Of a stretch of 64,000 nucleotides of DNA, positions 1 to 64,000 are shown piece by piece. Numbering within the stretch: position 1 is the stretch's first letter; each line of letters begins with the position of its first letter. Source of the DNA: Promethearchaeota archaeon. GTDB taxonomy: Archaea; Asgardarchaeota; Lokiarchaeia; Sigyniarchaeales; SOKP01. A program made the position numbers and the translations under genes. The notes below the pieces were generated by a model, which was not told the origin of the DNA, did not search any database, and saw nothing but the letters and a program-made list of their open reading frames with translations. The stretch spans positions 224,001 to 288,000 of the forward strand of contig JAEOUA010000008.1 of assembly GCA_016839555.1 (NCBI GenBank), written 5' to 3'.

Positions 1-162
1 GCTAAAGTAAATCATAAAAATGCTCAAAAACATCTTAAATATCTTAAAGAAGTTAAGCTGGTTGAGCAAAAAAATTTTGGCCGTATAAAAATATTTAGAT
101 TTAAGAAAGAGAATGTGAAAGCTAAAAGTTTTAAATGCTTTTTGGCTATATGGGAGAATTAA
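1..162 (+). CDS. 3' end of a winged-helix (ArsR-like) DNA-binding protein, truncated by the window edge
   Basis: Frame 1 reads AKVNHKNAQKHLKYLKEVKLVEQKNFGRIKIFRF...WEN*. The HLxxLxxxxLV...GR pattern is a wHTH recognition helix plus wing. Confidence 0.5.
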   Translation, partial: AKVNHKNAQKHLKYLKEVKLVEQKNFGRIKIFRFKKENVKAKSFKCFLAIWEN

Positions 163-282
163 TAACTCTTAAGAATTCATTGAATTATAAAGATAATTTA
201 TAAATTGAAGTTAGAAACAATCTTTTTAACTATAAGGTTTAAGGGCAAATTAAAAAATTAAGTCAAAATTTTCGAGGAAGAT

Positions 283-669
283 ATGGTTGAATTAATATCA
301 ATGGCTAAAAAGAGAATGGGGAAAGATGTTTTTCTATTTTCGTCAAAGTATTATTTGGTTTTTAAATCTATTATGAAAGATTAAGAAATTATAAAGAAAT
401 ATGAAGCTTTGTTCGTGTGGTATATTAAGAATCTTTTGTCTGAAATTCCTAATGAATAGATTTACATAAGAAATAGCTACATAAAAAACTTATCAGAAGA
501 TTTTGCCGAGATAGCGTTTAGTATTTGTTTCCAATTTTTGATGTGGCGAGGATTAGTATTTTTAAAAGAAAAGAGTCATACTTTAGAAAAAAAATTGGTT
601 AATGAAAATTTTTCGAGTAGTTTAAATAAGAGAAAAAAGAAGATAAGATGCTCTTTTAGAGCGTTGTAA
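283..669 (+). pseudogene. Decayed hypothetical ORF
   Basis: GAGGAAG precedes ATG 283. One frame runs to TAA 667-669 with internal stops TAA 382-384 and TAG 457-459. Confidence 0.3.
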
Positions 670-1028
670 GGGAAAGTAAAAATGATTCTGGAAGCCCGCT
701 AATATGATATTTTAATCTTTTTTTTATGTGTCCCTTCTCTCTCTTAAAAGGGCAGTTCTTTTTTTAATAGATATATTAAAGGGAAGTTGTATGAATTAGC
801 TTTTGATTCAGAAAATTACAAGTTTTTATGTTTAGTTTTAGATTAGAATGTAAAATTAGAAGGGAAAAGAATAATGTCGACAAGAGAATTTTAGGGGAGA
901 TTAAGGAGTATTTAAAGGAATACGAGTTAATTGTGTAAATGGAAATTTTTAATTTTTTAATAAACCACTTAGATTTTTTTTGATACCCCTTAATATTCAT
1001 TTTCGATATTTCTAAAGGAGAAGTGTGA

Positions 1029-1828
1029 ATGAGTAAAGAAAAAATCAAAAAGGAAAAAAAAATAGATTTTTTGAAATTAGTTGACAATATTTCCTACAAT
1101 AATAAAAAGGTAATTGATAAAAAAAACAGTTTTCAGAAAATTGGATGGAATACTCCCGTTAAAGCAGAAGGCAACCCTCAAGACATAGTAAATGAAATAG
1201 TCAATTTAATAGAAAGTAATTACAATAAATTTGGAACTTGGGGAAATGCATTTGATTATATATTAGATTTAATTCTCTATACACTTACAAATCAAGAAGA
1301 AAAATATCTTTCTGTCGCTAAAGAAATTAATAAAGACGCAATTCTGGTAATCCCCAAAATTTTCGGTCTTCTTTTAGATGCTTTCTGCAATAAGTATTTA
1401 ATCTATGACTATTTAGGTCAAGTGTATATGAGAATAGCATATAAAAGCAAACAAGAATATTTTGGGCAGTATTTTACTCCATTCAATCTTGCAACTCTAT
1501 TGGCTACCATATTAATTCCAGATCCAAAGAAAGTGATTGAAGACGCAATAATAAGAGGAAAGAAAATCATGTTAAACGAGCCTGCAATGGGCTCGGGAGT
1601 GCTTTTTCTAGCCATTAAAAAAATTGTCATTGAAACTATCGGATTAGCGGGGCTGGATAATTTTCAGTTCATCGGGCAAGACATAGACGGGGTTACGTGA
1701 AAATGGCAAAACTCCAAATGATTATGACGGATTATCGCTATATGGCTAACTTTCTATTGGTAAGATATTCAGAAATTAGAAAAATGATTAGAAGATTACA
1801 TAAAAATCCTAATGGGATCAACAGATAA
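1029..1828 (+). pseudogene. N6-adenine DNA methyltransferase (short N6_Mtase type), frameshifted
   Basis: Motifs DYLGQVY, GQYFTP, EPAMGSG and GQDID. After DIDGVT the frame hits TGA 1698-1700, but the -1 frame continues VKMAKLQMIM... to TAA 1826-1828, consistent with a 1-nt deletion. Confidence 0.7.
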
Positions 1829-1975
1829 AGTACCGAGCTTCAATTTTATTTATAATGCCACACTGATGAAATATGTAGATGGGAAAAAAATTTTTGTTTG
1901 GAATAGTTATCTTTTCTTTTTTATTTTCTAAATTAACATTTTTTAAATTTTAGTATAAAATATGCTAATTTATAA

Positions 1976-2060
1976 GTTTATATCTATATATACGATGTTA
2001 ATATTCATATAAACTCACTTAGTTTACATCTATATTAACATTGTTTATACCTATATAAAC
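1976..2060. promoter_or_regulatory. Array of four 18-bp imperfect palindromes, GTTTA-N8-TAAAC
   Basis: 1976 GTTTATATCTATATATAC; 1997 GTTAATATTCATATAAAC; 2022 GTTTACATCTATATTAAC; 2043 GTTTATACCTATATAAAC. Directly upstream of a wHTH gene. Confidence 0.6.
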
Positions 2061-2079
2061 TATGAAATAGAAGTGTAAG

Positions 2080-2613
2080 ATGTCGATTAATGTTGGATTA
2101 ACCCATATTCAGAAAGTTTTATTGTTTTTATTAGCAAACAAAAGTAAGACCAGAATAATTCATTTTCAAGACATACAAGAACATTTAAATAGATCAAAAA
2201 GCCAAGTATCATTACTCTTAACAAGAATGGAAGAAGAAAATCTTATAAACCGATCCTATGTACGACCTCAACCTATTGGGATAACTGATCACGGAGAAGA
2301 AAGAATTAGGAATGAATGTATTGCAATTTTTAGATCTTATTTGTTTTCTCCTAATAAGAAAAAAGCAAAATCTAAAAAAGATCAGGAGAAGAACATTCTT
2401 AAACTAAAAAAGCAAAAAATTTTACAAATGTTAAACCTTGCTACAATTCAAAAATTTTTAGAAAAAATGGAAGAAATGATTAATACAGAATTTGGAGATA
2501 TCGATGATTATGTTATGAAGGCTAAATTAAATGAATTAAAAAATACTCTAATTGATAAAATTGATTTTTTACTAAGCGAGTTGTTTAAAAGAATTAAGCA
2601 AAAAATAAAGTAA
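2080..2613 (+). CDS. MarR-like winged-helix transcriptional regulator
   Basis: N-terminal LTHIQKVLL...DIQEHLNRSKSQVSLLLTRMEEENLI...ITDHG; helical C-terminus. Confidence 0.65.
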   Translation: MSINVGLTHIQKVLLFLLANKSKTRIIHFQDIQEHLNRSKSQVSLLLTRMEEENLINRSYVRPQPIGITDHGEERIRNECIAIFRSYLFSPNKKKAKSKKDQEKNILKLKKQKILQMLNLATIQKFLEKMEEMINTEFGDIDDYVMKAKLNELKNTLIDKIDFLLSELFKRIKQKIK

Positions 2614-2814
2614 GTAGCATTGTTACAGACCGTCGAATTTCATTTTAAAAAAGTATGTTCTTTAAGGGTTACTTCTCCATTAATAAGGAAATTAATTTGA
2701 AACATTGTGTAGGACACTATTGCTAAGTTTTATTTTATTGGACTTATTTTCTAAGTATTTTTACATTTTGATTTCAAATGGGTGGTGAAGGTTGGTATAA
2801 ATATCATAAGAAGA

Positions 2815-2847
2815 GAGGCTACGATTCTACCACTATACCACGAGCGC
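2815..2847 (-). other. 5'-half tRNA fragment (Gly-like), putative att site
   Basis: Minus strand reads GCGCTCG TG GTAT AGTGGTA GAAT C GTAGC CT C: acceptor 5' strand, D-arm and anticodon 5' stem. It stops in the anticodon loop and no 3' half is nearby. Confidence 0.65.
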
Positions 2848-2998
2848 TCAAAACAAGAATTACATAGTAAAAAACTTAAGAAACAATTAAAATTTAACGA
2901 AATATTTCTTAGGATTCAATAAATGATTTTTAGCTACGAAAAATATTATTTTTATAAAAAAAATAATAATATAAAAAATTAGTTTTATTTTAGAGATA

Positions 2999-3700
2999 AT
3001 GCCAGCTAAAAACCCAAATTTTAAAATACTTTACTTTACACCTCACGCGGATGACATAGAGCTTGGAGTGCCCTTTATGTAACTGGAAACCTTAAGATTG
3101 GCCAATGAAGTTGTTGAAGTTATTATGACCAATAATGAATACGGAATTACAGAAGATGAGTTTAAAGGAAAGCGTCTCACCAAAATTAGGGAATTAGAAG
3201 TTAAAAAAGCAAAAAGCATATTCGAGAATGCAACTGAAAACAAAATTCGAGTCATTAGGATGGGATATATCAATGGGCACTTATCATTAAATAAAAGCTC
3301 TATAAATATTGTGTCTAATTTACTTCTTTGAGAAAAGCCAAACATTATTTTTATTCCCGATCCGTAGTACGTGCAAGATTTTCATGCAGATCATCTAAAT
3401 ACTGGACTTTGGGTATATTTTTCTCTAAAAAAAATTGGGAAATCATTCAAACCCCAGAGATTATTTTATTATTACTCTACGTAAAATTTTTATTATCTGA
3501 AATGCAATTGGAAAGATTTTGATATAGTAGAAAAAGCTATAGCAAGCCATAAAAGTCAATATAGTCCTTTGGAAAGTAAATTAATTATTTGGTTCTACAA
3601 TAAATTTAATATATTTTGGCATTATTTAAAGAAGGGGAAGATAAAAATAATATATTTGGTTGCTTCATTTTTTTATACTATTCAAAATAACCTTTTTTAA
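2999..3700 (+). pseudogene. PIG-L/LmbE family deacetylase pseudogene
   Basis: PHADDIELG, MTNNE, HADH and KAIASHKSQ motifs are present across stops (TAA 3080-3082, TAG 3365-3367, another near 3482) and a frameshift near 3325. Confidence 0.75.
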
Positions 3701-3766
3701 TATTTATTTGAATTATTTCAATTTTATTTTAGTTTTAAGATTTTCACTCTGCTTTTTTTTAAAAAT

Positions 3767-4402
3767 TTAAGAGAGATTAGATTTAATTAATGAGAGAGCT
3801 TTATTTACTCGGTGTTTAATTTCATCAAAATTTTTGGTTGAAATCAATTCTTTTTTAACAATCCAGCTTCCTCCACATGCAAAAACATTTTTTAATTTAA
3901 GGTATTTTAACAAGCTTTCATTATTAATACCACCAGTAGGCATGAATTTTGCTTTCGGATATGGACCAGAAAGTATTTTTAACATTTTTGTACCTCCAGA
4001 TATGTCTGCAGGATAAAATTTAAAATGTGTCAAACCTTTTTCTAACCCCCATTCGATAAATGTAGGAATATTTAAACCGGGAATGATAGGAATTCTATTT
4101 TCAACACAATAATTAATTATAGTAGGATTAAAACCCGGAGTAACAATAAACATAGATCCCGCATTCATTGCTGCTTTAACCTGTTCGATTTTTAGTACTG
4201 TTCCAGCTCCAATAACCATCTCTGGAAAATTTTTTTTAATTAATGATATACATCTAGCTGCAACATCAGTTCTAAATGTAATTTCAATGATTGGCAGATT
4301 TACGTCTAAAAGAGTCTTTGCCAATGGAATAGCATTGTCAATATTTTCTATAACAACCACAGGAACTAATCTTAGTTCTTCAAACTTTTTATAAATTTCC
4401 AT
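3767..4402 (-). CDS. eda: KDPG/KHG aldolase
   Basis: EITFRT, GAGTVL, FIVTPG, KFYPA, FMPTGGI, GGSW. Confidence 0.9.
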   Translation of the reverse strand: MEIYKKFEELRLVPVVVIENIDNAIPLAKTLLDVNLPIIEITFRTDVAARCISLIKKNFPEMVIGAGTVLKIEQVKAAMNAGSMFIVTPGFNPTIINYCVENRIPIIPGLNIPTFIEWGLEKGLTHFKFYPADISGGTKMLKILSGPYPKAKFMPTGGINNESLLKYLKLKNVFACGGSWIVKKELISTKNFDEIKHRVNKALSLIKSNLS

Positions 4403-4487
4403 TTTTCTTAATAATTTGAACTTCTAATTTGATTTATAATATTTTTTTATTAATTGTAATTATATTTTAAATTCTTAATACCAGTTC

Positions 4488-6308
4488 TCAGATTTTATAT
4501 TTTTCTATCTGATAACATAAATTTACCATAGGTACTATAATTTGAAAATCGAGTATGTTCTGATTCTTTAAGAACTCTAATTCTTTTTCATCAACAGTGT
4601 TATAAGCAAACATCCCAAAATGATGAACAATTAGTAATTTAATACTAGTTTTCTTACATAAATCAAGTACTTCAGAGATTTTAAAATTTCCTGGGATACC
4701 ATGTTTTAGCCGATATTCATCTCTACCATTAATTGGAAGAAGAGCAATATCAACCTTATAGGATTTGATTTTATCATCAAGTCCACTATAGAAAATGCAA
4801 TCACCCGAATGATACATATTAATATCTCCAAATCTAAAAATATATCCTAAAAATGAATGTTCTCCTTTTTCATTTATTTTAAACTCCTCATGGGCAGCAG
4901 GAATGGGAAAAACTTTTATATAATCGTTTAATGTAATTCCCTGGTACACATTCGCTCCGATTATTTGCCCTTTTTTTATACCCCTTTTTACTGCTTCTTC
5001 AATTTCAGCCTTAGGAACAATAAATTTACACTCTGGATTATAATTTGAAATAAAACTTAGAGTTTCTGGGTCTAAATGATCTGTATGAGGATGAGTACTA
5101 AATACAAAATCAACATTTCTTACTTTTTCGGGAGATATCGGAGGATCCATAAGTCTTATATGAGGAAAAATAGTCCCTTTATATTTTTTAGACAAGTAAT
5201 CTGATAAATATGGATCGATGATAATATTCTTTCCTCTATATTTAATAATAAATCCTGCTTGTCCGAGCCATGTTAGTTGAATTTCATTTATATTATTATT
5301 TTCGTTTGTAAGAAAGGATTCTATAGAATTTATTTTTTTTATATGTAATGCAATTTGCTTTTGTCTAAAAAATTTTATAATGTTATTAACGGCAGTTTTG
5401 GCGGCTCTATTAATACTCTCAATTGTATATCCTCCAATATGAGGTGTTATTATTGTGTTTTTGTGTTTAAGTAAATCATCTAATTGAGGAGGTTCATTAT
5501 CGTATACATCAGTTGCATAGATTCTTATTTTTCCAGAATTTAATCCTTCTAAAATTTCATTTTTATCAACAACTTTTGCTCTAGCAGTATTAATAAGAAT
5601 TATACCCTCTTTCATTTGATTTATAGCTGATTTATCAATTAAGGGTTTATCAGTGGGAGGACAATGGAGGGTAATAATATCACTTTCTTTAAAAAGTACT
5701 TGTAAGGAAGTAAAATTAAAAGAAGGTAATGGATTTAAGTTTTTATCAGGATTGATATCATAGGCAAGAACTTTCATACCTAAAGAAAATGCCATCTTAC
5801 AGACCCTTTTTCCGATATTTCCAATTCCAATTACTCCTAAAGTTTTATTAGCAATCTCCATACCTTTAACACGAGACCAAATTCCCTTTTTAAGTTGATT
5901 ATTACAAAAAGGAATAGATCGAACTGAACTGAAGATCAAAGCCATAGTGAGTTCAGCAACTCCTTGCGCATTTGATTCTGGTGCAATTTTAATTTTAATT
6001 CCTAACTCATTTGCTGCATTTAAATCGATATTATCAATCCCGACTCCATTTCGGCTAATAATTTTTAGATTTTTTGACTTTTCAAGAACTTTTTTTGATA
6101 TTGGTTCAATTCCCGCAAGATAAGCTTCACATTGAGGTAATATTCTAAGTTGATCTTCTTCCGTAGGTTGAACACCTGGATTGGCAAATATGAGTTCGAA
6201 TCCCTCCTTTTCAAGCTTTTCCAAAGAGGGATGACCATTTTTAGTTATTGATCTTGGAGTAATATAAACTTTTTTCATATTATCATTTACCAATTTTAGG
6301 ATTTCCAC
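4488..6308 (-). CDS. Fusion of a D-2-hydroxyacid (phosphoglycerate-DH-like) dehydrogenase and an MBL-fold (UlaG-like) hydrolase; start may be ATG 6279
   Basis: N-terminal RNGVGIDNID, GIGNIG, INTAR, TPHIGG. C-terminal WLGQAGF, IDPYLS, THPHTDH, HSGD, LPING. Confidence 0.85.
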   Translation of the reverse strand: MEILKLVNDNMKKVYITPRSITKNGHPSLEKLEKEGFELIFANPGVQPTEEDQLRILPQCEAYLAGIEPISKKVLEKSKNLKIISRNGVGIDNIDLNAANELGIKIKIAPESNAQGVAELTMALIFSSVRSIPFCNNQLKKGIWSRVKGMEIANKTLGVIGIGNIGKRVCKMAFSLGMKVLAYDINPDKNLNPLPSFNFTSLQVLFKESDIITLHCPPTDKPLIDKSAINQMKEGIILINTARAKVVDKNEILEGLNSGKIRIYATDVYDNEPPQLDDLLKHKNTIITPHIGGYTIESINRAAKTAVNNIIKFFRQKQIALHIKKINSIESFLTNENNNINEIQLTWLGQAGFIIKYRGKNIIIDPYLSDYLSKKYKGTIFPHIRLMDPPISPEKVRNVDFVFSTHPHTDHLDPETLSFISNYNPECKFIVPKAEIEEAVKRGIKKGQIIGANVYQGITLNDYIKVFPIPAAHEEFKINEKGEHSFLGYIFRFGDINMYHSGDCIFYSGLDDKIKSYKVDIALLPINGRDEYRLKHGIPGNFKISEVLDLCKKTSIKLLIVHHFGMFAYNTVDEKELEFLKNQNILDFQIIVPMVNLCYQIEKYKI

Positions 6309-6895
6309 TTAGGATTATCTATTAATGTAGGTTTATCATTCTGTTCTATCATTAATTTTCTAAAACCTTTCTTTTCTATAGTTTTGTAATCATGACCCGC
6401 ATCAGCCCTAAAACTAAAGAATAGAATTAATGGCTGATCTGGTGATATGTTTATACTTCTATGAGCAAATCTTGGTGGAACATATACAGAAATTCCGGGT
6501 TTCATTTCTCTTACTTCTACATCTCCTTCTGGATTTTCCATTAATAAATAACCATAACCTCTAAGGCAATAATATATTTCTGCTGTTTCTATTTTCTCAT
6601 GGAAATGCCCTTTTGTCATAAAATATTCTGCACCAACCTTTCCGGGATATACTATAGTTGTTCCATAAGCTAACTCTGAGGGATCTGCTTTAATACCCAA
6701 ATCATAAAATTCATAAACAATCAGATCCCTTCTTTTAACAATTTCTTTTAGTTTATTATTATCAAAATACATACCTTCCATATCCGAAAGCATCCGTTTT
6801 TTTGATTCAATTTCCGGAGAAATTCCAGTCTCCAAATTAAATTTAATCACTTTAGATTTTAGCTCATTATTCTTTCTCTTCATCTTTATTTGCAA
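6296..6895 (-). CDS. Cupin-type (archaeal) glucose-6-phosphate isomerase family
   Basis: PGKVGAEYFMTKGHFH, AEIY, YVPP, AHRSIN, AGHDY. Confidence 0.85.
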   Translation of the reverse strand: MQIKMKRKNNELKSKVIKFNLETGISPEIESKKRMLSDMEGMYFDNNKLKEIVKRRDLIVYEFYDLGIKADPSELAYGTTIVYPGKVGAEYFMTKGHFHEKIETAEIYYCLRGYGYLLMENPEGDVEVREMKPGISVYVPPRFAHRSINISPDQPLILFFSFRADAGHDYKTIEKKGFRKLMIEQNDKPTLIDNPKWKS

Positions 6896-6902
6896 ACACT
6901 TT

Positions 6903-7850
6903 TTATTTTGCTTCTATAGCTATATTAGAAATTTTTTCAAATTCTGGACCACTTGTTGGAATTTTTATATGGAAAACTTCAGCAATAACCCTCGTCCAAC
7001 CATATAGAAAATAGGTCCAACCATTTTCTACATGAAGCTCTTTTTCTTTTTGTTGGGCTCTTGCTTGATCTAAAAATACCAGATCTCCTCTATAATTATA
7101 ATCCCAAGCAAAACCTTTTTTTGGAAATTCTGCATTATTTGTAATGGGGGATCCTGGAGAATCCTTACCTAAACCCGTTCCATTAATAATTAATGATCCT
7201 TCTTTAAGTTGATTTACAATTGCATCATTATCTTCCGAATTAGGATTATGAAAATATTCCATATTTATACCTGTATTTATTTGCTCATGAATTATTTTCA
7301 TTTTTTCTAATCTTGGGGTGCTTCTATTTGCTATATAAAGTTTTGAGGGTTTATTATCGGATTCGAGTTCTTGCATAATGTATGCTGTTAATGCCAATGA
7401 TGCGCCCCCCGCTCCTATAATAAATATTTCTGCATTAGTTTTTTTCCAATGATTCTTAGGAATAAAAGACTCAAAGGCTAATCCAGCAGTGATAGGATCT
7501 TTAGCATGCCCCCATAATTCTCCATTTCTCTTGGAGATACAGCTTACCTCACCTAAAAGTTTTGTATAATATCCCACACTATCGAAGTAATCCTTTGCTG
7601 CTTCATAGAGATCGATTTTATGTGAGGTCACTAGTGCACCTAAAGAATTTTTGTCCTTCTTTATAAATTTTACAACTTTTCTATATTTTTCTGGTTGGTC
7701 ATGAATTTTATAGTTAATTCCTATAAATGATTTAGATATTCCAAAATATTCTGCCCATTTTGGATACACACGCATAATTGAGGATTGATGAGTTGAAACT
7801 CCGATATAATAAAATGTAGGAACTTTTCTTGGTGTAAAGTCAAAATTCAA
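6903..7850 (-). CDS. Shikimate dehydrogenase-like oxidoreductase
   Basis: GALVTSHK, IGAGGA, IANRS, INGTGLG, DYNY. Lacks the canonical AroE HSxSP and NTD motifs. Confidence 0.7.
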   Translation of the reverse strand: MNFDFTPRKVPTFYYIGVSTHQSSIMRVYPKWAEYFGISKSFIGINYKIHDQPEKYRKVVKFIKKDKNSLGALVTSHKIDLYEAAKDYFDSVGYYTKLLGEVSCISKRNGELWGHAKDPITAGLAFESFIPKNHWKKTNAEIFIIGAGGASLALTAYIMQELESDNKPSKLYIANRSTPRLEKMKIIHEQINTGINMEYFHNPNSEDNDAIVNQLKEGSLIINGTGLGKDSPGSPITNNAEFPKKGFAWDYNYRGDLVFLDQARAQQKEKELHVENGWTYFLYGWTRVIAEVFHIKIPTSGPEFEKISNIAIEAK

Positions 7851-7882
7851 TACCTATCATCTATAGTCAATTTTATTAGTTT

Positions 7883-7924
7883 TATGTTAATATATGTTAA
7901 AATTTATTAACATTTATAAACATT
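7883..7924. promoter_or_regulatory. Imperfect ~42-bp palindrome in a divergent promoter; candidate operator
   Basis: TATGTTAATATATGTTAA-AATTTA-TTAACATTTATAAACATT, with core TGTTAA-N6-TTAACA. Confidence 0.4.
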
Positions 7925-8030
7925 AAATACTTAAAATAAAAATTATTAATTTGTTCTAATTAAAAATAAAATAGAAAAATATAATTATAATTCTATAAAT
8001 CCAATAAAAATTAAAGTTCCTTTCTTAATA

Positions 8031-9527
8031 ATGGTTATTTTAACTATTGATCTTGGGACCCAAAGTATTAAGGCAGGATTAGTGGATTATGATGGGACTA
8101 TTTTACAAATAAGCCAAGAACCGCAACAAGTGAATCTTCCCAAAAAAGGCTGGGCTCAACAGAAACCTGAATTGTGGTGGAGATTAACTAAAAGTGTAAT
8201 TAAAAATGTTCTCCAAAAATCATCTATAAAAAAAAATGAGATAAATGGCATAAGTACATGTGGTCAAATGCATGGTCCAGTTGGGATTGATAAAAAGGGT
8301 AATATTACGACGGAATGGACTCAAATTTGGATGGATAAACGCTCTAAAAGCATTTGTGAGGAAATAAGAAATCACTACGACCAATCGCAATTGGCACAAA
8401 TTACAGGAAATCCAATAACAACTGGGTGGTCTGGAGTAAAAGTTAGATGGATAAAAGAGAATCAACCAAATATTTACAATAAAACTAAATGGTTTCTTGT
8501 ACCAAAAGACTTCATTAATTTCAAATTATCTGGTGTTATAGCAACAGATCCAAGTGAAGCATCAGGAAGTTATTTATTTGATATAAAAAAAGAGAATTAT
8601 TCCACAGAAATGGGAACAATTCTTGATATTGACATTCAAAAATTTGCAAAAATATATAAATCATATGATATAATTGGAAGTCTTAAAGAAGACATTGCGA
8701 GAGAGATTGGATTACCAAGTAAGATACCAATAATAGCTGGGGGAGGAGATTTTATTGTTTCATTATTAGGGATAGGAATGATTGAGGAGGGGACAGCTGT
8801 TGATATGAGTGGTACTAGTACTTTATTCGTTGTAAAAAAAGACAACCCTATTATTCATCCATTAGTTCAGAATTTAAAGCATGTTATTAGTGGTTGGACT
8901 CCTTTTACAATGTTAGATTGTGGAGGGTTAAGTATTGCTTGGTATAAAGATTTTATTAATTCAATGAAAGAAGAAAAAATATCATATGAAGAAATGATTG
9001 CGATGGCTGAAAAGATACCAATTGGTTCTAATGGATTATTATTTTATCCCTATTTACTTGGAGAAAGACGAACCGAAAATATATATGCAAAAGGAGCATT
9101 TTTTGGAGTCACTTTAACTCATAAAGTTTCACATTTTATAAGAGCAATAATAGAGGGAGTTGCTTTAGCAGTAGGGAAAGATGTAGAAATATTTAGAAAG
9201 TTAGGGGTTAAAATTAAACAAGTTTATTGTCTGGGGGGAGCCACGCGAAATAAATTACTCTATGAAATAAAAGCAAATATTATGCAACTACCTCAAATTT
9301 TGACCAATGAACCAGAAGCAAGTTTACGTGGAAATGGAATATTAGCAGCATATGGCTTAGGATTAATTAATAATATAAAACAAATTGCAAACCCAAGAAC
9401 TCTTAAAATAGAGATAATCAAACCGGATAAAATTTTAGCTAACAAATATCTATTCTTGTTAAAAAAATTTAAAAAAATGTATAAACACATGTTAGGATAC
9501 GAAAATGAAGATGTTCATTATATCTAG
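8031..9527 (+). CDS. FGGY-family carbohydrate kinase (xylulokinase-like)
   Basis: IDLGTQSIK, GQMHG, WMDKR, PKDF, GGGD, GTS, PYLLGER, AIIEG, GGA. Confidence 0.9.
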   Translation: MVILTIDLGTQSIKAGLVDYDGTILQISQEPQQVNLPKKGWAQQKPELWWRLTKSVIKNVLQKSSIKKNEINGISTCGQMHGPVGIDKKGNITTEWTQIWMDKRSKSICEEIRNHYDQSQLAQITGNPITTGWSGVKVRWIKENQPNIYNKTKWFLVPKDFINFKLSGVIATDPSEASGSYLFDIKKENYSTEMGTILDIDIQKFAKIYKSYDIIGSLKEDIAREIGLPSKIPIIAGGGDFIVSLLGIGMIEEGTAVDMSGTSTLFVVKKDNPIIHPLVQNLKHVISGWTPFTMLDCGGLSIAWYKDFINSMKEEKISYEEMIAMAEKIPIGSNGLLFYPYLLGERRTENIYAKGAFFGVTLTHKVSHFIRAIIEGVALAVGKDVEIFRKLGVKIKQVYCLGGATRNKLLYEIKANIMQLPQILTNEPEASLRGNGILAAYGLGLINNIKQIANPRTLKIEIIKPDKILANKYLFLLKKFKKMYKHMLGYENEDVHYI

Positions 9528-9753
9528 ACTGAAGAAAAGTGGTGTATTTTAATTTACAAAATTATCTTCAAATCGAATTAGTTAAGAGAAATAATAATAC
9601 ATAAATTAAAATTAAATCCAAATTATCAAGTAAGATTTTGAAAAAGAAATATAAAAATACCAATGATTCTTTTTAAAAATGTTTATTATTTGTTATTGAA
9701 AAGAATTCTATATAATTTACATCATTTTAATGAAAAATATATAATTCTTAACA

Positions 9754-12339
9754 TTATCGATGTTCTGTTCTAGAAATGACTTCATCTTGTATTTCTTTTC
9801 CCAAGTCTGTAAAATATGCACTATATCCTCCGACTTTAACTATAATATCTCTATATTTTTCTGGATCTTTTTGAGCTGCCCTTAATGTTTTTGTTGAGAC
9901 TACAGTAGGTTGTAGTTGTTCGCCACCTAATTTAAAATAAGTTTTTATTAATGAAATCCATTTTTTCTTCGCTTCTTCAGTTTTTCCAATTCCAGAGGGA
10001 TGCATTCGAATATTTACAGCACACCCACATACATGTTTGTAGTCAAGTGCAGCAACAGATCGAAGAACTCCAGTTGGACCGTGTTCTTCTACATTATAGG
10101 GATTACAACTTGCAGCAAAAGGTTTTCCTGCCAATCTGCCATCGGGTGTCGCTAGTGATATCCTTCCATCGTAAGTATGGGAGGTCATACTAATAATAAA
10201 TGGTGCAAAAACGCCACCCTTATATGTTTTATACTTATAAGTTTCTTCAAATATATGATTTGTTACTTTTTTGGCTAATTCATCACACTCAGGATTTCCA
10301 TTCCCCCATTTTCCTTTTAAATCCATAATTAGAGAATGAATCCATTCATAACCTTGAGTAAAGTTATTATCAACCGCATCAACAAGCTCTCTTAATGTAA
10401 ATTTTTTTTCTTCGAAAACTAATTTTTTAATAACATATAAAGAATCAACCAAATTAGCTACACTGTTTAAAATTAATATTCCTTCAGCGTCATATTTAGC
10501 TCCTCCTTTTGTAACATCCTTTTTATTTTTTAAACAACCCTGTACAAAAGCTGATAAAAAGGGCGCAGGTAAATATTCAGCATATATTTGGTCTCGAATT
10601 TTTGTTGCTTCGACTATATGTTGGATAACATAATCTGATTGCTTATAGAAAGCTTCAAGGAAATCTTCAAATGTTCTAAATGTGTCTGGTTTACCCGTCT
10701 TAGGACCAATATTTTTCATCAATCCTACTAATGCCTTAGAATCGCCATTTCGAAGGGCTGTATCAAGTGTATGACTTAATAAAATTGCTGAAAAACTAAT
10801 TCCACCTGTTTTTCCAGGAGGGGACATATCTACACAACCAGTAATGCAATAACCTTGCGCATCTTTTTTAGTAATTCCCCGATTCATTAATGCTTTTATA
10901 GCAATATCATCATTTAACATAGAGAGGCTTGATATTCCATTATAACTAAGGTCAGCAACCTTTAAATATAATTCTTCTGGTGATTTATCGTGAAATCTTA
11001 CTGCAAAATTAAGGCAGGTTTTTGACCGGGCAGCTACTTCTAACATTATATAGGTTAGTTCATTTGTAGCATCTTCACCAGTTTCTGTAAGACCGCCTAA
11101 AGTAATTGGTTCGGAGCCTTCATATCTCTGGCTAAATTCTGAGACAGAATCTGAATAAGGACGAACATTATGGCTCATTACCTTTAATACTAATTCTTCC
11201 AGCAATTCTATGGCTTCTTCTCGAGCAATTCTTACTTCTTCAATATCGCGCTTATAATATGGATATAAAAATTGATCGAGACGTCCTGGCCCATGTACAT
11301 TAAATGGAAGTGCCAAATCAACAGAAGTTTTAATTATCCAATATAATTGTACTGCTTCTCGGAATGTTTTAGCCGGCTTTGTTTTTACATTATTACATAT
11401 TTTATACATTTTTGTTAATATAGCCTTTCTCTTAGATTCATTAGTATTGTTAATTTCTTCTTGAAGGTTTTTAGTAAGCCTGTTAGCAAATATCATTATC
11501 CCCTCAAGAGCAATATCAAGAGATTTTAAAAAATCTATTTGTTCTTTTGTTAAATTATCATCTTTCTCAATTTCCTCTCGAACCTCCTTTTGCATGTTTA
11601 ATAATCCTTTTTTAATTGCAGTCTCATGGTCAAGGATTATATGCCCTTGCCATCCACCAATAACAGCATTACTTGAAATTATTGGTTGATCTTGGGATTT
11701 TTTTATTGGTACATGATTAATAAAGTCATAAAAATCCCCTTTATAAATGTTATTTTCTAAAAGCTTTTTCTCAATTAAATCAGAAATATTCTTTCCTTTC
11801 CAATATGGGATTAATTTTTTTAGAAGTAATTCCTTATCCTCTTCTTTTATTTTAAATCCATTTATTTTTCTCTGTTCTAAAGAGTCAGATCCCATAGTTG
11901 GTATAGCAGCACCCATTTTTTTAGTATTTGCTATAAATTCAATAATATTTATTCCCTTATTACTCATATATTCTATAAAAGATTTGTTAAATTCCCTTTC
12001 AAATTTCTTCATTGCTTTTTCGTCAATTTCATATTCAAGTACTCTGTTCCATATACCACGCTCTAAATCTAGAGGTATTCCAAGGAAACTTTCTGTCCAT
12101 TTACCTGCAATACGATCATCTGGATCTATGTAGATCTGCATGTTTTCGTAAACATTTTTCATAGATAAGGCAATTCTGACGCCAACTGATAAATTACTTT
12201 TTTCAGTCTCAGACCACTTTTCAGTATAATATTTCGCTCTTTCTAGTGAAATTAGAGTCTTATCATCAAGAAACCTTCTACGAATGCGTTTTATTCTTTC
12301 ATTTTCCTTATTAATGATTTGGATATTTTGATCACTCAT
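9754..12339 (-). CDS. Glycyl radical enzyme (PFL2-like), substrate unknown
   Basis: GRLDQFLYP, Cys loop TGCVD, ATPDGR, Gly loop VKVGGYSAYF, QDEVISRT. Confidence 0.9.
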   Translation of the reverse strand: MSDQNIQIINKENERIKRIRRRFLDDKTLISLERAKYYTEKWSETEKSNLSVGVRIALSMKNVYENMQIYIDPDDRIAGKWTESFLGIPLDLERGIWNRVLEYEIDEKAMKKFEREFNKSFIEYMSNKGINIIEFIANTKKMGAAIPTMGSDSLEQRKINGFKIKEEDKELLLKKLIPYWKGKNISDLIEKKLLENNIYKGDFYDFINHVPIKKSQDQPIISSNAVIGGWQGHIILDHETAIKKGLLNMQKEVREEIEKDDNLTKEQIDFLKSLDIALEGIMIFANRLTKNLQEEINNTNESKRKAILTKMYKICNNVKTKPAKTFREAVQLYWIIKTSVDLALPFNVHGPGRLDQFLYPYYKRDIEEVRIAREEAIELLEELVLKVMSHNVRPYSDSVSEFSQRYEGSEPITLGGLTETGEDATNELTYIMLEVAARSKTCLNFAVRFHDKSPEELYLKVADLSYNGISSLSMLNDDIAIKALMNRGITKKDAQGYCITGCVDMSPPGKTGGISFSAILLSHTLDTALRNGDSKALVGLMKNIGPKTGKPDTFRTFEDFLEAFYKQSDYVIQHIVEATKIRDQIYAEYLPAPFLSAFVQGCLKNKKDVTKGGAKYDAEGILILNSVANLVDSLYVIKKLVFEEKKFTLRELVDAVDNNFTQGYEWIHSLIMDLKGKWGNGNPECDELAKKVTNHIFEETYKYKTYKGGVFAPFIISMTSHTYDGRISLATPDGRLAGKPFAASCNPYNVEEHGPTGVLRSVAALDYKHVCGCAVNIRMHPSGIGKTEEAKKKWISLIKTYFKLGGEQLQPTVVSTKTLRAAQKDPEKYRDIIVKVGGYSAYFTDLGKEIQDEVISRTEHR

Positions 12340-12414
12340 AGTAATTTTATAAATATATAAAATTTGTATATTATTATTTTACTAAATTATATTATATTAG
12401 TATTATTTATAAAT

Positions 12415-12447
12415 ATTGTTAACATTTATTAATGATTGTAAACATTT
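12415..12447. promoter_or_regulatory. Pair of TGTWAACA boxes with a 20-bp period in the GRE/activase divergent promoter
   Basis: ATTGTTAACATTT and ATTGTAAACATTT, sharing TTAACATTTAT with the 7883-7924 site. Confidence 0.35.
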
Positions 12448-12499
12448 TTTAATTAATAATAAATTCCCCAATTTTTATATTAAAATCTAATTTGAAAAT

Positions 12500-13408
12500 A
12501 TGAAGGGCATTATTTTTGATATTCAACATTATGCAATTTTTGATGGACCGGGAATAAGAACATTAGTTTTTTTGAAAGGGTGTCCTTTATGTTGCAAATG
12601 GTGTCATAATCCTGAATCTCAGTTACTAAAACCACAATTATCATATTTTCAAGAAAAGTGTGAATTATGTGGGAAATGTGTTAAAAGTTGTGATAAAAAT
12701 GCTCTCAAAATATTTGAAGATGCCGTTATTTGGGATAAAGATTTATGTGATATGTGTGGAAAATGTGTTGAAACGTGTCCTAATAATGTCCTTGAAATTA
12801 TCGGAGAAAAAAAAGAAGTTAAGGAGATAGTAGAAGTTGTATCAAGAGATAAGATTTTCTATGAAGACTCTGGAGGGGGTGTAACAATCACAGGTGGAGA
12901 ACCTACAATGCAATTACCATTTTTATTAGAATTATTAACTAATTTTAAAAAAAAAGGAATTCAGACAGCTATAGAAACATGTGGATATTTTAATGAGAAT
13001 ATTATAGAAAATTTAACACATTTGGTGGATCTCTTTTTATTTGATATTAAACTTATTGATCCAGAAAAACATATCAAATATACTGGTGTATCAAATAAGA
13101 AAATTTTAAAAAATTTTAAAAAAATCTATGAAAAAGTGGGATCCAAAAGAATTATATGCCGAATACCTTTAATTCCAGGAATAAATACAAATACAAAAGA
13201 TATAGACCAGATTATTACATTTTTAAAGGATATAGATTATAAAGGGGCTGTTCATCTTATGCCTTATAATAAAATGGCGAAAACTAAATATGAAAAAATA
13301 GGCAGAAGTCAAGACTATATAGATTTTGGGGACTTGAAAGAAAAGAAAATAGAAATAATTATTGAAGAAATAGAAAAAGAATCTTATGAAGTAATTTGTA
13401 ATGAATAA
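12500..13408 (+). CDS. Glycyl-radical activating enzyme (radical SAM with ferredoxin insert)
   Basis: DGPGIRT, GCPLCCKWCHNPES, two CxxCxxCxxxC motifs, GGEP. Confidence 0.92.
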   Translation: MKGIIFDIQHYAIFDGPGIRTLVFLKGCPLCCKWCHNPESQLLKPQLSYFQEKCELCGKCVKSCDKNALKIFEDAVIWDKDLCDMCGKCVETCPNNVLEIIGEKKEVKEIVEVVSRDKIFYEDSGGGVTITGGEPTMQLPFLLELLTNFKKKGIQTAIETCGYFNENIIENLTHLVDLFLFDIKLIDPEKHIKYTGVSNKKILKNFKKIYEKVGSKRIICRIPLIPGINTNTKDIDQIITFLKDIDYKGAVHLMPYNKMAKTKYEKIGRSQDYIDFGDLKEKKIEIIIEEIEKESYEVICNE

Positions 13409-13440
13409 TAAGTATTATAAATATTGAATGAGGAACAGAA

Positions 13441-14847
13441 ATGGAAACAAAACAATTTGAAAAAAAGCTTGATACAAAATCAACAAACTTTATGATTTCC
13501 TATAGCTTTGGGCAATTGTCGGACGTCATTGGCTATCAAATGTTTACTTTTCTTATATTCACTTTTTATTATGCTATTATTGGCTTAAACGTGAATTGGA
13601 TTACAATAGGATTTATTATTTGGAGTGTTTGGAATGCTTTTAACGATCCAATGGTGGGTTATATTTCTGATCGATTGAACACAAAATGGGGGAGAAGAAA
13701 ACCACTTGTATATGTTGGAATTATTCCGTTATTAACTTTAATGGTATTATTATGGACACCTCCCTTGAATAGCAAAATTATTTCATTCATTTATTTTATT
13801 ATAATTATCTTAGCATTTGATACAGCTTATACATCATTTTCTATGGGTCAAGCGACTTTGTTTCCTGAGCTATTTAAAAACTTAGAGGAGAGGGCAAAAG
13901 CGAATAATATTCGACAAATTTTTACTATATTTGGATTAATTATTGCATTCATAATGCCAACTTTTTTCATACCTAAGTTGACAAATCCTCAATATATTGG
14001 AGGATATATATTAGCAGGAATCGTTGCTATGATCTTAATGGGCTTCTTTGGCATCATTTTTATCATATTTGGGTTAAAAGAACCTAAAGAATTTTCTGAA
14101 GACTATAAAGATACACCACCTTTTTTCACTTCTTTAAAAATATCATTAAAAAGAAAATCATTTAAATGGTACGTATTAGTTCATTTTGTAAACTGGTATG
14201 TTTATGGAATGTTGCCGACAATATTACCATTATTCGCAGAATATGTTTTAGGCATAGGAGAAGGGGAAACATTTTATATAGGTCTTTTACTTGGAGTCAC
14301 TTTTATTTCAGCATGTATTTTCATAGCTCTCTGGAAATACGTAGCAATTAAAATTGGTATAAGGAAAGGTTTTATGATTTCTATGCTTATATTCATAATC
14401 ACATTGTTCCCCAATTTATTCATAAATAATGTGATTCAGGGATTTATTGTATTCTTTTTAATTGGAATAGGATTAGCAGGATCTTTATTTTTCTTAGATA
14501 TTACAATCGCTGCGGTTATGGATGAAGATGAACTTGAGACAGGAGTACGTAGAGCGGGAGGAATCTATGGTATTAGCACATTTATATTAAGATTTGCTAC
14601 AATATTTATGTTTTTAACAATCAGCCTTGTATTCAATAGCACTGGATGGACTGTCTTTGATCCTATAGGAACAGTAAACACGCAATTAGGCTTAAGGATT
14701 TTGATTTTTGTATTTCCCGCTATAGCCCTCATTATAGGAATTCTTGGAATGTACAAATTTCCTATCACAGTAGAAAAATATACCGAAATGAAAAAAGAAC
14801 TTAGAAAATTACATGAACATAAACTTGAAAAAATCAGAAACACATAA
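13441..14847 (+). CDS. GPH-family (MelB-like) MFS sugar transporter
   Basis: WNAFNDPMVGYISD, WGRRKP, DEDE..TGVRR.G; about 12 TM segments. Confidence 0.85.
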   Translation: METKQFEKKLDTKSTNFMISYSFGQLSDVIGYQMFTFLIFTFYYAIIGLNVNWITIGFIIWSVWNAFNDPMVGYISDRLNTKWGRRKPLVYVGIIPLLTLMVLLWTPPLNSKIISFIYFIIIILAFDTAYTSFSMGQATLFPELFKNLEERAKANNIRQIFTIFGLIIAFIMPTFFIPKLTNPQYIGGYILAGIVAMILMGFFGIIFIIFGLKEPKEFSEDYKDTPPFFTSLKISLKRKSFKWYVLVHFVNWYVYGMLPTILPLFAEYVLGIGEGETFYIGLLLGVTFISACIFIALWKYVAIKIGIRKGFMISMLIFIITLFPNLFINNVIQGFIVFFLIGIGLAGSLFFLDITIAAVMDEDELETGVRRAGGIYGISTFILRFATIFMFLTISLVFNSTGWTVFDPIGTVNTQLGLRILIFVFPAIALIIGILGMYKFPITVEKYTEMKKELRKLHEHKLEKIRNT

Positions 14848-15045
14848 TAATGTAATTTAAGAATAATATTCAAAGGAATAATTGAAAATTTTAATTTAAC
14901 TAAAATTTTATTTTCATTTATTAATTATATTGAAAAAGAATTTTTAATGAGCTTTTAATAATATAATAATAAAAAAAAAAGGATTAATAACCAAATATTT
15001 TGAAAAACTTTATTTATAAATAAATTAAATATCGGATAATGGAAT

Positions 15046-15819
15046 ATGCTTGCAACGGAAAGAAGAAATCAAATAGCTAAACTAGTAAAAACTGAAGGGT
15101 CTATAACTATTGAGGATTTAACAAATATGTTCGATGTATCAAGAATAACAATCTGGAAAGACCTTAAAATGCTTGAAGAGCGTGGATTTCTCGCAAGAGT
15201 ACATGGAGGGGCTATGAGATTAGATAAATTAAATCCAGAAGAACAGGAATTTCCTATACGCAAACAGAGTTCATCTTTAGAAAAAAAGAAAATAGCTCAA
15301 TATGCTGCTAAAAATTACGTAGAAGATAACCAGATACTTTTTTTAGATGGAGGGACCACTGTCGTAGAGATGATACCATATCTAAATAAGAAGAATCTAA
15401 CCATATTGACTAATGGGTTTTTTACCTTGATAAAAGCAGCAAATTACTTGTCTGATATAAATTTCATAAGTCTTGGAGGAATTTTTAGAAAACCCTCTTA
15501 TACTTTTGTTGGCCCAGATACAGAAGATTTTATTTCACGTTATAAAATTGATACCGCATTTGTAAGTGCCTATGGAATCTCACTTAAAGATGGACTGATG
15601 GATCCTAACCCACTCGATATGGAAATCAAAAAAATTATGTGTGAAAATGCTAATAAAATTTTTGTCTTAATAGATTCTAGTAAATATGAGAAACATTCAT
15701 TGACTACTTTTCTAAATCTGGAAGAAATTGATCATTTGATAACAGATAACGGAGCTCCCGCTAAATTTTTGGAAGAATTAAAAAATCGTGGTATTGCTAT
15801 TGATATAGTAAAAATATAG
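15046..15819 (+). CDS. DeoR/GlpR family transcriptional regulator
   Basis: ERRNQI, VSRITIWKDL, RVHGGA, LDGGTT, DSSK, LITD. Confidence 0.92.
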   Translation: MLATERRNQIAKLVKTEGSITIEDLTNMFDVSRITIWKDLKMLEERGFLARVHGGAMRLDKLNPEEQEFPIRKQSSSLEKKKIAQYAAKNYVEDNQILFLDGGTTVVEMIPYLNKKNLTILTNGFFTLIKAANYLSDINFISLGGIFRKPSYTFVGPDTEDFISRYKIDTAFVSAYGISLKDGLMDPNPLDMEIKKIMCENANKIFVLIDSSKYEKHSLTTFLNLEEIDHLITDNGAPAKFLEELKNRGIAIDIVKI

Positions 15820-15980
15820 GTATATATTTAGAATTAAAAACTCTTGCTTTAACATTATCAATTTGAAAAAGTGAAATTAATTTAAAAGCTATACATAATA
15901 CTTTATATTTGTGATTCTTTTTTTGCTTTGTTTATAAAGTATGAGCATTTAAATAGGTCCCAAATTTACTTACAATAATA

Positions 15981-17120
15981 ATGGTGAATTATGTTTACAA
16001 AGAATATAAAACGGCATTAAACAAATTAAAGTTTCCAGACAGCTACTTTTGGTGTCGCTATACTCTTAATCCATATGTGGGATGCCAACATGCATGCGTT
16101 TACTGTGATGCTCGGAGTAAACGATATTATTTAGAAAATGTTGAGGAGGATGTAATAATTAAAGTAGGAATAGCGGAGAAATTAGAAAAAAAAATAAAAA
16201 ATTCAAGAACATTATTACCAGATGTTATAGGACCTGGGGGAGTTTGTGATGCGTACCAACCAATAGAAAAAAAAGTAAAAAATACACGAAAAATTTTAAA
16301 AGTCTTGAGAAAATATAAATTCCCTGTGAATATTGCTACAAAATCCGATTTAATTGTTAGAGATATCGATATTTTAAAAGAAATTGCAAAAGATACGTGG
16401 TGTACAGTAGGATTTTCCATAACCACTACAGATGGAGAATTAGCAAATTTTTTAGAACCGTATTCCTCTCCTCCAGATAAAAGATTCAATGCAATGAAGG
16501 AAATTAAGAATAATGCTCCAAATATACAGACAGGAACTTATTTTATGCCAATAATTCCATTTCTGGAAGATAATGATAAGAATTTAGATGATGTTATTAA
16601 AAAAACAAAAGAAAAAGTAGGCGATTTTGTTGTATTCGCACCGGGCTTAACTTTAAGAGATAATCAGAAAGAATATTTTATAAATAAGCTGAAAAATAGT
16701 AAATATAGAGACATAGTAGAACCCTTATTAAATCTTTATAGTGAAGGATATGATTCTGAACAAATGAACAGCTATATTTTAACTCAATATAAAAAATTAT
16801 TAAATTTATGCAAGAAATATAATTTGAATATACGAGAAAAACGATGGATTCCTTCAGATTATAGAAAATGGAATTATTTAATAGCAGAAAAGTTATTGAA
16901 TGAAGAATATTTGAATACAATTCAGGGAAAGCCAAATGATAGAATAAAATGGGCTGGCTTATATCTCAATAATCTTAAAGAATCCATCATTGATGTATAT
17001 AGAAGAGGAAAATTACATAATCTTAGAAATTTTAATTCGAAAATAATTGAATTTGTACAACCTTATTTAGAAAAAGGATTAGAAGAACAGAAAAAGAAAA
17101 GTTTGGATAGGTTCTTATGA
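15981..17120 (+). CDS. SplB-like radical SAM protein (putative DNA repair)
   Basis: NPYVGCQHACVYC, DAYQPIE, TKSDLIVRD. Confidence 0.8.
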   Translation: MVNYVYKEYKTALNKLKFPDSYFWCRYTLNPYVGCQHACVYCDARSKRYYLENVEEDVIIKVGIAEKLEKKIKNSRTLLPDVIGPGGVCDAYQPIEKKVKNTRKILKVLRKYKFPVNIATKSDLIVRDIDILKEIAKDTWCTVGFSITTTDGELANFLEPYSSPPDKRFNAMKEIKNNAPNIQTGTYFMPIIPFLEDNDKNLDDVIKKTKEKVGDFVVFAPGLTLRDNQKEYFINKLKNSKYRDIVEPLLNLYSEGYDSEQMNSYILTQYKKLLNLCKKYNLNIREKRWIPSDYRKWNYLIAEKLLNEEYLNTIQGKPNDRIKWAGLYLNNLKESIIDVYRRGKLHNLRNFNSKIIEFVQPYLEKGLEEQKKKSLDRFL

Positions 17121-17869
17121 ATAAAAATATCGATCAAATGATCAACAATATTAAAGGTAAATTGAAACAAACAGCTCCAGATTTAACTAAAGATCAAATT
17201 GAAAAAAGAAATAAAATTTTAAAATCTGAGGACCCTAAATTCTTTGGTTATGGTCATAAAATAGGTGAACTCGAAAAAATAGTACAGCAAATTGAAAATC
17301 AAACGGAATGCTCATATGAAGCGGCACTTGAAGTATTTAAAAATCTTATGAGTTCCCATATTCATGAAGAAAAATTTGCTGGATTCTTATTTATTAATCG
17401 TTTTAAAAGAGATTTTAACAAGGATTTAATCAAAATATTTAAAGAAGTAATCTCGAAATATTGCGATTCCTGGGCTTTATGCGATAGTTCTATGATTAAG
17501 GTTTTGGGTCCATATTTAGCTAAAAGAGGCAAAGAACAACTAGCAATAAGCACAATTAAATCATGGGCGAACTCGGACCTTTTATGGATAAGACGTGGTT
17601 CATTGGTTATTTATTTGAAAGCAATAATGATAAAAAAGGACTTCGATTATAACTTTCTAGTAAAACTAATAAAGCCATTAATAAATGATTCAGAACCATA
17701 TATACAAAAGGCAATTGCATGGCTTCTTAGGACATGCTCTCGCTATAAGCCAAAAATAATTTTTAGTTATTTATTGGAAAATAAAGAAAATTTTTCAAGA
17801 TCATTTTTAAGAGAAGCTGCTCAAAAGCTTTCAGATGCACAAAGAGAGATTATAATAGGAAAAAAGTGA
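17117..17869 (+). CDS. AlkD-like DNA alkylation repair protein
   Basis: SWALCD, W..S..LWIRR, YIQKAIAWLLR; ATGA overlap with the upstream gene. Confidence 0.8.
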   Translation: MNKNIDQMINNIKGKLKQTAPDLTKDQIEKRNKILKSEDPKFFGYGHKIGELEKIVQQIENQTECSYEAALEVFKNLMSSHIHEEKFAGFLFINRFKRDFNKDLIKIFKEVISKYCDSWALCDSSMIKVLGPYLAKRGKEQLAISTIKSWANSDLLWIRRGSLVIYLKAIMIKKDFDYNFLVKLIKPLINDSEPYIQKAIAWLLRTCSRYKPKIIFSYLLENKENFSRSFLREAAQKLSDAQREIIIGKK

Positions 17870-17953
17870 GAAAATCTATTATAAATATTAAAAATACATA
17901 ATTTAATTAGATTATAAGGTAACTCTAACTAATAAAAAAATACATAATTAACA

Positions 17954-19561
17954 ATGCAATCTAAAAAACCCAATATTGTACTTATTCTCGCTGATGATAT
18001 GGGATTTTCTGATATCAGATGCTACGGTGGAGAAATCTCTACACCAAATCTTGATAATTTGGCTGAAGGTGGTATTAGATTCACTCAATTTTTTAATACT
18101 GCCCGATGTTCTCCCTCGAGAGCTTCCCTCTTAACTGGGTTACATCCACATCAAACAGGCATAGGTATATTAGTTGATGATTATAGCCCAGAAGGTTATG
18201 CAGGAGATCTTAATAATAATTGTATTACTATTGCTGAAATTTTAAAAGAAAATGGCTATAAAACTTATATGAGCGGTAAATGGCATGTATCTACTAGTAA
18301 ATTTGAAGTTCGTGATTCATGGCCAAATCAACGGGGATTTGATCATTTTTATGGAACTATTGTAGGAGCAGGGAGCTATTATTATCCTATTAGTCTTACA
18401 CGTGATAATAAGAATATTGAGCAAGAAACTCTAAATAAAGACTTTTATTATACTGATGCTATCACCAATAATGCTGTGAAATATATTAATCAACATTATA
18501 AGAGTACTCCTAACACTCCCTTTTTCTTATATGTGAGCTATACTGCCCCACATTGGCCACTGCATGCAAAGAAGGAGGTTATCGAAAAATATAAAGGGCG
18601 CTTTAAAGATGGATGGGATACTCTAAGGAAAGAGCGGCTCGAGCGTCAAGTAGATATGAATATAATTAATGAAAAATGGAAGTTATCAGATAGAGATCCA
18701 AGAGCCTCCCCTTGGAAAGATGTGAGGCATAAAGATTGGGAACAGAGGAGAATGGAAGTGTATGCCGCCCAAGTTGACATTATGGATAAAGGAATAGGTA
18801 AAATAGTAGATACTCTTAAAGAAAATAAATTATTAGAAGATACTTTAATAATATTTCTGTCTGATAATGGTGGATGCGCCGAACCTCTCGGAACGGTTAT
18901 GGAAAAGATAGCATTAGCAGATGCTTCGACAAGAAAATATACCCGTTCTGGAGAAAGAGTTAATTTTGGGAATAAACACTCTGTTATGCCCGGAGGAGAA
19001 AATACGTACCAAAGTTATGGCGCTGCTTGGGCTAATCTCTCTAATACCCCTTTTCGCAAATTTAAGAAATGGACTCATGAGGGAGGAATCGCTACTCCCT
19101 TTATACTTCATTGGCCTAAATCAATTAAACATAAGGGCGAAATAAGACATCAGCAAGCTCAATTAACCGATATAATGGCAACCATAGTAGATATTACGGG
19201 TATTGAATATCCTAAAAAGTTTAAGGGAAGAACTATACTTCCATTGGAAGGAACTAGCTTAGTGCCCATTTTTAATAACAAAGATAATAATAAAGGGATG
19301 CTGTTTTTTGAACATGAGGGAAATGCTGCTGTACGTGATGGGAATTGGAAGCTCGTCAGAGATTATCCCGAAGATTGGGAATTATATAATATGGAAGAGG
19401 ATAGGACAGAATTAAATAGTTTAATTGATCAATATCCCAATCGGGCTTTGAAGATGAAAAAAACTTATGAAGAATGGGCTAAACGCTGTGGAGTTATACC
19501 CCGAGAAAAGATGTTGGAAATTCAAAAAAAAAGATTTAGAAAATTATATAGCAAATATTAA
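17954..19561 (+). CDS. Arylsulfatase (Cys-type formylglycine sulfatase)
   Basis: ILADDMG, CSPSRASLLTG, GKWH, APHWP, SDNG, HEGGI. Confidence 0.92.
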   Translation: MQSKKPNIVLILADDMGFSDIRCYGGEISTPNLDNLAEGGIRFTQFFNTARCSPSRASLLTGLHPHQTGIGILVDDYSPEGYAGDLNNNCITIAEILKENGYKTYMSGKWHVSTSKFEVRDSWPNQRGFDHFYGTIVGAGSYYYPISLTRDNKNIEQETLNKDFYYTDAITNNAVKYINQHYKSTPNTPFFLYVSYTAPHWPLHAKKEVIEKYKGRFKDGWDTLRKERLERQVDMNIINEKWKLSDRDPRASPWKDVRHKDWEQRRMEVYAAQVDIMDKGIGKIVDTLKENKLLEDTLIIFLSDNGGCAEPLGTVMEKIALADASTRKYTRSGERVNFGNKHSVMPGGENTYQSYGAAWANLSNTPFRKFKKWTHEGGIATPFILHWPKSIKHKGEIRHQQAQLTDIMATIVDITGIEYPKKFKGRTILPLEGTSLVPIFNNKDNNKGMLFFEHEGNAAVRDGNWKLVRDYPEDWELYNMEEDRTELNSLIDQYPNRALKMKKTYEEWAKRCGVIPREKMLEIQKKRFRKLYSKY

Positions 19562-19890
19562 TGGGAATTATTTAAACCTAAAAATTAATCCATTAATTTC
19601 CATTAAAACTTCTCTTTTATTAGCTTTCGCTTATAAATATATATTTATTAGGATTTTTTTCCATAACTCTTAAATTATTAGGTTAGCTTATATAGCTTTT
19701 AAGTATTTTTTGAGAAAGATTATCGGAAATTAAATCAGTAAACCGCTATGTTTCTTAAGATTGTCAAAGGTCAAGATATATAACTAAAAAAATTTATAAT
19801 CTATTTTTTATTTTTAAGAGTATCTTAATTATTAAATACTAAAACTTGAAAAAATAATTTATTTTATAATTATTAAAATATTACTTAAAT

Positions 19891-19993
19891 GCCAAGATGG
19901 CGTAGAATGTTGCCCAATTAGGGTAAATACGTAACCCGGGAACGCACCAGACTGAAGATCTGGGTATCGGGGGTTCAAATCCCCCTCTTGGCA
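19891..19993 (+). tRNA. tRNA-Phe(GAA) with a 29-nt intron in the D-loop (19906-19934, position 15/16)
   Basis: Acceptor GCCAAGA/TCTTGGC; D-stem GCGT/ACGC; anticodon arm CCAGA-CTGAAGA-TCTGG; T-arm GGGGG-TTCAAAT-CCCCC. BHB helix GCGT/ACGT with bulges AGA and AAC. Confidence 0.93.
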
Positions 19994-20019
19994 TAAAATT
20001 TAATCTCTTTTGATTTATA

Positions 20020-20664
20020 TTAATTTTTTTCAAATATATCGAAGATATTTTTTTTCTTTCTTCTATCATCTTTAATTATAAATTCTCTAAAAACCTCATT
20101 GTCATCGTCAATAAATTCCCAAAAATCTTCATATATGTCCTTCAGGGTTTTTTCTTTCGATTCTAATTCATCTTTTCTAGATTTATTTGGTAATACTTCC
20201 ATTGTTACTTTATTATGAACTGATTTTTGCCCCATTCGAAGATTTGAGATGTTATGAGAAATATTTTCTTTCTTTTTAGGCAGTTTATACCCTTTAGGTA
20301 AATATTCCACATAATTTCCCTCCGTTATTAACGTTTCAAATAAAATTTTTTCTGATTTCTTCTTTTTTATTAACTTTTCCTTATAAAGGGGATCCTGTTT
20401 TTTTTCCATATTATTTTTAAATTCAAAATCAACTGATTGATATCCACGGATTTTATAATTTTTGTCTACAAACGCCTGAAAGGAATGGTCACAAATTAAA
20501 TATTTTGGAATCGATATAGTTGTTAGATTCTTAGCCTTATCTACAACTGATTTTGGAAATTCTAATTGTTTAGATGCGGAACATTTAGGACAAATAAAAT
20601 TAATTTTCACGGATTCAATTAATTGATTAACGTTAACACATTCTTTGCTATTGCTTAAAGTCAT
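20020..20664 (-). CDS. Hypothetical protein with an N-terminal Zn-ribbon (CPKC...CDHSF..FVD...IRGYQ)
   Basis: The same motif family occurs at 55894-56499. Confidence 0.6.
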   Translation of the reverse strand: MTLSNSKECVNVNQLIESVKINFICPKCSASKQLEFPKSVVDKAKNLTTISIPKYLICDHSFQAFVDKNYKIRGYQSVDFEFKNNMEKKQDPLYKEKLIKKKKSEKILFETLITEGNYVEYLPKGYKLPKKKENISHNISNLRMGQKSVHNKVTMEVLPNKSRKDELESKEKTLKDIYEDFWEFIDDDNEVFREFIIKDDRRKKKNIFDIFEKN

Positions 20665-20767
20665 ACTTTCCTCTATCAGAATTTTATATAAAAAATGATT
20701 TAAACTACGATAATTGCTTTAAAGAAGAAAATAATAAGAAATAATTTTTAAAAAAATCTGAAGAATA

Positions 20768-21307
20768 TTAACGCTCAAGAGTATATTTTATATTAAAATT
20801 ATCTTTCGATAAAATAAAATTGACTTTTAGCGAAGGAAGTACCTCGGATTCTATTTTAAATGTATGTTTACCTTCAGTTAATCGATTTAAATTGTTTTTA
20901 TTCATATGCAAAAGAATATCAATTGTATCTCCTAATGCGATGGTACGCCCTTTTAATTTTCCTTCTAAAATATCCTTTAATGTGAAGGTTTGTTCTTTAT
21001 GAATTAATAAGACATTTTCTTGAATGACTTCTTTATCGATAATTGTTTTCGATAAATCTATTTTTTCATTATCCAAATAAATTTGAAAAATTTCACCAAT
21101 GTTAAAGTTTTCTTGCTCTATTTTCTCTTTAGAAAGGTTTTGAATGTTTATTTCATTAGGAATGTCAAGCGGAATTACTACATTAATAGCTCTTATTAGA
21201 AGCGCGTCTTCCATTCCGTCGTTATCTAAATCAACGGTATATACACATTTATTTGGGGGAAATATTTTTTTAATTAATACTTTTAATGATGATAAGTTTA
21301 TACCCAT
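20768..21307 (-). CDS. Hypothetical protein
   Basis: 179-aa ORF with no motif recognised. Confidence 0.55.
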   Translation of the reverse strand: MGINLSSLKVLIKKIFPPNKCVYTVDLDNDGMEDALLIRAINVVIPLDIPNEINIQNLSKEKIEQENFNIGEIFQIYLDNEKIDLSKTIIDKEVIQENVLLIHKEQTFTLKDILEGKLKGRTIALGDTIDILLHMNKNNLNRLTEGKHTFKIESEVLPSLKVNFILSKDNFNIKYTLER

Positions 21308-21395
21308 TTTTTTTTCAATTTCTTTTTTCTTATATAAGATATATTATTTGTATATTTTTAAAGGGATGTTCTTATTTTCAAAAATTTTTAAATCT

Positions 21396-22418
21396 TTATT
21401 GATCTATTTCAGATATTTTTACAGGTCGATTATCATTGTAGGATTTTTGCGCTGCTTTTGCTATTAAGATACTCTGTAAACCATCTTCGCCATTTGGACT
21501 TGGATCTATATTTTTTTTGAGACAGTCGAAGAAAAATATTAACTCATTAATATATGAATTCCTATATCTCTCTAAGAAAAAATAGGGGATTTTATCTTTT
21601 CTTATATGTTCATTAGTGTAAATCTCTATGGTATTTGATGGTCGATTATCTGCAATAACACATCCTTTAGAACCAAATACTTCAGCTCTTTGATCATATC
21701 CATAGACTGCCTGACGAGAATTATCAATGATCCCTAAAGCTTCGTTTTTAAATTTTAAAACCGCTACTGCAGTATCAATATCGCCTGCTTTACCTATATC
21801 TGGGTTAATTAAAACAGCTCCATTCGCATATACTTCTTCAACTTCGCTATTTGCAAGAAATCGAGCCATATCCCAATCATGGATACTCATATCAATAAAA
21901 ATTCCACCAGATATTTTTATATATTCTATGGGCGGGGGAGCGGGGTCTCGAGAAGTGATTTTTACAATATGAGGCTTTCCAATTTGACCAGAATTAATCA
22001 CTTCATACAGTCTTCGAAAATTCTTATCAAATCGTCGATTAAATCCTATCATGAGGCTAACATTTTCTTTCCTTGTAATTGCAATGGTCTCTTTAATTCT
22101 TTTAACATTCGTGTCTAATGGCTTTTCACAAAATATATGTTTTTTAGCTTGTGCTGCTTTTTGAATAAATTTGGCATGTGTATCTGTTGAAGATGCTATT
22201 ATAACTGCATTGATGTCTGGATCTTTAAATATATCGGTAGCATCATCTGTGAGTTTCGGGATTCCTAATTGATTAACCCATTGAGTTAATTCATCATTTA
22301 TGTTAATATCTGAAATTATTTTTAGTTTTATACCAGGAATATGATGGATAAGATTCTCAATATGAATTTTACCAATTCTTCCCGCTCCAATTACTCCCAC
22401 ATTGAATATTTTTGACAT
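21396..22418 (-). CDS. iolG: myo-inositol 2-dehydrogenase
   Basis: GAGRIG, CEKP, GFNRRFD, SRDP, GGIFIDMSIHD, YGYDQRAEVFG, FFLERY. Confidence 0.88.
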   Translation of the reverse strand: MSKIFNVGVIGAGRIGKIHIENLIHHIPGIKLKIISDININDELTQWVNQLGIPKLTDDATDIFKDPDINAVIIASSTDTHAKFIQKAAQAKKHIFCEKPLDTNVKRIKETIAITRKENVSLMIGFNRRFDKNFRRLYEVINSGQIGKPHIVKITSRDPAPPPIEYIKISGGIFIDMSIHDWDMARFLANSEVEEVYANGAVLINPDIGKAGDIDTAVAVLKFKNEALGIIDNSRQAVYGYDQRAEVFGSKGCVIADNRPSNTIEIYTNEHIRKDKIPYFFLERYRNSYINELIFFFDCLKKNIDPSPNGEDGLQSILIAKAAQKSYNDNRPVKISEIDQ

Positions 22419-22629
22419 TATAGATTTTCAAATAAAATTATTTAATTGTTTTTCATATAATTTAATTTTATTAAAACAAATTATATCTAAATTTTTGATT
22501 CTAATATAATTTTAGATATTCACATAATAAAAGATCATAGCTAAATAAAAAGAAATTCAATTAATATCTACTTATATTTTAATACTTCAAAATCCAAATA
22601 ATAATTAATTAAAATTAAAAATAAAAAAA

Positions 22630-23883
22630 ATGACGGAAAAAGAAATTCAAGTATATGGAAAACGATGGGTTATTTTGCTTCTATTTATGTTTGCAAATAT
22701 CACTATGCAAATACTTTGGATCAGTTATGGATCTATTACCATTGAATCTTCAGCTTTTTATGGCGTTGGTGAGCTTGAAATCCTTCTTTTATCTCTGATT
22801 TTTATGGTAGTTTACATTCCAGTATCTTTTCTCGCCTCTTGGTCACTTGATAAATATAGCTTTAAATTCGGTACTAGCATAGGAGTTATTCTAGGTGCTA
22901 TTTTTGGTTTCTTGCGATTTATTGCGGGCTCAAATTATCTTTTTGCCTTTATAGCTCAGACAGGAATCGCTGTTGGCCAACCGTTTATACTAAACAGTAT
23001 CACAAAGCTCTCCGCTAATTGGTTTCCTGAAGACGAAAGAACACTTTCTACGGGATTATCCTTGATTTCTCAATTTGTAGGAATTGCTCTGGGCGTGTTT
23101 CTTTCACCATTCCTGATAAGTTGTACTGAATCTATTCCAATATTAACCGAACTTTTTCCAATGTTAATAGAATGTGATATCACACCAATGTTGTTTACTT
23201 TTGGAATTTTATCTGTAGCATCTGGAGTCTTATTTGTTATTTTTGTGAAAGATAAACCACCTACTCCACCATCTAAAAAAGAAACTGTTGAAAAAATCTT
23301 TATGTTTGAAGGACTTAAGAAACTATTTACAAATAAATACTTCATAATCCTTGTGATATTGTTCTTTATTGGATTAGGCACATTTAATATGGTCACAACT
23401 TATATAGAGTTAATTGTTGCTCCTCGAGGTTATTCCGCTTCCGATGCAGGAAATATTGGAGCTATCATGCTTTTTGGAGGTATAATAGGCTGTTTAATTA
23501 TGTCCACTCTTTCTGATAAATTTCAAAAGAGAAAGATATTTATCATATTTTCCGTGACATTAACAACAATATCCCTCACAATACTCTCTTTTGCAAGCTC
23601 CGCACTCTTACTATACATATTTGGGTTTAGTTTGGGATTTGGAATCTTATCTGCAGGACCAGTTGCACTAGAATATGCTGTAGAAATCACTACTCCGGTT
23701 CCTGAGGCAAGCTCAAACGGAATTTTGATGTGGATAGGCCAAATCGGTGGGATCCTCTTTATTTTAGGCCTTGTGGGCTTTACTCTACCTAATGGCGATT
23801 ATTTCCCTGCATTACTCTTGTTAAGTTTCTTAGCACTCGCTATACTTATCCTATCATTCTTTCTAAAAGAAGCGGAAAAATAA
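22630..23883 (+). CDS. MFS transporter
   Basis: About 12 hydrophobic segments; YGKRW and WFPEDER motifs. Confidence 0.85.
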   Translation: MTEKEIQVYGKRWVILLLFMFANITMQILWISYGSITIESSAFYGVGELEILLLSLIFMVVYIPVSFLASWSLDKYSFKFGTSIGVILGAIFGFLRFIAGSNYLFAFIAQTGIAVGQPFILNSITKLSANWFPEDERTLSTGLSLISQFVGIALGVFLSPFLISCTESIPILTELFPMLIECDITPMLFTFGILSVASGVLFVIFVKDKPPTPPSKKETVEKIFMFEGLKKLFTNKYFIILVILFFIGLGTFNMVTTYIELIVAPRGYSASDAGNIGAIMLFGGIIGCLIMSTLSDKFQKRKIFIIFSVTLTTISLTILSFASSALLLYIFGFSLGFGILSAGPVALEYAVEITTPVPEASSNGILMWIGQIGGILFILGLVGFTLPNGDYFPALLLLSFLALAILILSFFLKEAEK

Positions 23884-23953
23884 CTCCACAACTTCTAAAT
23901 CATTTTCTTTTTTTTTTAACAATCTTTAATTTTTTTTAAAATTTTATTACATT

Positions 23954-25132
23954 ATGGAAGCAATAGAATTAAGTGCTAAATGGGAGCCTAAACCAAGTTT
24001 TAAACTTGGAAGTAAGGATATTGAAGGGAAACTAACATATCTGGGCTCTCAAGTTTGGCGATATCCTAACGTGAGAAAAATAGAAAAAGTAGTCCCGGAA
24101 ATCAAACCAAACGAGGTCTTAATAAAAGTAAAACGAGTTGGTATCTGTGGATCCGATGTCCACATGGCACAGACAGATAAAGAGGGATATATCTATTATC
24201 CAGGCTTGACCGCATTTCCAGTAATTTTAGGGCATGAATTTGCGGGAGAGATTGTAAAAGCAGGAATTCGCGCAATAAATAAAAGAACTAATCAACCATT
24301 TGAAGGGGGAGAACCGGTGACTGTAGAAGAAATGGTATGGTGTGGAGAATGCCGTCCTTGTTGTGATGGGTTTCCAAACCATTGTGAGCGCCTCCAAGAA
24401 ATAGGATTTTCCATAGATGGCGCCTATGCTGAATATATTGCCGTACCGGCGAAATTGTGTTGGAGCTTAAATAAATTAAAAAATCGATATGATGACATTT
24501 TTAAGATTGGGAGTTTAGTTGAACCCACATCAGTAGCATATAATGCCGTAATAGAACGAGGCGGAGGAATAAGACCTGGAGAAAATGTGGTAATTTTAGG
24601 TGGGGGTCCTATTGGTCTTGCTGCAACTAAGATTTTAAAAACAGCGGGAGCCGCAATATGCATAGTCTCAGAACCAGAAGAGAGTCGAGCAAATCTGGCA
24701 AAAAAGATGGGCGCTGATTATGTTATTAATCCCCAAAAAGAAAGTTTTGTCGAAGAAGTAAAAGAATATACGGATAATGAAGGAGCGAAGCTTTATTTAG
24801 AAGCTACAGGATTGCCCCATATAGTAACCGACGATATACAAAATGCAATCTGGGAATGCAAGGCTGTTAATAGCACAGTAGTAATCGTGGCAAGAGCAGA
24901 ACAGAGAATGCCCGTATGCGGTGAATATTTCCAAGTTAGAAGGGCAAGAATAGTTGGCGCCCAAGGACATTCAGGACATGGCACATTTCCTAATGTCATT
25001 AGTGCGATGAGCGCTGGTATGGATATGACCCCAATGATCACAAAGGAAATCAGTTTAGAAGAAGCTCCTGAGAATTTAAAAATCCTTCAAACAGATAAAG
25101 AAAATTGCAAAATAAGTATAAAAATTAGTTAA
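23954..25132 (+). CDS. iolM: scyllo-inosose 3-dehydrogenase (Zn-dependent MDR)
   Basis: GICGSDVH, YPGLTAFPVILGHE, CxxCxxC..C, GAQGHSGHGTFP; lies near iolG, iolN and iolO. Confidence 0.8.
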   Translation: MEAIELSAKWEPKPSFKLGSKDIEGKLTYLGSQVWRYPNVRKIEKVVPEIKPNEVLIKVKRVGICGSDVHMAQTDKEGYIYYPGLTAFPVILGHEFAGEIVKAGIRAINKRTNQPFEGGEPVTVEEMVWCGECRPCCDGFPNHCERLQEIGFSIDGAYAEYIAVPAKLCWSLNKLKNRYDDIFKIGSLVEPTSVAYNAVIERGGGIRPGENVVILGGGPIGLAATKILKTAGAAICIVSEPEESRANLAKKMGADYVINPQKESFVEEVKEYTDNEGAKLYLEATGLPHIVTDDIQNAIWECKAVNSTVVIVARAEQRMPVCGEYFQVRRARIVGAQGHSGHGTFPNVISAMSAGMDMTPMITKEISLEEAPENLKILQTDKENCKISIKIS

Positions 25133-25157
25133 ATTAAGTTAAACTTAATTTTCTATT

Positions 25158-25640
25158 TCAAATTGAATTATTTTTCATTTTTTTTATCTTATTTATCCAA
25201 TCAGGCACCCTAAGATTAATTATTTTTTCCAAAAATGGGATATATGGTTTTATATCTAAAATTGGGCTCTCATTGAAGGCGTCTAAATTTTTTACGAATA
25301 GTACATTTTCTTCTCTTTTTAGAAGTTCAGATATGGTTAAACAAATTGGATTTGGTCTCACTTGGGAGTGAGTGGAAAATATTCCTACTTCTGGAAACTT
25401 TGGATTGCCTTTAGGATGAACCTTTTTAATCTCTCTTCGTTTCATTGATACTAAATGCGCCCAATAGCATACTATTATATGGGAAAACTCTTCAATACCA
25501 TCTAAACATTCAATATACTCATCAAAAATGATTATTTTAGAAATAGTTTTTTTATTACCAATTGCTTTTAAGAGACTTTTATCTATAATATCTATATTTG
25601 TTTTAACTTCTCCTATTGGAATAATTTTAATTTCGGCCAT
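25158..25640 (-). CDS. tsaA: TsaA/TrmO-like tRNA m6t6A methyltransferase
   Basis: GIEEFSH, GIFSTHS..RPNPI, PILDIKPY. Confidence 0.8.
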   Translation of the reverse strand: MAEIKIIPIGEVKTNIDIIDKSLLKAIGNKKTISKIIIFDEYIECLDGIEEFSHIIVCYWAHLVSMKRREIKKVHPKGNPKFPEVGIFSTHSQVRPNPICLTISELLKREENVLFVKNLDAFNESPILDIKPYIPFLEKIINLRVPDWINKIKKMKNNSI

Positions 25641-25724
25641 TTTGAATTAGATTTTTCGGGTTATTTTTAATGTATTGAAAAACTTTAGATGAAATTATAA
25701 ATATATGTTTAAATTATTTCAAAT

Positions 25725-26543
25725 TCATTCATTAAAAATATTTCGTAAATATTTTGCGCTTTCTTCAGCAACATCTTCAAAACTGGGCTTCATAATAGTT
25801 TCAAGCGAATAAAATCCTTTATAATCTGCATTTTTGAAAATATTTATAAAAGTTTTAAAGTCAAAATGTCCTGATCCTGGAGATCTTCTATTACAATCAG
25901 CTAAGTGAATATGACATATTTCGGAGACATTTTTTCTAAGATCATCCCAAATAGAATTAGGATCTTCCTCTAAATGGATATGAAATGTATCAACTAATAA
26001 TTTTATATTATCCGAATCTAATTTCTCTATTAATCCTAACGAATTTGAAAGGGTGTGATAAGAATCTATTTCGAATCTGTTAATTGGTTCCAGTGCTAAT
26101 AAAACATTTTGATCTTCTACTAGCTCTATACACTTAGTTAAAGAGGAAAAAATATTTTCTCTCTCCTTCTCTGGACTACTTTTATGTCTATATCGCCCTC
26201 TTATTAATCCTATTATTACTTTTGAATCACTTTTTGCCGCAAAATTAATATATTTACTTATGCGGTTAATTGCTTCTTTTCTTATGCTTCTTTTTTTATG
26301 CCCTAATGAATATCCATAACGGATATAAGTGCCTCCCGTTCCTAACGCCGGAATTTTCATATCAAATGAATTAATTACTTCCATTAATGCTTGTGTATCT
26401 ATTTTTTCGGGCTTCAAAATACTAAGTTCTATTCCAGAATATCCCAGTGGTTTTAGATATTCACATAATAAAGAAAATTTCTTAATTATTTCTTCTCGTT
26501 TAACCGTCAATTCATTTAAATTAGCGACTATACTTAAATTCAT
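25725..26543 (-). CDS. iolO: Sugar epimerase (TIM barrel), 5-keto-L-gluconate epimerase-like
   Basis: IIGLIRG, LEPINRFE, DTFHI, HIHLAD.NR..PG.GH; iol gene context. Confidence 0.7.
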   Translation of the reverse strand: MNLSIVANLNELTVKREEIIKKFSLLCEYLKPLGYSGIELSILKPEKIDTQALMEVINSFDMKIPALGTGGTYIRYGYSLGHKKRSIRKEAINRISKYINFAAKSDSKVIIGLIRGRYRHKSSPEKERENIFSSLTKCIELVEDQNVLLALEPINRFEIDSYHTLSNSLGLIEKLDSDNIKLLVDTFHIHLEEDPNSIWDDLRKNVSEICHIHLADCNRRSPGSGHFDFKTFINIFKNADYKGFYSLETIMKPSFEDVAEESAKYLRNIFNE

Positions 26544-26779
26544 TTTCCTATCCTCCTTATATCTACAATAATAACAACATTTAACATTAAATTTATCATT
26601 TCCATAGTTTAGATTTTTAAAAAAAGATAATAAAAATCTTATTATTTTTAAAGTTCCTCTTTATTCATCGCTATTCCAAGCAGCTTTATTAAATTATAAG
26701 TACTTTTATCCTTAAGGAATAAACTTTTTAATCGCATTTTCTTACTATTCCATATATATTTAAGAAAATAACTAATTTT

Positions 26780-27766
26780 GTGAAGAAAATGGGAAATTGG
26801 GAATTTCCAAGACCAGGAAAAATAGAAAGTTCCGATCCAAAATTGTATCTCCAAAATATGAATATGACGGATGTGAAGGAACGTTTAGAAGTTAATGATC
26901 TAATTATTTTAGTTGTCGGAAGTGTTGAAAATCATGGACCATCGTGTCCATTAGGGCAAGATACCTACCAATGCACGCGAATGTCAGAGATTATTGCGGA
27001 AAAGACAAGTTGTACCTTGGCACCACCCGTATTCTACGGATCTCATCCGTTCCATCATGTAGGCATGCCAGGAACAATAGTGATCCCCGAAGAGATCTTT
27101 ATTGGGCAATTGAGAGCTATCATGGCAGGACTTTGGAATATGGGATTCAGGAAGCAGATAATCTTTAATAATCATGGGCAAGAATATGTAATACCCACGG
27201 CGTTACATCAATTTGCAAAGCGATATCAAGTCCCTGCAATTCTCTTGAATTATAATTGGTACCACGGTATTTCGGAATTAATTTCTGGAAAAGACGTAGG
27301 TAATTTAGAAAGTGGTTTTGAAACGACTTTCGTACATGCTGATGAAGTGGAAACTTCATTTGCCATGGCATTATTTCCAGAATACGTAGCGGAGCAAAAG
27401 CGGCAAGACACCACTCCAAGAGGATTTTTAGAGTCGAAATTCTTTGATAAAGCAGGAAATTGCCTGCATCGTCCTATTACATGGTATGGGGCAGTTGGAG
27501 CAGGTCCAGTTGAATTCGCTGCGTATCCAGAGGGATGTGTGGGGGCTCAAACCAAAGCAACACCAGAAAAGGCGGAAAAAGCTATAAATAAGATATTGGA
27601 TACTTTTGAAGAAATGGTAAATATGATTTTAGAAAAGTATCCACCAGGCACATTACCCGAGTGGAAAGAGATGACTCAAAGATTTAGTGAAAAAGAAATG
27701 GAACTATTATTGAAAGGACCTCTTAATGGTGGAAAACATATTTACACCATTTGTTATCCACCTTAA
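26780..27766 (+). CDS. iolN: Creatininase-family hydrolase, 3-dehydro-scyllo-inosose hydrolase-like
   Basis: GSVENHG, YGSHPFHHVGMPGT, NNHGQE, HADEVETS; iol gene context. Confidence 0.75.
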   Translation: MKKMGNWEFPRPGKIESSDPKLYLQNMNMTDVKERLEVNDLIILVVGSVENHGPSCPLGQDTYQCTRMSEIIAEKTSCTLAPPVFYGSHPFHHVGMPGTIVIPEEIFIGQLRAIMAGLWNMGFRKQIIFNNHGQEYVIPTALHQFAKRYQVPAILLNYNWYHGISELISGKDVGNLESGFETTFVHADEVETSFAMALFPEYVAEQKRQDTTPRGFLESKFFDKAGNCLHRPITWYGAVGAGPVEFAAYPEGCVGAQTKATPEKAEKAINKILDTFEEMVNMILEKYPPGTLPEWKEMTQRFSEKEMELLLKGPLNGGKHIYTICYPP

Positions 27767-28073
27767 TTTTTTTTATTTTTTTTGAATTTTTTAAAAATTT
27801 TAATTTATTTTTAAGGTAATACGTGAAAATTAAATTTCTTTAATTTGATTTCGTATCTTTAATTTCTAATTTTAATCATCAGTTTATTTAAAAGATAAAA
27901 AATCATATTTGAAAAACTGAACATTATTTAATCATGTATATTATATAACGAAAAGAATTATAGATTTATTGGGATCTCCTATTGAAAATAAATAATTTTA
28001 AATATCCGAACTTTGTTATGATTATAATTATAACCTAACTTTTTTTTTAAGAAATTAATTAGATTTAGAACAA

Positions 28074-28391
28074 GTGTTGAAAAGAGGGGTTGAATATATG
28101 GCAAATCTGGAGGAAGAAATACAAAAATACCTTTCATATTTTAAAAAGAAATTATACTATTTTAATCAAGAAGAGATTGATCAAATTTTAATCTCTGATA
28201 ATTATTTTAAATTCATCAATACTGTTTATGACTATTTTAACTCACAAGTGGCCTCAAATAATACTGGAAAACAGCGATTAAATATAGAATGTTATATCGA
28301 CGCTGATGAAGTTATAAATAAATTTTGGCTCGATCTCTTAGGAAATAAAATTAATGACTCAATTAAGTCTTATTTAAAAATTGGGACTTAA
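28074..28391 (+). CDS. Hypothetical protein
   Basis: ORF with a likely ATG start at 28098 after GAGGGG. Confidence 0.5.
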   Translation: MLKRGVEYMANLEEEIQKYLSYFKKKLYYFNQEEIDQILISDNYFKFINTVYDYFNSQVASNNTGKQRLNIECYIDADEVINKFWLDLLGNKINDSIKSYLKIGT

Positions 28392-28491
28392 TTATATTTA
28401 ATTTTTAATAAAAATAAGTTTTTATTTTTTAAATATGAGGATTAATCTATAGTAAAGTAATTTTTTTAGAGATTTAAGAAAAGAGAAGAAA

Positions 28492-28520
28492 CCGGCAGGA
28501 TTCAAACCTGCTTTATTTCA
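28492..28520 (-). repeat. Degenerate direct repeat of the tRNA-Arg 3' end (att-like)
   Basis: CCGGCAGGATTCAAACCTGCTTTATTTCA versus CCGGCAGGATTCGAACCTGCGTTATCTCA at 32786-32814; 26/29 identical. Confidence 0.75.
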
Positions 28521-28525
28521 AATTT

Positions 28526-29767
28526 TTATTTTTTAAGTGCATTTAAGAATAATTCGATAAGATCAATCATCACCATATCTGAACCTAATTCATCTATAGC
28601 ATCAGAAAGATTTCTGAAACAAAAGGGACAAGTGCTAACTAGGAATTGTACATTTAAATCTTCTGCTTCTTTTACTCTATTTTTCGCCATTTCGAGGGAT
28701 AGCTCGGGAAATCCTTTTCTTAAACCTCCACCAGCCCCACAACACATTGCTGCTTCCCGATTTGTTTTCATTTCTGAGAAAACTGATATTTTGCGTAATA
28801 TCTTTCTGGGAATATCGTATATGCCCATATGACGTCCTAAATGGCAAGGATCATGATAAGTTGTCGTTTTTTCCAACTTTTCCAATTTAATATCATTATT
28901 TGCTAATAATTCCTCTAAAAACTCTACTGTGTGCTGAACCTGAATTCCTTCTAAGAGGTTCCCATAATCTTTCTTTAAAGTACGATAACAACCAGCGCAA
29001 CTTGTAACGATTTTTTTAATTCCTTTATCTTTAAATAATTTAGCATTTAAATTAGCTACTTTTTCAAATGCCTTCTTATCGCCTGTACGTAAAGCTACAC
29101 TTCCGCAACAAATTTCATTTTCTCCTAAAATTCCAAAATCCACATCTAATATATTAAAGATTTTAGCAGTAGCTATAGCTATTCTTTGAATTTTAGGAGT
29201 TAAAGCGGTTGTACACCCAACATAATATAAAATATCCGCCTTCTCCTTGTCAAGATCCTTAATTTTAAAATCTAGCTTTTTAATCCAATCATTTTTATCT
29301 TTATTATTTCTTTCATATGGATTTAACAATTCTACTAAAGCTTTATTCATGGCTTCATGAGGTTCAAGAGCATATCCCGCTTCAACTAAATCTGCTCTTA
29401 AAGCTTCAAATACCTCTACTTGAGCCATCCATTTTGCATTAGCAAAATCAATATATTTATTATGAGAATTATGACAAAAATCATCACATGCTCCACATAC
29501 TGAGCATTGAAAAAAAATCTCACTAAGTTCCTGGCTTAATTCAAGATCTCCCCATATTAAGCCTTTTAAGATAATATTTTTACCTCGAGCAAAAAACGGC
29601 TCAAAATTAGGAGTAAGATTTGTTTTATATACCGGACATACATAATAGAAGTTTTTTTCTGGCCAATTTGCAACTCTACATTGACCACAATGTACGCAAG
29701 ATAACGCAGCATCTTTTACTTTTAATAAATTTTTTAATCTATCTTCTTTAACAGCCATATGAAACAC
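28526..29767 (-). CDS. Fe-S oxidoreductase, GlcF/HdrD-like (ferredoxin motifs plus two CCG domains)
   Basis: CVHCGQC, CSVCGAC, YYVGC, CCG, CAGC, HDPCHLGR, CCGAGGG, CPFC. Confidence 0.85.
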   Translation of the reverse strand: MFHMAVKEDRLKNLLKVKDAALSCVHCGQCRVANWPEKNFYYVCPVYKTNLTPNFEPFFARGKNIILKGLIWGDLELSQELSEIFFQCSVCGACDDFCHNSHNKYIDFANAKWMAQVEVFEALRADLVEAGYALEPHEAMNKALVELLNPYERNNKDKNDWIKKLDFKIKDLDKEKADILYYVGCTTALTPKIQRIAIATAKIFNILDVDFGILGENEICCGSVALRTGDKKAFEKVANLNAKLFKDKGIKKIVTSCAGCYRTLKKDYGNLLEGIQVQHTVEFLEELLANNDIKLEKLEKTTTYHDPCHLGRHMGIYDIPRKILRKISVFSEMKTNREAAMCCGAGGGLRKGFPELSLEMAKNRVKEAEDLNVQFLVSTCPFCFRNLSDAIDELGSDMVMIDLIELFLNALKK

Positions 29768-29769
29768 CT

Positions 29770-31281
29770 TTAATATTCGTCTCCCAGGTAGAATTTTCCA
29801 GGAGATATAATACCATTAGGATCCAGAGCTTTTTTAATGCTAATCATAAAATTATAATATTCTGAGGTTAGTGCTCCAGAATCAACTAAAGCTCTTCCAA
29901 TTATTTCTCCCATCCAATAGTGAATTCCTCCTAATTCTTTTATTTGGGAAATAATCATGTCTTTCCATAATTCATATTGAATTTCTCTATTCTTGGGTTC
30001 TGAATGAATGGCTAATCCTCCTGTTACATCAATATAAGTAGGGTTACATCCAAACGCTATAAAATTAGCTCCTCCGCCCCCAATATCCCATAATTTTTTA
30101 GTATTTCTAGTGGTCCAATCATTATAGAATTTTACATAATCTGGTAATTGATAAGTTGGGCATTTTAAACAAGTTCCTAATGATGTTCCTTCAGGACCAT
30201 ATAATCCCCAATAGATATGTGCCCACTGCCAGCGTCCATTCTCTTCATAAAACCATTTTCCTAAATTTCCTTCTTCTACGGTATCTCCCAATTTTCTTAA
30301 TTCATAATTTGAAGCTACTTTTTCTATTTTCTCCACATTAATCTCTAATTCTTTTTGAGAATCTGCTACAGCAGTATAAAAGAGCACGCTCCCTTCTACT
30401 CTCGCATTGACTAAATTCTTTTTAATCTTAAACATGGTAAGAAGGCTAGTATAACCCTTAGTATAATAATAAAAATCATGTAGAGGAAGTCTTCGATGTT
30501 GCCATTCTGACATCACATTTGTTCCTTTCACCGCTTCACTCATATCTTCAGAACTATTTATTTGATAAGTGCTATAAGCAGCATATTCTGGGATTGGATA
30601 AATTTGTAAAGATGCTTTAGTTTTAATCCCATGAATGCCTACATCTCCCAAAAATAAACCCGAATAATCTGGTCCTAAACCAAATCGTGTGAAGGGTTTT
30701 TCACAGAAAGAATTGGCTTTTGCCCCTGTATAAATAATATCACCCATAGGTAAAACTACTTCAAGCCCGACACATTGCTCGGTAACATTTCCATACATAG
30801 CAGCACCTCCGCCACCTACAGAATTATTCGAAAGCCCTCCTCCAACTGTTGCTGAAAAGCCTGATGCAGGACCGGTTGAACCTGTATAATAACCAATGCC
30901 TACATGGCTAAGTTGTTCACATAATTCGCTCCACGAGATACCTACTTCCACAGTGACAATATAATTTTTTAAATCTATATCTAATATTTTATCCATTCTT
31001 GTTAGATCAAGCACAATGCCTCCATCTCCTATTGGTTTGGCACCTCCTGTTAAATCTGCTCCACCGCCTCTTGGGATAACTTTAACTTTATCTTGATTAG
31101 CAATTTTTAAAATTTCTGAAATTTCTTCAGGAGATTGAGGTCTCACTACAATATCGGGTATCCCTTGTAATACAGTGTCACAATTCATTGAATAAGAATA
31201 ACAGATTGCCTTAGAATTTGAAATATATTTAGGTCCTACTATATCTTCTATCTTTTCATATGTATCTTCAATTGAATTCAT
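29770..31281 (-). CDS. FAD-binding oxidoreductase (GlcD/VAO superfamily)
   Basis: PRGGG, LDLTRMD, ATVGG, GLEVVLP.G, ALDPNGIISPGK. Confidence 0.85.
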   Translation of the reverse strand: MNSIEDTYEKIEDIVGPKYISNSKAICYSYSMNCDTVLQGIPDIVVRPQSPEEISEILKIANQDKVKVIPRGGGADLTGGAKPIGDGGIVLDLTRMDKILDIDLKNYIVTVEVGISWSELCEQLSHVGIGYYTGSTGPASGFSATVGGGLSNNSVGGGGAAMYGNVTEQCVGLEVVLPMGDIIYTGAKANSFCEKPFTRFGLGPDYSGLFLGDVGIHGIKTKASLQIYPIPEYAAYSTYQINSSEDMSEAVKGTNVMSEWQHRRLPLHDFYYYTKGYTSLLTMFKIKKNLVNARVEGSVLFYTAVADSQKELEINVEKIEKVASNYELRKLGDTVEEGNLGKWFYEENGRWQWAHIYWGLYGPEGTSLGTCLKCPTYQLPDYVKFYNDWTTRNTKKLWDIGGGGANFIAFGCNPTYIDVTGGLAIHSEPKNREIQYELWKDMIISQIKELGGIHYWMGEIIGRALVDSGALTSEYYNFMISIKKALDPNGIISPGKFYLGDEY

Positions 31282-31330
31282 TAATTAATATCCACCTTTT
31301 TAAATAATAATAAAAATAAAAAAATTAGAG

Positions 31331-32083
31331 TTACTCTAAAATTTTCCCATTCGGGAGGGTTTGATCACATTCTACATAAAATCCCCCTAATGTTTTTCGA
31401 GCATCTTTTAAAACCTCATCACATATATCGTATTTTGAAAATTTAGATTTAACAAAATCTGTTTTCACTCCCAGCTTTTTTGAAAAATTTTCCCATTTCA
31501 TATTCGTTTGTGTTAATTGTCTTAGTGCATATTTTTTATTATCTGCAACATCAGGAATTAACTTTAAGTTAAATAAAGGCATATTTTCAACCATTCCTTT
31601 AGGATCCATCCCTGGAGGATTATCAAGAACTTCTGCTTTAATTTTTAAAAAAGTTATATTTTTTCGAGTTAAACTCCCTGTTATAATATTCCTACCATTT
31701 ATTTCCTGAATAGGAGAAAGTTTAATATCACATAGTTTCTTTGGGTAGCCCCAGATTTCTCTTCCGGCAGTCAAAGCTTCATCTGAATCCACATAAATAT
31801 TAAGCACGAAAGAGCCCTGCACATCCTTATAAGTACAATTGAGCAATATCAAATTTTCATTATAAGGCCCTACTGTAGAATCTGGATATTCAGAAATAAA
31901 GATTGAATCAAATCCATATTCAATAGGTTCTAATTCTGGCGGGAGATATTTTTCTTTTATACCAGGAGCACATTGAAAAAGTAATATTAATGCTCTCATT
32001 TTAGGATAAAGATAGGGAGGTGGAGGGAATAACCCACATTGCCTTGGCATTGAATAATCAATCTGTCGCTCATAATCTGCCAA
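31331..32083 (-). CDS. Acetoacetate decarboxylase family protein
   Basis: GPYNE and AGREIWGYPKK (Schiff-base Lys). Confidence 0.85.
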   Translation of the reverse strand: MADYERQIDYSMPRQCGLFPPPPYLYPKMRALILLFQCAPGIKEKYLPPELEPIEYGFDSIFISEYPDSTVGPYNENLILLNCTYKDVQGSFVLNIYVDSDEALTAGREIWGYPKKLCDIKLSPIQEINGRNIITGSLTRKNITFLKIKAEVLDNPPGMDPKGMVENMPLFNLKLIPDVADNKKYALRQLTQTNMKWENFSKKLGVKTDFVKSKFSKYDICDEVLKDARKTLGGFYVECDQTLPNGKILE

Positions 32084-32096
32084 TTAAATTACCTCC

Positions 32097-32561
32097 TTAT
32101 TCCTCCTCTCCTAAATCATATTGAGTAAAAAAACTAGTATCTGTCTTTTCAACAGCATTAGCTAATTCCATAGCTGCTCTCGCATATCTCATGGCTAAAC
32201 TCATATCTCCATCGAGTTTCAATTTTCCTTGCATAAGGCATTGTATAGGATCAATTTCCTTGAATGCCAATTTTCGCCACGTTGAAAATGGAGCACTTAA
32301 AGTCATAATTGGTTCTCTTGGAAGTTCTTCACCAGGAGCAAGTAATTGGATTCCTAGACATTCTCCATCTTTAAGATCTAAAAAACTAACCACATTATCC
32401 TCAATTTCACCACAAGCTTCCATAATAAAAACCATTCCACCTTCAAAATCTACTCCCCATCCCTTTGCAGCTTCTTGATAGCTAGGTGTATTATTTAATG
32501 CTTCACAATATTCCGCAGCCCATTTCTTTCCAACTTCTTTCAATTCATCAAATTTAACCAT
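32097..32561 (-). CDS. SCP2 sterol/lipid-binding domain protein
   Basis: IDPIQCLMQGKLKLDGDM. Confidence 0.85.
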   Translation of the reverse strand: MVKFDELKEVGKKWAAEYCEALNNTPSYQEAAKGWGVDFEGGMVFIMEACGEIEDNVVSFLDLKDGECLGIQLLAPGEELPREPIMTLSAPFSTWRKLAFKEIDPIQCLMQGKLKLDGDMSLAMRYARAAMELANAVEKTDTSFFTQYDLGEEE

Positions 32562-32780
32562 CTTAAAACACCATCAAATAATTTTTACAATGAATATTAT
32601 ATTTACTGAGTCTATTTAATAATTATCTTTATTTATATTATATTTAAATATTATTCGTGAACTTATACATTTGGAAAAGTTTAATTAATTAGAAAGAATT
32701 GTAGAAAAGAATAAAGTATTGGCTAAGTGGAAGATAAACAGATCTGACAAAAAATTTTTAAAAAAAGATAAGAAAATAAA

Positions 32781-32853
32781 CGGACCCGGCAGGATTCGAA
32801 CCTGCGTTATCTCACTCCGAAGGCGAGCGCCCTGTCCACTGGACCACGGGTCC
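32781..32853 (-). tRNA. tRNA-Arg(TCG)
   Basis: GGACCCG TG GTCC AGTGGACA GGGC G CTCGC CTTCGGA GTGAG ATAAC GCAGG TTCGAAT CCTGC CGGGTCC G. Confidence 0.95.
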
Positions 32854-32987
32854 ATATTTTTATCCGCTTTTCTCAAATAAAAAAGATATTTAACCAAATT
32901 TTTCAATTAAAAATTAAAATTCTTATAATACTATTATGCTATATTTCTAAAAAATTTATTGCCTTTATTTTAGTATGTCTTAATATT

Positions 32988-33479
32988 TTATCTATTTTTT
33001 TCATTTTTAGTAATATAGATGATATATTTAACAATAAGGTTAAGTATATTTCGAAATTTTAATGCATAGGATAAATCTCCTTTAAGCTTAATTAAACCTT
33101 TCATATAGGAATCTGAAGCTCCTTTTTTTAATCGAATAATCTCTAATAATAACCCTTTTTTAATATAGAATGTAATATTAGACTCCTTATTTATTCCTTT
33201 TTGATAAATAATGATTCCTTTGTTTAGCTTAAACCAACAATTAAAATTAATGTCAGTAATACAAATTTGATATATACCATCATAATCAATAAATTCTTTT
33301 TTTAATTGGTTAGAAGTAGCTAATATTTCAACTAAAGTATTAAGAAATTTATTAATTAATATCTTAAACTTTTCATTTGAAACAGTCGATAATTCCCGAA
33401 TTTTCGTGTTTATTTGTTTCCGTATATTCATTTTAGTCTCTGTTATTGATAAATAATTATAAGAATTATGCTCTTTCAA
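32988..33479 (-). CDS. SCP2 domain protein
   Basis: SYMKGLIKLKGDLSYA. Confidence 0.7.
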   Translation of the reverse strand: MKEHNSYNYLSITETKMNIRKQINTKIRELSTVSNEKFKILINKFLNTLVEILATSNQLKKEFIDYDGIYQICITDINFNCWFKLNKGIIIYQKGINKESNITFYIKKGLLLEIIRLKKGASDSYMKGLIKLKGDLSYALKFRNILNLIVKYIIYITKNEKNR

Positions 33480-33672
33480 AAAGTTTGATTATTGAATATT
33501 AAAAAGATTTCTTTTATGGTTTTTAATTCGATACATATCTTTAATAGAATGAAGAAAATAAAATTTTTATATTTTTAAGTATTTAAGGATTTAAAGTATA
33601 GATTAGCTTCTATTGAAATTGAGCTAATCAAAGATAAATCAATTTGGAATACAATATACTCCTTTTTACATA

Positions 33673-33808
33673 GCCCACATAGTGTAGCCCGGCCTATGAG
33701 GAAAAACGCATTTTTCCTTAGCCGAGAGCATTCGGGACTGTCACTCCTGCGACAATGTGTGACAATATGTCATTCATCGTAAAGCGGGTTCAAATCCCGC
33801 TGTGGGCG
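33673..33808 (+). tRNA. tRNA-Asp(GTC) with two introns: D-loop 33696-33726 and variable loop/T-stem junction 33754-33783
   Basis: Spliced sequence GCCCACATAGTGTAGCCCGGCCTAGCATTCGGGACTGTCACTCCTGCGACGCGGGTTCAAATCCCGCTGTGGGCG. BHB-like helices CGGC/GCCG and TGCG/CGTA with 3-nt bulges. Confidence 0.9.
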
Positions 33809-33841
33809 CTTGTAATCTTTTTATTTTTAGCATAAATAATA

Positions 33842-35059
33842 CTAAACTTGTATTTTTTTATTAATGATCCCTAATAGCGTGAAACTAATTCCTGCCAAGA
33901 GAAGAGATAAAATATAAAAAGGTAAATTTAAATTTATATTCGCTATAAATCCTGAAGAAATGGGAGCAATCAAAAAGCTCACTCCAATAACACTTTCTAA
34001 GATTCCAGAATATATGGAGGTCTGATTTTTCATATTTAAAATAAGAACTAAACGTAATGAGAAGCCATAGATAATTCCCGTACATGACCCCAAAATAAGA
34101 AAAAGAAATATGAAAATATAATAATTTTCATTTATGCCTAAAATCCATATTAATAAAGCTAATATGAGACTCATAATCATAGGAGGATATTTAACATATC
34201 TGGTTGAGACTATGCCAGCGAGATACATTGTGATGCTCTGTGCCAGCGCAAAGAAAAATAAAGCTATATATATGGTATATGTTCCAAAGCCTAACATATC
34301 AGACTTGATTGGAAAAATGAAATTTATTGTGGCTCTTGTTAAGGAAAAAGAAATAATCAAAAGAACTGGATACATTTTTGGAAATTTTATTTGCTTAATT
34401 TCTTGCTCTTTTAATTTGTACTCATTTTTTTGAAATTCTTCACGTTGCCCTTGATCTAATGTACTCTTTTCTAAGGAATCTATTGAAATTTTTTTGGGTT
34501 CTTGAAAGTAAATAAGAGCAATTAATAATGTTATAAAAATAATGATTGGAGCAATCATAAATATCGGTATAAGACTATTATAAATATATGTTAAAGATGC
34601 CCCTAGCCAAAAGCCAGCAATCACCCCTAAATTCCAGGAAATATTATACCGTGCAGCCAATTTTTTATGATTATGATAGATGTTATCAGATATTGAAGAT
34701 TGAAGGTTAGTCCAGTATAAGCCCATTATAAATCCTTCTGAAAATCGGGATATTAAAAAAGGAATTGGATTCAGCGTAAAATAAAAGATAATTTGAGCTA
34801 ATAACGTACCAAATAACGCAATTATTAAGCTTGTTTTTCGAGGTAATTTTTGAGAGAGTTTACTTAACAAAATAGGTGAAATTGTATATGTGAAGGTTGT
34901 GCCTGCGGATAAAAGCCCTATAAATTCAGTTGAAACTCCTTCTCTATAAAAAAATAGGGGAATAGCGAGAATAAGCATATTATTATTGACTGGGTAAAGA
35001 AAAGATAAAAGAACTACGGGGAAAAAAGACCATTTTCCCAGATTTTCAGAAAATTCCAT
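33842..35059 (-). CDS. MFS transporter
   Basis: About 12 TM segments; RFSEG motif. Confidence 0.8.
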   Translation of the reverse strand: MEFSENLGKWSFFPVVLLSFLYPVNNNMLILAIPLFFYREGVSTEFIGLLSAGTTFTYTISPILLSKLSQKLPRKTSLIIALFGTLLAQIIFYFTLNPIPFLISRFSEGFIMGLYWTNLQSSISDNIYHNHKKLAARYNISWNLGVIAGFWLGASLTYIYNSLIPIFMIAPIIIFITLLIALIYFQEPKKISIDSLEKSTLDQGQREEFQKNEYKLKEQEIKQIKFPKMYPVLLIISFSLTRATINFIFPIKSDMLGFGTYTIYIALFFFALAQSITMYLAGIVSTRYVKYPPMIMSLILALLIWILGINENYYIFIFLFLILGSCTGIIYGFSLRLVLILNMKNQTSIYSGILESVIGVSFLIAPISSGFIANINLNLPFYILSLLLAGISFTLLGIINKKIQV

Positions 35060-35356
35060 ACTATTTTTTATTTTTTACTAAATTATTTCAGTTGTTTTAC
35101 TACAAAATATTCTATTTAACTAAAAGATTTTTAATCATCCCTAATTTTCTTTCTCACTGGAATTTATTAATAATTAGAAATTGTCTCCGATATTTTGTCC
35201 TCAAAGAAATCGTGGGTTTTATTCGAAATAAAAAATGAAAGAAATTATCAAAAAGATAGGAAAAACTTATATTTTTTTTCTAAAAGTATTAAATATTGGA
35301 TTACATTAATAGGGATGTATTAAATAAGATTTAATGAAATTAAAAGTAAATTAAAT

Positions 35357-36340
35357 ATGCAGCTAAAAATTTTATTGGGTGTTTTTCCCCTATTCATAAT
35401 ATTAAGCGCTTTTTTGATATTTATATCTGTTATTAAATTAGAAAATATTGTTCTGGGAATATTATTCATTATTTTCTCTTCTATTATTGCATTTGCCCTT
35501 TTCAAATGTGGTATTCATTCACCTCAAAGTCATTTTAAAAATATTACAAAAAGTACGGTAAATTCGCAGAAACTTGACATCACCTTCGAGGATGGAGTAA
35601 AAACTTCTGGAATTGTTTATCGGTCACGCTCTGAAACTTCAGAAACTCCGAATGGACCGCTCTATCCAGAACCACGACCAACAATAATTTTTTTCCATGG
35701 ATTTTGGGCAAGTAAAGAGGCTAATGAGATGCTCCTCATTCCATTGGCTCATATCGGATATATAACTTTTGCATTTGATCAAAGAGGTCATGGAGAAGCA
35801 GGTAGTAAAAAATCAGAATGGTATAAGTTATATAATGATGCGGTCACTATTCTTGATTATGTATGTTCGATAAAAGACGTGAAAAAAGGAGCTATATGTT
35901 GTATTGGAAAATCTATGGGAGGCACTTCGGTATTAACAAAATGTTATGAAGACGGACGAGTTGGAATGGTGATTGCTATTAGCACTTTACATAATATTGA
36001 TATCCTTTTAGAAGCTAACTTTCCCTTTCTCTCTTCAGGATGGTTTGTAAAGCGCATAATTTCGAGGTTTAAAAATAAAGAAGCCTTTAAAATTGCTGCT
36101 CATTATTTCCTTAAAAATGATTTAGAATATAATAAAAATCGAGTCTATCTCATTCATGGAGAAAACGATAAAATCTTTCCCCCTTCATTAACGTTTGAAT
36201 TGAATAAGAAACAAGCGCAAATTCCTGATGATCATGCCCTTTTATTAGATAATTGTGGACATAGTTTCGAAGATCAAGAATTATTAGTACTTGGAATCAT
36301 ACTTAAATGGATATTGGAAAATAAAAATATGAGTTTCTGA
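35357..36340 (+). CDS. Membrane-anchored alpha/beta hydrolase
   Basis: HGF, DQRGHGE, GKSMGG, HGEND, GH; two N-terminal TM segments. Confidence 0.85.
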   Translation: MQLKILLGVFPLFIILSAFLIFISVIKLENIVLGILFIIFSSIIAFALFKCGIHSPQSHFKNITKSTVNSQKLDITFEDGVKTSGIVYRSRSETSETPNGPLYPEPRPTIIFFHGFWASKEANEMLLIPLAHIGYITFAFDQRGHGEAGSKKSEWYKLYNDAVTILDYVCSIKDVKKGAICCIGKSMGGTSVLTKCYEDGRVGMVIAISTLHNIDILLEANFPFLSSGWFVKRIISRFKNKEAFKIAAHYFLKNDLEYNKNRVYLIHGENDKIFPPSLTFELNKKQAQIPDDHALLLDNCGHSFEDQELLVLGIILKWILENKNMSF

Positions 36341-36509
36341 AAAATAATGTGCTCCCCATTTATGCGTTGATTGTTTTATTTTTATAATACACAAACATTT
36401 GTAAATTCAAATTAAGATGTTGGTTTCCTTTAATCTTAGAAAAAATCAATAATCAGATATTTTTATTTTTTCTCAGAAGACTATTAAGATCAAGATAATT
36501 ATAACTAGA

Positions 36510-36680
36510 TTAATCTAAAGATGATTTAGTTTTTTTTAAATAGTTAATAGCTCGATAAAGGTGCAATTCAAAAAGCATTTCATCTTCAGGAAATTCATCT
36601 CTTAACTCATTTATTAATTCTTCTTTTTCTTTTTTTGATAAATTAACTTGATTTAATAATTCTTCAATATCATATAACAT
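36510..36680 (-). CDS. Small acidic protein, putative partner/antitoxin of the PIN toxin (not in the ORF track)
   Basis: GAGGTG RBS; MLYDIEELLNQVNLSKKEKEELINELRDEFPEDEMLFELHLYRAINYLKKTKSSLD (56 aa); starts 10 nt after the PIN stop. Confidence 0.6.
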   Translation of the reverse strand: MLYDIEELLNQVNLSKKEKEELINELRDEFPEDEMLFELHLYRAINYLKKTKSSLD

Positions 36681-36690
36681 TTAAACACCT

Positions 36691-37143
36691 CTATAATTCA
36701 GGAGGAGCAAGAATTTCTATTGCTCGATATCCTTTTTTTAAATTAATTAAATTAACGCCCAATCGAGTCTTTCGTTTTACTAAATGTCTAAAATTCCAAC
36801 TTACTAATATATCAAGAGAATAAACAGTTGTTAGAGCTAGAAATAATGCATCATTTTCATATTTGACTGGAATTAGACCTTCTTTAATATATACTTTGCT
36901 TAATTTCTTTACTTCTTCTATTATATCAATCTCCAACCCATTTTCTAGAAGTAATAATATTTCCTCTCTTAAATCTTTATCAGATATGGCTCCAATTTCT
37001 TCTTGAATAATCTCTGCATAATAGAATTCATAATCTCCAATAGTTTTCCAGAATTCTTGTGTTTGTTTTTGACGATGTGGATCTCGCTGATCAAATAAAG
37101 CACTATAAACAGATGTATCGAGAAAGATTTTTAATTTTTTCAT
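36691..37143 (-). CDS. PIN-domain (VapC-like) ribonuclease
   Basis: FLDTSV, EI, NDALFLA, VSWNFRHLV. Confidence 0.85.
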   Translation of the reverse strand: MKKLKIFLDTSVYSALFDQRDPHRQKQTQEFWKTIGDYEFYYAEIIQEEIGAISDKDLREEILLLLENGLEIDIIEEVKKLSKVYIKEGLIPVKYENDALFLALTTVYSLDILVSWNFRHLVKRKTRLGVNLINLKKGYRAIEILAPPEL

Positions 37144-37395
37144 TCAATTTTATTATTCATTTAAGAAATTTAAATGTTTCATAAGTTGAGCAATATCTTG
37201 AAAAATAATTATTTTCTTCTCTAATTTTAAAAAAAGTCAAAAAGATACATTTTCCTATTAAAAAGAATCTAAATTAAAATCCGAATTATTTTTAAAAATG
37301 TTTGAAAGTTTTTATATTAGGCTTGATTATTATAAATTACAATTAAATTAAATTCAACTTAAATTAATTGTAAAATATAAAAAAAAAGTAAAAGG

Positions 37396-37839
37396 TTGAT
37401 ATTAATGGTCTCAAAAGAACTTGTTAAAGAATTACAAGAGAAATTTGATGCTGGAGCAGCTGCAGCTGAGCCAGATATAGCATTAAAATGCTTCGATTTA
37501 TTCAATCAAATATCTCAAGAAATGGAGGACTTAAAAGAAGAGCTTGAAGATATGGATATCGCTGTTCAAATGATTTTGACAGATGTTGATAAAAAGTACT
37601 GGATTAAAGCCAGTGAAGGTAAAATGGAATTTGGTGCAGGAGATGTAGATAATCCATCTTTCACATTTTCAGCTACAAAAGAAGTCGGTCTTGGGATGTT
37701 ATTTGGTGAAGTAGATGCTACTAGCGCCTATATGGCAGGGGATATCACAGTAGAAGGAAATCTTCAAGATGCTATGGCTTTCCAAGAAATAATAGAACTC
37801 GCTATGGAAGGCTTCGAAGACATTTTAGATGAGATGTAA
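37396..37839 (+). CDS. SCP2 domain protein
   Basis: DATSAYMAGDITVEGN. Confidence 0.85.
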   Translation: MILMVSKELVKELQEKFDAGAAAAEPDIALKCFDLFNQISQEMEDLKEELEDMDIAVQMILTDVDKKYWIKASEGKMEFGAGDVDNPSFTFSATKEVGLGMLFGEVDATSAYMAGDITVEGNLQDAMAFQEIIELAMEGFEDILDEM

Positions 37840-38103
37840 ATAATACCACACTAAAATCAAGCATAGCATTAGGGTATGCGAAAAAGTTTTAAATATTATG
37901 TATATACTTTTTTTTTTTAAAATTTTTTTTTTCTCTTTTTTCAAAAAAAAATAGTTTGAATTGATTGATTTGTATTTTGTTGAAATATAGTTAGGTTCTA
38001 ATTGAATTTCGGCAAAAATTATTTTTAAAAAAATGCATAAGAAAAAAAAAATTTATATGGTTATTTTTTTTCTTAAACTATTAAACATTTTTAGAATATA
38101 GCT

Positions 38104-39402
38104 ATGAAAAATATAAAACTTCGAATAATTTTTGTGATTATTCTGATTATCTTAGGTTTGTCTTCAGTTTTAAGTGCTTCGACCCTATTTACATCAAATA
38201 TATCAATAGACACAAGATATCCATTTATAAGATCTGCAAATATTAATGTCTCGAATTATCAAATATCTCAGAGTGTTACTTATCAAATTGAAATTAATTA
38301 TACAGTCACTCAAACCTCGGGAAACGCAAAGTATTATTTTAAAATCCCTAGAATTAATGATAGAACGCCAAATTCTAGTTTAACAAGATTTTGTCCACCT
38401 TATCAAGAGAGCAAATTACTTTATAGTAACATAAGTCAGTGGGATCCAGGGGAAATTAATGAAGGGATTAATGATGAATTTAATAATACCTATGATTGGT
38501 TTAATGTATCATTAAATGGAGGGATATCTGAATCAGTGAAAATTAGTCAAGAATATATTGTTACCTTAAATGCAATTTCTTATCAAAATATAAATTATTC
38601 TGATATTGGTACATATAATAAATCTGATATAATGTTTGATTTATATTGTAATAGGTCTGAAAAATATTATAATATTAGTGATCCTGATTTAATTTCTCTT
38701 TCAGACAGCCTTTCTTTAGGTTTAACAAATCCTGTTGATAAAGCAAGACAAATTTTTAATTGGGTAAGTCGGAATATAAGATATAATGGAGCATTACCAG
38801 CACAAGAAAAAGGAGCGTCATGGGCTTATGATAATTTAGAGGGAGACTGTTCAGAATATTCCAGTTTAATGATCACTCTACTACGAATTCAAGGTATTCC
38901 GGCTCGTAAAGTGACTGGATTAGTTTTTTCAAATATTATTCCGTTTTTCCCTTTTGTAGGACAAGAACTTTTATTTACATTTGGAAATGTTAAACCAAAT
39001 TATATTTTAGGACATGCGTGGGTGGAATATTATGTTCCAAATATCGGGTGGATTGCTTGCGATCCCACATGGGGTTATTTTAATCAAATTGATTATCTTC
39101 GAATTGGGTTTAACGTAGGGCAGTGGTTTGAAAATGCAACTGGTGGATTAACTAGTGAGTTCCCATATCCACAATTATATGGATTTGGCAGTGGTACCGT
39201 TGAATTTAATTATGAACTTAAAGCAACTGTTTTAAACGCGAGTTATTGGCCATGGATTCTGCTATTTTATTTCCCACCAGCTCCCTCTGAGGATCAAGAT
39301 TTAAGTATTTATCTTTATGTTGGGACAGGAGCCGTAATTGCTATAGCATTATTATCCACTGTAATTGTCCTTGTAAATAAAGAACGAAAGGGCTTAATTT
39401 AA
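38104..39402 (+). CDS. Secreted, C-terminally anchored transglutaminase-like protein
   Basis: Signal peptide; GDCSEYS, LLRIQGIPAR, HAWVE, DPTW catalytic triad motifs; C-terminal TM segment. Confidence 0.85.
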   Translation: MKNIKLRIIFVIILIILGLSSVLSASTLFTSNISIDTRYPFIRSANINVSNYQISQSVTYQIEINYTVTQTSGNAKYYFKIPRINDRTPNSSLTRFCPPYQESKLLYSNISQWDPGEINEGINDEFNNTYDWFNVSLNGGISESVKISQEYIVTLNAISYQNINYSDIGTYNKSDIMFDLYCNRSEKYYNISDPDLISLSDSLSLGLTNPVDKARQIFNWVSRNIRYNGALPAQEKGASWAYDNLEGDCSEYSSLMITLLRIQGIPARKVTGLVFSNIIPFFPFVGQELLFTFGNVKPNYILGHAWVEYYVPNIGWIACDPTWGYFNQIDYLRIGFNVGQWFENATGGLTSEFPYPQLYGFGSGTVEFNYELKATVLNASYWPWILLFYFPPAPSEDQDLSIYLYVGTGAVIAIALLSTVIVLVNKERKGLI

Positions 39403-39548
39403 AGAATAAATTATCTTTTTATCTTATATTTTTTTTATAATTTTTCTTTTTTTCTCTAAATTGATTATTAATATTTAAAATATTTCAAAAAATAAAATTC
39501 AGAAAATAATAAGAAAAAAATGGAAGAACAAAAATTATTTAAAATTTA

Positions 39549-41261
39549 TTAGAATATCCACACAAGTAATAAGATAATGCCGACGATGAATAATAGAACT
39601 GCCCAAATATAGCTCAATTGTTTACGATAATTCTTAAAAATTCTTCCTGATGCCGTCTCAATTATTTTCACTTGAAAGTAGGGAATTGGTCCTCTTCTAA
39701 ACCAACCTTTAATTCTGACCCATTGTCCTACCATCCGGTCTGCACGACGGATTGCCCAGATGAGGTCAGCAATACCTAATCCGAAGCGATAATCGATATA
39801 AAGCAGTCCTGTTTCATCTTTAAAGTATAAATCATCACTAAGATAATACCCTGGAGCTCCCTTTCCTATAATTTGTCCCTCAATAACAGCTGGAATACAT
39901 CTGACTGGAGAAACTTTCACGTTGGTTATAAGATTTAATACTGTTCTAGGTTCAAAGCCACTTCTGTAAGCAAATTGAATCTTAATGATATAGCCAAAAG
40001 CCATTAGATAGAAAGCAATAGCCCAAAGAAATAAGAGTTGGCTAGATGTAATATCCGAGATAAGCGGTAGGGAATAGAAGTCAAGATAACTGAATAGCCA
40101 TATTATAGTGAATACTCCAAAGCCCAGAAATATAAATAACGGTAAATATTTAAACAAAACATCTGTAAGAAATTCTCCTATCATTGATTTTCCTGCTTGT
40201 TCTTCCTTAATTTTACGTGCATTAGAGAAATCAATTTCTGGCTCAATATTATATTGCTCACATTGCTCATTTAAGCGTTGGATTCTTCTGGCTGGTAATG
40301 GATGAGAACTTCTAAGTTGATAAAATCGAGCCCAAGGATTATATAAATCCCAGGCAGCAGCGCCCTCAATAGTCTCTCTTGAATAGATCCCTTTAGCGGT
40401 CATGCTTTGCATTGCTAATGATCTTGCCATATTAGGATCGAATATTCCTAAACCCTTCACACCACGTACTTTTGATTTATTTCTTTCTTTGATGGTAACA
40501 CCTTGGTCCGATAATAAACCATATGCAATTTTAACAAGTCCCGTTGAGAGTGCATTCGGATTCTCCAGAACTTCAGCCGAATGTTCATCCGCGTAATATT
40601 CTCGAACTCTGCTTACGAAGAGAGAAATTAAAAAACCCACATAATAGAATATGAAGGATAAAATCGCAATAGCAATCATAGCTAATCTCCAATATGCTTG
40701 TTCTTCGCCTCTTCTACCTCCTGAGAATATGCTCGCATAATATGCCCATCGTGCAATTGTTAAAAATACCATTGGAATTGCGAAGACCAAGGTCATTAGA
40801 ATGAAATCTTGATGCACTACATGTCCCAATTCATGTGCTAACACTGCTTGTTGTTCTTTTTCATTCAAAAATTCGAGAATGCCATCGGTTAGAATGACCC
40901 TTGCGCTATTTTTCGTGTGACCGAAAGTAAAGGCATTAGGATTGCCATCATGGATTATTCCAAGCCGAGGCATATCGATATTATTAATACCGACGACTTT
41001 ATCAAGGACTTCTGTCAAATGAGGATACCTCATCTTATATTGTTCATAAGGAATCCAATCAATTCTGTATACCATTTGAAGAATATACGGAGATATGGCG
41101 TATTGTATCAATATCATTCCAAGAGAGAAGCCCACCATAATAACCAGAGAGATCCAATTGAAAGGCAAAAACCAAATTGTGATAGCGAACACTATAGCAT
41201 ATATAAGTCCAAAGAGAAATGTCAGTGCTAATATGGACACCATACTTAGTTTTAAATTCAT
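39549..41261 (-). CDS. M48/HtpX zinc metalloprotease, long form with a C-terminal extension
   Basis: PNAFTFG, AHELGH, SRVREYYAD, SHP. Confidence 0.88.
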   Translation of the reverse strand: MNLKLSMVSILALTFLFGLIYAIVFAITIWFLPFNWISLVIMVGFSLGMILIQYAISPYILQMVYRIDWIPYEQYKMRYPHLTEVLDKVVGINNIDMPRLGIIHDGNPNAFTFGHTKNSARVILTDGILEFLNEKEQQAVLAHELGHVVHQDFILMTLVFAIPMVFLTIARWAYYASIFSGGRRGEEQAYWRLAMIAIAILSFIFYYVGFLISLFVSRVREYYADEHSAEVLENPNALSTGLVKIAYGLLSDQGVTIKERNKSKVRGVKGLGIFDPNMARSLAMQSMTAKGIYSRETIEGAAAWDLYNPWARFYQLRSSHPLPARRIQRLNEQCEQYNIEPEIDFSNARKIKEEQAGKSMIGEFLTDVLFKYLPLFIFLGFGVFTIIWLFSYLDFYSLPLISDITSSQLLFLWAIAFYLMAFGYIIKIQFAYRSGFEPRTVLNLITNVKVSPVRCIPAVIEGQIIGKGAPGYYLSDDLYFKDETGLLYIDYRFGLGIADLIWAIRRADRMVGQWVRIKGWFRRGPIPYFQVKIIETASGRIFKNYRKQLSYIWAVLLFIVGIILLLVWIF

Positions 41262-41594
41262 TTATATCACTTTTTTTAAAATTTTATAGTTTTATTAATT
41301 AATTGATTTCATTACCTTAAATATTAATATATAATAATAAATTTTATTCTTTTTATTAAAAATAAATAAACATAAAAGCTTTTTCTATCGATATCCTCAT
41401 AATTTTAGATATATAGATATATAGAGCTTTTAATAACTAATTAAAAGAGGATTTTTAAAAGGATTATTGTCCATTTTAGGATTTAATAGAATATGCTTAT
41501 AAGAAATAAATAAAAAGATATTGATTTGGGAAGTGTGGCTAACTTTTAAGGAAAAAATATTATCTAATTTTTTATTTTATCCCTTCCAAATCAT

Positions 41595-42047
41595 TTAATT
41601 CTTCAATTTTTTTATGATTTCAAATAACTGGTCATTTTCAGGAATATCTTTCATTGACTCTCCATAATATGCATATCTAACTATATTTTCGGTATCAAGT
41701 ATTAATAATGCCGGCATTCTTCCCAATTTTAGCAATTTCCATTCTTGGTTTAACATTTTTGTAACTTTTTTATTTGAATCATAAAAAATTGGATATTTTC
41801 TCGCATATTTTTTTTCCATTTTAATCGCGTTATCTTTCTTATCTACTAAAATAGGATAAAGCTCAGTATTTAATTCTTGAAATTTTTCATATTCTCTCCG
41901 TAAATGAGCAGCATGCCAGCGACAATATGGTCAATGGATATCTCTAAATAGAATTACCACCACATTTTTTCCTTGCAAATCTCTTATATTTACAGTTTTT
42001 CTACGACTATTGGGTAGAGAAAATTTTTGTATTTTCTTGTCCACCAT
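41595..42047 (-). CDS. Selenocysteine-containing peroxiredoxin-like (AhpC/TSA) protein with a UxxC motif
   Basis: ATG 42047 gives MVDKKIQKFSLPNSRRKTVNIRDLQGKNVVVILFRDIH[TGA 41931-41933]PYCRWHAAHLRREYEKF..., continuing in frame into the 41595-41819 ORF (MPALLILD...VRYAYYG). About 150 aa. Confidence 0.85.
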
Positions 42048-42274
42048 TTGGAATTTATCTTTAATTGAAAAACACCATGTTAAAAGTATGTATATGCTAC
42101 TTATTCTTATCTTAAATAAATGATATTTAAATCTTCTTTTAATAATTCAAATAAAAATTTATATATATAGCGAATTAAACTTAGAGAGTTAGATTGATTT
42201 ATTTTTTATAAGCTTAAATGTTTTATTCCTATAATACTTACATTTTCCACAAGATAATGTAAATTATATATGAG

Positions 42275-42675
42275 TTGATGTTTATTCCAAAAGAACCTAG
42301 AAATGTAGGTATAGAAAACGGGAAATTTTATCCGTGCCCAGAAAAGCATGTATGCGTCTCCACCCAAGCTCCTAATGATGATGAAAAACATTATATAAAG
42401 CCCATAGAATATTCTATTTCTCTTGAAGAAGCAAAAAAGAAAATTATAGATATCATTAATTCGATATCGCGTACGGAAATTTTAGAAGAGAGAAGTAATT
42501 ACGTTCATGCTATGTTCACCACATTTCTATTTAGATTTAAAGATGATGTAGAATTTTATTTTGATGAAGACACAAATTGATACACTTTCGTTCTCAATCA
42601 AGAATAGGGGGTTATGATTAGGGTACAAACCGAAATAGAATGGAAAAAATCAGAAAGAAATTTGAAAAAAAATAA
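42275..42675 (+). pseudogene. DUF1499 family pseudogene
   Basis: CPEKHVCVS and FRFKDDVEF; then a frameshift near 42577 into LIHFRSQSRIGGYD*GTNRNRMEKIR with an internal TAG. Confidence 0.75.
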
Positions 42676-42798
42676 TAGTATTTCCTTATAGAATTGCATA
42701 TCCTCTATTTTACTTTTATAATATTTATTACTTAGTTTTAAAATATAGCAATTAATTTCTTTTTAGATCTCTTTTTATCTATTAATAAATACTCGCTG

Positions 42799-43665
42799 GT
42801 GCTGATAATTTTAATCTCCGAATTTCATAGACTTTTTAAAAATGAAGGTTTAACAGAAAATATTATCCAGAAATTTCAAGAGATAATTTATGATTATTAT
42901 CATCATGCTGGTCGTGAATTTCCCTTTCGAAAAAAAATTACACCTTATTATGTGGTGGTATCTGAAATAATGCTTCAGCAAACACAAACCAGCAGAGTAT
43001 CTCAGAAATTTTTAGAATTTATTGAGCAATTTCCTGATTTCGAAACATTAGCAAACGCAACTCTTGAAAATATATTAAAAGTATGGAAAGGTTTGGGGTA
43101 TAATCGAAGAGCAAAGGCATTACAACAAATAGCAAAGAAAATTTTGGATGAATATGAGGGAATATTACCCGATTCAGTTGAAAAACTAAAAAAATTTCCT
43201 CAAATTGGGCATAATACGGCGTCTTCTATTGTTGCATTTGCCTTCAATAAACCAACATATTTTATTGAAACTAATATTAGGAGAGTGTATATATATTATT
43301 TTTTTCCTGGAAGAAATGATGTGGATGATAAAGAAATAATGATTCTATTAAAAAAAATAATGGATTTTAATAATCCTCGAGAATGGTATTATGCCTTAAT
43401 GGATTATGGAGTTATGCTCAAAAAAACTTATCCCGAACTAAATAAACGATCAAAGCATTATAGAAAGCAAAAATCATTTAAAGGGTCCACTAGACAGCTG
43501 CGTGGAAAAATTCTAAGTTTATTAGTTAAAAATTCTAAGCTAAAAGAGGAAGAGTTAATAAATACTTTGAAATTCTCACCGAAAAAAATTAAGGAAATAG
43601 TAAAACAACTTGAAAAAGAAGGATTTTTAAAAATTAAGCAAAAAGAAATATCTATTGCTAAATAA
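42799..43665 (+). CDS. MutY-like HhH-GPD adenine glycosylase lacking the Fe-S cysteines, with a C-terminal wHTH
   Basis: VSEIMLQQTQ, WKGLGYNRRA, PQIGHNTA, IETNIRR, ALMDYG. Confidence 0.85.
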   Translation: MLIILISEFHRLFKNEGLTENIIQKFQEIIYDYYHHAGREFPFRKKITPYYVVVSEIMLQQTQTSRVSQKFLEFIEQFPDFETLANATLENILKVWKGLGYNRRAKALQQIAKKILDEYEGILPDSVEKLKKFPQIGHNTASSIVAFAFNKPTYFIETNIRRVYIYYFFPGRNDVDDKEIMILLKKIMDFNNPREWYYALMDYGVMLKKTYPELNKRSKHYRKQKSFKGSTRQLRGKILSLLVKNSKLKEEELINTLKFSPKKIKEIVKQLEKEGFLKIKQKEISIAK

Positions 43666-44001
43666 GTCTCTTAATAATTGAGACTATTACTTAATAAGTC
43701 AGAAATTTTTTTTCCAATCTTTTTTGTTTTTTCCGTTTCTAATGCTGCGGCAATTGCATTCATATTACAAATAGTCTCCTTTTGATAATAAGAAATGAAA
43801 GCGACACTTTTTAACACAAATCTTACCCTTTTTTTCTTATTTTATATTTTCGCTTTATATAGAATAGTAATTAATTAAAATAAACTAAAAAAGAGCAAAA
43901 AAGATTTTCATTATAAAAATTAAAAATATTTATTAATAGAAGTTGTTATGTCTATATAAACCATTTATTAATTATTAAAAATTATACTTTTCGATTTAAA
44001 A

Positions 44002-44460
44002 ATGTTTAATTGGTTTATTGCTGAGGGTGTTGAGGAAGTAGGTATCAGCTTTTTAGATTTCTACTCAGTAGGGCATATATGTATGGGAATAGGTATTTAT
44101 CTATTATTTTCCCTATTTTATACTATTCCAATGGGTAAAGAAGAGGGTTCAAGCCAAATTTTATTGCCGCTATGGGCTGTATGGGTGATAACGGTTATCA
44201 TTGGAATTATCTGGGAAATTATAGAAAATTTCTTATTCTTTGGGTTAGATATAAAATTTGAAGGGAGATTAGACAGTCCTGCAAATATAATTTCTGATAT
44301 TCTTTGTGTTGCTTTAGGAGGAGGAGGCATGTGGTTATTTGCACATTTAATCTTCAAATATCATAAGAAAGTATGGCCCTATTATATACTGGGATTGTTA
44401 GGTTTGGGATCTTGGATTATTGTGTTTCTTATTTTAAGAGCGACTACATTAATTCTTTAA
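44002..44460 (+). CDS. Membrane protein
   Basis: Four TM segments; SVGH, WEIIEN and NIISD motifs. Confidence 0.65.
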   Translation: MFNWFIAEGVEEVGISFLDFYSVGHICMGIGIYLLFSLFYTIPMGKEEGSSQILLPLWAVWVITVIIGIIWEIIENFLFFGLDIKFEGRLDSPANIISDILCVALGGGGMWLFAHLIFKYHKKVWPYYILGLLGLGSWIIVFLILRATTLIL

Positions 44461-44484
44461 TTTCTTTTTTATTTATTTAATGAA

Positions 44485-45243
44485 ATGAGATCATTTAAAA
44501 AATATATTAAATTTCAGAAAGGAAACATCCCCTTAATAATTTCAATTCCTCACGGAGGTACCATTAAGCTTAGAGATATTCCAAAAAGAAGGAATGGGGT
44601 AATAGGGATTGATAAAGCAACTATCGAACTTGGAAAAGATATAATAACCAATATAGAAGAAAAAATTCAAAATTCAAAAATATTATCTTCAAAATGTTAT
44701 TTCATCATCTCTAAAATCCATAGAAGTAGAATCGATATTAATAGAAGTCCAGAAAAAGCTTATAACCAGAATTCTAAGCTTGCCCGAAAACTTTATTATT
44801 TATATCATAAGAAGTTAAAAAAGTACATCTCGCATTCAATTAAACACAACGGATATACAATTTTAATAGATATTCATGGATTCGAATCTTATAAGAGGCC
44901 TGAAGGATTTAGAGATGTTGATTTGATTTTGGGAACAAATAATTTAAATTCTCTTTTTCCTCATTCCATAGCCAAAAGAGATTGGAATAAAAATATCCGT
45001 GGAAAAATAATAGAAAGATTTTTAAAGTTGGATATCCCTATTGCCCCAGGACGACCAAGAAGAGAAGAATATGTTCTGAAAGGAGGGTATATTACCAAAC
45101 ACTATGGAGCATCTCAAATAAAACACAGTAAGGCTATACAAATTGAATTTTCTGAAAGAATAAGAATTTGGGATAAACATATGCGGAATCAGGTAATTAA
45201 TGCTTTAACTGAAGTGCTTTATAAAGAGATTTTTCATAATTAA
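44485..45243 (+). CDS. N-formylglutamate amidohydrolase-like protein
   Basis: SIPHGG, IDINR, YH, IDIHG, GGYIT, IQIE. Confidence 0.75.
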   Translation: MRSFKKYIKFQKGNIPLIISIPHGGTIKLRDIPKRRNGVIGIDKATIELGKDIITNIEEKIQNSKILSSKCYFIISKIHRSRIDINRSPEKAYNQNSKLARKLYYLYHKKLKKYISHSIKHNGYTILIDIHGFESYKRPEGFRDVDLILGTNNLNSLFPHSIAKRDWNKNIRGKIIERFLKLDIPIAPGRPRREEYVLKGGYITKHYGASQIKHSKAIQIEFSERIRIWDKHMRNQVINALTEVLYKEIFHN

Positions 45244-45361
45244 ATATATTAATTTATCATCTTTGAGAATCAGTATTAAATCCATATAACTCCTTTATAA
45301 TAACATTTATTTCGTGAAGATAAAATGAATTATTAATTCTACATTAAAAAAATTTTAGAAT

Positions 45362-46132
45362 ATGGTTTTCTATAGAAATTTTTTTAACTTTTTTGTGATT
45401 TTTTACTTTAGGATGGAAAACTCGATTGGTTTCTGCTTTGATCTTGATGGGACGTTAATAAATACAACCGAAATAGGAGATAAGATTGAGAAAGAGATTT
45501 ATAAAAAATTTAATTTAAAAATTGATGATAAGACAGAGAGAGAAATTGAAGAACTTACTTATGAGATCTTGCAAAGAGAAAATCGTAATAATTTGGGACT
45601 TAAGTTAATGTGGGAAATTTTTAAAAAGTTGGACCTTAACTTTTTTCAGCGGATTAAAGCACTATTAATCTCATCAAAAATATTTAAAGAAGAGCTTAAA
45701 AAGATAAAGTTATTTGATGGTGTTAAGGAAGTTTTCAGGTTTTTAGATGAAAAAGGTATTCCGTATTCAATAGCTACAACATCTTCCCAGAAAGAAGTTG
45801 ATGATCGTCTCTCTAAGTTTCCAGATCTTTATGCTAAATTACAAGAGAAGATCATTACAAGGACGAATGTCCAACACTTAAAACCAGATCCTGAAAGTAT
45901 TATTAAAGCTTCAAAAATTATGAAGCTTCCACTAAATAGAGTCATTATGGTGGGAGATATGCACCATGACATTATGATGGGTAAAAAAGCAGGTACTTTA
46001 ACTATTGCAGTATTAACTGGAATCTTTTCTAAAGCGGAAATCCTTAAGTATGAGCCGGATTTTATAATTGATTCCGTAGCTAAAATCCCTAAAATTCTTC
46101 CCGAAATTATTCATAAATTAAGTTTTAATTAA
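45362..46132 (+). CDS. HAD-family phosphatase (start probably ATG 45413)
   Basis: FDLDGTL, ATT, KPDP, VGD...D. Confidence 0.88.
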   Translation: MVFYRNFFNFFVIFYFRMENSIGFCFDLDGTLINTTEIGDKIEKEIYKKFNLKIDDKTEREIEELTYEILQRENRNNLGLKLMWEIFKKLDLNFFQRIKALLISSKIFKEELKKIKLFDGVKEVFRFLDEKGIPYSIATTSSQKEVDDRLSKFPDLYAKLQEKIITRTNVQHLKPDPESIIKASKIMKLPLNRVIMVGDMHHDIMMGKKAGTLTIAVLTGIFSKAEILKYEPDFIIDSVAKIPKILPEIIHKLSFN

Positions 46133-46277
46133 TAAATTTTTATAAACATCAGACCAATTTTTGATTTTAATATATAATAATCAAACTTTCATAATGAAAA
46201 ATATAAATATTTAATTAAAAACCTATATCATTATTAGATAGGAAAAAAAATTTTTCGATTAAATATCAATCCTAAAT

Positions 46278-46619
46278 ATGACAGACCCAATAGATTTAAA
46301 AGATCTAGAATCATTTATTGACGGATTAAAATATTCTTTTGATAGCCTTGAAAGATTAGAATCAAATGGTTCAAAAGGAATGCAAGCAAAATTAGCGAAA
46401 GCTATATCTCAATTAAGAGAAAAAAAATTAGATAAAATCCTACCAATTCCTAAATTTCTTGGGGTAGTTACTAAAGAAGATTGGAAAATTTTTTTCCTTG
46501 ACCAATTAAAATATTTAACCGATTTATTAGAATCAAGCCAATATCCTGAAAGTCAAAAATTTAAGCTGGTATTGAAGATCACTAAATTAAGGGAAAAAAT
46601 TAATAAATTTTATCGGTAG
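46278..46619 (+). CDS. Hypothetical protein
   Basis: 113-aa ORF. Confidence 0.55.
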   Translation: MTDPIDLKDLESFIDGLKYSFDSLERLESNGSKGMQAKLAKAISQLREKKLDKILPIPKFLGVVTKEDWKIFFLDQLKYLTDLLESSQYPESQKFKLVLKITKLREKINKFYR

Positions 46620-46721
46620 AAAAAAATACACACTAATTTAAAACATATCATTTTAAAAAAGTAAATCTATTAGCATTTTAATTCCAACTTTATTTTTATA
46701 CCAAAATTAGAAAATTATACT

Positions 46722-47477
46722 ATGTTAATCGACATTCATTGCCATCTAAATTTGTATTTAAATCTTGAAGAAATATTAGAGGAGGCAAAAAAGAAAGGCA
46801 TTGAGAAAATTATTGCTGTATCAATGAGTGAATTGAGTCTAAAAAGAATAATAGAAATCTCTAAAAAGTTTTCCATGGTATATCCTGCATTAGGGATTCA
46901 TCCCGAAGAAGTAAAAATGAATAAATCAATTGAAAAAAACTTAGATTCCATAATTAGATATATTAACTCAAATAAGGATTTTATATGTGCGATTGGAGAA
47001 ATCGGACTTGATCATCATTTTGTAAAGGATAAAACGCTCTATCCTCTCCAAGAAAAGATTTTTAAAAAGATGCTTTCTTTAGCTCAAGAATTACAATTAC
47101 CAGTTAATCTTCACACGAAAGGAGCGGAAAAAGAAACATTTGAGATTTTACCTTCCTATGATATTCCAAATATAAATATCCATTGGTATTCTGGTCCAGA
47201 TGAATATCTTCGGTTAGGCAGTGAAAGAGGCTATTTTTTTTCCATTACACCCGCACTCATGTATTCTCCCGCGGTTAAAAAAGTTGTAGAAGAAATTAAC
47301 ATAGATCAATTATTATTGGAAAGTGATGGACCTGTAAAATTTTCTGGCCAAGTAGGAGTTCCAGCGATGATAAAAGATGTTTTAATTAAAATCTCACAAT
47401 TAAAAAATATGGATAGAAATGATTTGGAATTCCAAATCAAAGAAAATACTAAAAAAATATTTCCAAAAATCTTCTAA
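46722..47477 (+). CDS. tatD: TatD family DNase
   Basis: DIHCHL, GIHP, IGEIGLD, LH, HWYSG, ESDGP. Confidence 0.9.
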   Translation: MLIDIHCHLNLYLNLEEILEEAKKKGIEKIIAVSMSELSLKRIIEISKKFSMVYPALGIHPEEVKMNKSIEKNLDSIIRYINSNKDFICAIGEIGLDHHFVKDKTLYPLQEKIFKKMLSLAQELQLPVNLHTKGAEKETFEILPSYDIPNINIHWYSGPDEYLRLGSERGYFFSITPALMYSPAVKKVVEEINIDQLLLESDGPVKFSGQVGVPAMIKDVLIKISQLKNMDRNDLEFQIKENTKKIFPKIF

Positions 47478-47498
47478 TTCAAGAAAAAATAAGTTTTT

Positions 47499-48581
47499 TT
47501 AAACAGGCATTAATTCTTCTATCTGTTTTGGTAATTCTCCTTTATTTTTCATCCTTGTCAGGATATCTTCTACCTCTCTAAAAGTATTTCCGTAAATATG
47601 TAATGAATTACTGAAATCTACATATGAGCCCATCTCAATACCAAGTGCATCAGCTACCATTTTTTGAATCCTAATCATTCCATTCACATTAGGTTCAAAT
47701 GCCCTGAGCAAATCTCGGCTCCTCCATGTAGTTTGCATTATTAATTGATTATTTTTGACTCTCATCCAGATTCTCTGCAAACATGGAGGATCTTCATGAA
47801 AAGGGTCTATGTAAGGACGCCATGTAATTGCTTGGGCTCTTCTGCTATAAGGTTTATCCTTTAATTTATTAATAATGTAATTCATTTGCTCCATTTTAGG
47901 AAAGTGTAATGCTCCTAATGGTATTTTAGTAATTCCAAGCTGTTCTGAAATATTTTTATCTAAGTCTAATTCTACTCCATTCTCTAATTGCCAAATCGTG
48001 GAATCATCCGTTTCCTTGATTTTGCCAGCCTTTTTTAGTTTTTGATGTTCTCTGACGAAATCTTTATCCACCAGTTCAACATTATAAGTTTTATGGATTG
48101 TATCTTCAATAGAATATGGTACATAATTAAAAATGCGATCATGGTAAGAGTAGGGAAAACTTACTCCAGACTCCCACAAGAAATGATCATTAATGCCTTC
48201 TAGAATTTCTTCGATATATCCGCTCTGAATTGATCCCATTAAATAAGTATCAGCTAAGCATCCATAAATTTCATAAGAGTTCCCAAATTTAGAAGTAATA
48301 TTGATCACTCTTCCTTTTCTTTCTATGGGTTTACTCATTGGATTTTTAATTTCAATTAGGACAGTTGCATCTTTTGATGGAGGATCTTCTGGTTTATCAT
48401 ATTCTGTTTTTATATTATCTCCTTTGTAAAAAACTTGTCCTATAGCACTTAGCCAGGCATCCTTTACGTTGTTCTCAGAGATAAAAAAAACTTTTGCCAT
48501 TAAACAAACTCCTATTATTTTGTTAGAATAAAATTTTAAAAAAACTAATAATTTATTTGTTAAAATATTAATAAATACCAT
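47499..48581 (-). CDS. Archaeal-type thymidylate synthase (ThyA-like); start probably ATG 48500
   Basis: SRRAQAITW, DPPCLQ, WRSRD, N, SLHIY. Confidence 0.8.
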   Translation of the reverse strand: MVFINILTNKLLVFLKFYSNKIIGVCLMAKVFFISENNVKDAWLSAIGQVFYKGDNIKTEYDKPEDPPSKDATVLIEIKNPMSKPIERKGRVINITSKFGNSYEIYGCLADTYLMGSIQSGYIEEILEGINDHFLWESGVSFPYSYHDRIFNYVPYSIEDTIHKTYNVELVDKDFVREHQKLKKAGKIKETDDSTIWQLENGVELDLDKNISEQLGITKIPLGALHFPKMEQMNYIINKLKDKPYSRRAQAITWRPYIDPFHEDPPCLQRIWMRVKNNQLIMQTTWRSRDLLRAFEPNVNGMIRIQKMVADALGIEMGSYVDFSNSLHIYGNTFREVEDILTRMKNKGELPKQIEELMPV

Positions 48582-48719
48582 TAATTAAACGAAATTTCGA
48601 TAAAAAAAATATTGTTTCAAATAATTTTAAAATCAAACTGAGAAAGATTATTATAAACTAAGAAAAATAAGAAAAATTTTTTCTCATTTATAGAGAGCTT
48701 AATTATCATTATAAAATTT

Positions 48720-48935
48720 TCAATGTTTATCCTTTGTCCAAATTACAAATTGTATTCTTGTTAAAATTAAAATTCCAGCAAGAAAAATCCCGATTCCTAT
48801 ATAAAGCAAAACCAAATAATCCTCGGGAGTAAAAATAAATATTACTAACCAAATTACTAGTAAAATAATTCCAATAAATAATATTAAAATTGAAATATTT
48901 CGTAGTCTTTTATCCATAATATTAATTATTTCCAT
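48720..48935 (-). CDS. Small two-TM membrane protein
   Basis: Two hydrophobic helices. Confidence 0.5.
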   Translation of the reverse strand: MEIINIMDKRLRNISILILFIGIILLVIWLVIFIFTPEDYLVLLYIGIGIFLAGILILTRIQFVIWTKDKH

Positions 48936-49084
48936 TTTTCAACACATTTGGATAACAATTTTTAGGTTATAACAAAATATCATTTCACACATAAGTGTAT
49001 TTAAATTTTTTTAAATTAATAAAATTTACAATGATTTTTTAAAAAATATATCTTAAATATAATATTGTTGGAAATAGATAAACA

Positions 49085-49693
49085 TTGAAAAAAATTATAT
49101 TAGCTTCAAAATCTATTGATAGGAAAGAAATTTTTCAACAAGCACAAATTCCTTTTATAGCTATTAGTTCTGAGATAGATGAAACTTATTATAAAAAAAA
49201 GATTAAGGATCCACTCAGATTAGTTCAAACTTTAGCAAAAAAAAAAGCATTGGATATAAAAAAAAAGAAAGCTAAGCATTTTAAAGACGCAATCATAATT
49301 GCTGCTGATACCATTGTTGAATATAAAGGAGAAATAATTGGAAAAGCTAATAATGAACAAGAAGCTTTTAAAATCCTTAAAAAACTAATGGGAAAAACCC
49401 ATGATCTTATTACAGGATTAGCCATTACACAGATGGGAAGTAGACAGTTAGTTTTAGATTATGATATCACAAAAGTAGAATTTCTGCCTCTTTCTGATAA
49501 TGATATTTGGGATTATATTAATTCAAGAGAATGGAAAGGAAGGGCAGGTGCCTATTCTATTAGAGAGCGGGCTGGATTATTTATAAAATCAATTCATGGC
49601 TCATATTCAAATGTTCTTGGCCTTCCGATGCAAAAAGTATTTCAAATTCTTAAAGAAACATTTAATTTAAATCTACTAGATTATATTATCTAA
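49085..49693 (+). CDS. maf: Maf nucleoside triphosphate pyrophosphatase
   Basis: ILASKS..R, ADTIV, IGK, RAGAY, G.YSNVLGLP. Confidence 0.9.
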   Translation: MKKIILASKSIDRKEIFQQAQIPFIAISSEIDETYYKKKIKDPLRLVQTLAKKKALDIKKKKAKHFKDAIIIAADTIVEYKGEIIGKANNEQEAFKILKKLMGKTHDLITGLAITQMGSRQLVLDYDITKVEFLPLSDNDIWDYINSREWKGRAGAYSIRERAGLFIKSIHGSYSNVLGLPMQKVFQILKETFNLNLLDYII

Positions 49694-49809
49694 TTTAGTG
49701 AGTTTTAATTTAATTTTCTAGTATCAATATTTTAAAACATTAAAATTCATAGATATCTTATTAAATTGTATAATCCCAATTAAAAAAAAAAGAATTTAAT
49801 AAAAAGGAT

Positions 49810-50607
49810 ATGTTATTTAAAACCAGAGATGGTATCTCTCTTCATGGGAGATTGGCAGGATGCGGTAGGGATTTAGTGATTTATGCGCCAGGAGCAGGAA
49901 GCAATATAATAGATGCAGAAAAATGGTGTGAGCCTTTAGAAGATATTTACGGATATTCTACCTTTTCATATGATTTACGAGGTTTTGGGTCTAGTAAGGG
50001 TTTCAAATTTGATTTTAAAAACCAACTTGATGATATAATGGATGTAATTGATGCCGCTATTGCTAAAATGGAGAAAAGGGGAGAAAAACCTAAAAAGGTA
50101 ATTCTAATTGGGCATAGTCTAGGAGCCTTAGCATGTTTAAATGTAGGAGTAAAACATCCAAAAGTTGACACAGTTTTTGCAATATCTGCTTTTTATTCAA
50201 TTGAGGATTATTTAGCAGATGAAGAGAAGATAAATACTGATAATTCTCTTTATTCAATTGGAAAAAAAATTATAAATATATTAAAAAAAACATTAACTCC
50301 TCCCTGGTGGTTTAAGAAATTTATAAGTCTCATGTCTGAAGTATCTGAAGATAAAACCCATTTCATGCCTAAATATCATTTAACAGAAGAACTTATGAAA
50401 AAAGTATTTCTCATTCATGGTTTAAATGATGAATACATCCCTTATGAAAAAAGTGGAAAAAAAATAATTGAGAAATTTAATCTTAATAAAGATAGATATT
50501 TATTGGTAGATACAGGACATACATTTGAAGGGAAAATAGAAGAGGTTTTAAAATGGATACATTCTAAAATTTCAAATAAAAGAGCATTCAATTTACATAT
50601 TTTTTGA
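49810..50607 (+). CDS. Alpha/beta hydrolase
   Basis: DLRGFGSS, GHSLG, HGLND, GH. Confidence 0.85.
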   Translation: MLFKTRDGISLHGRLAGCGRDLVIYAPGAGSNIIDAEKWCEPLEDIYGYSTFSYDLRGFGSSKGFKFDFKNQLDDIMDVIDAAIAKMEKRGEKPKKVILIGHSLGALACLNVGVKHPKVDTVFAISAFYSIEDYLADEEKINTDNSLYSIGKKIINILKKTLTPPWWFKKFISLMSEVSEDKTHFMPKYHLTEELMKKVFLIHGLNDEYIPYEKSGKKIIEKFNLNKDRYLLVDTGHTFEGKIEEVLKWIHSKISNKRAFNLHIF

Positions 50608-50613
50608 AGAAAA

Positions 50614-51171
50614 ATGCAAATTTGTGTAGGAAGTTTAAATCCAGTGAAATATTCTGCAGTTAAACAGGCGTTTAATACATATTTTAATAAGTTTGAAATA
50701 TATCAAATTAAAGCAGATTCAAGAGTCCCTAATCAACCCATAGGAAAGGAGATGATACTTACTGGAGCATTTAATAGAGCGAAAGCCGCATTAGATTTTT
50801 TGAGATTAAATAAAGATCTAGACTCAAAGATTTATGGGATCGGTATAGAAGCTGGTTTGGTTAAAATTCCTCTTGCAACCTCAAAATATATGGATTTCCA
50901 ATTTTGTGTTATTATAGATAAAATGGAAAAGATTACAATAGGCTCTGGTGTGACATTTGAATATCCTAAATTTATTATTGACAAGGTTTTATCAAAAAAT
51001 ATTGAAATTGGAGAAATCATGGGAGCACTAGCTAATAATAGAAATCTGAAATTTGAAGAAGGGGCAATTGGATATCTATCTAAAAACCAAATAAAACGAG
51101 AAGAGATTCTAAAGCAAGCAGTTATTTGTGCTCTCTTACCCCGAATCAATCAAGAATTATATACTCTTTAA
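50614..51171 (+). CDS. yjjX: Inosine/xanthosine triphosphatase
   Basis: GSLNPVK, QP, GAFNRA, GIEAG, GAIGYL. Confidence 0.88.
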   Translation: MQICVGSLNPVKYSAVKQAFNTYFNKFEIYQIKADSRVPNQPIGKEMILTGAFNRAKAALDFLRLNKDLDSKIYGIGIEAGLVKIPLATSKYMDFQFCVIIDKMEKITIGSGVTFEYPKFIIDKVLSKNIEIGEIMGALANNRNLKFEEGAIGYLSKNQIKREEILKQAVICALLPRINQELYTL

Positions 51172-51337
51172 AAAAACCAGCGCACATTTTTTATACATTA
51201 TTTTAAATTATTTATATCCTAATCTTAATTAAACTTATATATTATTTAAAGAGAAAATATAAAAATAAAGATATAAATATTAAAATAATTAAAAATAAAA
51301 ATAATATAAAAATAATTTCAAAAAGGTTAAAAATAAT

Positions 51338-51697
51338 ATGCCAAGAAAATATTCTTATAGACATAGAGGTTTGATAAAACTCTTTGCAATCCTCGGTGCG
51401 CTGTTAGGTCTTGCTATCTGTGTATGGCAAATTGCCGGAGGAGCCCCTCATCTATTATATTTATATGCGGGAATAACAGGATATGGTGGTGAAATCGGAT
51501 TTTATATTCTTTATGTAATTGGAATTGTCATCTGCGTTCTTACAATTTTAATGGGGATGGATTCAACTGCCATCCCTCTCCATTGGGTTCTCTGTTTCGT
51601 GTTCGGCATTCTCATTTTAGTATTTGGGGGCGGCGTTTGGGCTTTAATTTTGCTGGTTATAGCAGGCACCATAGGTATAGTGGATGAACTTTCTTAA
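51338..51697 (+). CDS. Small membrane protein
   Basis: Four TM segments. Confidence 0.6.
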   Translation: MPRKYSYRHRGLIKLFAILGALLGLAICVWQIAGGAPHLLYLYAGITGYGGEIGFYILYVIGIVICVLTILMGMDSTAIPLHWVLCFVFGILILVFGGGVWALILLVIAGTIGIVDELS

Positions 51698-51734
51698 AAT
51701 TCTTAATTATTCTCTTTTTTTTCTCTTCTCTATT

Positions 51735-52604
51735 TTATTTCTTAATATTCTTTAAAAAATAATCAATTATTTTTTTTGCTAAATTAATTTCTGTTACTTG
51801 CTGAAGGGCTGTGAAACCCGGAATAGAATTAACTTCAATAACTTGTAATCCTTTTTCGCTTTCTATGATATCCACTCCGGCAATCTCGGTTTTGACAACT
51901 TGAGCTGCTTTTATTGCTAAATCCTTTAATTCAGGAGTAAGTTCTATTTTCTTCATTGATGCACCTGCAAAGATATTTGTTTTCCAGTTATCAGCTACAC
52001 GATACATACCAGCTACTGCTTCGTTTCCTAACACAAGTACTCGAATATCTCGGTTATAATGCTCAACAAATTCTTGTAGATAAAAAATTTCATTTAATTG
52101 TCCCAATGTATAGATTACATTTTCTGCAAAAGCTTTATCATTCAATCTTGTAATACCAATGCCTTTTGAGCCGTATAATGGTTTAAGAATTACATCACCT
52201 CCTAATTTTTCAAAATTAGCTAGCGCTTTAGTAGCATCTTCACATATTATTGTTTTGGGAGTGGGAATACCATTTTTTTTTAAAAAAATAGATGTTAAGA
52301 ATTTATCACTAGCAATCTCCAATGACTGGCGTGAATTAATTAATTTAATTCCTAATTCTTCTATAGCAGTTAAAATATCTAATCTAAAAAATATTTTCTG
52401 AGTGGCAGCCGCTCCAAAACCTCTTACTAATGCCCCCTTTGGATTGAGGTCTTTGAATTTTTCTGAGAAAGTATCAATATCAACGATGCAATCTGCGGGT
52501 ACAAAAAGCTCAACTTTGAAATCTCTTTTTTCCAACTGTTTTGCTAAAGTTTGAACTTCAAAATCAGAAGGATTTGGCGTGATGATCATTGAATTTTTTT
52601 TCAT
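51735..52604 (-). CDS. RimK-family ATP-grasp alpha-L-glutamate ligase (MptN-like)
   Basis: DKF, KPLYGSKG, QEF, DIR, WKTN, GVD, EVN.IPG. Confidence 0.85.
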   Translation of the reverse strand: MKKNSMIITPNPSDFEVQTLAKQLEKRDFKVELFVPADCIVDIDTFSEKFKDLNPKGALVRGFGAAATQKIFFRLDILTAIEELGIKLINSRQSLEIASDKFLTSIFLKKNGIPTPKTIICEDATKALANFEKLGGDVILKPLYGSKGIGITRLNDKAFAENVIYTLGQLNEIFYLQEFVEHYNRDIRVLVLGNEAVAGMYRVADNWKTNIFAGASMKKIELTPELKDLAIKAAQVVKTEIAGVDIIESEKGLQVIEVNSIPGFTALQQVTEINLAKKIIDYFLKNIKK

Positions 52605-52710
52605 AGCAATATTACTTTTATTATAAACATTACTTTTATTATAAACTTATGATACGCATGTTTTTTTAAATAAATAAATCTTAATTTTTAATAAACCATA
52701 TGCAATAAAA

Positions 52711-53319
52711 ATGCAGAAAAAAGCCAAAGATAGTGAAATTGAAAAATTAACACAGATTCTTACCTCTTTACAAAATCTTTATTATAAAAAACAAGGACAA
52801 TTAAAGGAATTAGAAGATGAATTAGCGGAGTTAAAAGAAATACTCAATAACCTAAATTCTCTAGTTTCAAGAAAATCTTTTTCAAGTGCTAATGAAATCT
52901 ATTCTCAATACACTCACGCCAAGGCTCAAGAAGAATCAGCAGAAGAAGATTACTTCATTAGAAATATTCCTCAAGAAAAATTGACGGGCACAAAAATTAA
53001 AAGAAAAATATTTTTACAGAAGAATGATGGGGAAGAAGAGCTGATATGTATCTTAAATTTATATGATATGGATAAATTGGAAATTAAAATATTAGATCCC
53101 CCTCAATATAATATAAAAGAAACCTCTGAAGCATTTATCAAAACCTTCTTAAAAGGTGCATTAATCCAGATTAAAGAGCAAAATCCAGATTTAGAATTAT
53201 CTTATAAATACTATAAAAATACGGATATAATCGAAATGATCTTGATCACAAACTTGAAATCGATTGATAGCTATGACTTAATTACTGAAAAACTCAGTGA
53301 ATTCTTAAAATCAAATTAA
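52711..53319 (+). CDS. Hypothetical protein with an N-terminal coiled coil
   Basis: Heptad-rich N-terminus. Confidence 0.55.
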   Translation: MQKKAKDSEIEKLTQILTSLQNLYYKKQGQLKELEDELAELKEILNNLNSLVSRKSFSSANEIYSQYTHAKAQEESAEEDYFIRNIPQEKLTGTKIKRKIFLQKNDGEEELICILNLYDMDKLEIKILDPPQYNIKETSEAFIKTFLKGALIQIKEQNPDLELSYKYYKNTDIIEMILITNLKSIDSYDLITEKLSEFLKSN

Positions 53320-53520
53320 ATAAAAATTTAAAAATCAAAATTATTATTTTTAGATTAACTTGAAAATAGAACAATCATAATGTAAGAATTATATATTCAA
53401 TCTAAAAGATCGAGTAAAAATATATAATATTAATTTCTTATTACACTAAACAATAAAAACAATAATTTCTTGATAATATAAGAAATAACTTTTTAATATA
53501 AGAGGAGAGAGAAAATAAAA

Positions 53521-54321
53521 ATGAAACAAGATTGGATACCAAAGGTCCATAGCAAATTTAATACCCCATCCTTAGAAAAAGCTTTGATCGATAAGGCAAG
53601 TAAATTTCTGGAAGATAGAAAAGGAGAAACACCTTCGTTTATGTTTCTATCTGGGGGTTTTTTTGATGTTCATGGATTTGCATATTCGGCAGTAAGGGCT
53701 TGGAAAGGAGCAACAAAACCGACTGAAACTAATGGAGGAAGAAGGCCCCTTTTAGAGGCAACATTTGCATCATTATCTGTATATCTAAGCTCTCTGTTAT
53801 CTTTTCAATCTGATTTTTATTTTGCATATGACGAGGTAAAGGAGATATTATTAGAAAAAAATAGGCGAGATTTATGGGAAATTATTTCGGAAAAGATTCC
53901 CTTTATTTCTGTCCCTCCTAAAGAAATGTACGGAAAACAAGTATCGCCGATTTCTCCCTACTTTATAATTCAGCAAGATGAGGAACTTATATTGGGAGAG
54001 CTTTATCCTTCTGTCTATTTAACAAACATAATCTCCTCAATAAAAACCAGGTTTTTTGTGTTTTTTCATCATAATGGATATACAGCTTTTGGATTTTTTA
54101 ATTCATTACCCCCTCGAAAGAACTTTGGATTTGAAGAAACTGCCAGAAGGTTCGAGAAGGAACCAACTTCAGATAATCTCATTAAATATACTAAAAAAGC
54201 CAAAAGTCTAAAGGAAGTTCTTATCGCATTAATTCATTCACATAATAATGCCTATCTTGAGCAATTTTTAATAGAAGACTATGAAACACTTTTAAGGGAA
54301 CTTCTCGGAGATGAGGTATAA
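53521..54321 (+). CDS. Hypothetical protein, probably co-transcribed with the GTPase
   Basis: 266-aa ORF preceded by AGGAG. Confidence 0.6.
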   Translation: MKQDWIPKVHSKFNTPSLEKALIDKASKFLEDRKGETPSFMFLSGGFFDVHGFAYSAVRAWKGATKPTETNGGRRPLLEATFASLSVYLSSLLSFQSDFYFAYDEVKEILLEKNRRDLWEIISEKIPFISVPPKEMYGKQVSPISPYFIIQQDEELILGELYPSVYLTNIISSIKTRFFVFFHHNGYTAFGFFNSLPPRKNFGFEETARRFEKEPTSDNLIKYTKKAKSLKEVLIALIHSHNNAYLEQFLIEDYETLLRELLGDEV

Positions 54322-54384
54322 TATGAAACTAGATAGATATCTATTAACAATCAATAAAATAATCAATAAGGATGGGGTTAACGC

Positions 54385-55014
54385 ATGGTAAATATTGGTT
54401 TATTAGGTGATATATCGGTTGGAAAAACCTCTATTTTAAGATTATTTGTAAAATATTTAAATAAAGGAGATATTGAAAATGTGGAAGGTGGGAAGAAATG
54501 CACTGTGGTCAAAACAGATTTTTCGGGCGAAGCTACTTTACCTGGTGGAGATAAAGAAAATAAACTTAATGAAAAGGAAACCAAAACCATTCATCCAAAT
54601 AGAGTTGTCTTTCGAGAAGATGATACAAATAAAGCACATACTATCTTTGCTCCAGGAGGAGACCGAAAAAGAGCAGTAGTGAAGATGGGCATAATAACTA
54701 TAAGTAGAATTGCAACCCATATCATTGCTGTTTTTTCTTGTGATAGAGATCTAGATACTCAATTTCAATTCTTTAATGATGTAAGGTTTTTTCCATATAA
54801 AATTTATGTAGCTATTAATAAGGTGGATTTATTGGAAAGAGATGATCAAGAAAAGCTTGAGAAGATGAAGAAATCCATTGAAAGTTTCTTTGAAAAACGT
54901 AAAATAAACATAATGGATTATTTTATAACCTGTGGAGAAAGAATTGAGGGATTTGAAGATACAGATATGTATAATAACCATGTTGCTGAGATGATTTTAA
55001 AAATAACTACTTAA
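54385..55014 (+). CDS. Small Ras-like GTPase with an atypical G3 motif
   Basis: G1 GDISVGKT; G3 position FAPGG; G4 NKVD; G5-like TCG. Confidence 0.75.
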   Translation: MVNIGLLGDISVGKTSILRLFVKYLNKGDIENVEGGKKCTVVKTDFSGEATLPGGDKENKLNEKETKTIHPNRVVFREDDTNKAHTIFAPGGDRKRAVVKMGIITISRIATHIIAVFSCDRDLDTQFQFFNDVRFFPYKIYVAINKVDLLERDDQEKLEKMKKSIESFFEKRKINIMDYFITCGERIEGFEDTDMYNNHVAEMILKITT

Positions 55015-55059
55015 AATTAATATTTCTCCATTCTATTTTAATCAAGATTTTGGATTAGA

Positions 55060-55608
55060 TTATTTCTCTTTAAGATCTTTTTTATTTTTTAATTTTAAGG
55101 ATAATTTCATAAAAAGTTGAGGAAGATCTAATTGATATCCTATTAAGGGGGTTATACTAACCTCATTTATCTCCTTATTAAATTTTATATAACCAAGTTG
55201 CTCTAGTTTTCGTAAATCTTTTAAAATTCCTTTCTTTTTTCTTAAATCCTTAATATCTTTTACCTTTGAATGTCCCAAATTAGAAAGACAACAAACGAGC
55301 ACACAAAATAAGGTTGCTGCAAGCTTTGGTTTATCTTCGAAAGGATTTGCAGACACTAAATTGGAAACTTCCATATCGTATGAAATAAACCAATGGTTAT
55401 CTAGAGGATTAAATCTTATAAATAGTCCTAAAGGTTCGATATATTTTGATAAGTTAGAGATTAATTTATGAAAATATACCTGTTCGTTTTTTCCAGTTAT
55501 ATGAAGTTTTTCAATGATTTCCTTTTTTGATGCTCCCATTTGAAAGTTGTTGATTTTTCTACTTAATAAATGGAGGAGAATAGAAAATTCGTTAATTATT
55601 ATCACCAA
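55060..55608 (-). CDS. Tandem winged-helix KITE-like protein (Nse1/Nse3/ScpB-like)
   Basis: Two wHTH-sized halves (ISNLSKYIEPLGLFIR...HWF; ATLFCVL...LRKLEQLGYI...ITP); same strand as the SMC and kleisin-like genes. Confidence 0.5.
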   Translation of the reverse strand: MVIIINEFSILLHLLSRKINNFQMGASKKEIIEKLHITGKNEQVYFHKLISNLSKYIEPLGLFIRFNPLDNHWFISYDMEVSNLVSANPFEDKPKLAATLFCVLVCCLSNLGHSKVKDIKDLRKKKGILKDLRKLEQLGYIKFNKEINEVSITPLIGYQLDLPQLFMKLSLKLKNKKDLKEK

Positions 55609-55691
55609 TATTAAATATTAATTGAATTAAAAGAAATTAACTTCTTATTTTTAATCACAATTGAAATCTATTTATTTTACATTTAATGGAA

Positions 55692-56499
55692 TCAGCTTAT
55701 TAAATATGTTAAATTCTTTTTTTCAAGATATTCTTCTAAAAGAGAAATCCCGTATTTATTTATTATTGAGTTGCTGAAATTTTGTGTTATATATTCTGAA
55801 AAATTTTCTTTTTTGATGCTTAAATTCTTTCTTAAAGAATTAATTATTAGATTTAATTCTACTAATAAAAGGTCTATTTCATCTGAAAGCATATTAACTG
55901 TTTTTTTTTTGATCTTTAATTGATAAGGCATTTTTTAATAAATCGGATTCGAAACCCAAATCATATTCCCAAGGAGTATTAAGAATATTTTTATCAGAAT
56001 CTAATATGAGTGTATCTCTGAAAAGATTTGTTAATATATAGGGTTTTAAAAAATAAAAATCATCAAATTTTGAAATTGCTAATTTATTATTAATCTTTAT
56101 TTTTTCATTGAAATAATCCTCAATTAAATCAATATATTCATCTGGAAAAGTACTACTAAAGATCTTTACATTATAGTTAAAAATTTTAGCATGAAAAAGA
56201 CATATAGTACCATATATTCCAAATAAATAAATTAAACCATTTAATGAGAATGAACTTTTAAGAGCTTTAAATTCTTCAGAAGATATTTTCAAAGTAATAT
56301 CTATTTTTTGCGATCCCACGATTTTTCTTTTTTTAGGATCAAAAATTACTATAAAAGTATGGTTACAAATTCTTTCAGAGACTTGAATTTTAACAAGATT
56401 AAACTTTTTTTGGTTTAATATATTTGCTGGAAGTGGTATCTTCTTGGTTGCTTTACACACAGGGCATACAATTTCAAATTCTTCAGTTGAGAGCTCCAT
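55692..56499 (-). pseudogene. Zn-ribbon family protein split by a frameshift in an A10 tract
   Basis: CPVC...ICNHTF motif. ORFs 55894-56499 and 55692-55931 join if one base is removed from the T10 run at 55901-55910. Confidence 0.65.
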
Positions 56500-56625
56500 A
56501 TTTAATTCACTAATTTAAAGTTATACTTTTTAGTCTAAATGAATAATATCAATATCTACATTTAAATATTATAAATTTGTATATTTATATATTAATTAAC
56601 TTAAGATAAAAGAGCAATAAACATT

Positions 56626-57813
56626 ATGTTCAGAATTATTGTTAATATTCTTAAAGGAAAAGCAAAAGCAGCTTTTGGAAAACCATTGAATGGTAATGAA
56701 CGTTTTTTATTAACTTCTCTTTTTTCTAAAACTGATAGAATTGCATCCGCAATAGTGGCTAATAACGTTCACCCTAAGTTAATTGACCAAAATTATGATT
56801 TTGTAAAATTAACGTCAAGCGTTGAGGCAAATCTAGAATTATTTGAAATCCTTTTAGATAGGTTTCCTTTCTTTGATGCGTGCCTTGCTCCATCATGGCT
56901 AGGATTAGCAGGCAATGGATTAGAAGAATTAGGAACTTCTATGCGTATTACTCCGATGGTAGACCCTACACCTTATAAATTTGCGTTGGATAAAGTCTCT
57001 TTTAATGAGCTTACTCTCCCGGAAAATACTGGTTATTTAGAGAAACAAATTCGGCTAATATGCGAAGTGCAAGACCGCTATGCAATGAATGCTCCTCCTA
57101 TAATATTAGGAGCATTTGATCTTGCGATGCTATTACGTGGAGAAAAACTTATCACAGATTTTCGCATTTACAGAGATTATATGAAAGCCTCTAATGAATC
57201 AATAAAACAAAAAATAGAAAAAAAAGGCGATCCAAATTTCTTCCCAAAACTTTTAGAATTCACAACTAAAGCGAGTATCCATATCGGGAATATGTATAAA
57301 TCCCAAGGAGCCAATATGCTAGGGATTGTTATAACTGACCAATATGCAAATCCTCCACTTATGAGTCCTGATGATTTTTTGACCTATATTTATCCCTATG
57401 TCGAAAATGTGTGGAAAAAATTCAAAAGATACCGACCTACAGTGGGTTATATGCCACCTTCTCCAATGGTTGCAGAACAAATAACCGACTACCCTGCTCT
57501 AAGTGGGATTGCCAGTTTTAACAATTATATGTTTCCACAAGATGAGATAGGGCTTACTTCAGCAGAATATGATACTCAGATGGTCGAATTATCTAAAAAA
57601 GTTAAAATACCTTACCAATATATTATACATGGAAAATTTTTAAGAGATTGTTCTGAAAAAGAATTAGAAAAGGAATTAGTCCGTGTTTGCAATATGGGGA
57701 CGGAAGAAAATATTCCTTTATCAATAGGCTTAGTTTCAGTACCACTTGGAACTGATTTATCAAAATTAGATAAAGTTATAGAAGTTATAAAAGAATACGG
57801 GGTGTATGATTAA
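56626..57813 (+). CDS. UroD/MtaA-CmuA superfamily methyltransferase-like protein, copy 1
   Basis: GAFDLAMLLRGE, D......MSPDDF...IYPY, C-terminal VPLGT; overlaps the corrinoid protein gene. Confidence 0.75.
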   Translation: MFRIIVNILKGKAKAAFGKPLNGNERFLLTSLFSKTDRIASAIVANNVHPKLIDQNYDFVKLTSSVEANLELFEILLDRFPFFDACLAPSWLGLAGNGLEELGTSMRITPMVDPTPYKFALDKVSFNELTLPENTGYLEKQIRLICEVQDRYAMNAPPIILGAFDLAMLLRGEKLITDFRIYRDYMKASNESIKQKIEKKGDPNFFPKLLEFTTKASIHIGNMYKSQGANMLGIVITDQYANPPLMSPDDFLTYIYPYVENVWKKFKRYRPTVGYMPPSPMVAEQITDYPALSGIASFNNYMFPQDEIGLTSAEYDTQMVELSKKVKIPYQYIIHGKFLRDCSEKELEKELVRVCNMGTEENIPLSIGLVSVPLGTDLSKLDKVIEVIKEYGVYD

Positions 57814-58436
57814 TGTCAATTAAAGATATAGTGTCTGATGGAGATATTTATAGTATCCAAGAGGTTGTAGAAAATGCTGTAAAACAATCCAAACCAATAA
57901 AAGTATTAGACGAATTGGTTGATGGATTACGCTATGCTGGTGAATTATTTGCCAATGATGAAATGTATATTGTTGATTTAATGGTCGCTGCAGAAACTTT
58001 TCAAGAAGGATTAAAGGTTCTTCAACCTCTATTAGGTGAAAAAAAAAGAGAAGCTATTGGAAAGGTTGTTATAGGTACTGTTGAAGGAGATGTACATGAT
58101 ATCGGCAAAAATATTGTAAAGATTATGCTTGAGACAGCAGGATTTGAAGTTATAGATCTAGGTAAAGATGTCCCCGTGGATAATTTTATTAATGCCATAA
58201 AAGAACATCAGCCTCAGATTTTAGGGCTTTCAGCATTACTAACTTCAACTATGGTCGAGATGGAAGGCGTTATAAAAGCAATTGACGAGGCAGGCCATCG
58301 AAACGATATTAAGATAATGATAGGTGGCGCTCCGGTGTCAGAAAGATATGCCCAATCTATTGGCGCTGATGCGTTTGCAGGAGATGCAGTTCATGCAATT
58401 GACGAAGCAAAAAAACTTATAGAAATGTCAAAATAG
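57813..58436 (+). CDS. Corrinoid (B12-binding) protein, MtbC/MttC-like, copy 1
   Basis: GTVEGDVHDIGKNIV, SALLT, GGAP. Confidence 0.92.
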   Translation: MSIKDIVSDGDIYSIQEVVENAVKQSKPIKVLDELVDGLRYAGELFANDEMYIVDLMVAAETFQEGLKVLQPLLGEKKREAIGKVVIGTVEGDVHDIGKNIVKIMLETAGFEVIDLGKDVPVDNFINAIKEHQPQILGLSALLTSTMVEMEGVIKAIDEAGHRNDIKIMIGGAPVSERYAQSIGADAFAGDAVHAIDEAKKLIEMSK

Positions 58437-58700
58437 CTACAAATTAAAGCATTATTTTTTAAGCTTTATGAAATATATAAAAAAATCAAATATTTTAATG
58501 AGTAGGATCCTTTTAGAGCTTTATACTCTTCAGAAGATATTTTTGATATAATATCTATTTGATATGATCCTACGTTTTTTTTTATTAGCTTTAAGTTTAG
58601 CAACTTAATTTTAATAGATAACACTAAGAACTATATTTAAATATGATAAAAATGTATATTTATTTATCAATTAATTGAAGAATAAATAGCGAAATAGATT

Positions 58701-59885
58701 ATGTTTAAAATTATTTTAAATATTCTTAAAGGAAAAGCAAAAGCAGCTTTTGGAAAACCATTAAAGGGTGATGAACGATTTTTATTGACTTCCCTTTATT
58801 CCAAAACTGATAGGATTGCAACATTAATTACAGCTAGTAATGTCCATCCAACTCTAATTGATCCAGATTATGACTTTGTTAAATTAACAGAAAGCGTGGA
58901 TGCAAATCTAGAATTATTACAAAAACTCCTCAATCGTTTTGATTTTGATGCCGCTATGCCTCCTTCATGGCTCGGATTAGCTGGCTGTGGTTTGGAGGAA
59001 TTAGGAACTTCTATGCGTATCACTCCTATGGTAGAACCCACACCTTATAAATTTGCGTTAGATAAAGTCTCTTTAAATGAACTATCTCTTCCGGAAAATA
59101 CTGGGTATTTAGAGAAACAAATTCGGTTAATATGCGAAGTTCAAGACCGTTATGCCATGAATGCTCCTCCTATAATATTAGGAGCATTTGATCTTGCGAT
59201 GTTATTACGTGGAGAAAAACTTATCACAGATTTCCGTCTTTATAGAGATTATTTAAAAGCTTCTAATGAAACTATCAAGCAAAAAATAGAAAAGAGGGGC
59301 GATCCCAATTTCTTCCCACGGCTTTTAGACTATACAACTAAGGTCAGTATTCATATTGGGAATATGTATAAATCGCAAGGAGCCAATATGCTAGGGATTG
59401 TAATAACTGACCAATATGCCAATCCTCCACTTATGTCTCCAGATGATTTTTTGACATATATTTATCCGTATGTCGAAAAAGTATGGAAAAGTTTCAAAAA
59501 ATATCGACCCACAGTAGGTTATATGGCACCTTCTCCAAGTATTATAGAGGAAATTCTCGAATACCGTGCTTTAAGCGGAATAGCTTGTTTTAACAATTAC
59601 ATGTTTCCACAAAATGAGATGGGGGTTACTTCAGCAGAATACGACGCTCAGATGGTAGAATTATCAAAAAAACTTAAAACACCTTACCAATTTCTTATAC
59701 ATGGAAAATTTATAAGAGATTGCACGGAGAAGGAATTAGAAAAGGAATTAGTGCGAGTGTGCAATTTAGTGATGAAAAATAATATTCCTTTATCGATAGG
59801 TTTAGCAGCTGTACCTCTTGGAACCGATTTATCAAAAATAGATACATTTTTAAAAGTAATTAACAAATATGGGGTGTATGATTAG
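58701..59885 (+). CDS. UroD/MtaA-CmuA superfamily methyltransferase-like protein, copy 2
   Basis: Close paralog of 56626-57813. Confidence 0.75.
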   Translation: MFKIILNILKGKAKAAFGKPLKGDERFLLTSLYSKTDRIATLITASNVHPTLIDPDYDFVKLTESVDANLELLQKLLNRFDFDAAMPPSWLGLAGCGLEELGTSMRITPMVEPTPYKFALDKVSLNELSLPENTGYLEKQIRLICEVQDRYAMNAPPIILGAFDLAMLLRGEKLITDFRLYRDYLKASNETIKQKIEKRGDPNFFPRLLDYTTKVSIHIGNMYKSQGANMLGIVITDQYANPPLMSPDDFLTYIYPYVEKVWKSFKKYRPTVGYMAPSPSIIEEILEYRALSGIACFNNYMFPQNEMGVTSAEYDAQMVELSKKLKTPYQFLIHGKFIRDCTEKELEKELVRVCNLVMKNNIPLSIGLAAVPLGTDLSKIDTFLKVINKYGVYD

Positions 59886-60508
59886 TGTCTATTAAAGATA
59901 TAGTATCTGAAGGAGATATTTACAGCATCCAAGAGGCTATAGAAAAAGACCTTCAAAAATCCGAACCAATAAAAGTATTAGATGAATTAATTGAGGGATT
60001 ACAACATGCTGGTAAATTATTTGCCGATGATAAAATGTTTATTGTTGATTTAATGGTGGCTGCTGAAACATTTAAAGAAGGATTAAATATTCTTCAACCA
60101 TTATTAGGTGAAAAAAAAAGAGAAACTATTGGAAAGGTCGTTTTAGGAACTGTTCAAGGAGATGTACACGATATTGGCAAAAATATTGTAAAGATTATGC
60201 TTGAAACTGCGGGCTTTGAAGTTATTGATCTTGGAAAAGATGTTCCAGCTGATAATTTTGTTGATGCCATAAAAGAACATAAGCCACAAATATTAGGTTT
60301 ATCTGCCTTATTGACTTCAACGATGATTGAAATGGAAAACGTTATAAAAATGATTGATAAAGCAGGTCATCGAAATGATATTAAGATAATGATTGGTGGT
60401 GCTCCAGTCTCAGAAAGATATGCCCAATCTATTGGGGCTGATGCTTTTGCTGGAGATGCAGTCCATGCAATTGACGAGGCTAAAAAACTGCTAGGAAAGT
60501 TGAAATAG
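59885..60508 (+). CDS. Corrinoid protein, copy 2
   Basis: GTVQGDVHDIGKNIV, SALLT, GGAP. Confidence 0.92.
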   Translation: MSIKDIVSEGDIYSIQEAIEKDLQKSEPIKVLDELIEGLQHAGKLFADDKMFIVDLMVAAETFKEGLNILQPLLGEKKRETIGKVVLGTVQGDVHDIGKNIVKIMLETAGFEVIDLGKDVPADNFVDAIKEHKPQILGLSALLTSTMIEMENVIKMIDKAGHRNDIKIMIGGAPVSERYAQSIGADAFAGDAVHAIDEAKKLLGKLK

Positions 60509-60536
60509 CTATAAATTAAGGCATTAATTCATTAAG

Positions 60537-61220
60537 TTATATGTATAGAGTGTCAGTGTCTGGTTGATATTTTATTTTTTTTAGCTGCAATAAATGAAGA
60601 AGATAGATAAAATTTTCATATATCTGGATTTGATTTTCCATATCCTCAAAAACCTCATTAAACTTACAAGGTAATTTTTTTTTTATTTTTTCATAAAAAT
60701 TTAGCATTTTTTCTGTAAATTTATGTTTGGGCAATTTTAAAATGAAATCTTCATCTATTTCTACTTTTTGTAGATGCTGTATGGTAAAAGAAGAAGTTTT
60801 ATCAACCATAAGTCTCTCTTTACTCGATTCTAAAAAAGTATATGATAAGGGTTCAAGATTAAATGTTTTTAGCCAGCATCCACTAAAAAGCTCTAAAATT
60901 TCTGAATCTTCAGGTTCTGATTTTAAATATTCTTGAAATCTTTTTTCTTCATCTAAGGAATTCAACAAAGCTTTTAATTCTTCGAATTTTTTATCTAATA
61001 ATTCACATGCTTCAATATAAGTTTTAGAAGTTTGATTAATATTTGAAATATTTAGAGAATCCTTTAATTGATTGAAAATAGGAACTAACTGATATTCTAA
61101 TAAAGAAATTTTACCTTCAAGAACGTCTTGATGTACTTTTTTGATCTTTTTTTGTATTTCTTCCAATAAATTGTTAGAATCGGTCATTAATATGTTTGAT
61201 TTCTTATTTTTCTTTTTCAT
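60537..61220 (-). CDS. Kleisin-like (ScpA/Nse4-like) protein
   Basis: Overlaps the SMC 3' end. N-terminal ACELLDKK and C-terminal F.E....IYENFIYLLHLLQ...I..Q resemble the kleisin N-helix and C-terminal winged helix. Confidence 0.6.
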   Translation of the reverse strand: MKKKNKKSNILMTDSNNLLEEIQKKIKKVHQDVLEGKISLLEYQLVPIFNQLKDSLNISNINQTSKTYIEACELLDKKFEELKALLNSLDEEKRFQEYLKSEPEDSEILELFSGCWLKTFNLEPLSYTFLESSKERLMVDKTSSFTIQHLQKVEIDEDFILKLPKHKFTEKMLNFYEKIKKKLPCKFNEVFEDMENQIQIYENFIYLLHLLQLKKIKYQPDTDTLYI

Positions 61221-63999
61221 TTACTATTTTGGGAGGGTCAAAAATTTTAGAGACTTCTTTCTTGCCAATACTCGCCACCCCAATTAATTTGTCTGCTAAT
61301 CGATATAAAGCATTGGAAGATTTAGGTAAAAACAGGAGCATTTGAATCGGATTTTGGTCCAATGTTGATTTTATTAATTCATAGGTGATTTCGGCGTTTT
61401 TATCATCTAAAAACATCGCTGCTTCATCAAACATGCATAGTGGAGAGGGTTCCATTTCCTGTAGTGAGAGGATAAGAGCTATTGAAACCATAGATATTTG
61501 ACCTCCACTTAAGGCACTACAAGATATTAATGGATTATTTGATGTAGCAGCCTTGATATCGACTCCTAATTCTTCAAAAGAACCAACCAAATCTAATTCA
61601 CAATATACATTTATATTAGTATCTTTGAATTTTTTATTTATTTTAGATTCTAGATTATTTAAAACATTTCTAAATTTATCATAATATGTATCTTCTAATT
61701 TGGTTTCTGTTTTTTTAGCTGCTTGAATATCTAATTCCAGATCATTTTGATTTTTAGTTATTTTCTTAAGAGAAGATAAAATTCTATCTTTTTCAACTAA
61801 AATAGAATCATCCACATCATAATATTTTAATAATTCTTTATCGATCTTTTGAATATTCTTTTGAATTTCTTCAATTGGTCTTGGTTTAAAATCTTCTTTT
61901 TTAACCTTTTCTCCGATCTCAGAATCTATTCTTTTTAAATCCTCGTTTTTGGCATTGAAATCTTGCTGTACAGTTTCTAATTTATTTTTATGATCTTCTA
62001 AAGTTAAATGTAAAGACATATCACGTTTATTTAAATCCCCTTTTCTTTCTAATTTCTTTTTCTTTATTTCCATATTTCCTTGAATTGCTTCTTTTATTTC
62101 ATCTATAGATTCCTCAATCCTATCTAGCTCCCTATAAATTTCAAATGCCTCGCGATCTGCCTTCTCAAATTCTTTTTTTTTTGATTCATACTCTGCGGTT
62201 TGAAGATCTAATTCATTTTTAGATATATTTAGCTTTTGTTCTACGGCGTTTATTAATTCTTTTTTTTCTAGTAAATTTTCATTCCACCTTTTTTTCTCTT
62301 CATTAAGTTGTTGTAAAATATTGGGAATTTCCTTTATTCGTTTATTCCACTCGAAAAAATGAGGACTTTTCTTTTTCTCTAAAGCTTGTATTTGGATATT
62401 TAAGTTTTCAATCTCTTGAGAATATTGTGAATTTAACTCCTCCAACTCAATTTTTTTATCATATAGACTATTTTTTTTATTAGTGATACGTTGTTTTTGC
62501 CTAAAATTATAAAGTAAATCATTAAAAGATTGTTTTTTATGATAGATATCTTGCTGAATATCATCTAATTTAGACGCTCTTACTTTTAATTCAGAGATTT
62601 CATCACTTAATTCCTTAATTTCTTCTTCTAACTTATCAGCTTGCTCTTTTTGTGTTCCTGCACTTAACAAACCTTTTAATTTTTTATGATAAGGAGTTTC
62701 ATATACATATTTATAAGAAATAATTTGTTCCCCCTTTAAGGTAACACATTTTCCTTTGAAATTATGTTTCTTATAAAGTTCTTGTCCATTTCTATAATTA
62801 TTTACCACCAGACAATTCTTTATTTTAGAGTAGATTACTTTTCTAACGTCTTGATCATTCGTGTTGATTAGCTCAGCTAAATAACCTATTACCCCATCTG
62901 CATTGAAGGGTTTAAGTGGTTGAATTTGTTGTTTTTTAGGAATATAAAAATTACAATAAGCGTTGAATTTGGTTTTTAATCTTTTTAATAGGTTCATAGT
63001 GTCCCAATTCTTTGCGATAAAGCTATAGAGCTGTTTTTCTCCTAAAACAGATTCAATAGCATAGCTTAATTTATCATCATACTCAATATATTCAATTATA
63101 GGACCCTTTACTTCCAAATTTCGCTTTAAAATCTCTTCTTTTAAAATATTTATATTTGTCGGTAAAATTATTCTCCGTTCAATCAATGAACTTTGTATCC
63201 TTCGAAATTCCCCTAATAAATTAGATTTCTTATATTCGTCTCTTTTTAATTTTTCTTCAAGATCATATAATTGAGAAGAAATTTTTCTCAATTCTTTATC
63301 CAATTCCCCTAATAGATTTGGTGTTGGATTTTCAAGAAACCACTTATTTTTCTTTAACTTGTGATCAATCTCATGAAAACTCTCAAACAGTTGGTTAATT
63401 TGACTCTCAAAATCCTTAATTAATTCCTCATTTTTTCTAACATTGTTTTGTTTTTCTTCTCTTTGGGTAATTAATTCATTATAATTTTCTAGAAATTGCT
63501 TATTTTTTTCTACTTTTTGTGCCAATTCTGCTTGTTCGTTAATTAGGTTCTCAAAATTTTTATCTATTTTCTTAATTTCCTCTTGAATAGTATTTATATT
63601 CTTATTAATGCTTATTTTTTGATTCTGATAATTTTTTAAAGTTTTATTTGTATCTTTGATTTTATTAGCAATTTCATCGAGCTCTTGTTTCTTTTTTATT
63701 TTATCATATTGCCATTTATTAATTTCATCAATAAATTCTTGTTTTTTATATCTTTTTTCTCCAAGACTTTCAGAGAGACGATTTATATTCTCATCAATGT
63801 TATTAATTTTATTTTCAATTTTTTGAATCTTTATTAGATTCTTATTCTTCAAATCATCTGTTTGTTGGATTAAGGATTTGAATTTTTTAACACTTTCTGC
63901 CAAATTTACAATTTCTAATAGTAATTTCTGCCTATTTGCCCATAATAATTCATCTTGATATTTCCTTCTTTCTCTTAGTAATGCATTTTTTTCTTCCAA
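61204..63999 (-). CDS. SMC ATPase (SMC5/6-like), N-terminus outside the window
   Basis: Long coiled coils; hinge GPIIEYI..D.KLSYAIESVLG...SFI; signature LSGGQ; Walker B/D-loop PLCMFDEAAMFLD. Confidence 0.88.
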   Translation of the reverse strand: MEEKNALLRERRKYQDELLWANRQKLLLEIVNLAESVKKFKSLIQQTDDLKNKNLIKIQKIENKINNIDENINRLSESLGEKRYKKQEFIDEINKWQYDKIKKKQELDEIANKIKDTNKTLKNYQNQKISINKNINTIQEEIKKIDKNFENLINEQAELAQKVEKNKQFLENYNELITQREEKQNNVRKNEELIKDFESQINQLFESFHEIDHKLKKNKWFLENPTPNLLGELDKELRKISSQLYDLEEKLKRDEYKKSNLLGEFRRIQSSLIERRIILPTNINILKEEILKRNLEVKGPIIEYIEYDDKLSYAIESVLGEKQLYSFIAKNWDTMNLLKRLKTKFNAYCNFYIPKKQQIQPLKPFNADGVIGYLAELINTNDQDVRKVIYSKIKNCLVVNNYRNGQELYKKHNFKGKCVTLKGEQIISYKYVYETPYHKKLKGLLSAGTQKEQADKLEEEIKELSDEISELKVRASKLDDIQQDIYHKKQSFNDLLYNFRQKQRITNKKNSLYDKKIELEELNSQYSQEIENLNIQIQALEKKKSPHFFEWNKRIKEIPNILQQLNEEKKRWNENLLEKKELINAVEQKLNISKNELDLQTAEYESKKKEFEKADREAFEIYRELDRIEESIDEIKEAIQGNMEIKKKKLERKGDLNKRDMSLHLTLEDHKNKLETVQQDFNAKNEDLKRIDSEIGEKVKKEDFKPRPIEEIQKNIQKIDKELLKYYDVDDSILVEKDRILSSLKKITKNQNDLELDIQAAKKTETKLEDTYYDKFRNVLNNLESKINKKFKDTNINVYCELDLVGSFEELGVDIKAATSNNPLISCSALSGGQISMVSIALILSLQEMEPSPLCMFDEAAMFLDDKNAEITYELIKSTLDQNPIQMLLFLPKSSNALYRLADKLIGVASIGKKEVSKIFDPPKIVNEKEK

Positions 64000-64000
64000 T

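Follow-up and report, generated by a model that had tools for sequence, protein, structure and literature searches.

A gene cluster around an uncharacterised glycyl radical enzyme in Lokiarchaeia suggests an Edd-free route of sugar breakdown through a 3-deoxyhexulose phosphate

The window, a stretch of 64,000 nucleotides, comes from a Promethearchaeota archaeon (Lokiarchaeia; Sigyniarchaeales; SOKP01; assembly GCA_016839555.1, contig JAEOUA010000008.1, positions 224,001-288,000). Profile searches with the nine open reading frames at 3767-15819 bore out the coordinates, strands and families of the initial annotation, which had described nine contiguous genes in two divergent arrangements (Table 1). 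Both promoters at the locus are divergent, and the genes for the FGGY kinase and the glycyl radical enzyme (GRE) are convergent. Five activities, namely the SDH-like oxidoreductase, the cupin PGI, the UlaG-like lactonase, the 2-hydroxyacid dehydrogenase and Eda, are hereafter called the module, which is dehydratase-free. The dehydrogenase and lactonase are also fused in L041, G014 and G136 and are separate genes elsewhere, so the fusion is not a sequencing artefact; its reading frame is open from a GTG at 6308, with the ATG at 6278 as the likely start. The GPH transporter belongs to a large family, with more than 25 paralogues in this genome, and is not a conserved member of the cluster; it was rejected as a clue to the substrate. 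A set of inositol genes at 21396-27766 was set aside, since such genes are absent among the neighbours seen at other module loci.

Table 1 Features of the GRE cluster in the window.
Feature	Position	Strand	Basis
Eda, KDPG-type class I aldolase, dedicated paralogue	3767..4402	-	PF01081; TIGR01182 above cut-off
PGDH-like D-2-hydroxyacid dehydrogenase (N-terminal) fused to UlaG-like MBL-fold lactonase (C-terminal)	4488..6278	-	family and structure matches
Cupin-type phosphosugar aldose-ketose isomerase (PGI)	6296..6895	-	PF06560; Pyrococcus PGI match
Shikimate-dehydrogenase-fold oxidoreductase (SDH-like), unnamed family; proposed aldose-phosphate C1 dehydrogenase	6903..7850	-	profiles, residues, fold
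Imperfect 40-bp palindrome, candidate DeoR operator	7884..7923	.	four TGTTAA-type half-sites, offsets 10, 12, 10 bp
FGGY kinase, xylulokinase-like	8031..9527	+	profile searches, tree
Glycyl radical enzyme, GCVD/KVGGY subfamily, Loki type 1a	9754..12339	-	PF02901 and PF01228; residues; model
GRE residues C502; D504; G838; clade-invariant E407	10834-10836; 10828-10830; 9826-9828; 11119-11121		assigned from alignments
Second operator-like site, between GRE and activase	12411..12450	.	TGTTAACA (12417), TGTAAACA (12437), spacing 20 bp
GRE activating enzyme, radical SAM with ferredoxin insert	12500..13408	+	TIGR02494 above cut-off
GPH-family MFS transporter	13441..14847	+	profile searches
DeoR-family regulator	15046..15819	+	profile search

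Both GRE domains are present, with C502 and G838 invariant in the clade, and the adjoining activase is 57-65% identical to cognate activases. The enzyme falls below every NCBIfam cut-off and is at most 31% identical to solved GREs (Foldseek). Its best matches are the 1,2-eliminases glycerol dehydratase (1r8w), propanediol dehydratase (5i2g), HpfG and HypD, led by glycerol dehydratase (E 4e-118; TM 0.84 for the predicted model, pLDDT 88), and the nearest solved folds are those of C-O eliminases. The activase type and the equivalent of H164 (H233 here) are shared with glycerol dehydratase, but D447 and Y640 of that enzyme align with Phe and Ile. Further differences from the 1,2-eliminases are an N-terminal insertion of about 60 aa, a clade-specific R405/E407 loop, and Asp in place of Glu in the Cys loop, which reads Cys-Val-Asp in the clade's 82 sequences. 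The CxE glutamate is common to characterised GRE eliminases and isomerases (PMC13450708), and the CxD loop appears unprecedented. E407 is invariant in the CVD clade and is Leu in 6 CVE sister sequences; R393, R405, H233 and H721 are also invariant. Neighbours of the GCVE sister clade (ADC, acyl-CoA DH, HpnA-like, SDR) were rejected as a guide to the substrate because its active site and context differ from those of the GCVD clade. As a candidate pyruvate formate-lyase, the GRE lacks the adjacent Cys-Cys pair and scores 119 bits against TIGR01255 (cut-off 994). The initial annotation had drawn a comparison with YbiW/PflD, which did not hold up: identity is 25-28% (8id7/8id0), and both rank under the dehydratases. 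The GRE joined no characterised class; grouping with one of unrelated substrate had been named beforehand as the outcome that would speak against a new system.

Analysis of the module enzymes revealed that Eda retains the Glu/Arg/Lys and phosphate-site residues of KDPG aldolase (E40, R44, K128, T156-G157-G158, S179); a second Eda lies elsewhere in the genome (C1), beside a KdgK-like kinase. The cupin PGI aligns over its full length with Pyrococcus PGI (E 4e-56), including the metal-binding His/Glu motifs, and was found in only 26/161 Lokiarchaeia. The best structure matches are the UlaG entries 3bv6 and 2wyl for the MBL domain and PGDH for the dehydrogenase domain. The SDH-like protein keeps K78, D118, GAGG and NRS, with the fold (TM about 0.7 to AroE and 5-ketofructose reductase) and the catalytic Lys and Asp of the shikimate-quinate dehydrogenases. 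It differs from these enzymes in its rebuilt pocket, its identity of 14-20% and its score of 41 bits against TIGR00507 (cut-off 200), which places it outside AroE, and no aro genes lie near it. We know of no SDH-fold aldose-phosphate dehydrogenase. The nearest precedent for a sugar substrate in this fold is 5-ketofructose reductase (PDB 7cok; PMC7954740).

The initial annotation had noted related TGTTAA/TTAACA motifs in both divergent promoters, and these half-site repeats exceed chance expectation: only 0.4% of 3000 random divergent promoter pairs were equally extreme after correction for the choice of hexamer. Among 1165 intergenic regions the palindrome ranks in the top 0.3%, and in a post hoc count of spaced dyads the two promoters scored 5 and 3, with just two of these regions above 1. 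Both sites are conserved in the close relative L041, and half-sites also occur in the corresponding regions of G002 and G004. The longest word common to both promoters (11 nt) was dropped as evidence of common regulation, as 38% of random divergent pairs share a word of at least that length. The DeoR protein, the sole regulator of its family found in the genome, has orthologues (70%) adjoining the cluster in G002 and G004. Given the repeated candidate operator, it is predicted to bind and control both divergent promoters.

Among 161 Lokiarchaeia genomes, 20 carry the module, and an FGGY-GRE pair adjoins it in ten (G000, G002, G004, G026, G116, G118, G136, G137, G157, G159) that span three genera and two layouts, one being a single co-oriented run of SDH-PGI-DH-MBL-Eda-FGGY-GRE-activase. 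An FGGY orthologue accompanies every GRE of type 2 or type 1a (16/16 genomes; 5/5 for type 1a) and is present in only 20/161 overall, counts taken over kin that are not independent; it is absent from 13 genomes with type 1b GREs, or 15 for types 1b/1c. The window GRE is of type 1a and the module-linked GRE of two congeneric genomes is of type 2. The window GRE shares 62-66% identity with the other GREs linked to the module, differs in paralogue from most of them and is inverted relative to G002/G004; an AU test rejects a single clade of module-linked GREs (p = 7e-5). Type 1 and type 2 genes frequently stand in tandem and share a single activase, and the two types differ at positions 514 and 716 on active-site strands. 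Type 1b genes often stand in the order Eda-activase-GRE, and a transporter-Eda-activase-GRE(1b) arrangement is kept in at least 7 genomes without the rest of the module. Flanking genes of these Eda-GRE loci recur at the complete G118 cluster, and the loci resemble what a deletion would leave behind; in G118, where an internal deletion destroyed the type 2 copy, the module is intact and accompanied by a type 1b GRE. An Fe-ADH (G000:C12:134753-135937) adjoins the kinase in many relatives. Its family occurs in 108/161 Lokiarchaeia, so its phylogenetic profile is uninformative; it was rejected as a cluster-specific marker, and only its adjacency to the kinase carries information.

In bacteria, the module stands at several hundred genome loci, as judged from at least 593 relatives of the SDH-like gene. 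All 73 bacterial module loci (73/73) lack a GRE, and among the 48 loci of at least 16 kb a C2 dehydrogenase is present in 42 and Eda in only 28. No Edd/IlvD- or enolase-family dehydratase was found among the nine genes of the window's cluster or in the families that recur as neighbours at the 73 loci. Eda needs a 2-keto-3-deoxy acid, and therefore the absence of a GRE and of a recurring dehydratase, together with the near-constant C2 dehydrogenase, implies a module substrate that would already be 3-deoxy. The bacterial GCVD GRE clusters have two further endings. One comprises an activase, TetR, GPH, Fe-ADH, an orthologous FGGY kinase (51-55%) and a DeoC-family aldolase, which passes the deoC cut-off and differs from canonical DeoC at donor-pocket motifs. 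The other comprises a cupin PGI, ALDH, 2-hydroxyacid DH and a DHDPS-family aldolase (L287, L288, L309, L323, L336); L382 has the same PGI-ALDH-DH-DHDPS-type cluster without a GRE in view. The replacement of the SDH-like enzyme and lactonase by ALDH, and of Eda by a DHDPS-type aldolase, argues that the logic of the steps is fixed. A search with a single DeoC query found none in G000 or any module-bearing Lokiarchaeia genome, and a DeoC ending was rejected for this group. In the kinase tree, the Lokiarchaeal clusters, the bacterial GRE-DeoC clusters and the GRE-less planctomycete modules share one well-supported clade, and the kinase therefore probably acts after the GRE.

In archaea as in bacteria, homologues of the GRE thus co-occur with genes for the kinase, PGI and Eda; had they never done so, the initial annotation would have lost its case for a joint system. 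Of its nine-gene cluster, the GRE-kinase-module neighbourhood recurs, but not as one fixed unit, since the bacterial module is free of GREs, a cluster-flanking DeoR was seen only in the window's genus and the transporter varies.

We consider it very probable that the GRE and module act in one pathway, a reading for which the operator-like motif in both promoters also counts. For the specific scheme, in which a hexose or hexitol loses its C3 oxygen through the action of the GRE and the resulting compound is oxidised by the module to KDPG and then cleaved to pyruvate and glyceraldehyde 3-phosphate, we estimate a probability of about one half. We infer each of its reactions; the gene identities, catalytic residues, linkage, co-occurrence, shared motif and non-orthologous replacements are observations. 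The transporter may import a hexose, hexitol or glycoside. The activated GRE would take a hydrogen from C2 and eliminate the C3 oxygen substituent (OH, O-methyl or ring ether), with Asp504, perhaps together with Glu407, in the role of the usual CxE base. A hexitol would give 3-deoxyfructose directly, and an aldose would give 3-deoxyglucosone, which the Fe-ADH could reduce to 3-deoxyfructose. Phosphorylation at C6 by the FGGY kinase, isomerisation to 3-deoxyglucose 6-phosphate by the cupin PGI, C1 oxidation to the lactone by the SDH-like enzyme, ring opening to 3-deoxy-6-phosphogluconate by the MBL domain and C2 oxidation by the fused D-2-hydroxyacid dehydrogenase would yield KDPG for cleavage by Eda.

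The hub of this scheme is probably a 3-deoxy-2-ketohexose phosphate. The leading candidate is 3-deoxy-D-fructose 6-phosphate, which alone is compatible with all three endings. Isomerisation by PGI and DeoC-type cleavage, to hydroxyacetone and glyceraldehyde 3-phosphate, are both open to a 3-deoxy-2-ketose phosphate, whereas a 2-deoxy-aldose cannot be isomerised. DERA is known to accept ketone donors (PMC8097096). The comparison broadly backs the order of steps in the initial annotation, and the intermediate left open there now points to this hub; the class placement and gene co-occurrence likewise favour its claim of a new anaerobic sugar route around an uncharacterised GRE.

The order of isomerase, C1 oxidation, lactonase and KDPG aldolase is identical to that of the Entner-Doudoroff pathway (Pgi, Zwf, Pgl, Edd, Eda). 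In contrast to that pathway, an SDH fold replaces Zwf, an MBL fold replaces Pgl and Edd is absent; oxygen would be lost first, by a radical enzyme, and the D-2-hydroxyacid dehydrogenase would provide the 2-keto group. In radical 'anhydroglycolysis', YbiW/PflD isomerases act on 1,5-anhydrohexitol 6-phosphates, followed by an aldolase (PMC13450708). The predicted scheme resembles it in that a GRE would abstract the C2 hydrogen and break a C-O bond to form a deoxy-ketose, in paralogous GREs for epimers that would converge on one product and, in the bacterial DeoC ending, in aldol cleavage to glyceraldehyde 3-phosphate and hydroxyacetone. It differs in its kinase and GPH transporter partners and in a predicted 3-deoxy rather than 1-deoxy product, which would here be isomerised and oxidised to KDPG.

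Several observations count against the scheme: Eda turned up in just 28 of the 48 long bacterial loci, the window GRE is a type 1a paralogue among non-monophyletic module-linked GREs, the CxE glutamate is replaced by Asp, the proposed SDH-fold aldose-phosphate dehydrogenase has no known precedent, the type 1b Eda-activase-GRE loci have no explanation in it, and for common hexitols a radical route has no obvious gain over a polyol dehydrogenase.

These type 1b loci would be accounted for if the GRE, at least in type 1, were a radical substitute for Edd, converting the (6-phospho-)aldonate made by PGI, the SDH-like enzyme and the lactonase to KD(P)G by the same C2-H/C3-OH chemistry, and the invariant R393, R405, H233 and H721 could hold its anion. 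We regard this as unlikely, since it leaves the lactonase-fused 2-hydroxyacid dehydrogenase without a job, GRE-less bacteria have the same module without a recurring dehydratase, the DeoC that ends bacterial GCVD clusters cannot use a keto-acid, and the loci themselves resemble remnants. Somewhat less likely is that the type 1a GRE is a passenger of unrelated substrate whose type 2 partner was lost, the module using an imported deoxy-sugar as in aerobic bacteria. Its inversion, its separate clade, the tandem pairs with a common activase and the differences at positions 514 and 716 are consistent with this, but the module-promoter motif recurs at the GRE promoter, every type 1a genome has the FGGY orthologue, and G118 kept the full module with a type 1b GRE after losing type 2. 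Comparably doubtful is a pentitol dehydratase, yielding either a 2-deoxy-pentose for the bacterial DeoC (by C1-H abstraction, as in glycerol dehydratase) or a 3-deoxy-pentulose that the module would convert to pyruvate and glycolaldehyde phosphate. The dehydratase folds, the xylulokinase-like kinase and the deoC scores fit such an enzyme; the hexose-6-phosphate-type residues of PGI and Eda, the block to a 2-deoxy-aldose at the PGI step and the DeoC search in module-bearing Lokiarchaeia do not.

Alternatively, the module might oxidise a hexose bearing a C3 substituent (allose/psicose series, 3-O-methyl), with Eda yielding hydroxy- or methoxypyruvate and the GRE joining through another radical step. 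Aerobes run the module without a GRE, and some bacterial loci encode a TIM-barrel protein that we take to be psicose-3-epimerase-like. To our knowledge, Eda cleavage of 3-substituted keto-acids is not established, and with canonical KDPG residues in Eda, and the tight GRE-FGGY linkage and the DeoC ending both left unexplained, we find this reading improbable. Asgard GREs have been interpreted as hydrocarbon-activating enzymes (PMC8163825), and although the host belongs to that archaeal group and the Cys loop has a single Cys, a fumarate-adding alkyl- or benzylsuccinate synthase is very improbable, with BssA and MasD among the weakest matches (E about 1e-60 vs 1e-118 for glycerol dehydratase; 23% structural identity) and a sugar context for the GCVD clade in both archaea and bacteria.

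Returning to C3 deoxygenation by the GRE, a plain hexitol or rare hexose is a tentative candidate substrate, and a 3-O-methyl or other ether sugar is an equally tentative one. More speculatively, the GCVD clade may form a novel class of GREs acting on sugars blocked at C3, whose ether bonds it would cleave through the CxD/Glu407 base pair, so feeding a widespread, unrecognised 3-deoxyfructose pathway with three endings; 3-O-methyl hexoses, for example, would release methanol to the corrinoid methyltransferases that several bacterial clusters encode. PFL-like GREs of known function are all bacterial, the archaeal clades being without validation (2026 review, PMC13450708); such an ether-cleaving class would be the first functional one for an archaeal PFL-like GRE. 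If the 3-deoxyfructose hypothesis is true, the module is an Edd-free route to KDPG, and the pathway an undescribed route of sugar breakdown with six ordinary enzymes after the oxygen-sensitive GRE. A literature search, with most subscription papers outside its coverage, found no title or abstract describing the module, 3-deoxyfructose/3-deoxyglucosone catabolism, 3-O-methylglucose catabolism or GRE-DeoC-FGGY clusters, and no paper describing the GCVD motif.

Hosts of the bacterial module include culturable rhizobia and roseobacters, in which its genes are annotated as shikimate dehydrogenase, PGI and phosphoglycerate dehydrogenase. Near the Marinovum module locus lies one unlinked IlvD-type gene.

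All nine open reading frames that the initial annotation had assigned to a glycyl radical enzyme (GRE) sugar cluster were found in the window (G000:C7:224001-288000), and each fits the family named for it. The cluster has the same GC content as the remainder of the window (the G000 genome is 29% GC and its nearest relatives are Promethearchaeota/Lokiarchaeia). The SDH-like protein, cupin PGI and DeoR are each single-copy in this genome, and its four other GREs are distant (28–32%).

The window GRE fell below every family cut-off in a profile search and showed at most 31% identity to solved GREs in structural alignment, which bears out its status as uncharacterised. Its predicted model has a complete GRE fold (pLDDT 88, TM 0.84 to glycerol dehydratase). 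The loop motifs are GCVD and KVGGY; characterised GRE eliminases and isomerases carry CxE (PMC13450708), whereas the clade of the window GRE carries CVD. E407 is kept in all 82 CVD-clade sequences and is Leu in the CVE sister clade. Given its alignment between F333 and Y339 of glycerol dehydratase, E407 may contribute a second carboxylate.

Roughly 20 of the 161 Lokiarchaeia genomes group SDH-like, cupin PGI, 2-hydroxyacid dehydrogenase, MBL and Eda genes into an oxidative module. FGGY and GCVD GRE genes adjoin it in ten lokiarchaeial genomes of three genera. All lokiarchaeial GCVD GREs belong to a single clade, within which two kinds of active site can be told apart. Type 2 occurs in 15 genomes and type 1a, to which the window GRE belongs, in 5; the window gene is oriented opposite to the type 2 genes of the congeneric G002 and G004. 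An FGGY orthologue was detected in 16/16 genomes with type 2 or type 1a GREs (20/161 overall), although related genomes are not independent of each other and only five candidates were scored in each genome; it is often absent with type 1b and 1c copies. In five genomes (loci L366, L367, L369, L370 and L068), the FGGY orthologue has a putative ADP-ribosylglycohydrolase-like protein beside it or close by.

A tree test rejected a single clade of module-linked GREs (AU p = 7e-5). The lokiarchaeial genome G118 shows a paralogue swap under way: its type 2 GRE, next to FGGY, has a large internal deletion, and an intact type 1b GRE comes after it. Differing GRE paralogues have therefore served one module, as expected if their substrates are related and the product is single. 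The GRE-module system is real and conserved, and apparently undescribed, in keeping with the initial failure to recognise a known pathway. It would work like radical anhydroglycolysis coupled to an Edd-free Entner-Doudoroff pathway, yet is a member of neither.

In bacteria, the module occurs in Planctomycetota, Spirochaetota, Verrucomicrobiota and Alphaproteobacteria. The 48 long loci contain PGI (44), dehydrogenase (42), MBL (41), FGGY kinase (42) and Eda (28); a GRE is present in none, and no dehydratase family recurs among neighbours of bacterial module loci. Annotated module loci further encode ABC transporters, SDRs, glycerol dehydrogenase, aldo-keto reductase and RpiR. Residue checks of PGI, the UlaG-like lactonase, the PGDH-like dehydrogenase and the KDPG-type Eda are consistent with phosphorylated substrates. 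The hub compound would have to be a 3-deoxy-2-ketose phosphate: PGI could isomerise it, oxidation at C1 and C2 would ready it for Eda with no dehydratase involved, and a DeoC-type aldolase could also split it directly. Either aldolase would be suited by a D-erythro C4/C5 configuration. Ketones can serve as donors for DERA (PMC8097096). The GRE would abstract hydrogen from C2 and expel the C3 oxygen to give the 3-deoxy-2-ketose, the same chemistry as YbiW/PflD but one carbon away. Loss of the C2 and C3 stereocentres would account for the interchangeable paralogues. Type 1b GREs retained with Eda alone lie outside this model.

Bacterial GCVD GREs occur in Desulfobacterales, Syntrophaceae, Desulfomonilia, Zymogenaceae, Dehalococcoidia and Spirochaetota, in clusters with two or three GRE paralogues, a single activase, TetR and GPH. 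An Fe-ADH, an orthologous FGGY (51–55%) and a DeoC-family aldolase come next in 12 of 41 long loci, some of them redundant. These DeoC proteins have conserved motifs close to the donor site replaced, with DFSIVRPE in place of DHTLLKP and Tyr/His for the canonical Cys. An alcohol dehydrogenase gene mostly lies just ahead of the kinase gene, even in loci without a downstream DeoC, so the enzyme may reduce 3-deoxyglucosone to 3-deoxyfructose or form an alditol. Other clusters, with or without DeoC, encode cupin PGI, ALDH, 2-hydroxyacid dehydrogenase and a DHDPS-family aldolase; thus ALDH replaces the SDH-like protein and lactonase, and the DHDPS-type enzyme replaces Eda.

The FGGY kinases of Lokiarchaeia, GRE-DeoC and GRE-less planctomycete loci form one well-supported clade, with the rhizobial module kinase as sister. 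The LsrK-like kinase of two bacterial clusters, one copy of which (L336) exceeds the autoinducer-2 kinase cut-off, is a non-orthologous replacement from a deoxy-ketose kinase family. A CrtI-like flavoprotein, 60–64% identical between Lokiarchaeia genus g2 and two bacterial loci, is absent from the window cluster. URO-D-family proteins lie inside or adjacent to GCVD clusters at 8/41 loci and corrinoid proteins at 7/41, representing about four independent lineages. The methyltransferase neighbours and the requirement for radical chemistry point weakly to a C3-blocked substrate such as a 3-O-methyl hexose.

Of 30 CVE-clade loci, 27 have genes for ADC-like proteins and acyl-CoA dehydrogenases, and 23–24 have genes for HpnA-like proteins and SDRs. 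This clade is a system apart from the CVD clusters and represents another undescribed GRE pathway, which may be related to lipids. A URO-D/corrinoid pair is sometimes present at its loci.

Coordinates of features in the window and at related loci (L handles)
Feature	Location	Remarks
DeoC subfamily of GRE clusters	L211:19077-19775; L210:15447-16148; L287:11862-12560	altered motifs
LsrK-like kinase, bacterial GCVD clusters	L336:3202-4767; L323:4885-6450	
CrtI-like FAD oxidoreductase	L079:11130-14269; L240:6942-8498; L309:6-1058	upstream of module or GRE
GCVE sister-clade loci	L017:6621-14103; L006-L013; L260-L285; L337-L362	
G118 type 2 GRE pseudogene	L080:15124-15674	internal deletion of ~690 codons; next to FGGY
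Reduced loci, transporter-Eda-activase-GRE (1b)	L174-L180, L184	genus g11; no kinase or oxidative module
PA0069-like radical SAM protein, AlkD-like repair protein, sulfatase	window 15981-19561	downstream of DeoR
Thermotoga-type myo-inositol genes	window 21396-27766	IolG, IolM, IolN above NCBIfam cut-offs
tRNA-Arg(TCG)	window 32780-32854	
URO-D-family protein and corrinoid protein	window 56626-60508	then a second gene pair of similar lengths

The TGTTAA/TTAACA motif proposed for both divergent promoters held as repeated half-sites, matched by 0.4% of random divergent pairs with the hexamer freely chosen; the longest shared word (11 nt) is unremarkable for 82% AT regions. Among intergenic regions, the one with the palindrome of 40 bp at 7884-7923 is within the highest-scoring 0.3%. 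The operator-like sites are kept in the closely related locus L041 and in part in G002 and G004, which carry a cluster-adjacent DeoR orthologue (70%), and DeoR probably binds them.

The L041 proteins are 90–95% identical to those of the window; genes left of Eda differ, making window 1-3766 a synteny break. L041 has an extra gene between FGGY and GRE (7240-7989; 249 aa, membrane-protein-like). Window ORF 1029-1700 resembles a truncated DNA methyltransferase, with no Pfam match at 1e-6. The IolO-like protein of the myo-inositol locus scores below the NCBIfam cut-off (230 vs 300); Thermotoga-type myo-inositol genes are notable in an Asgard archaeon.
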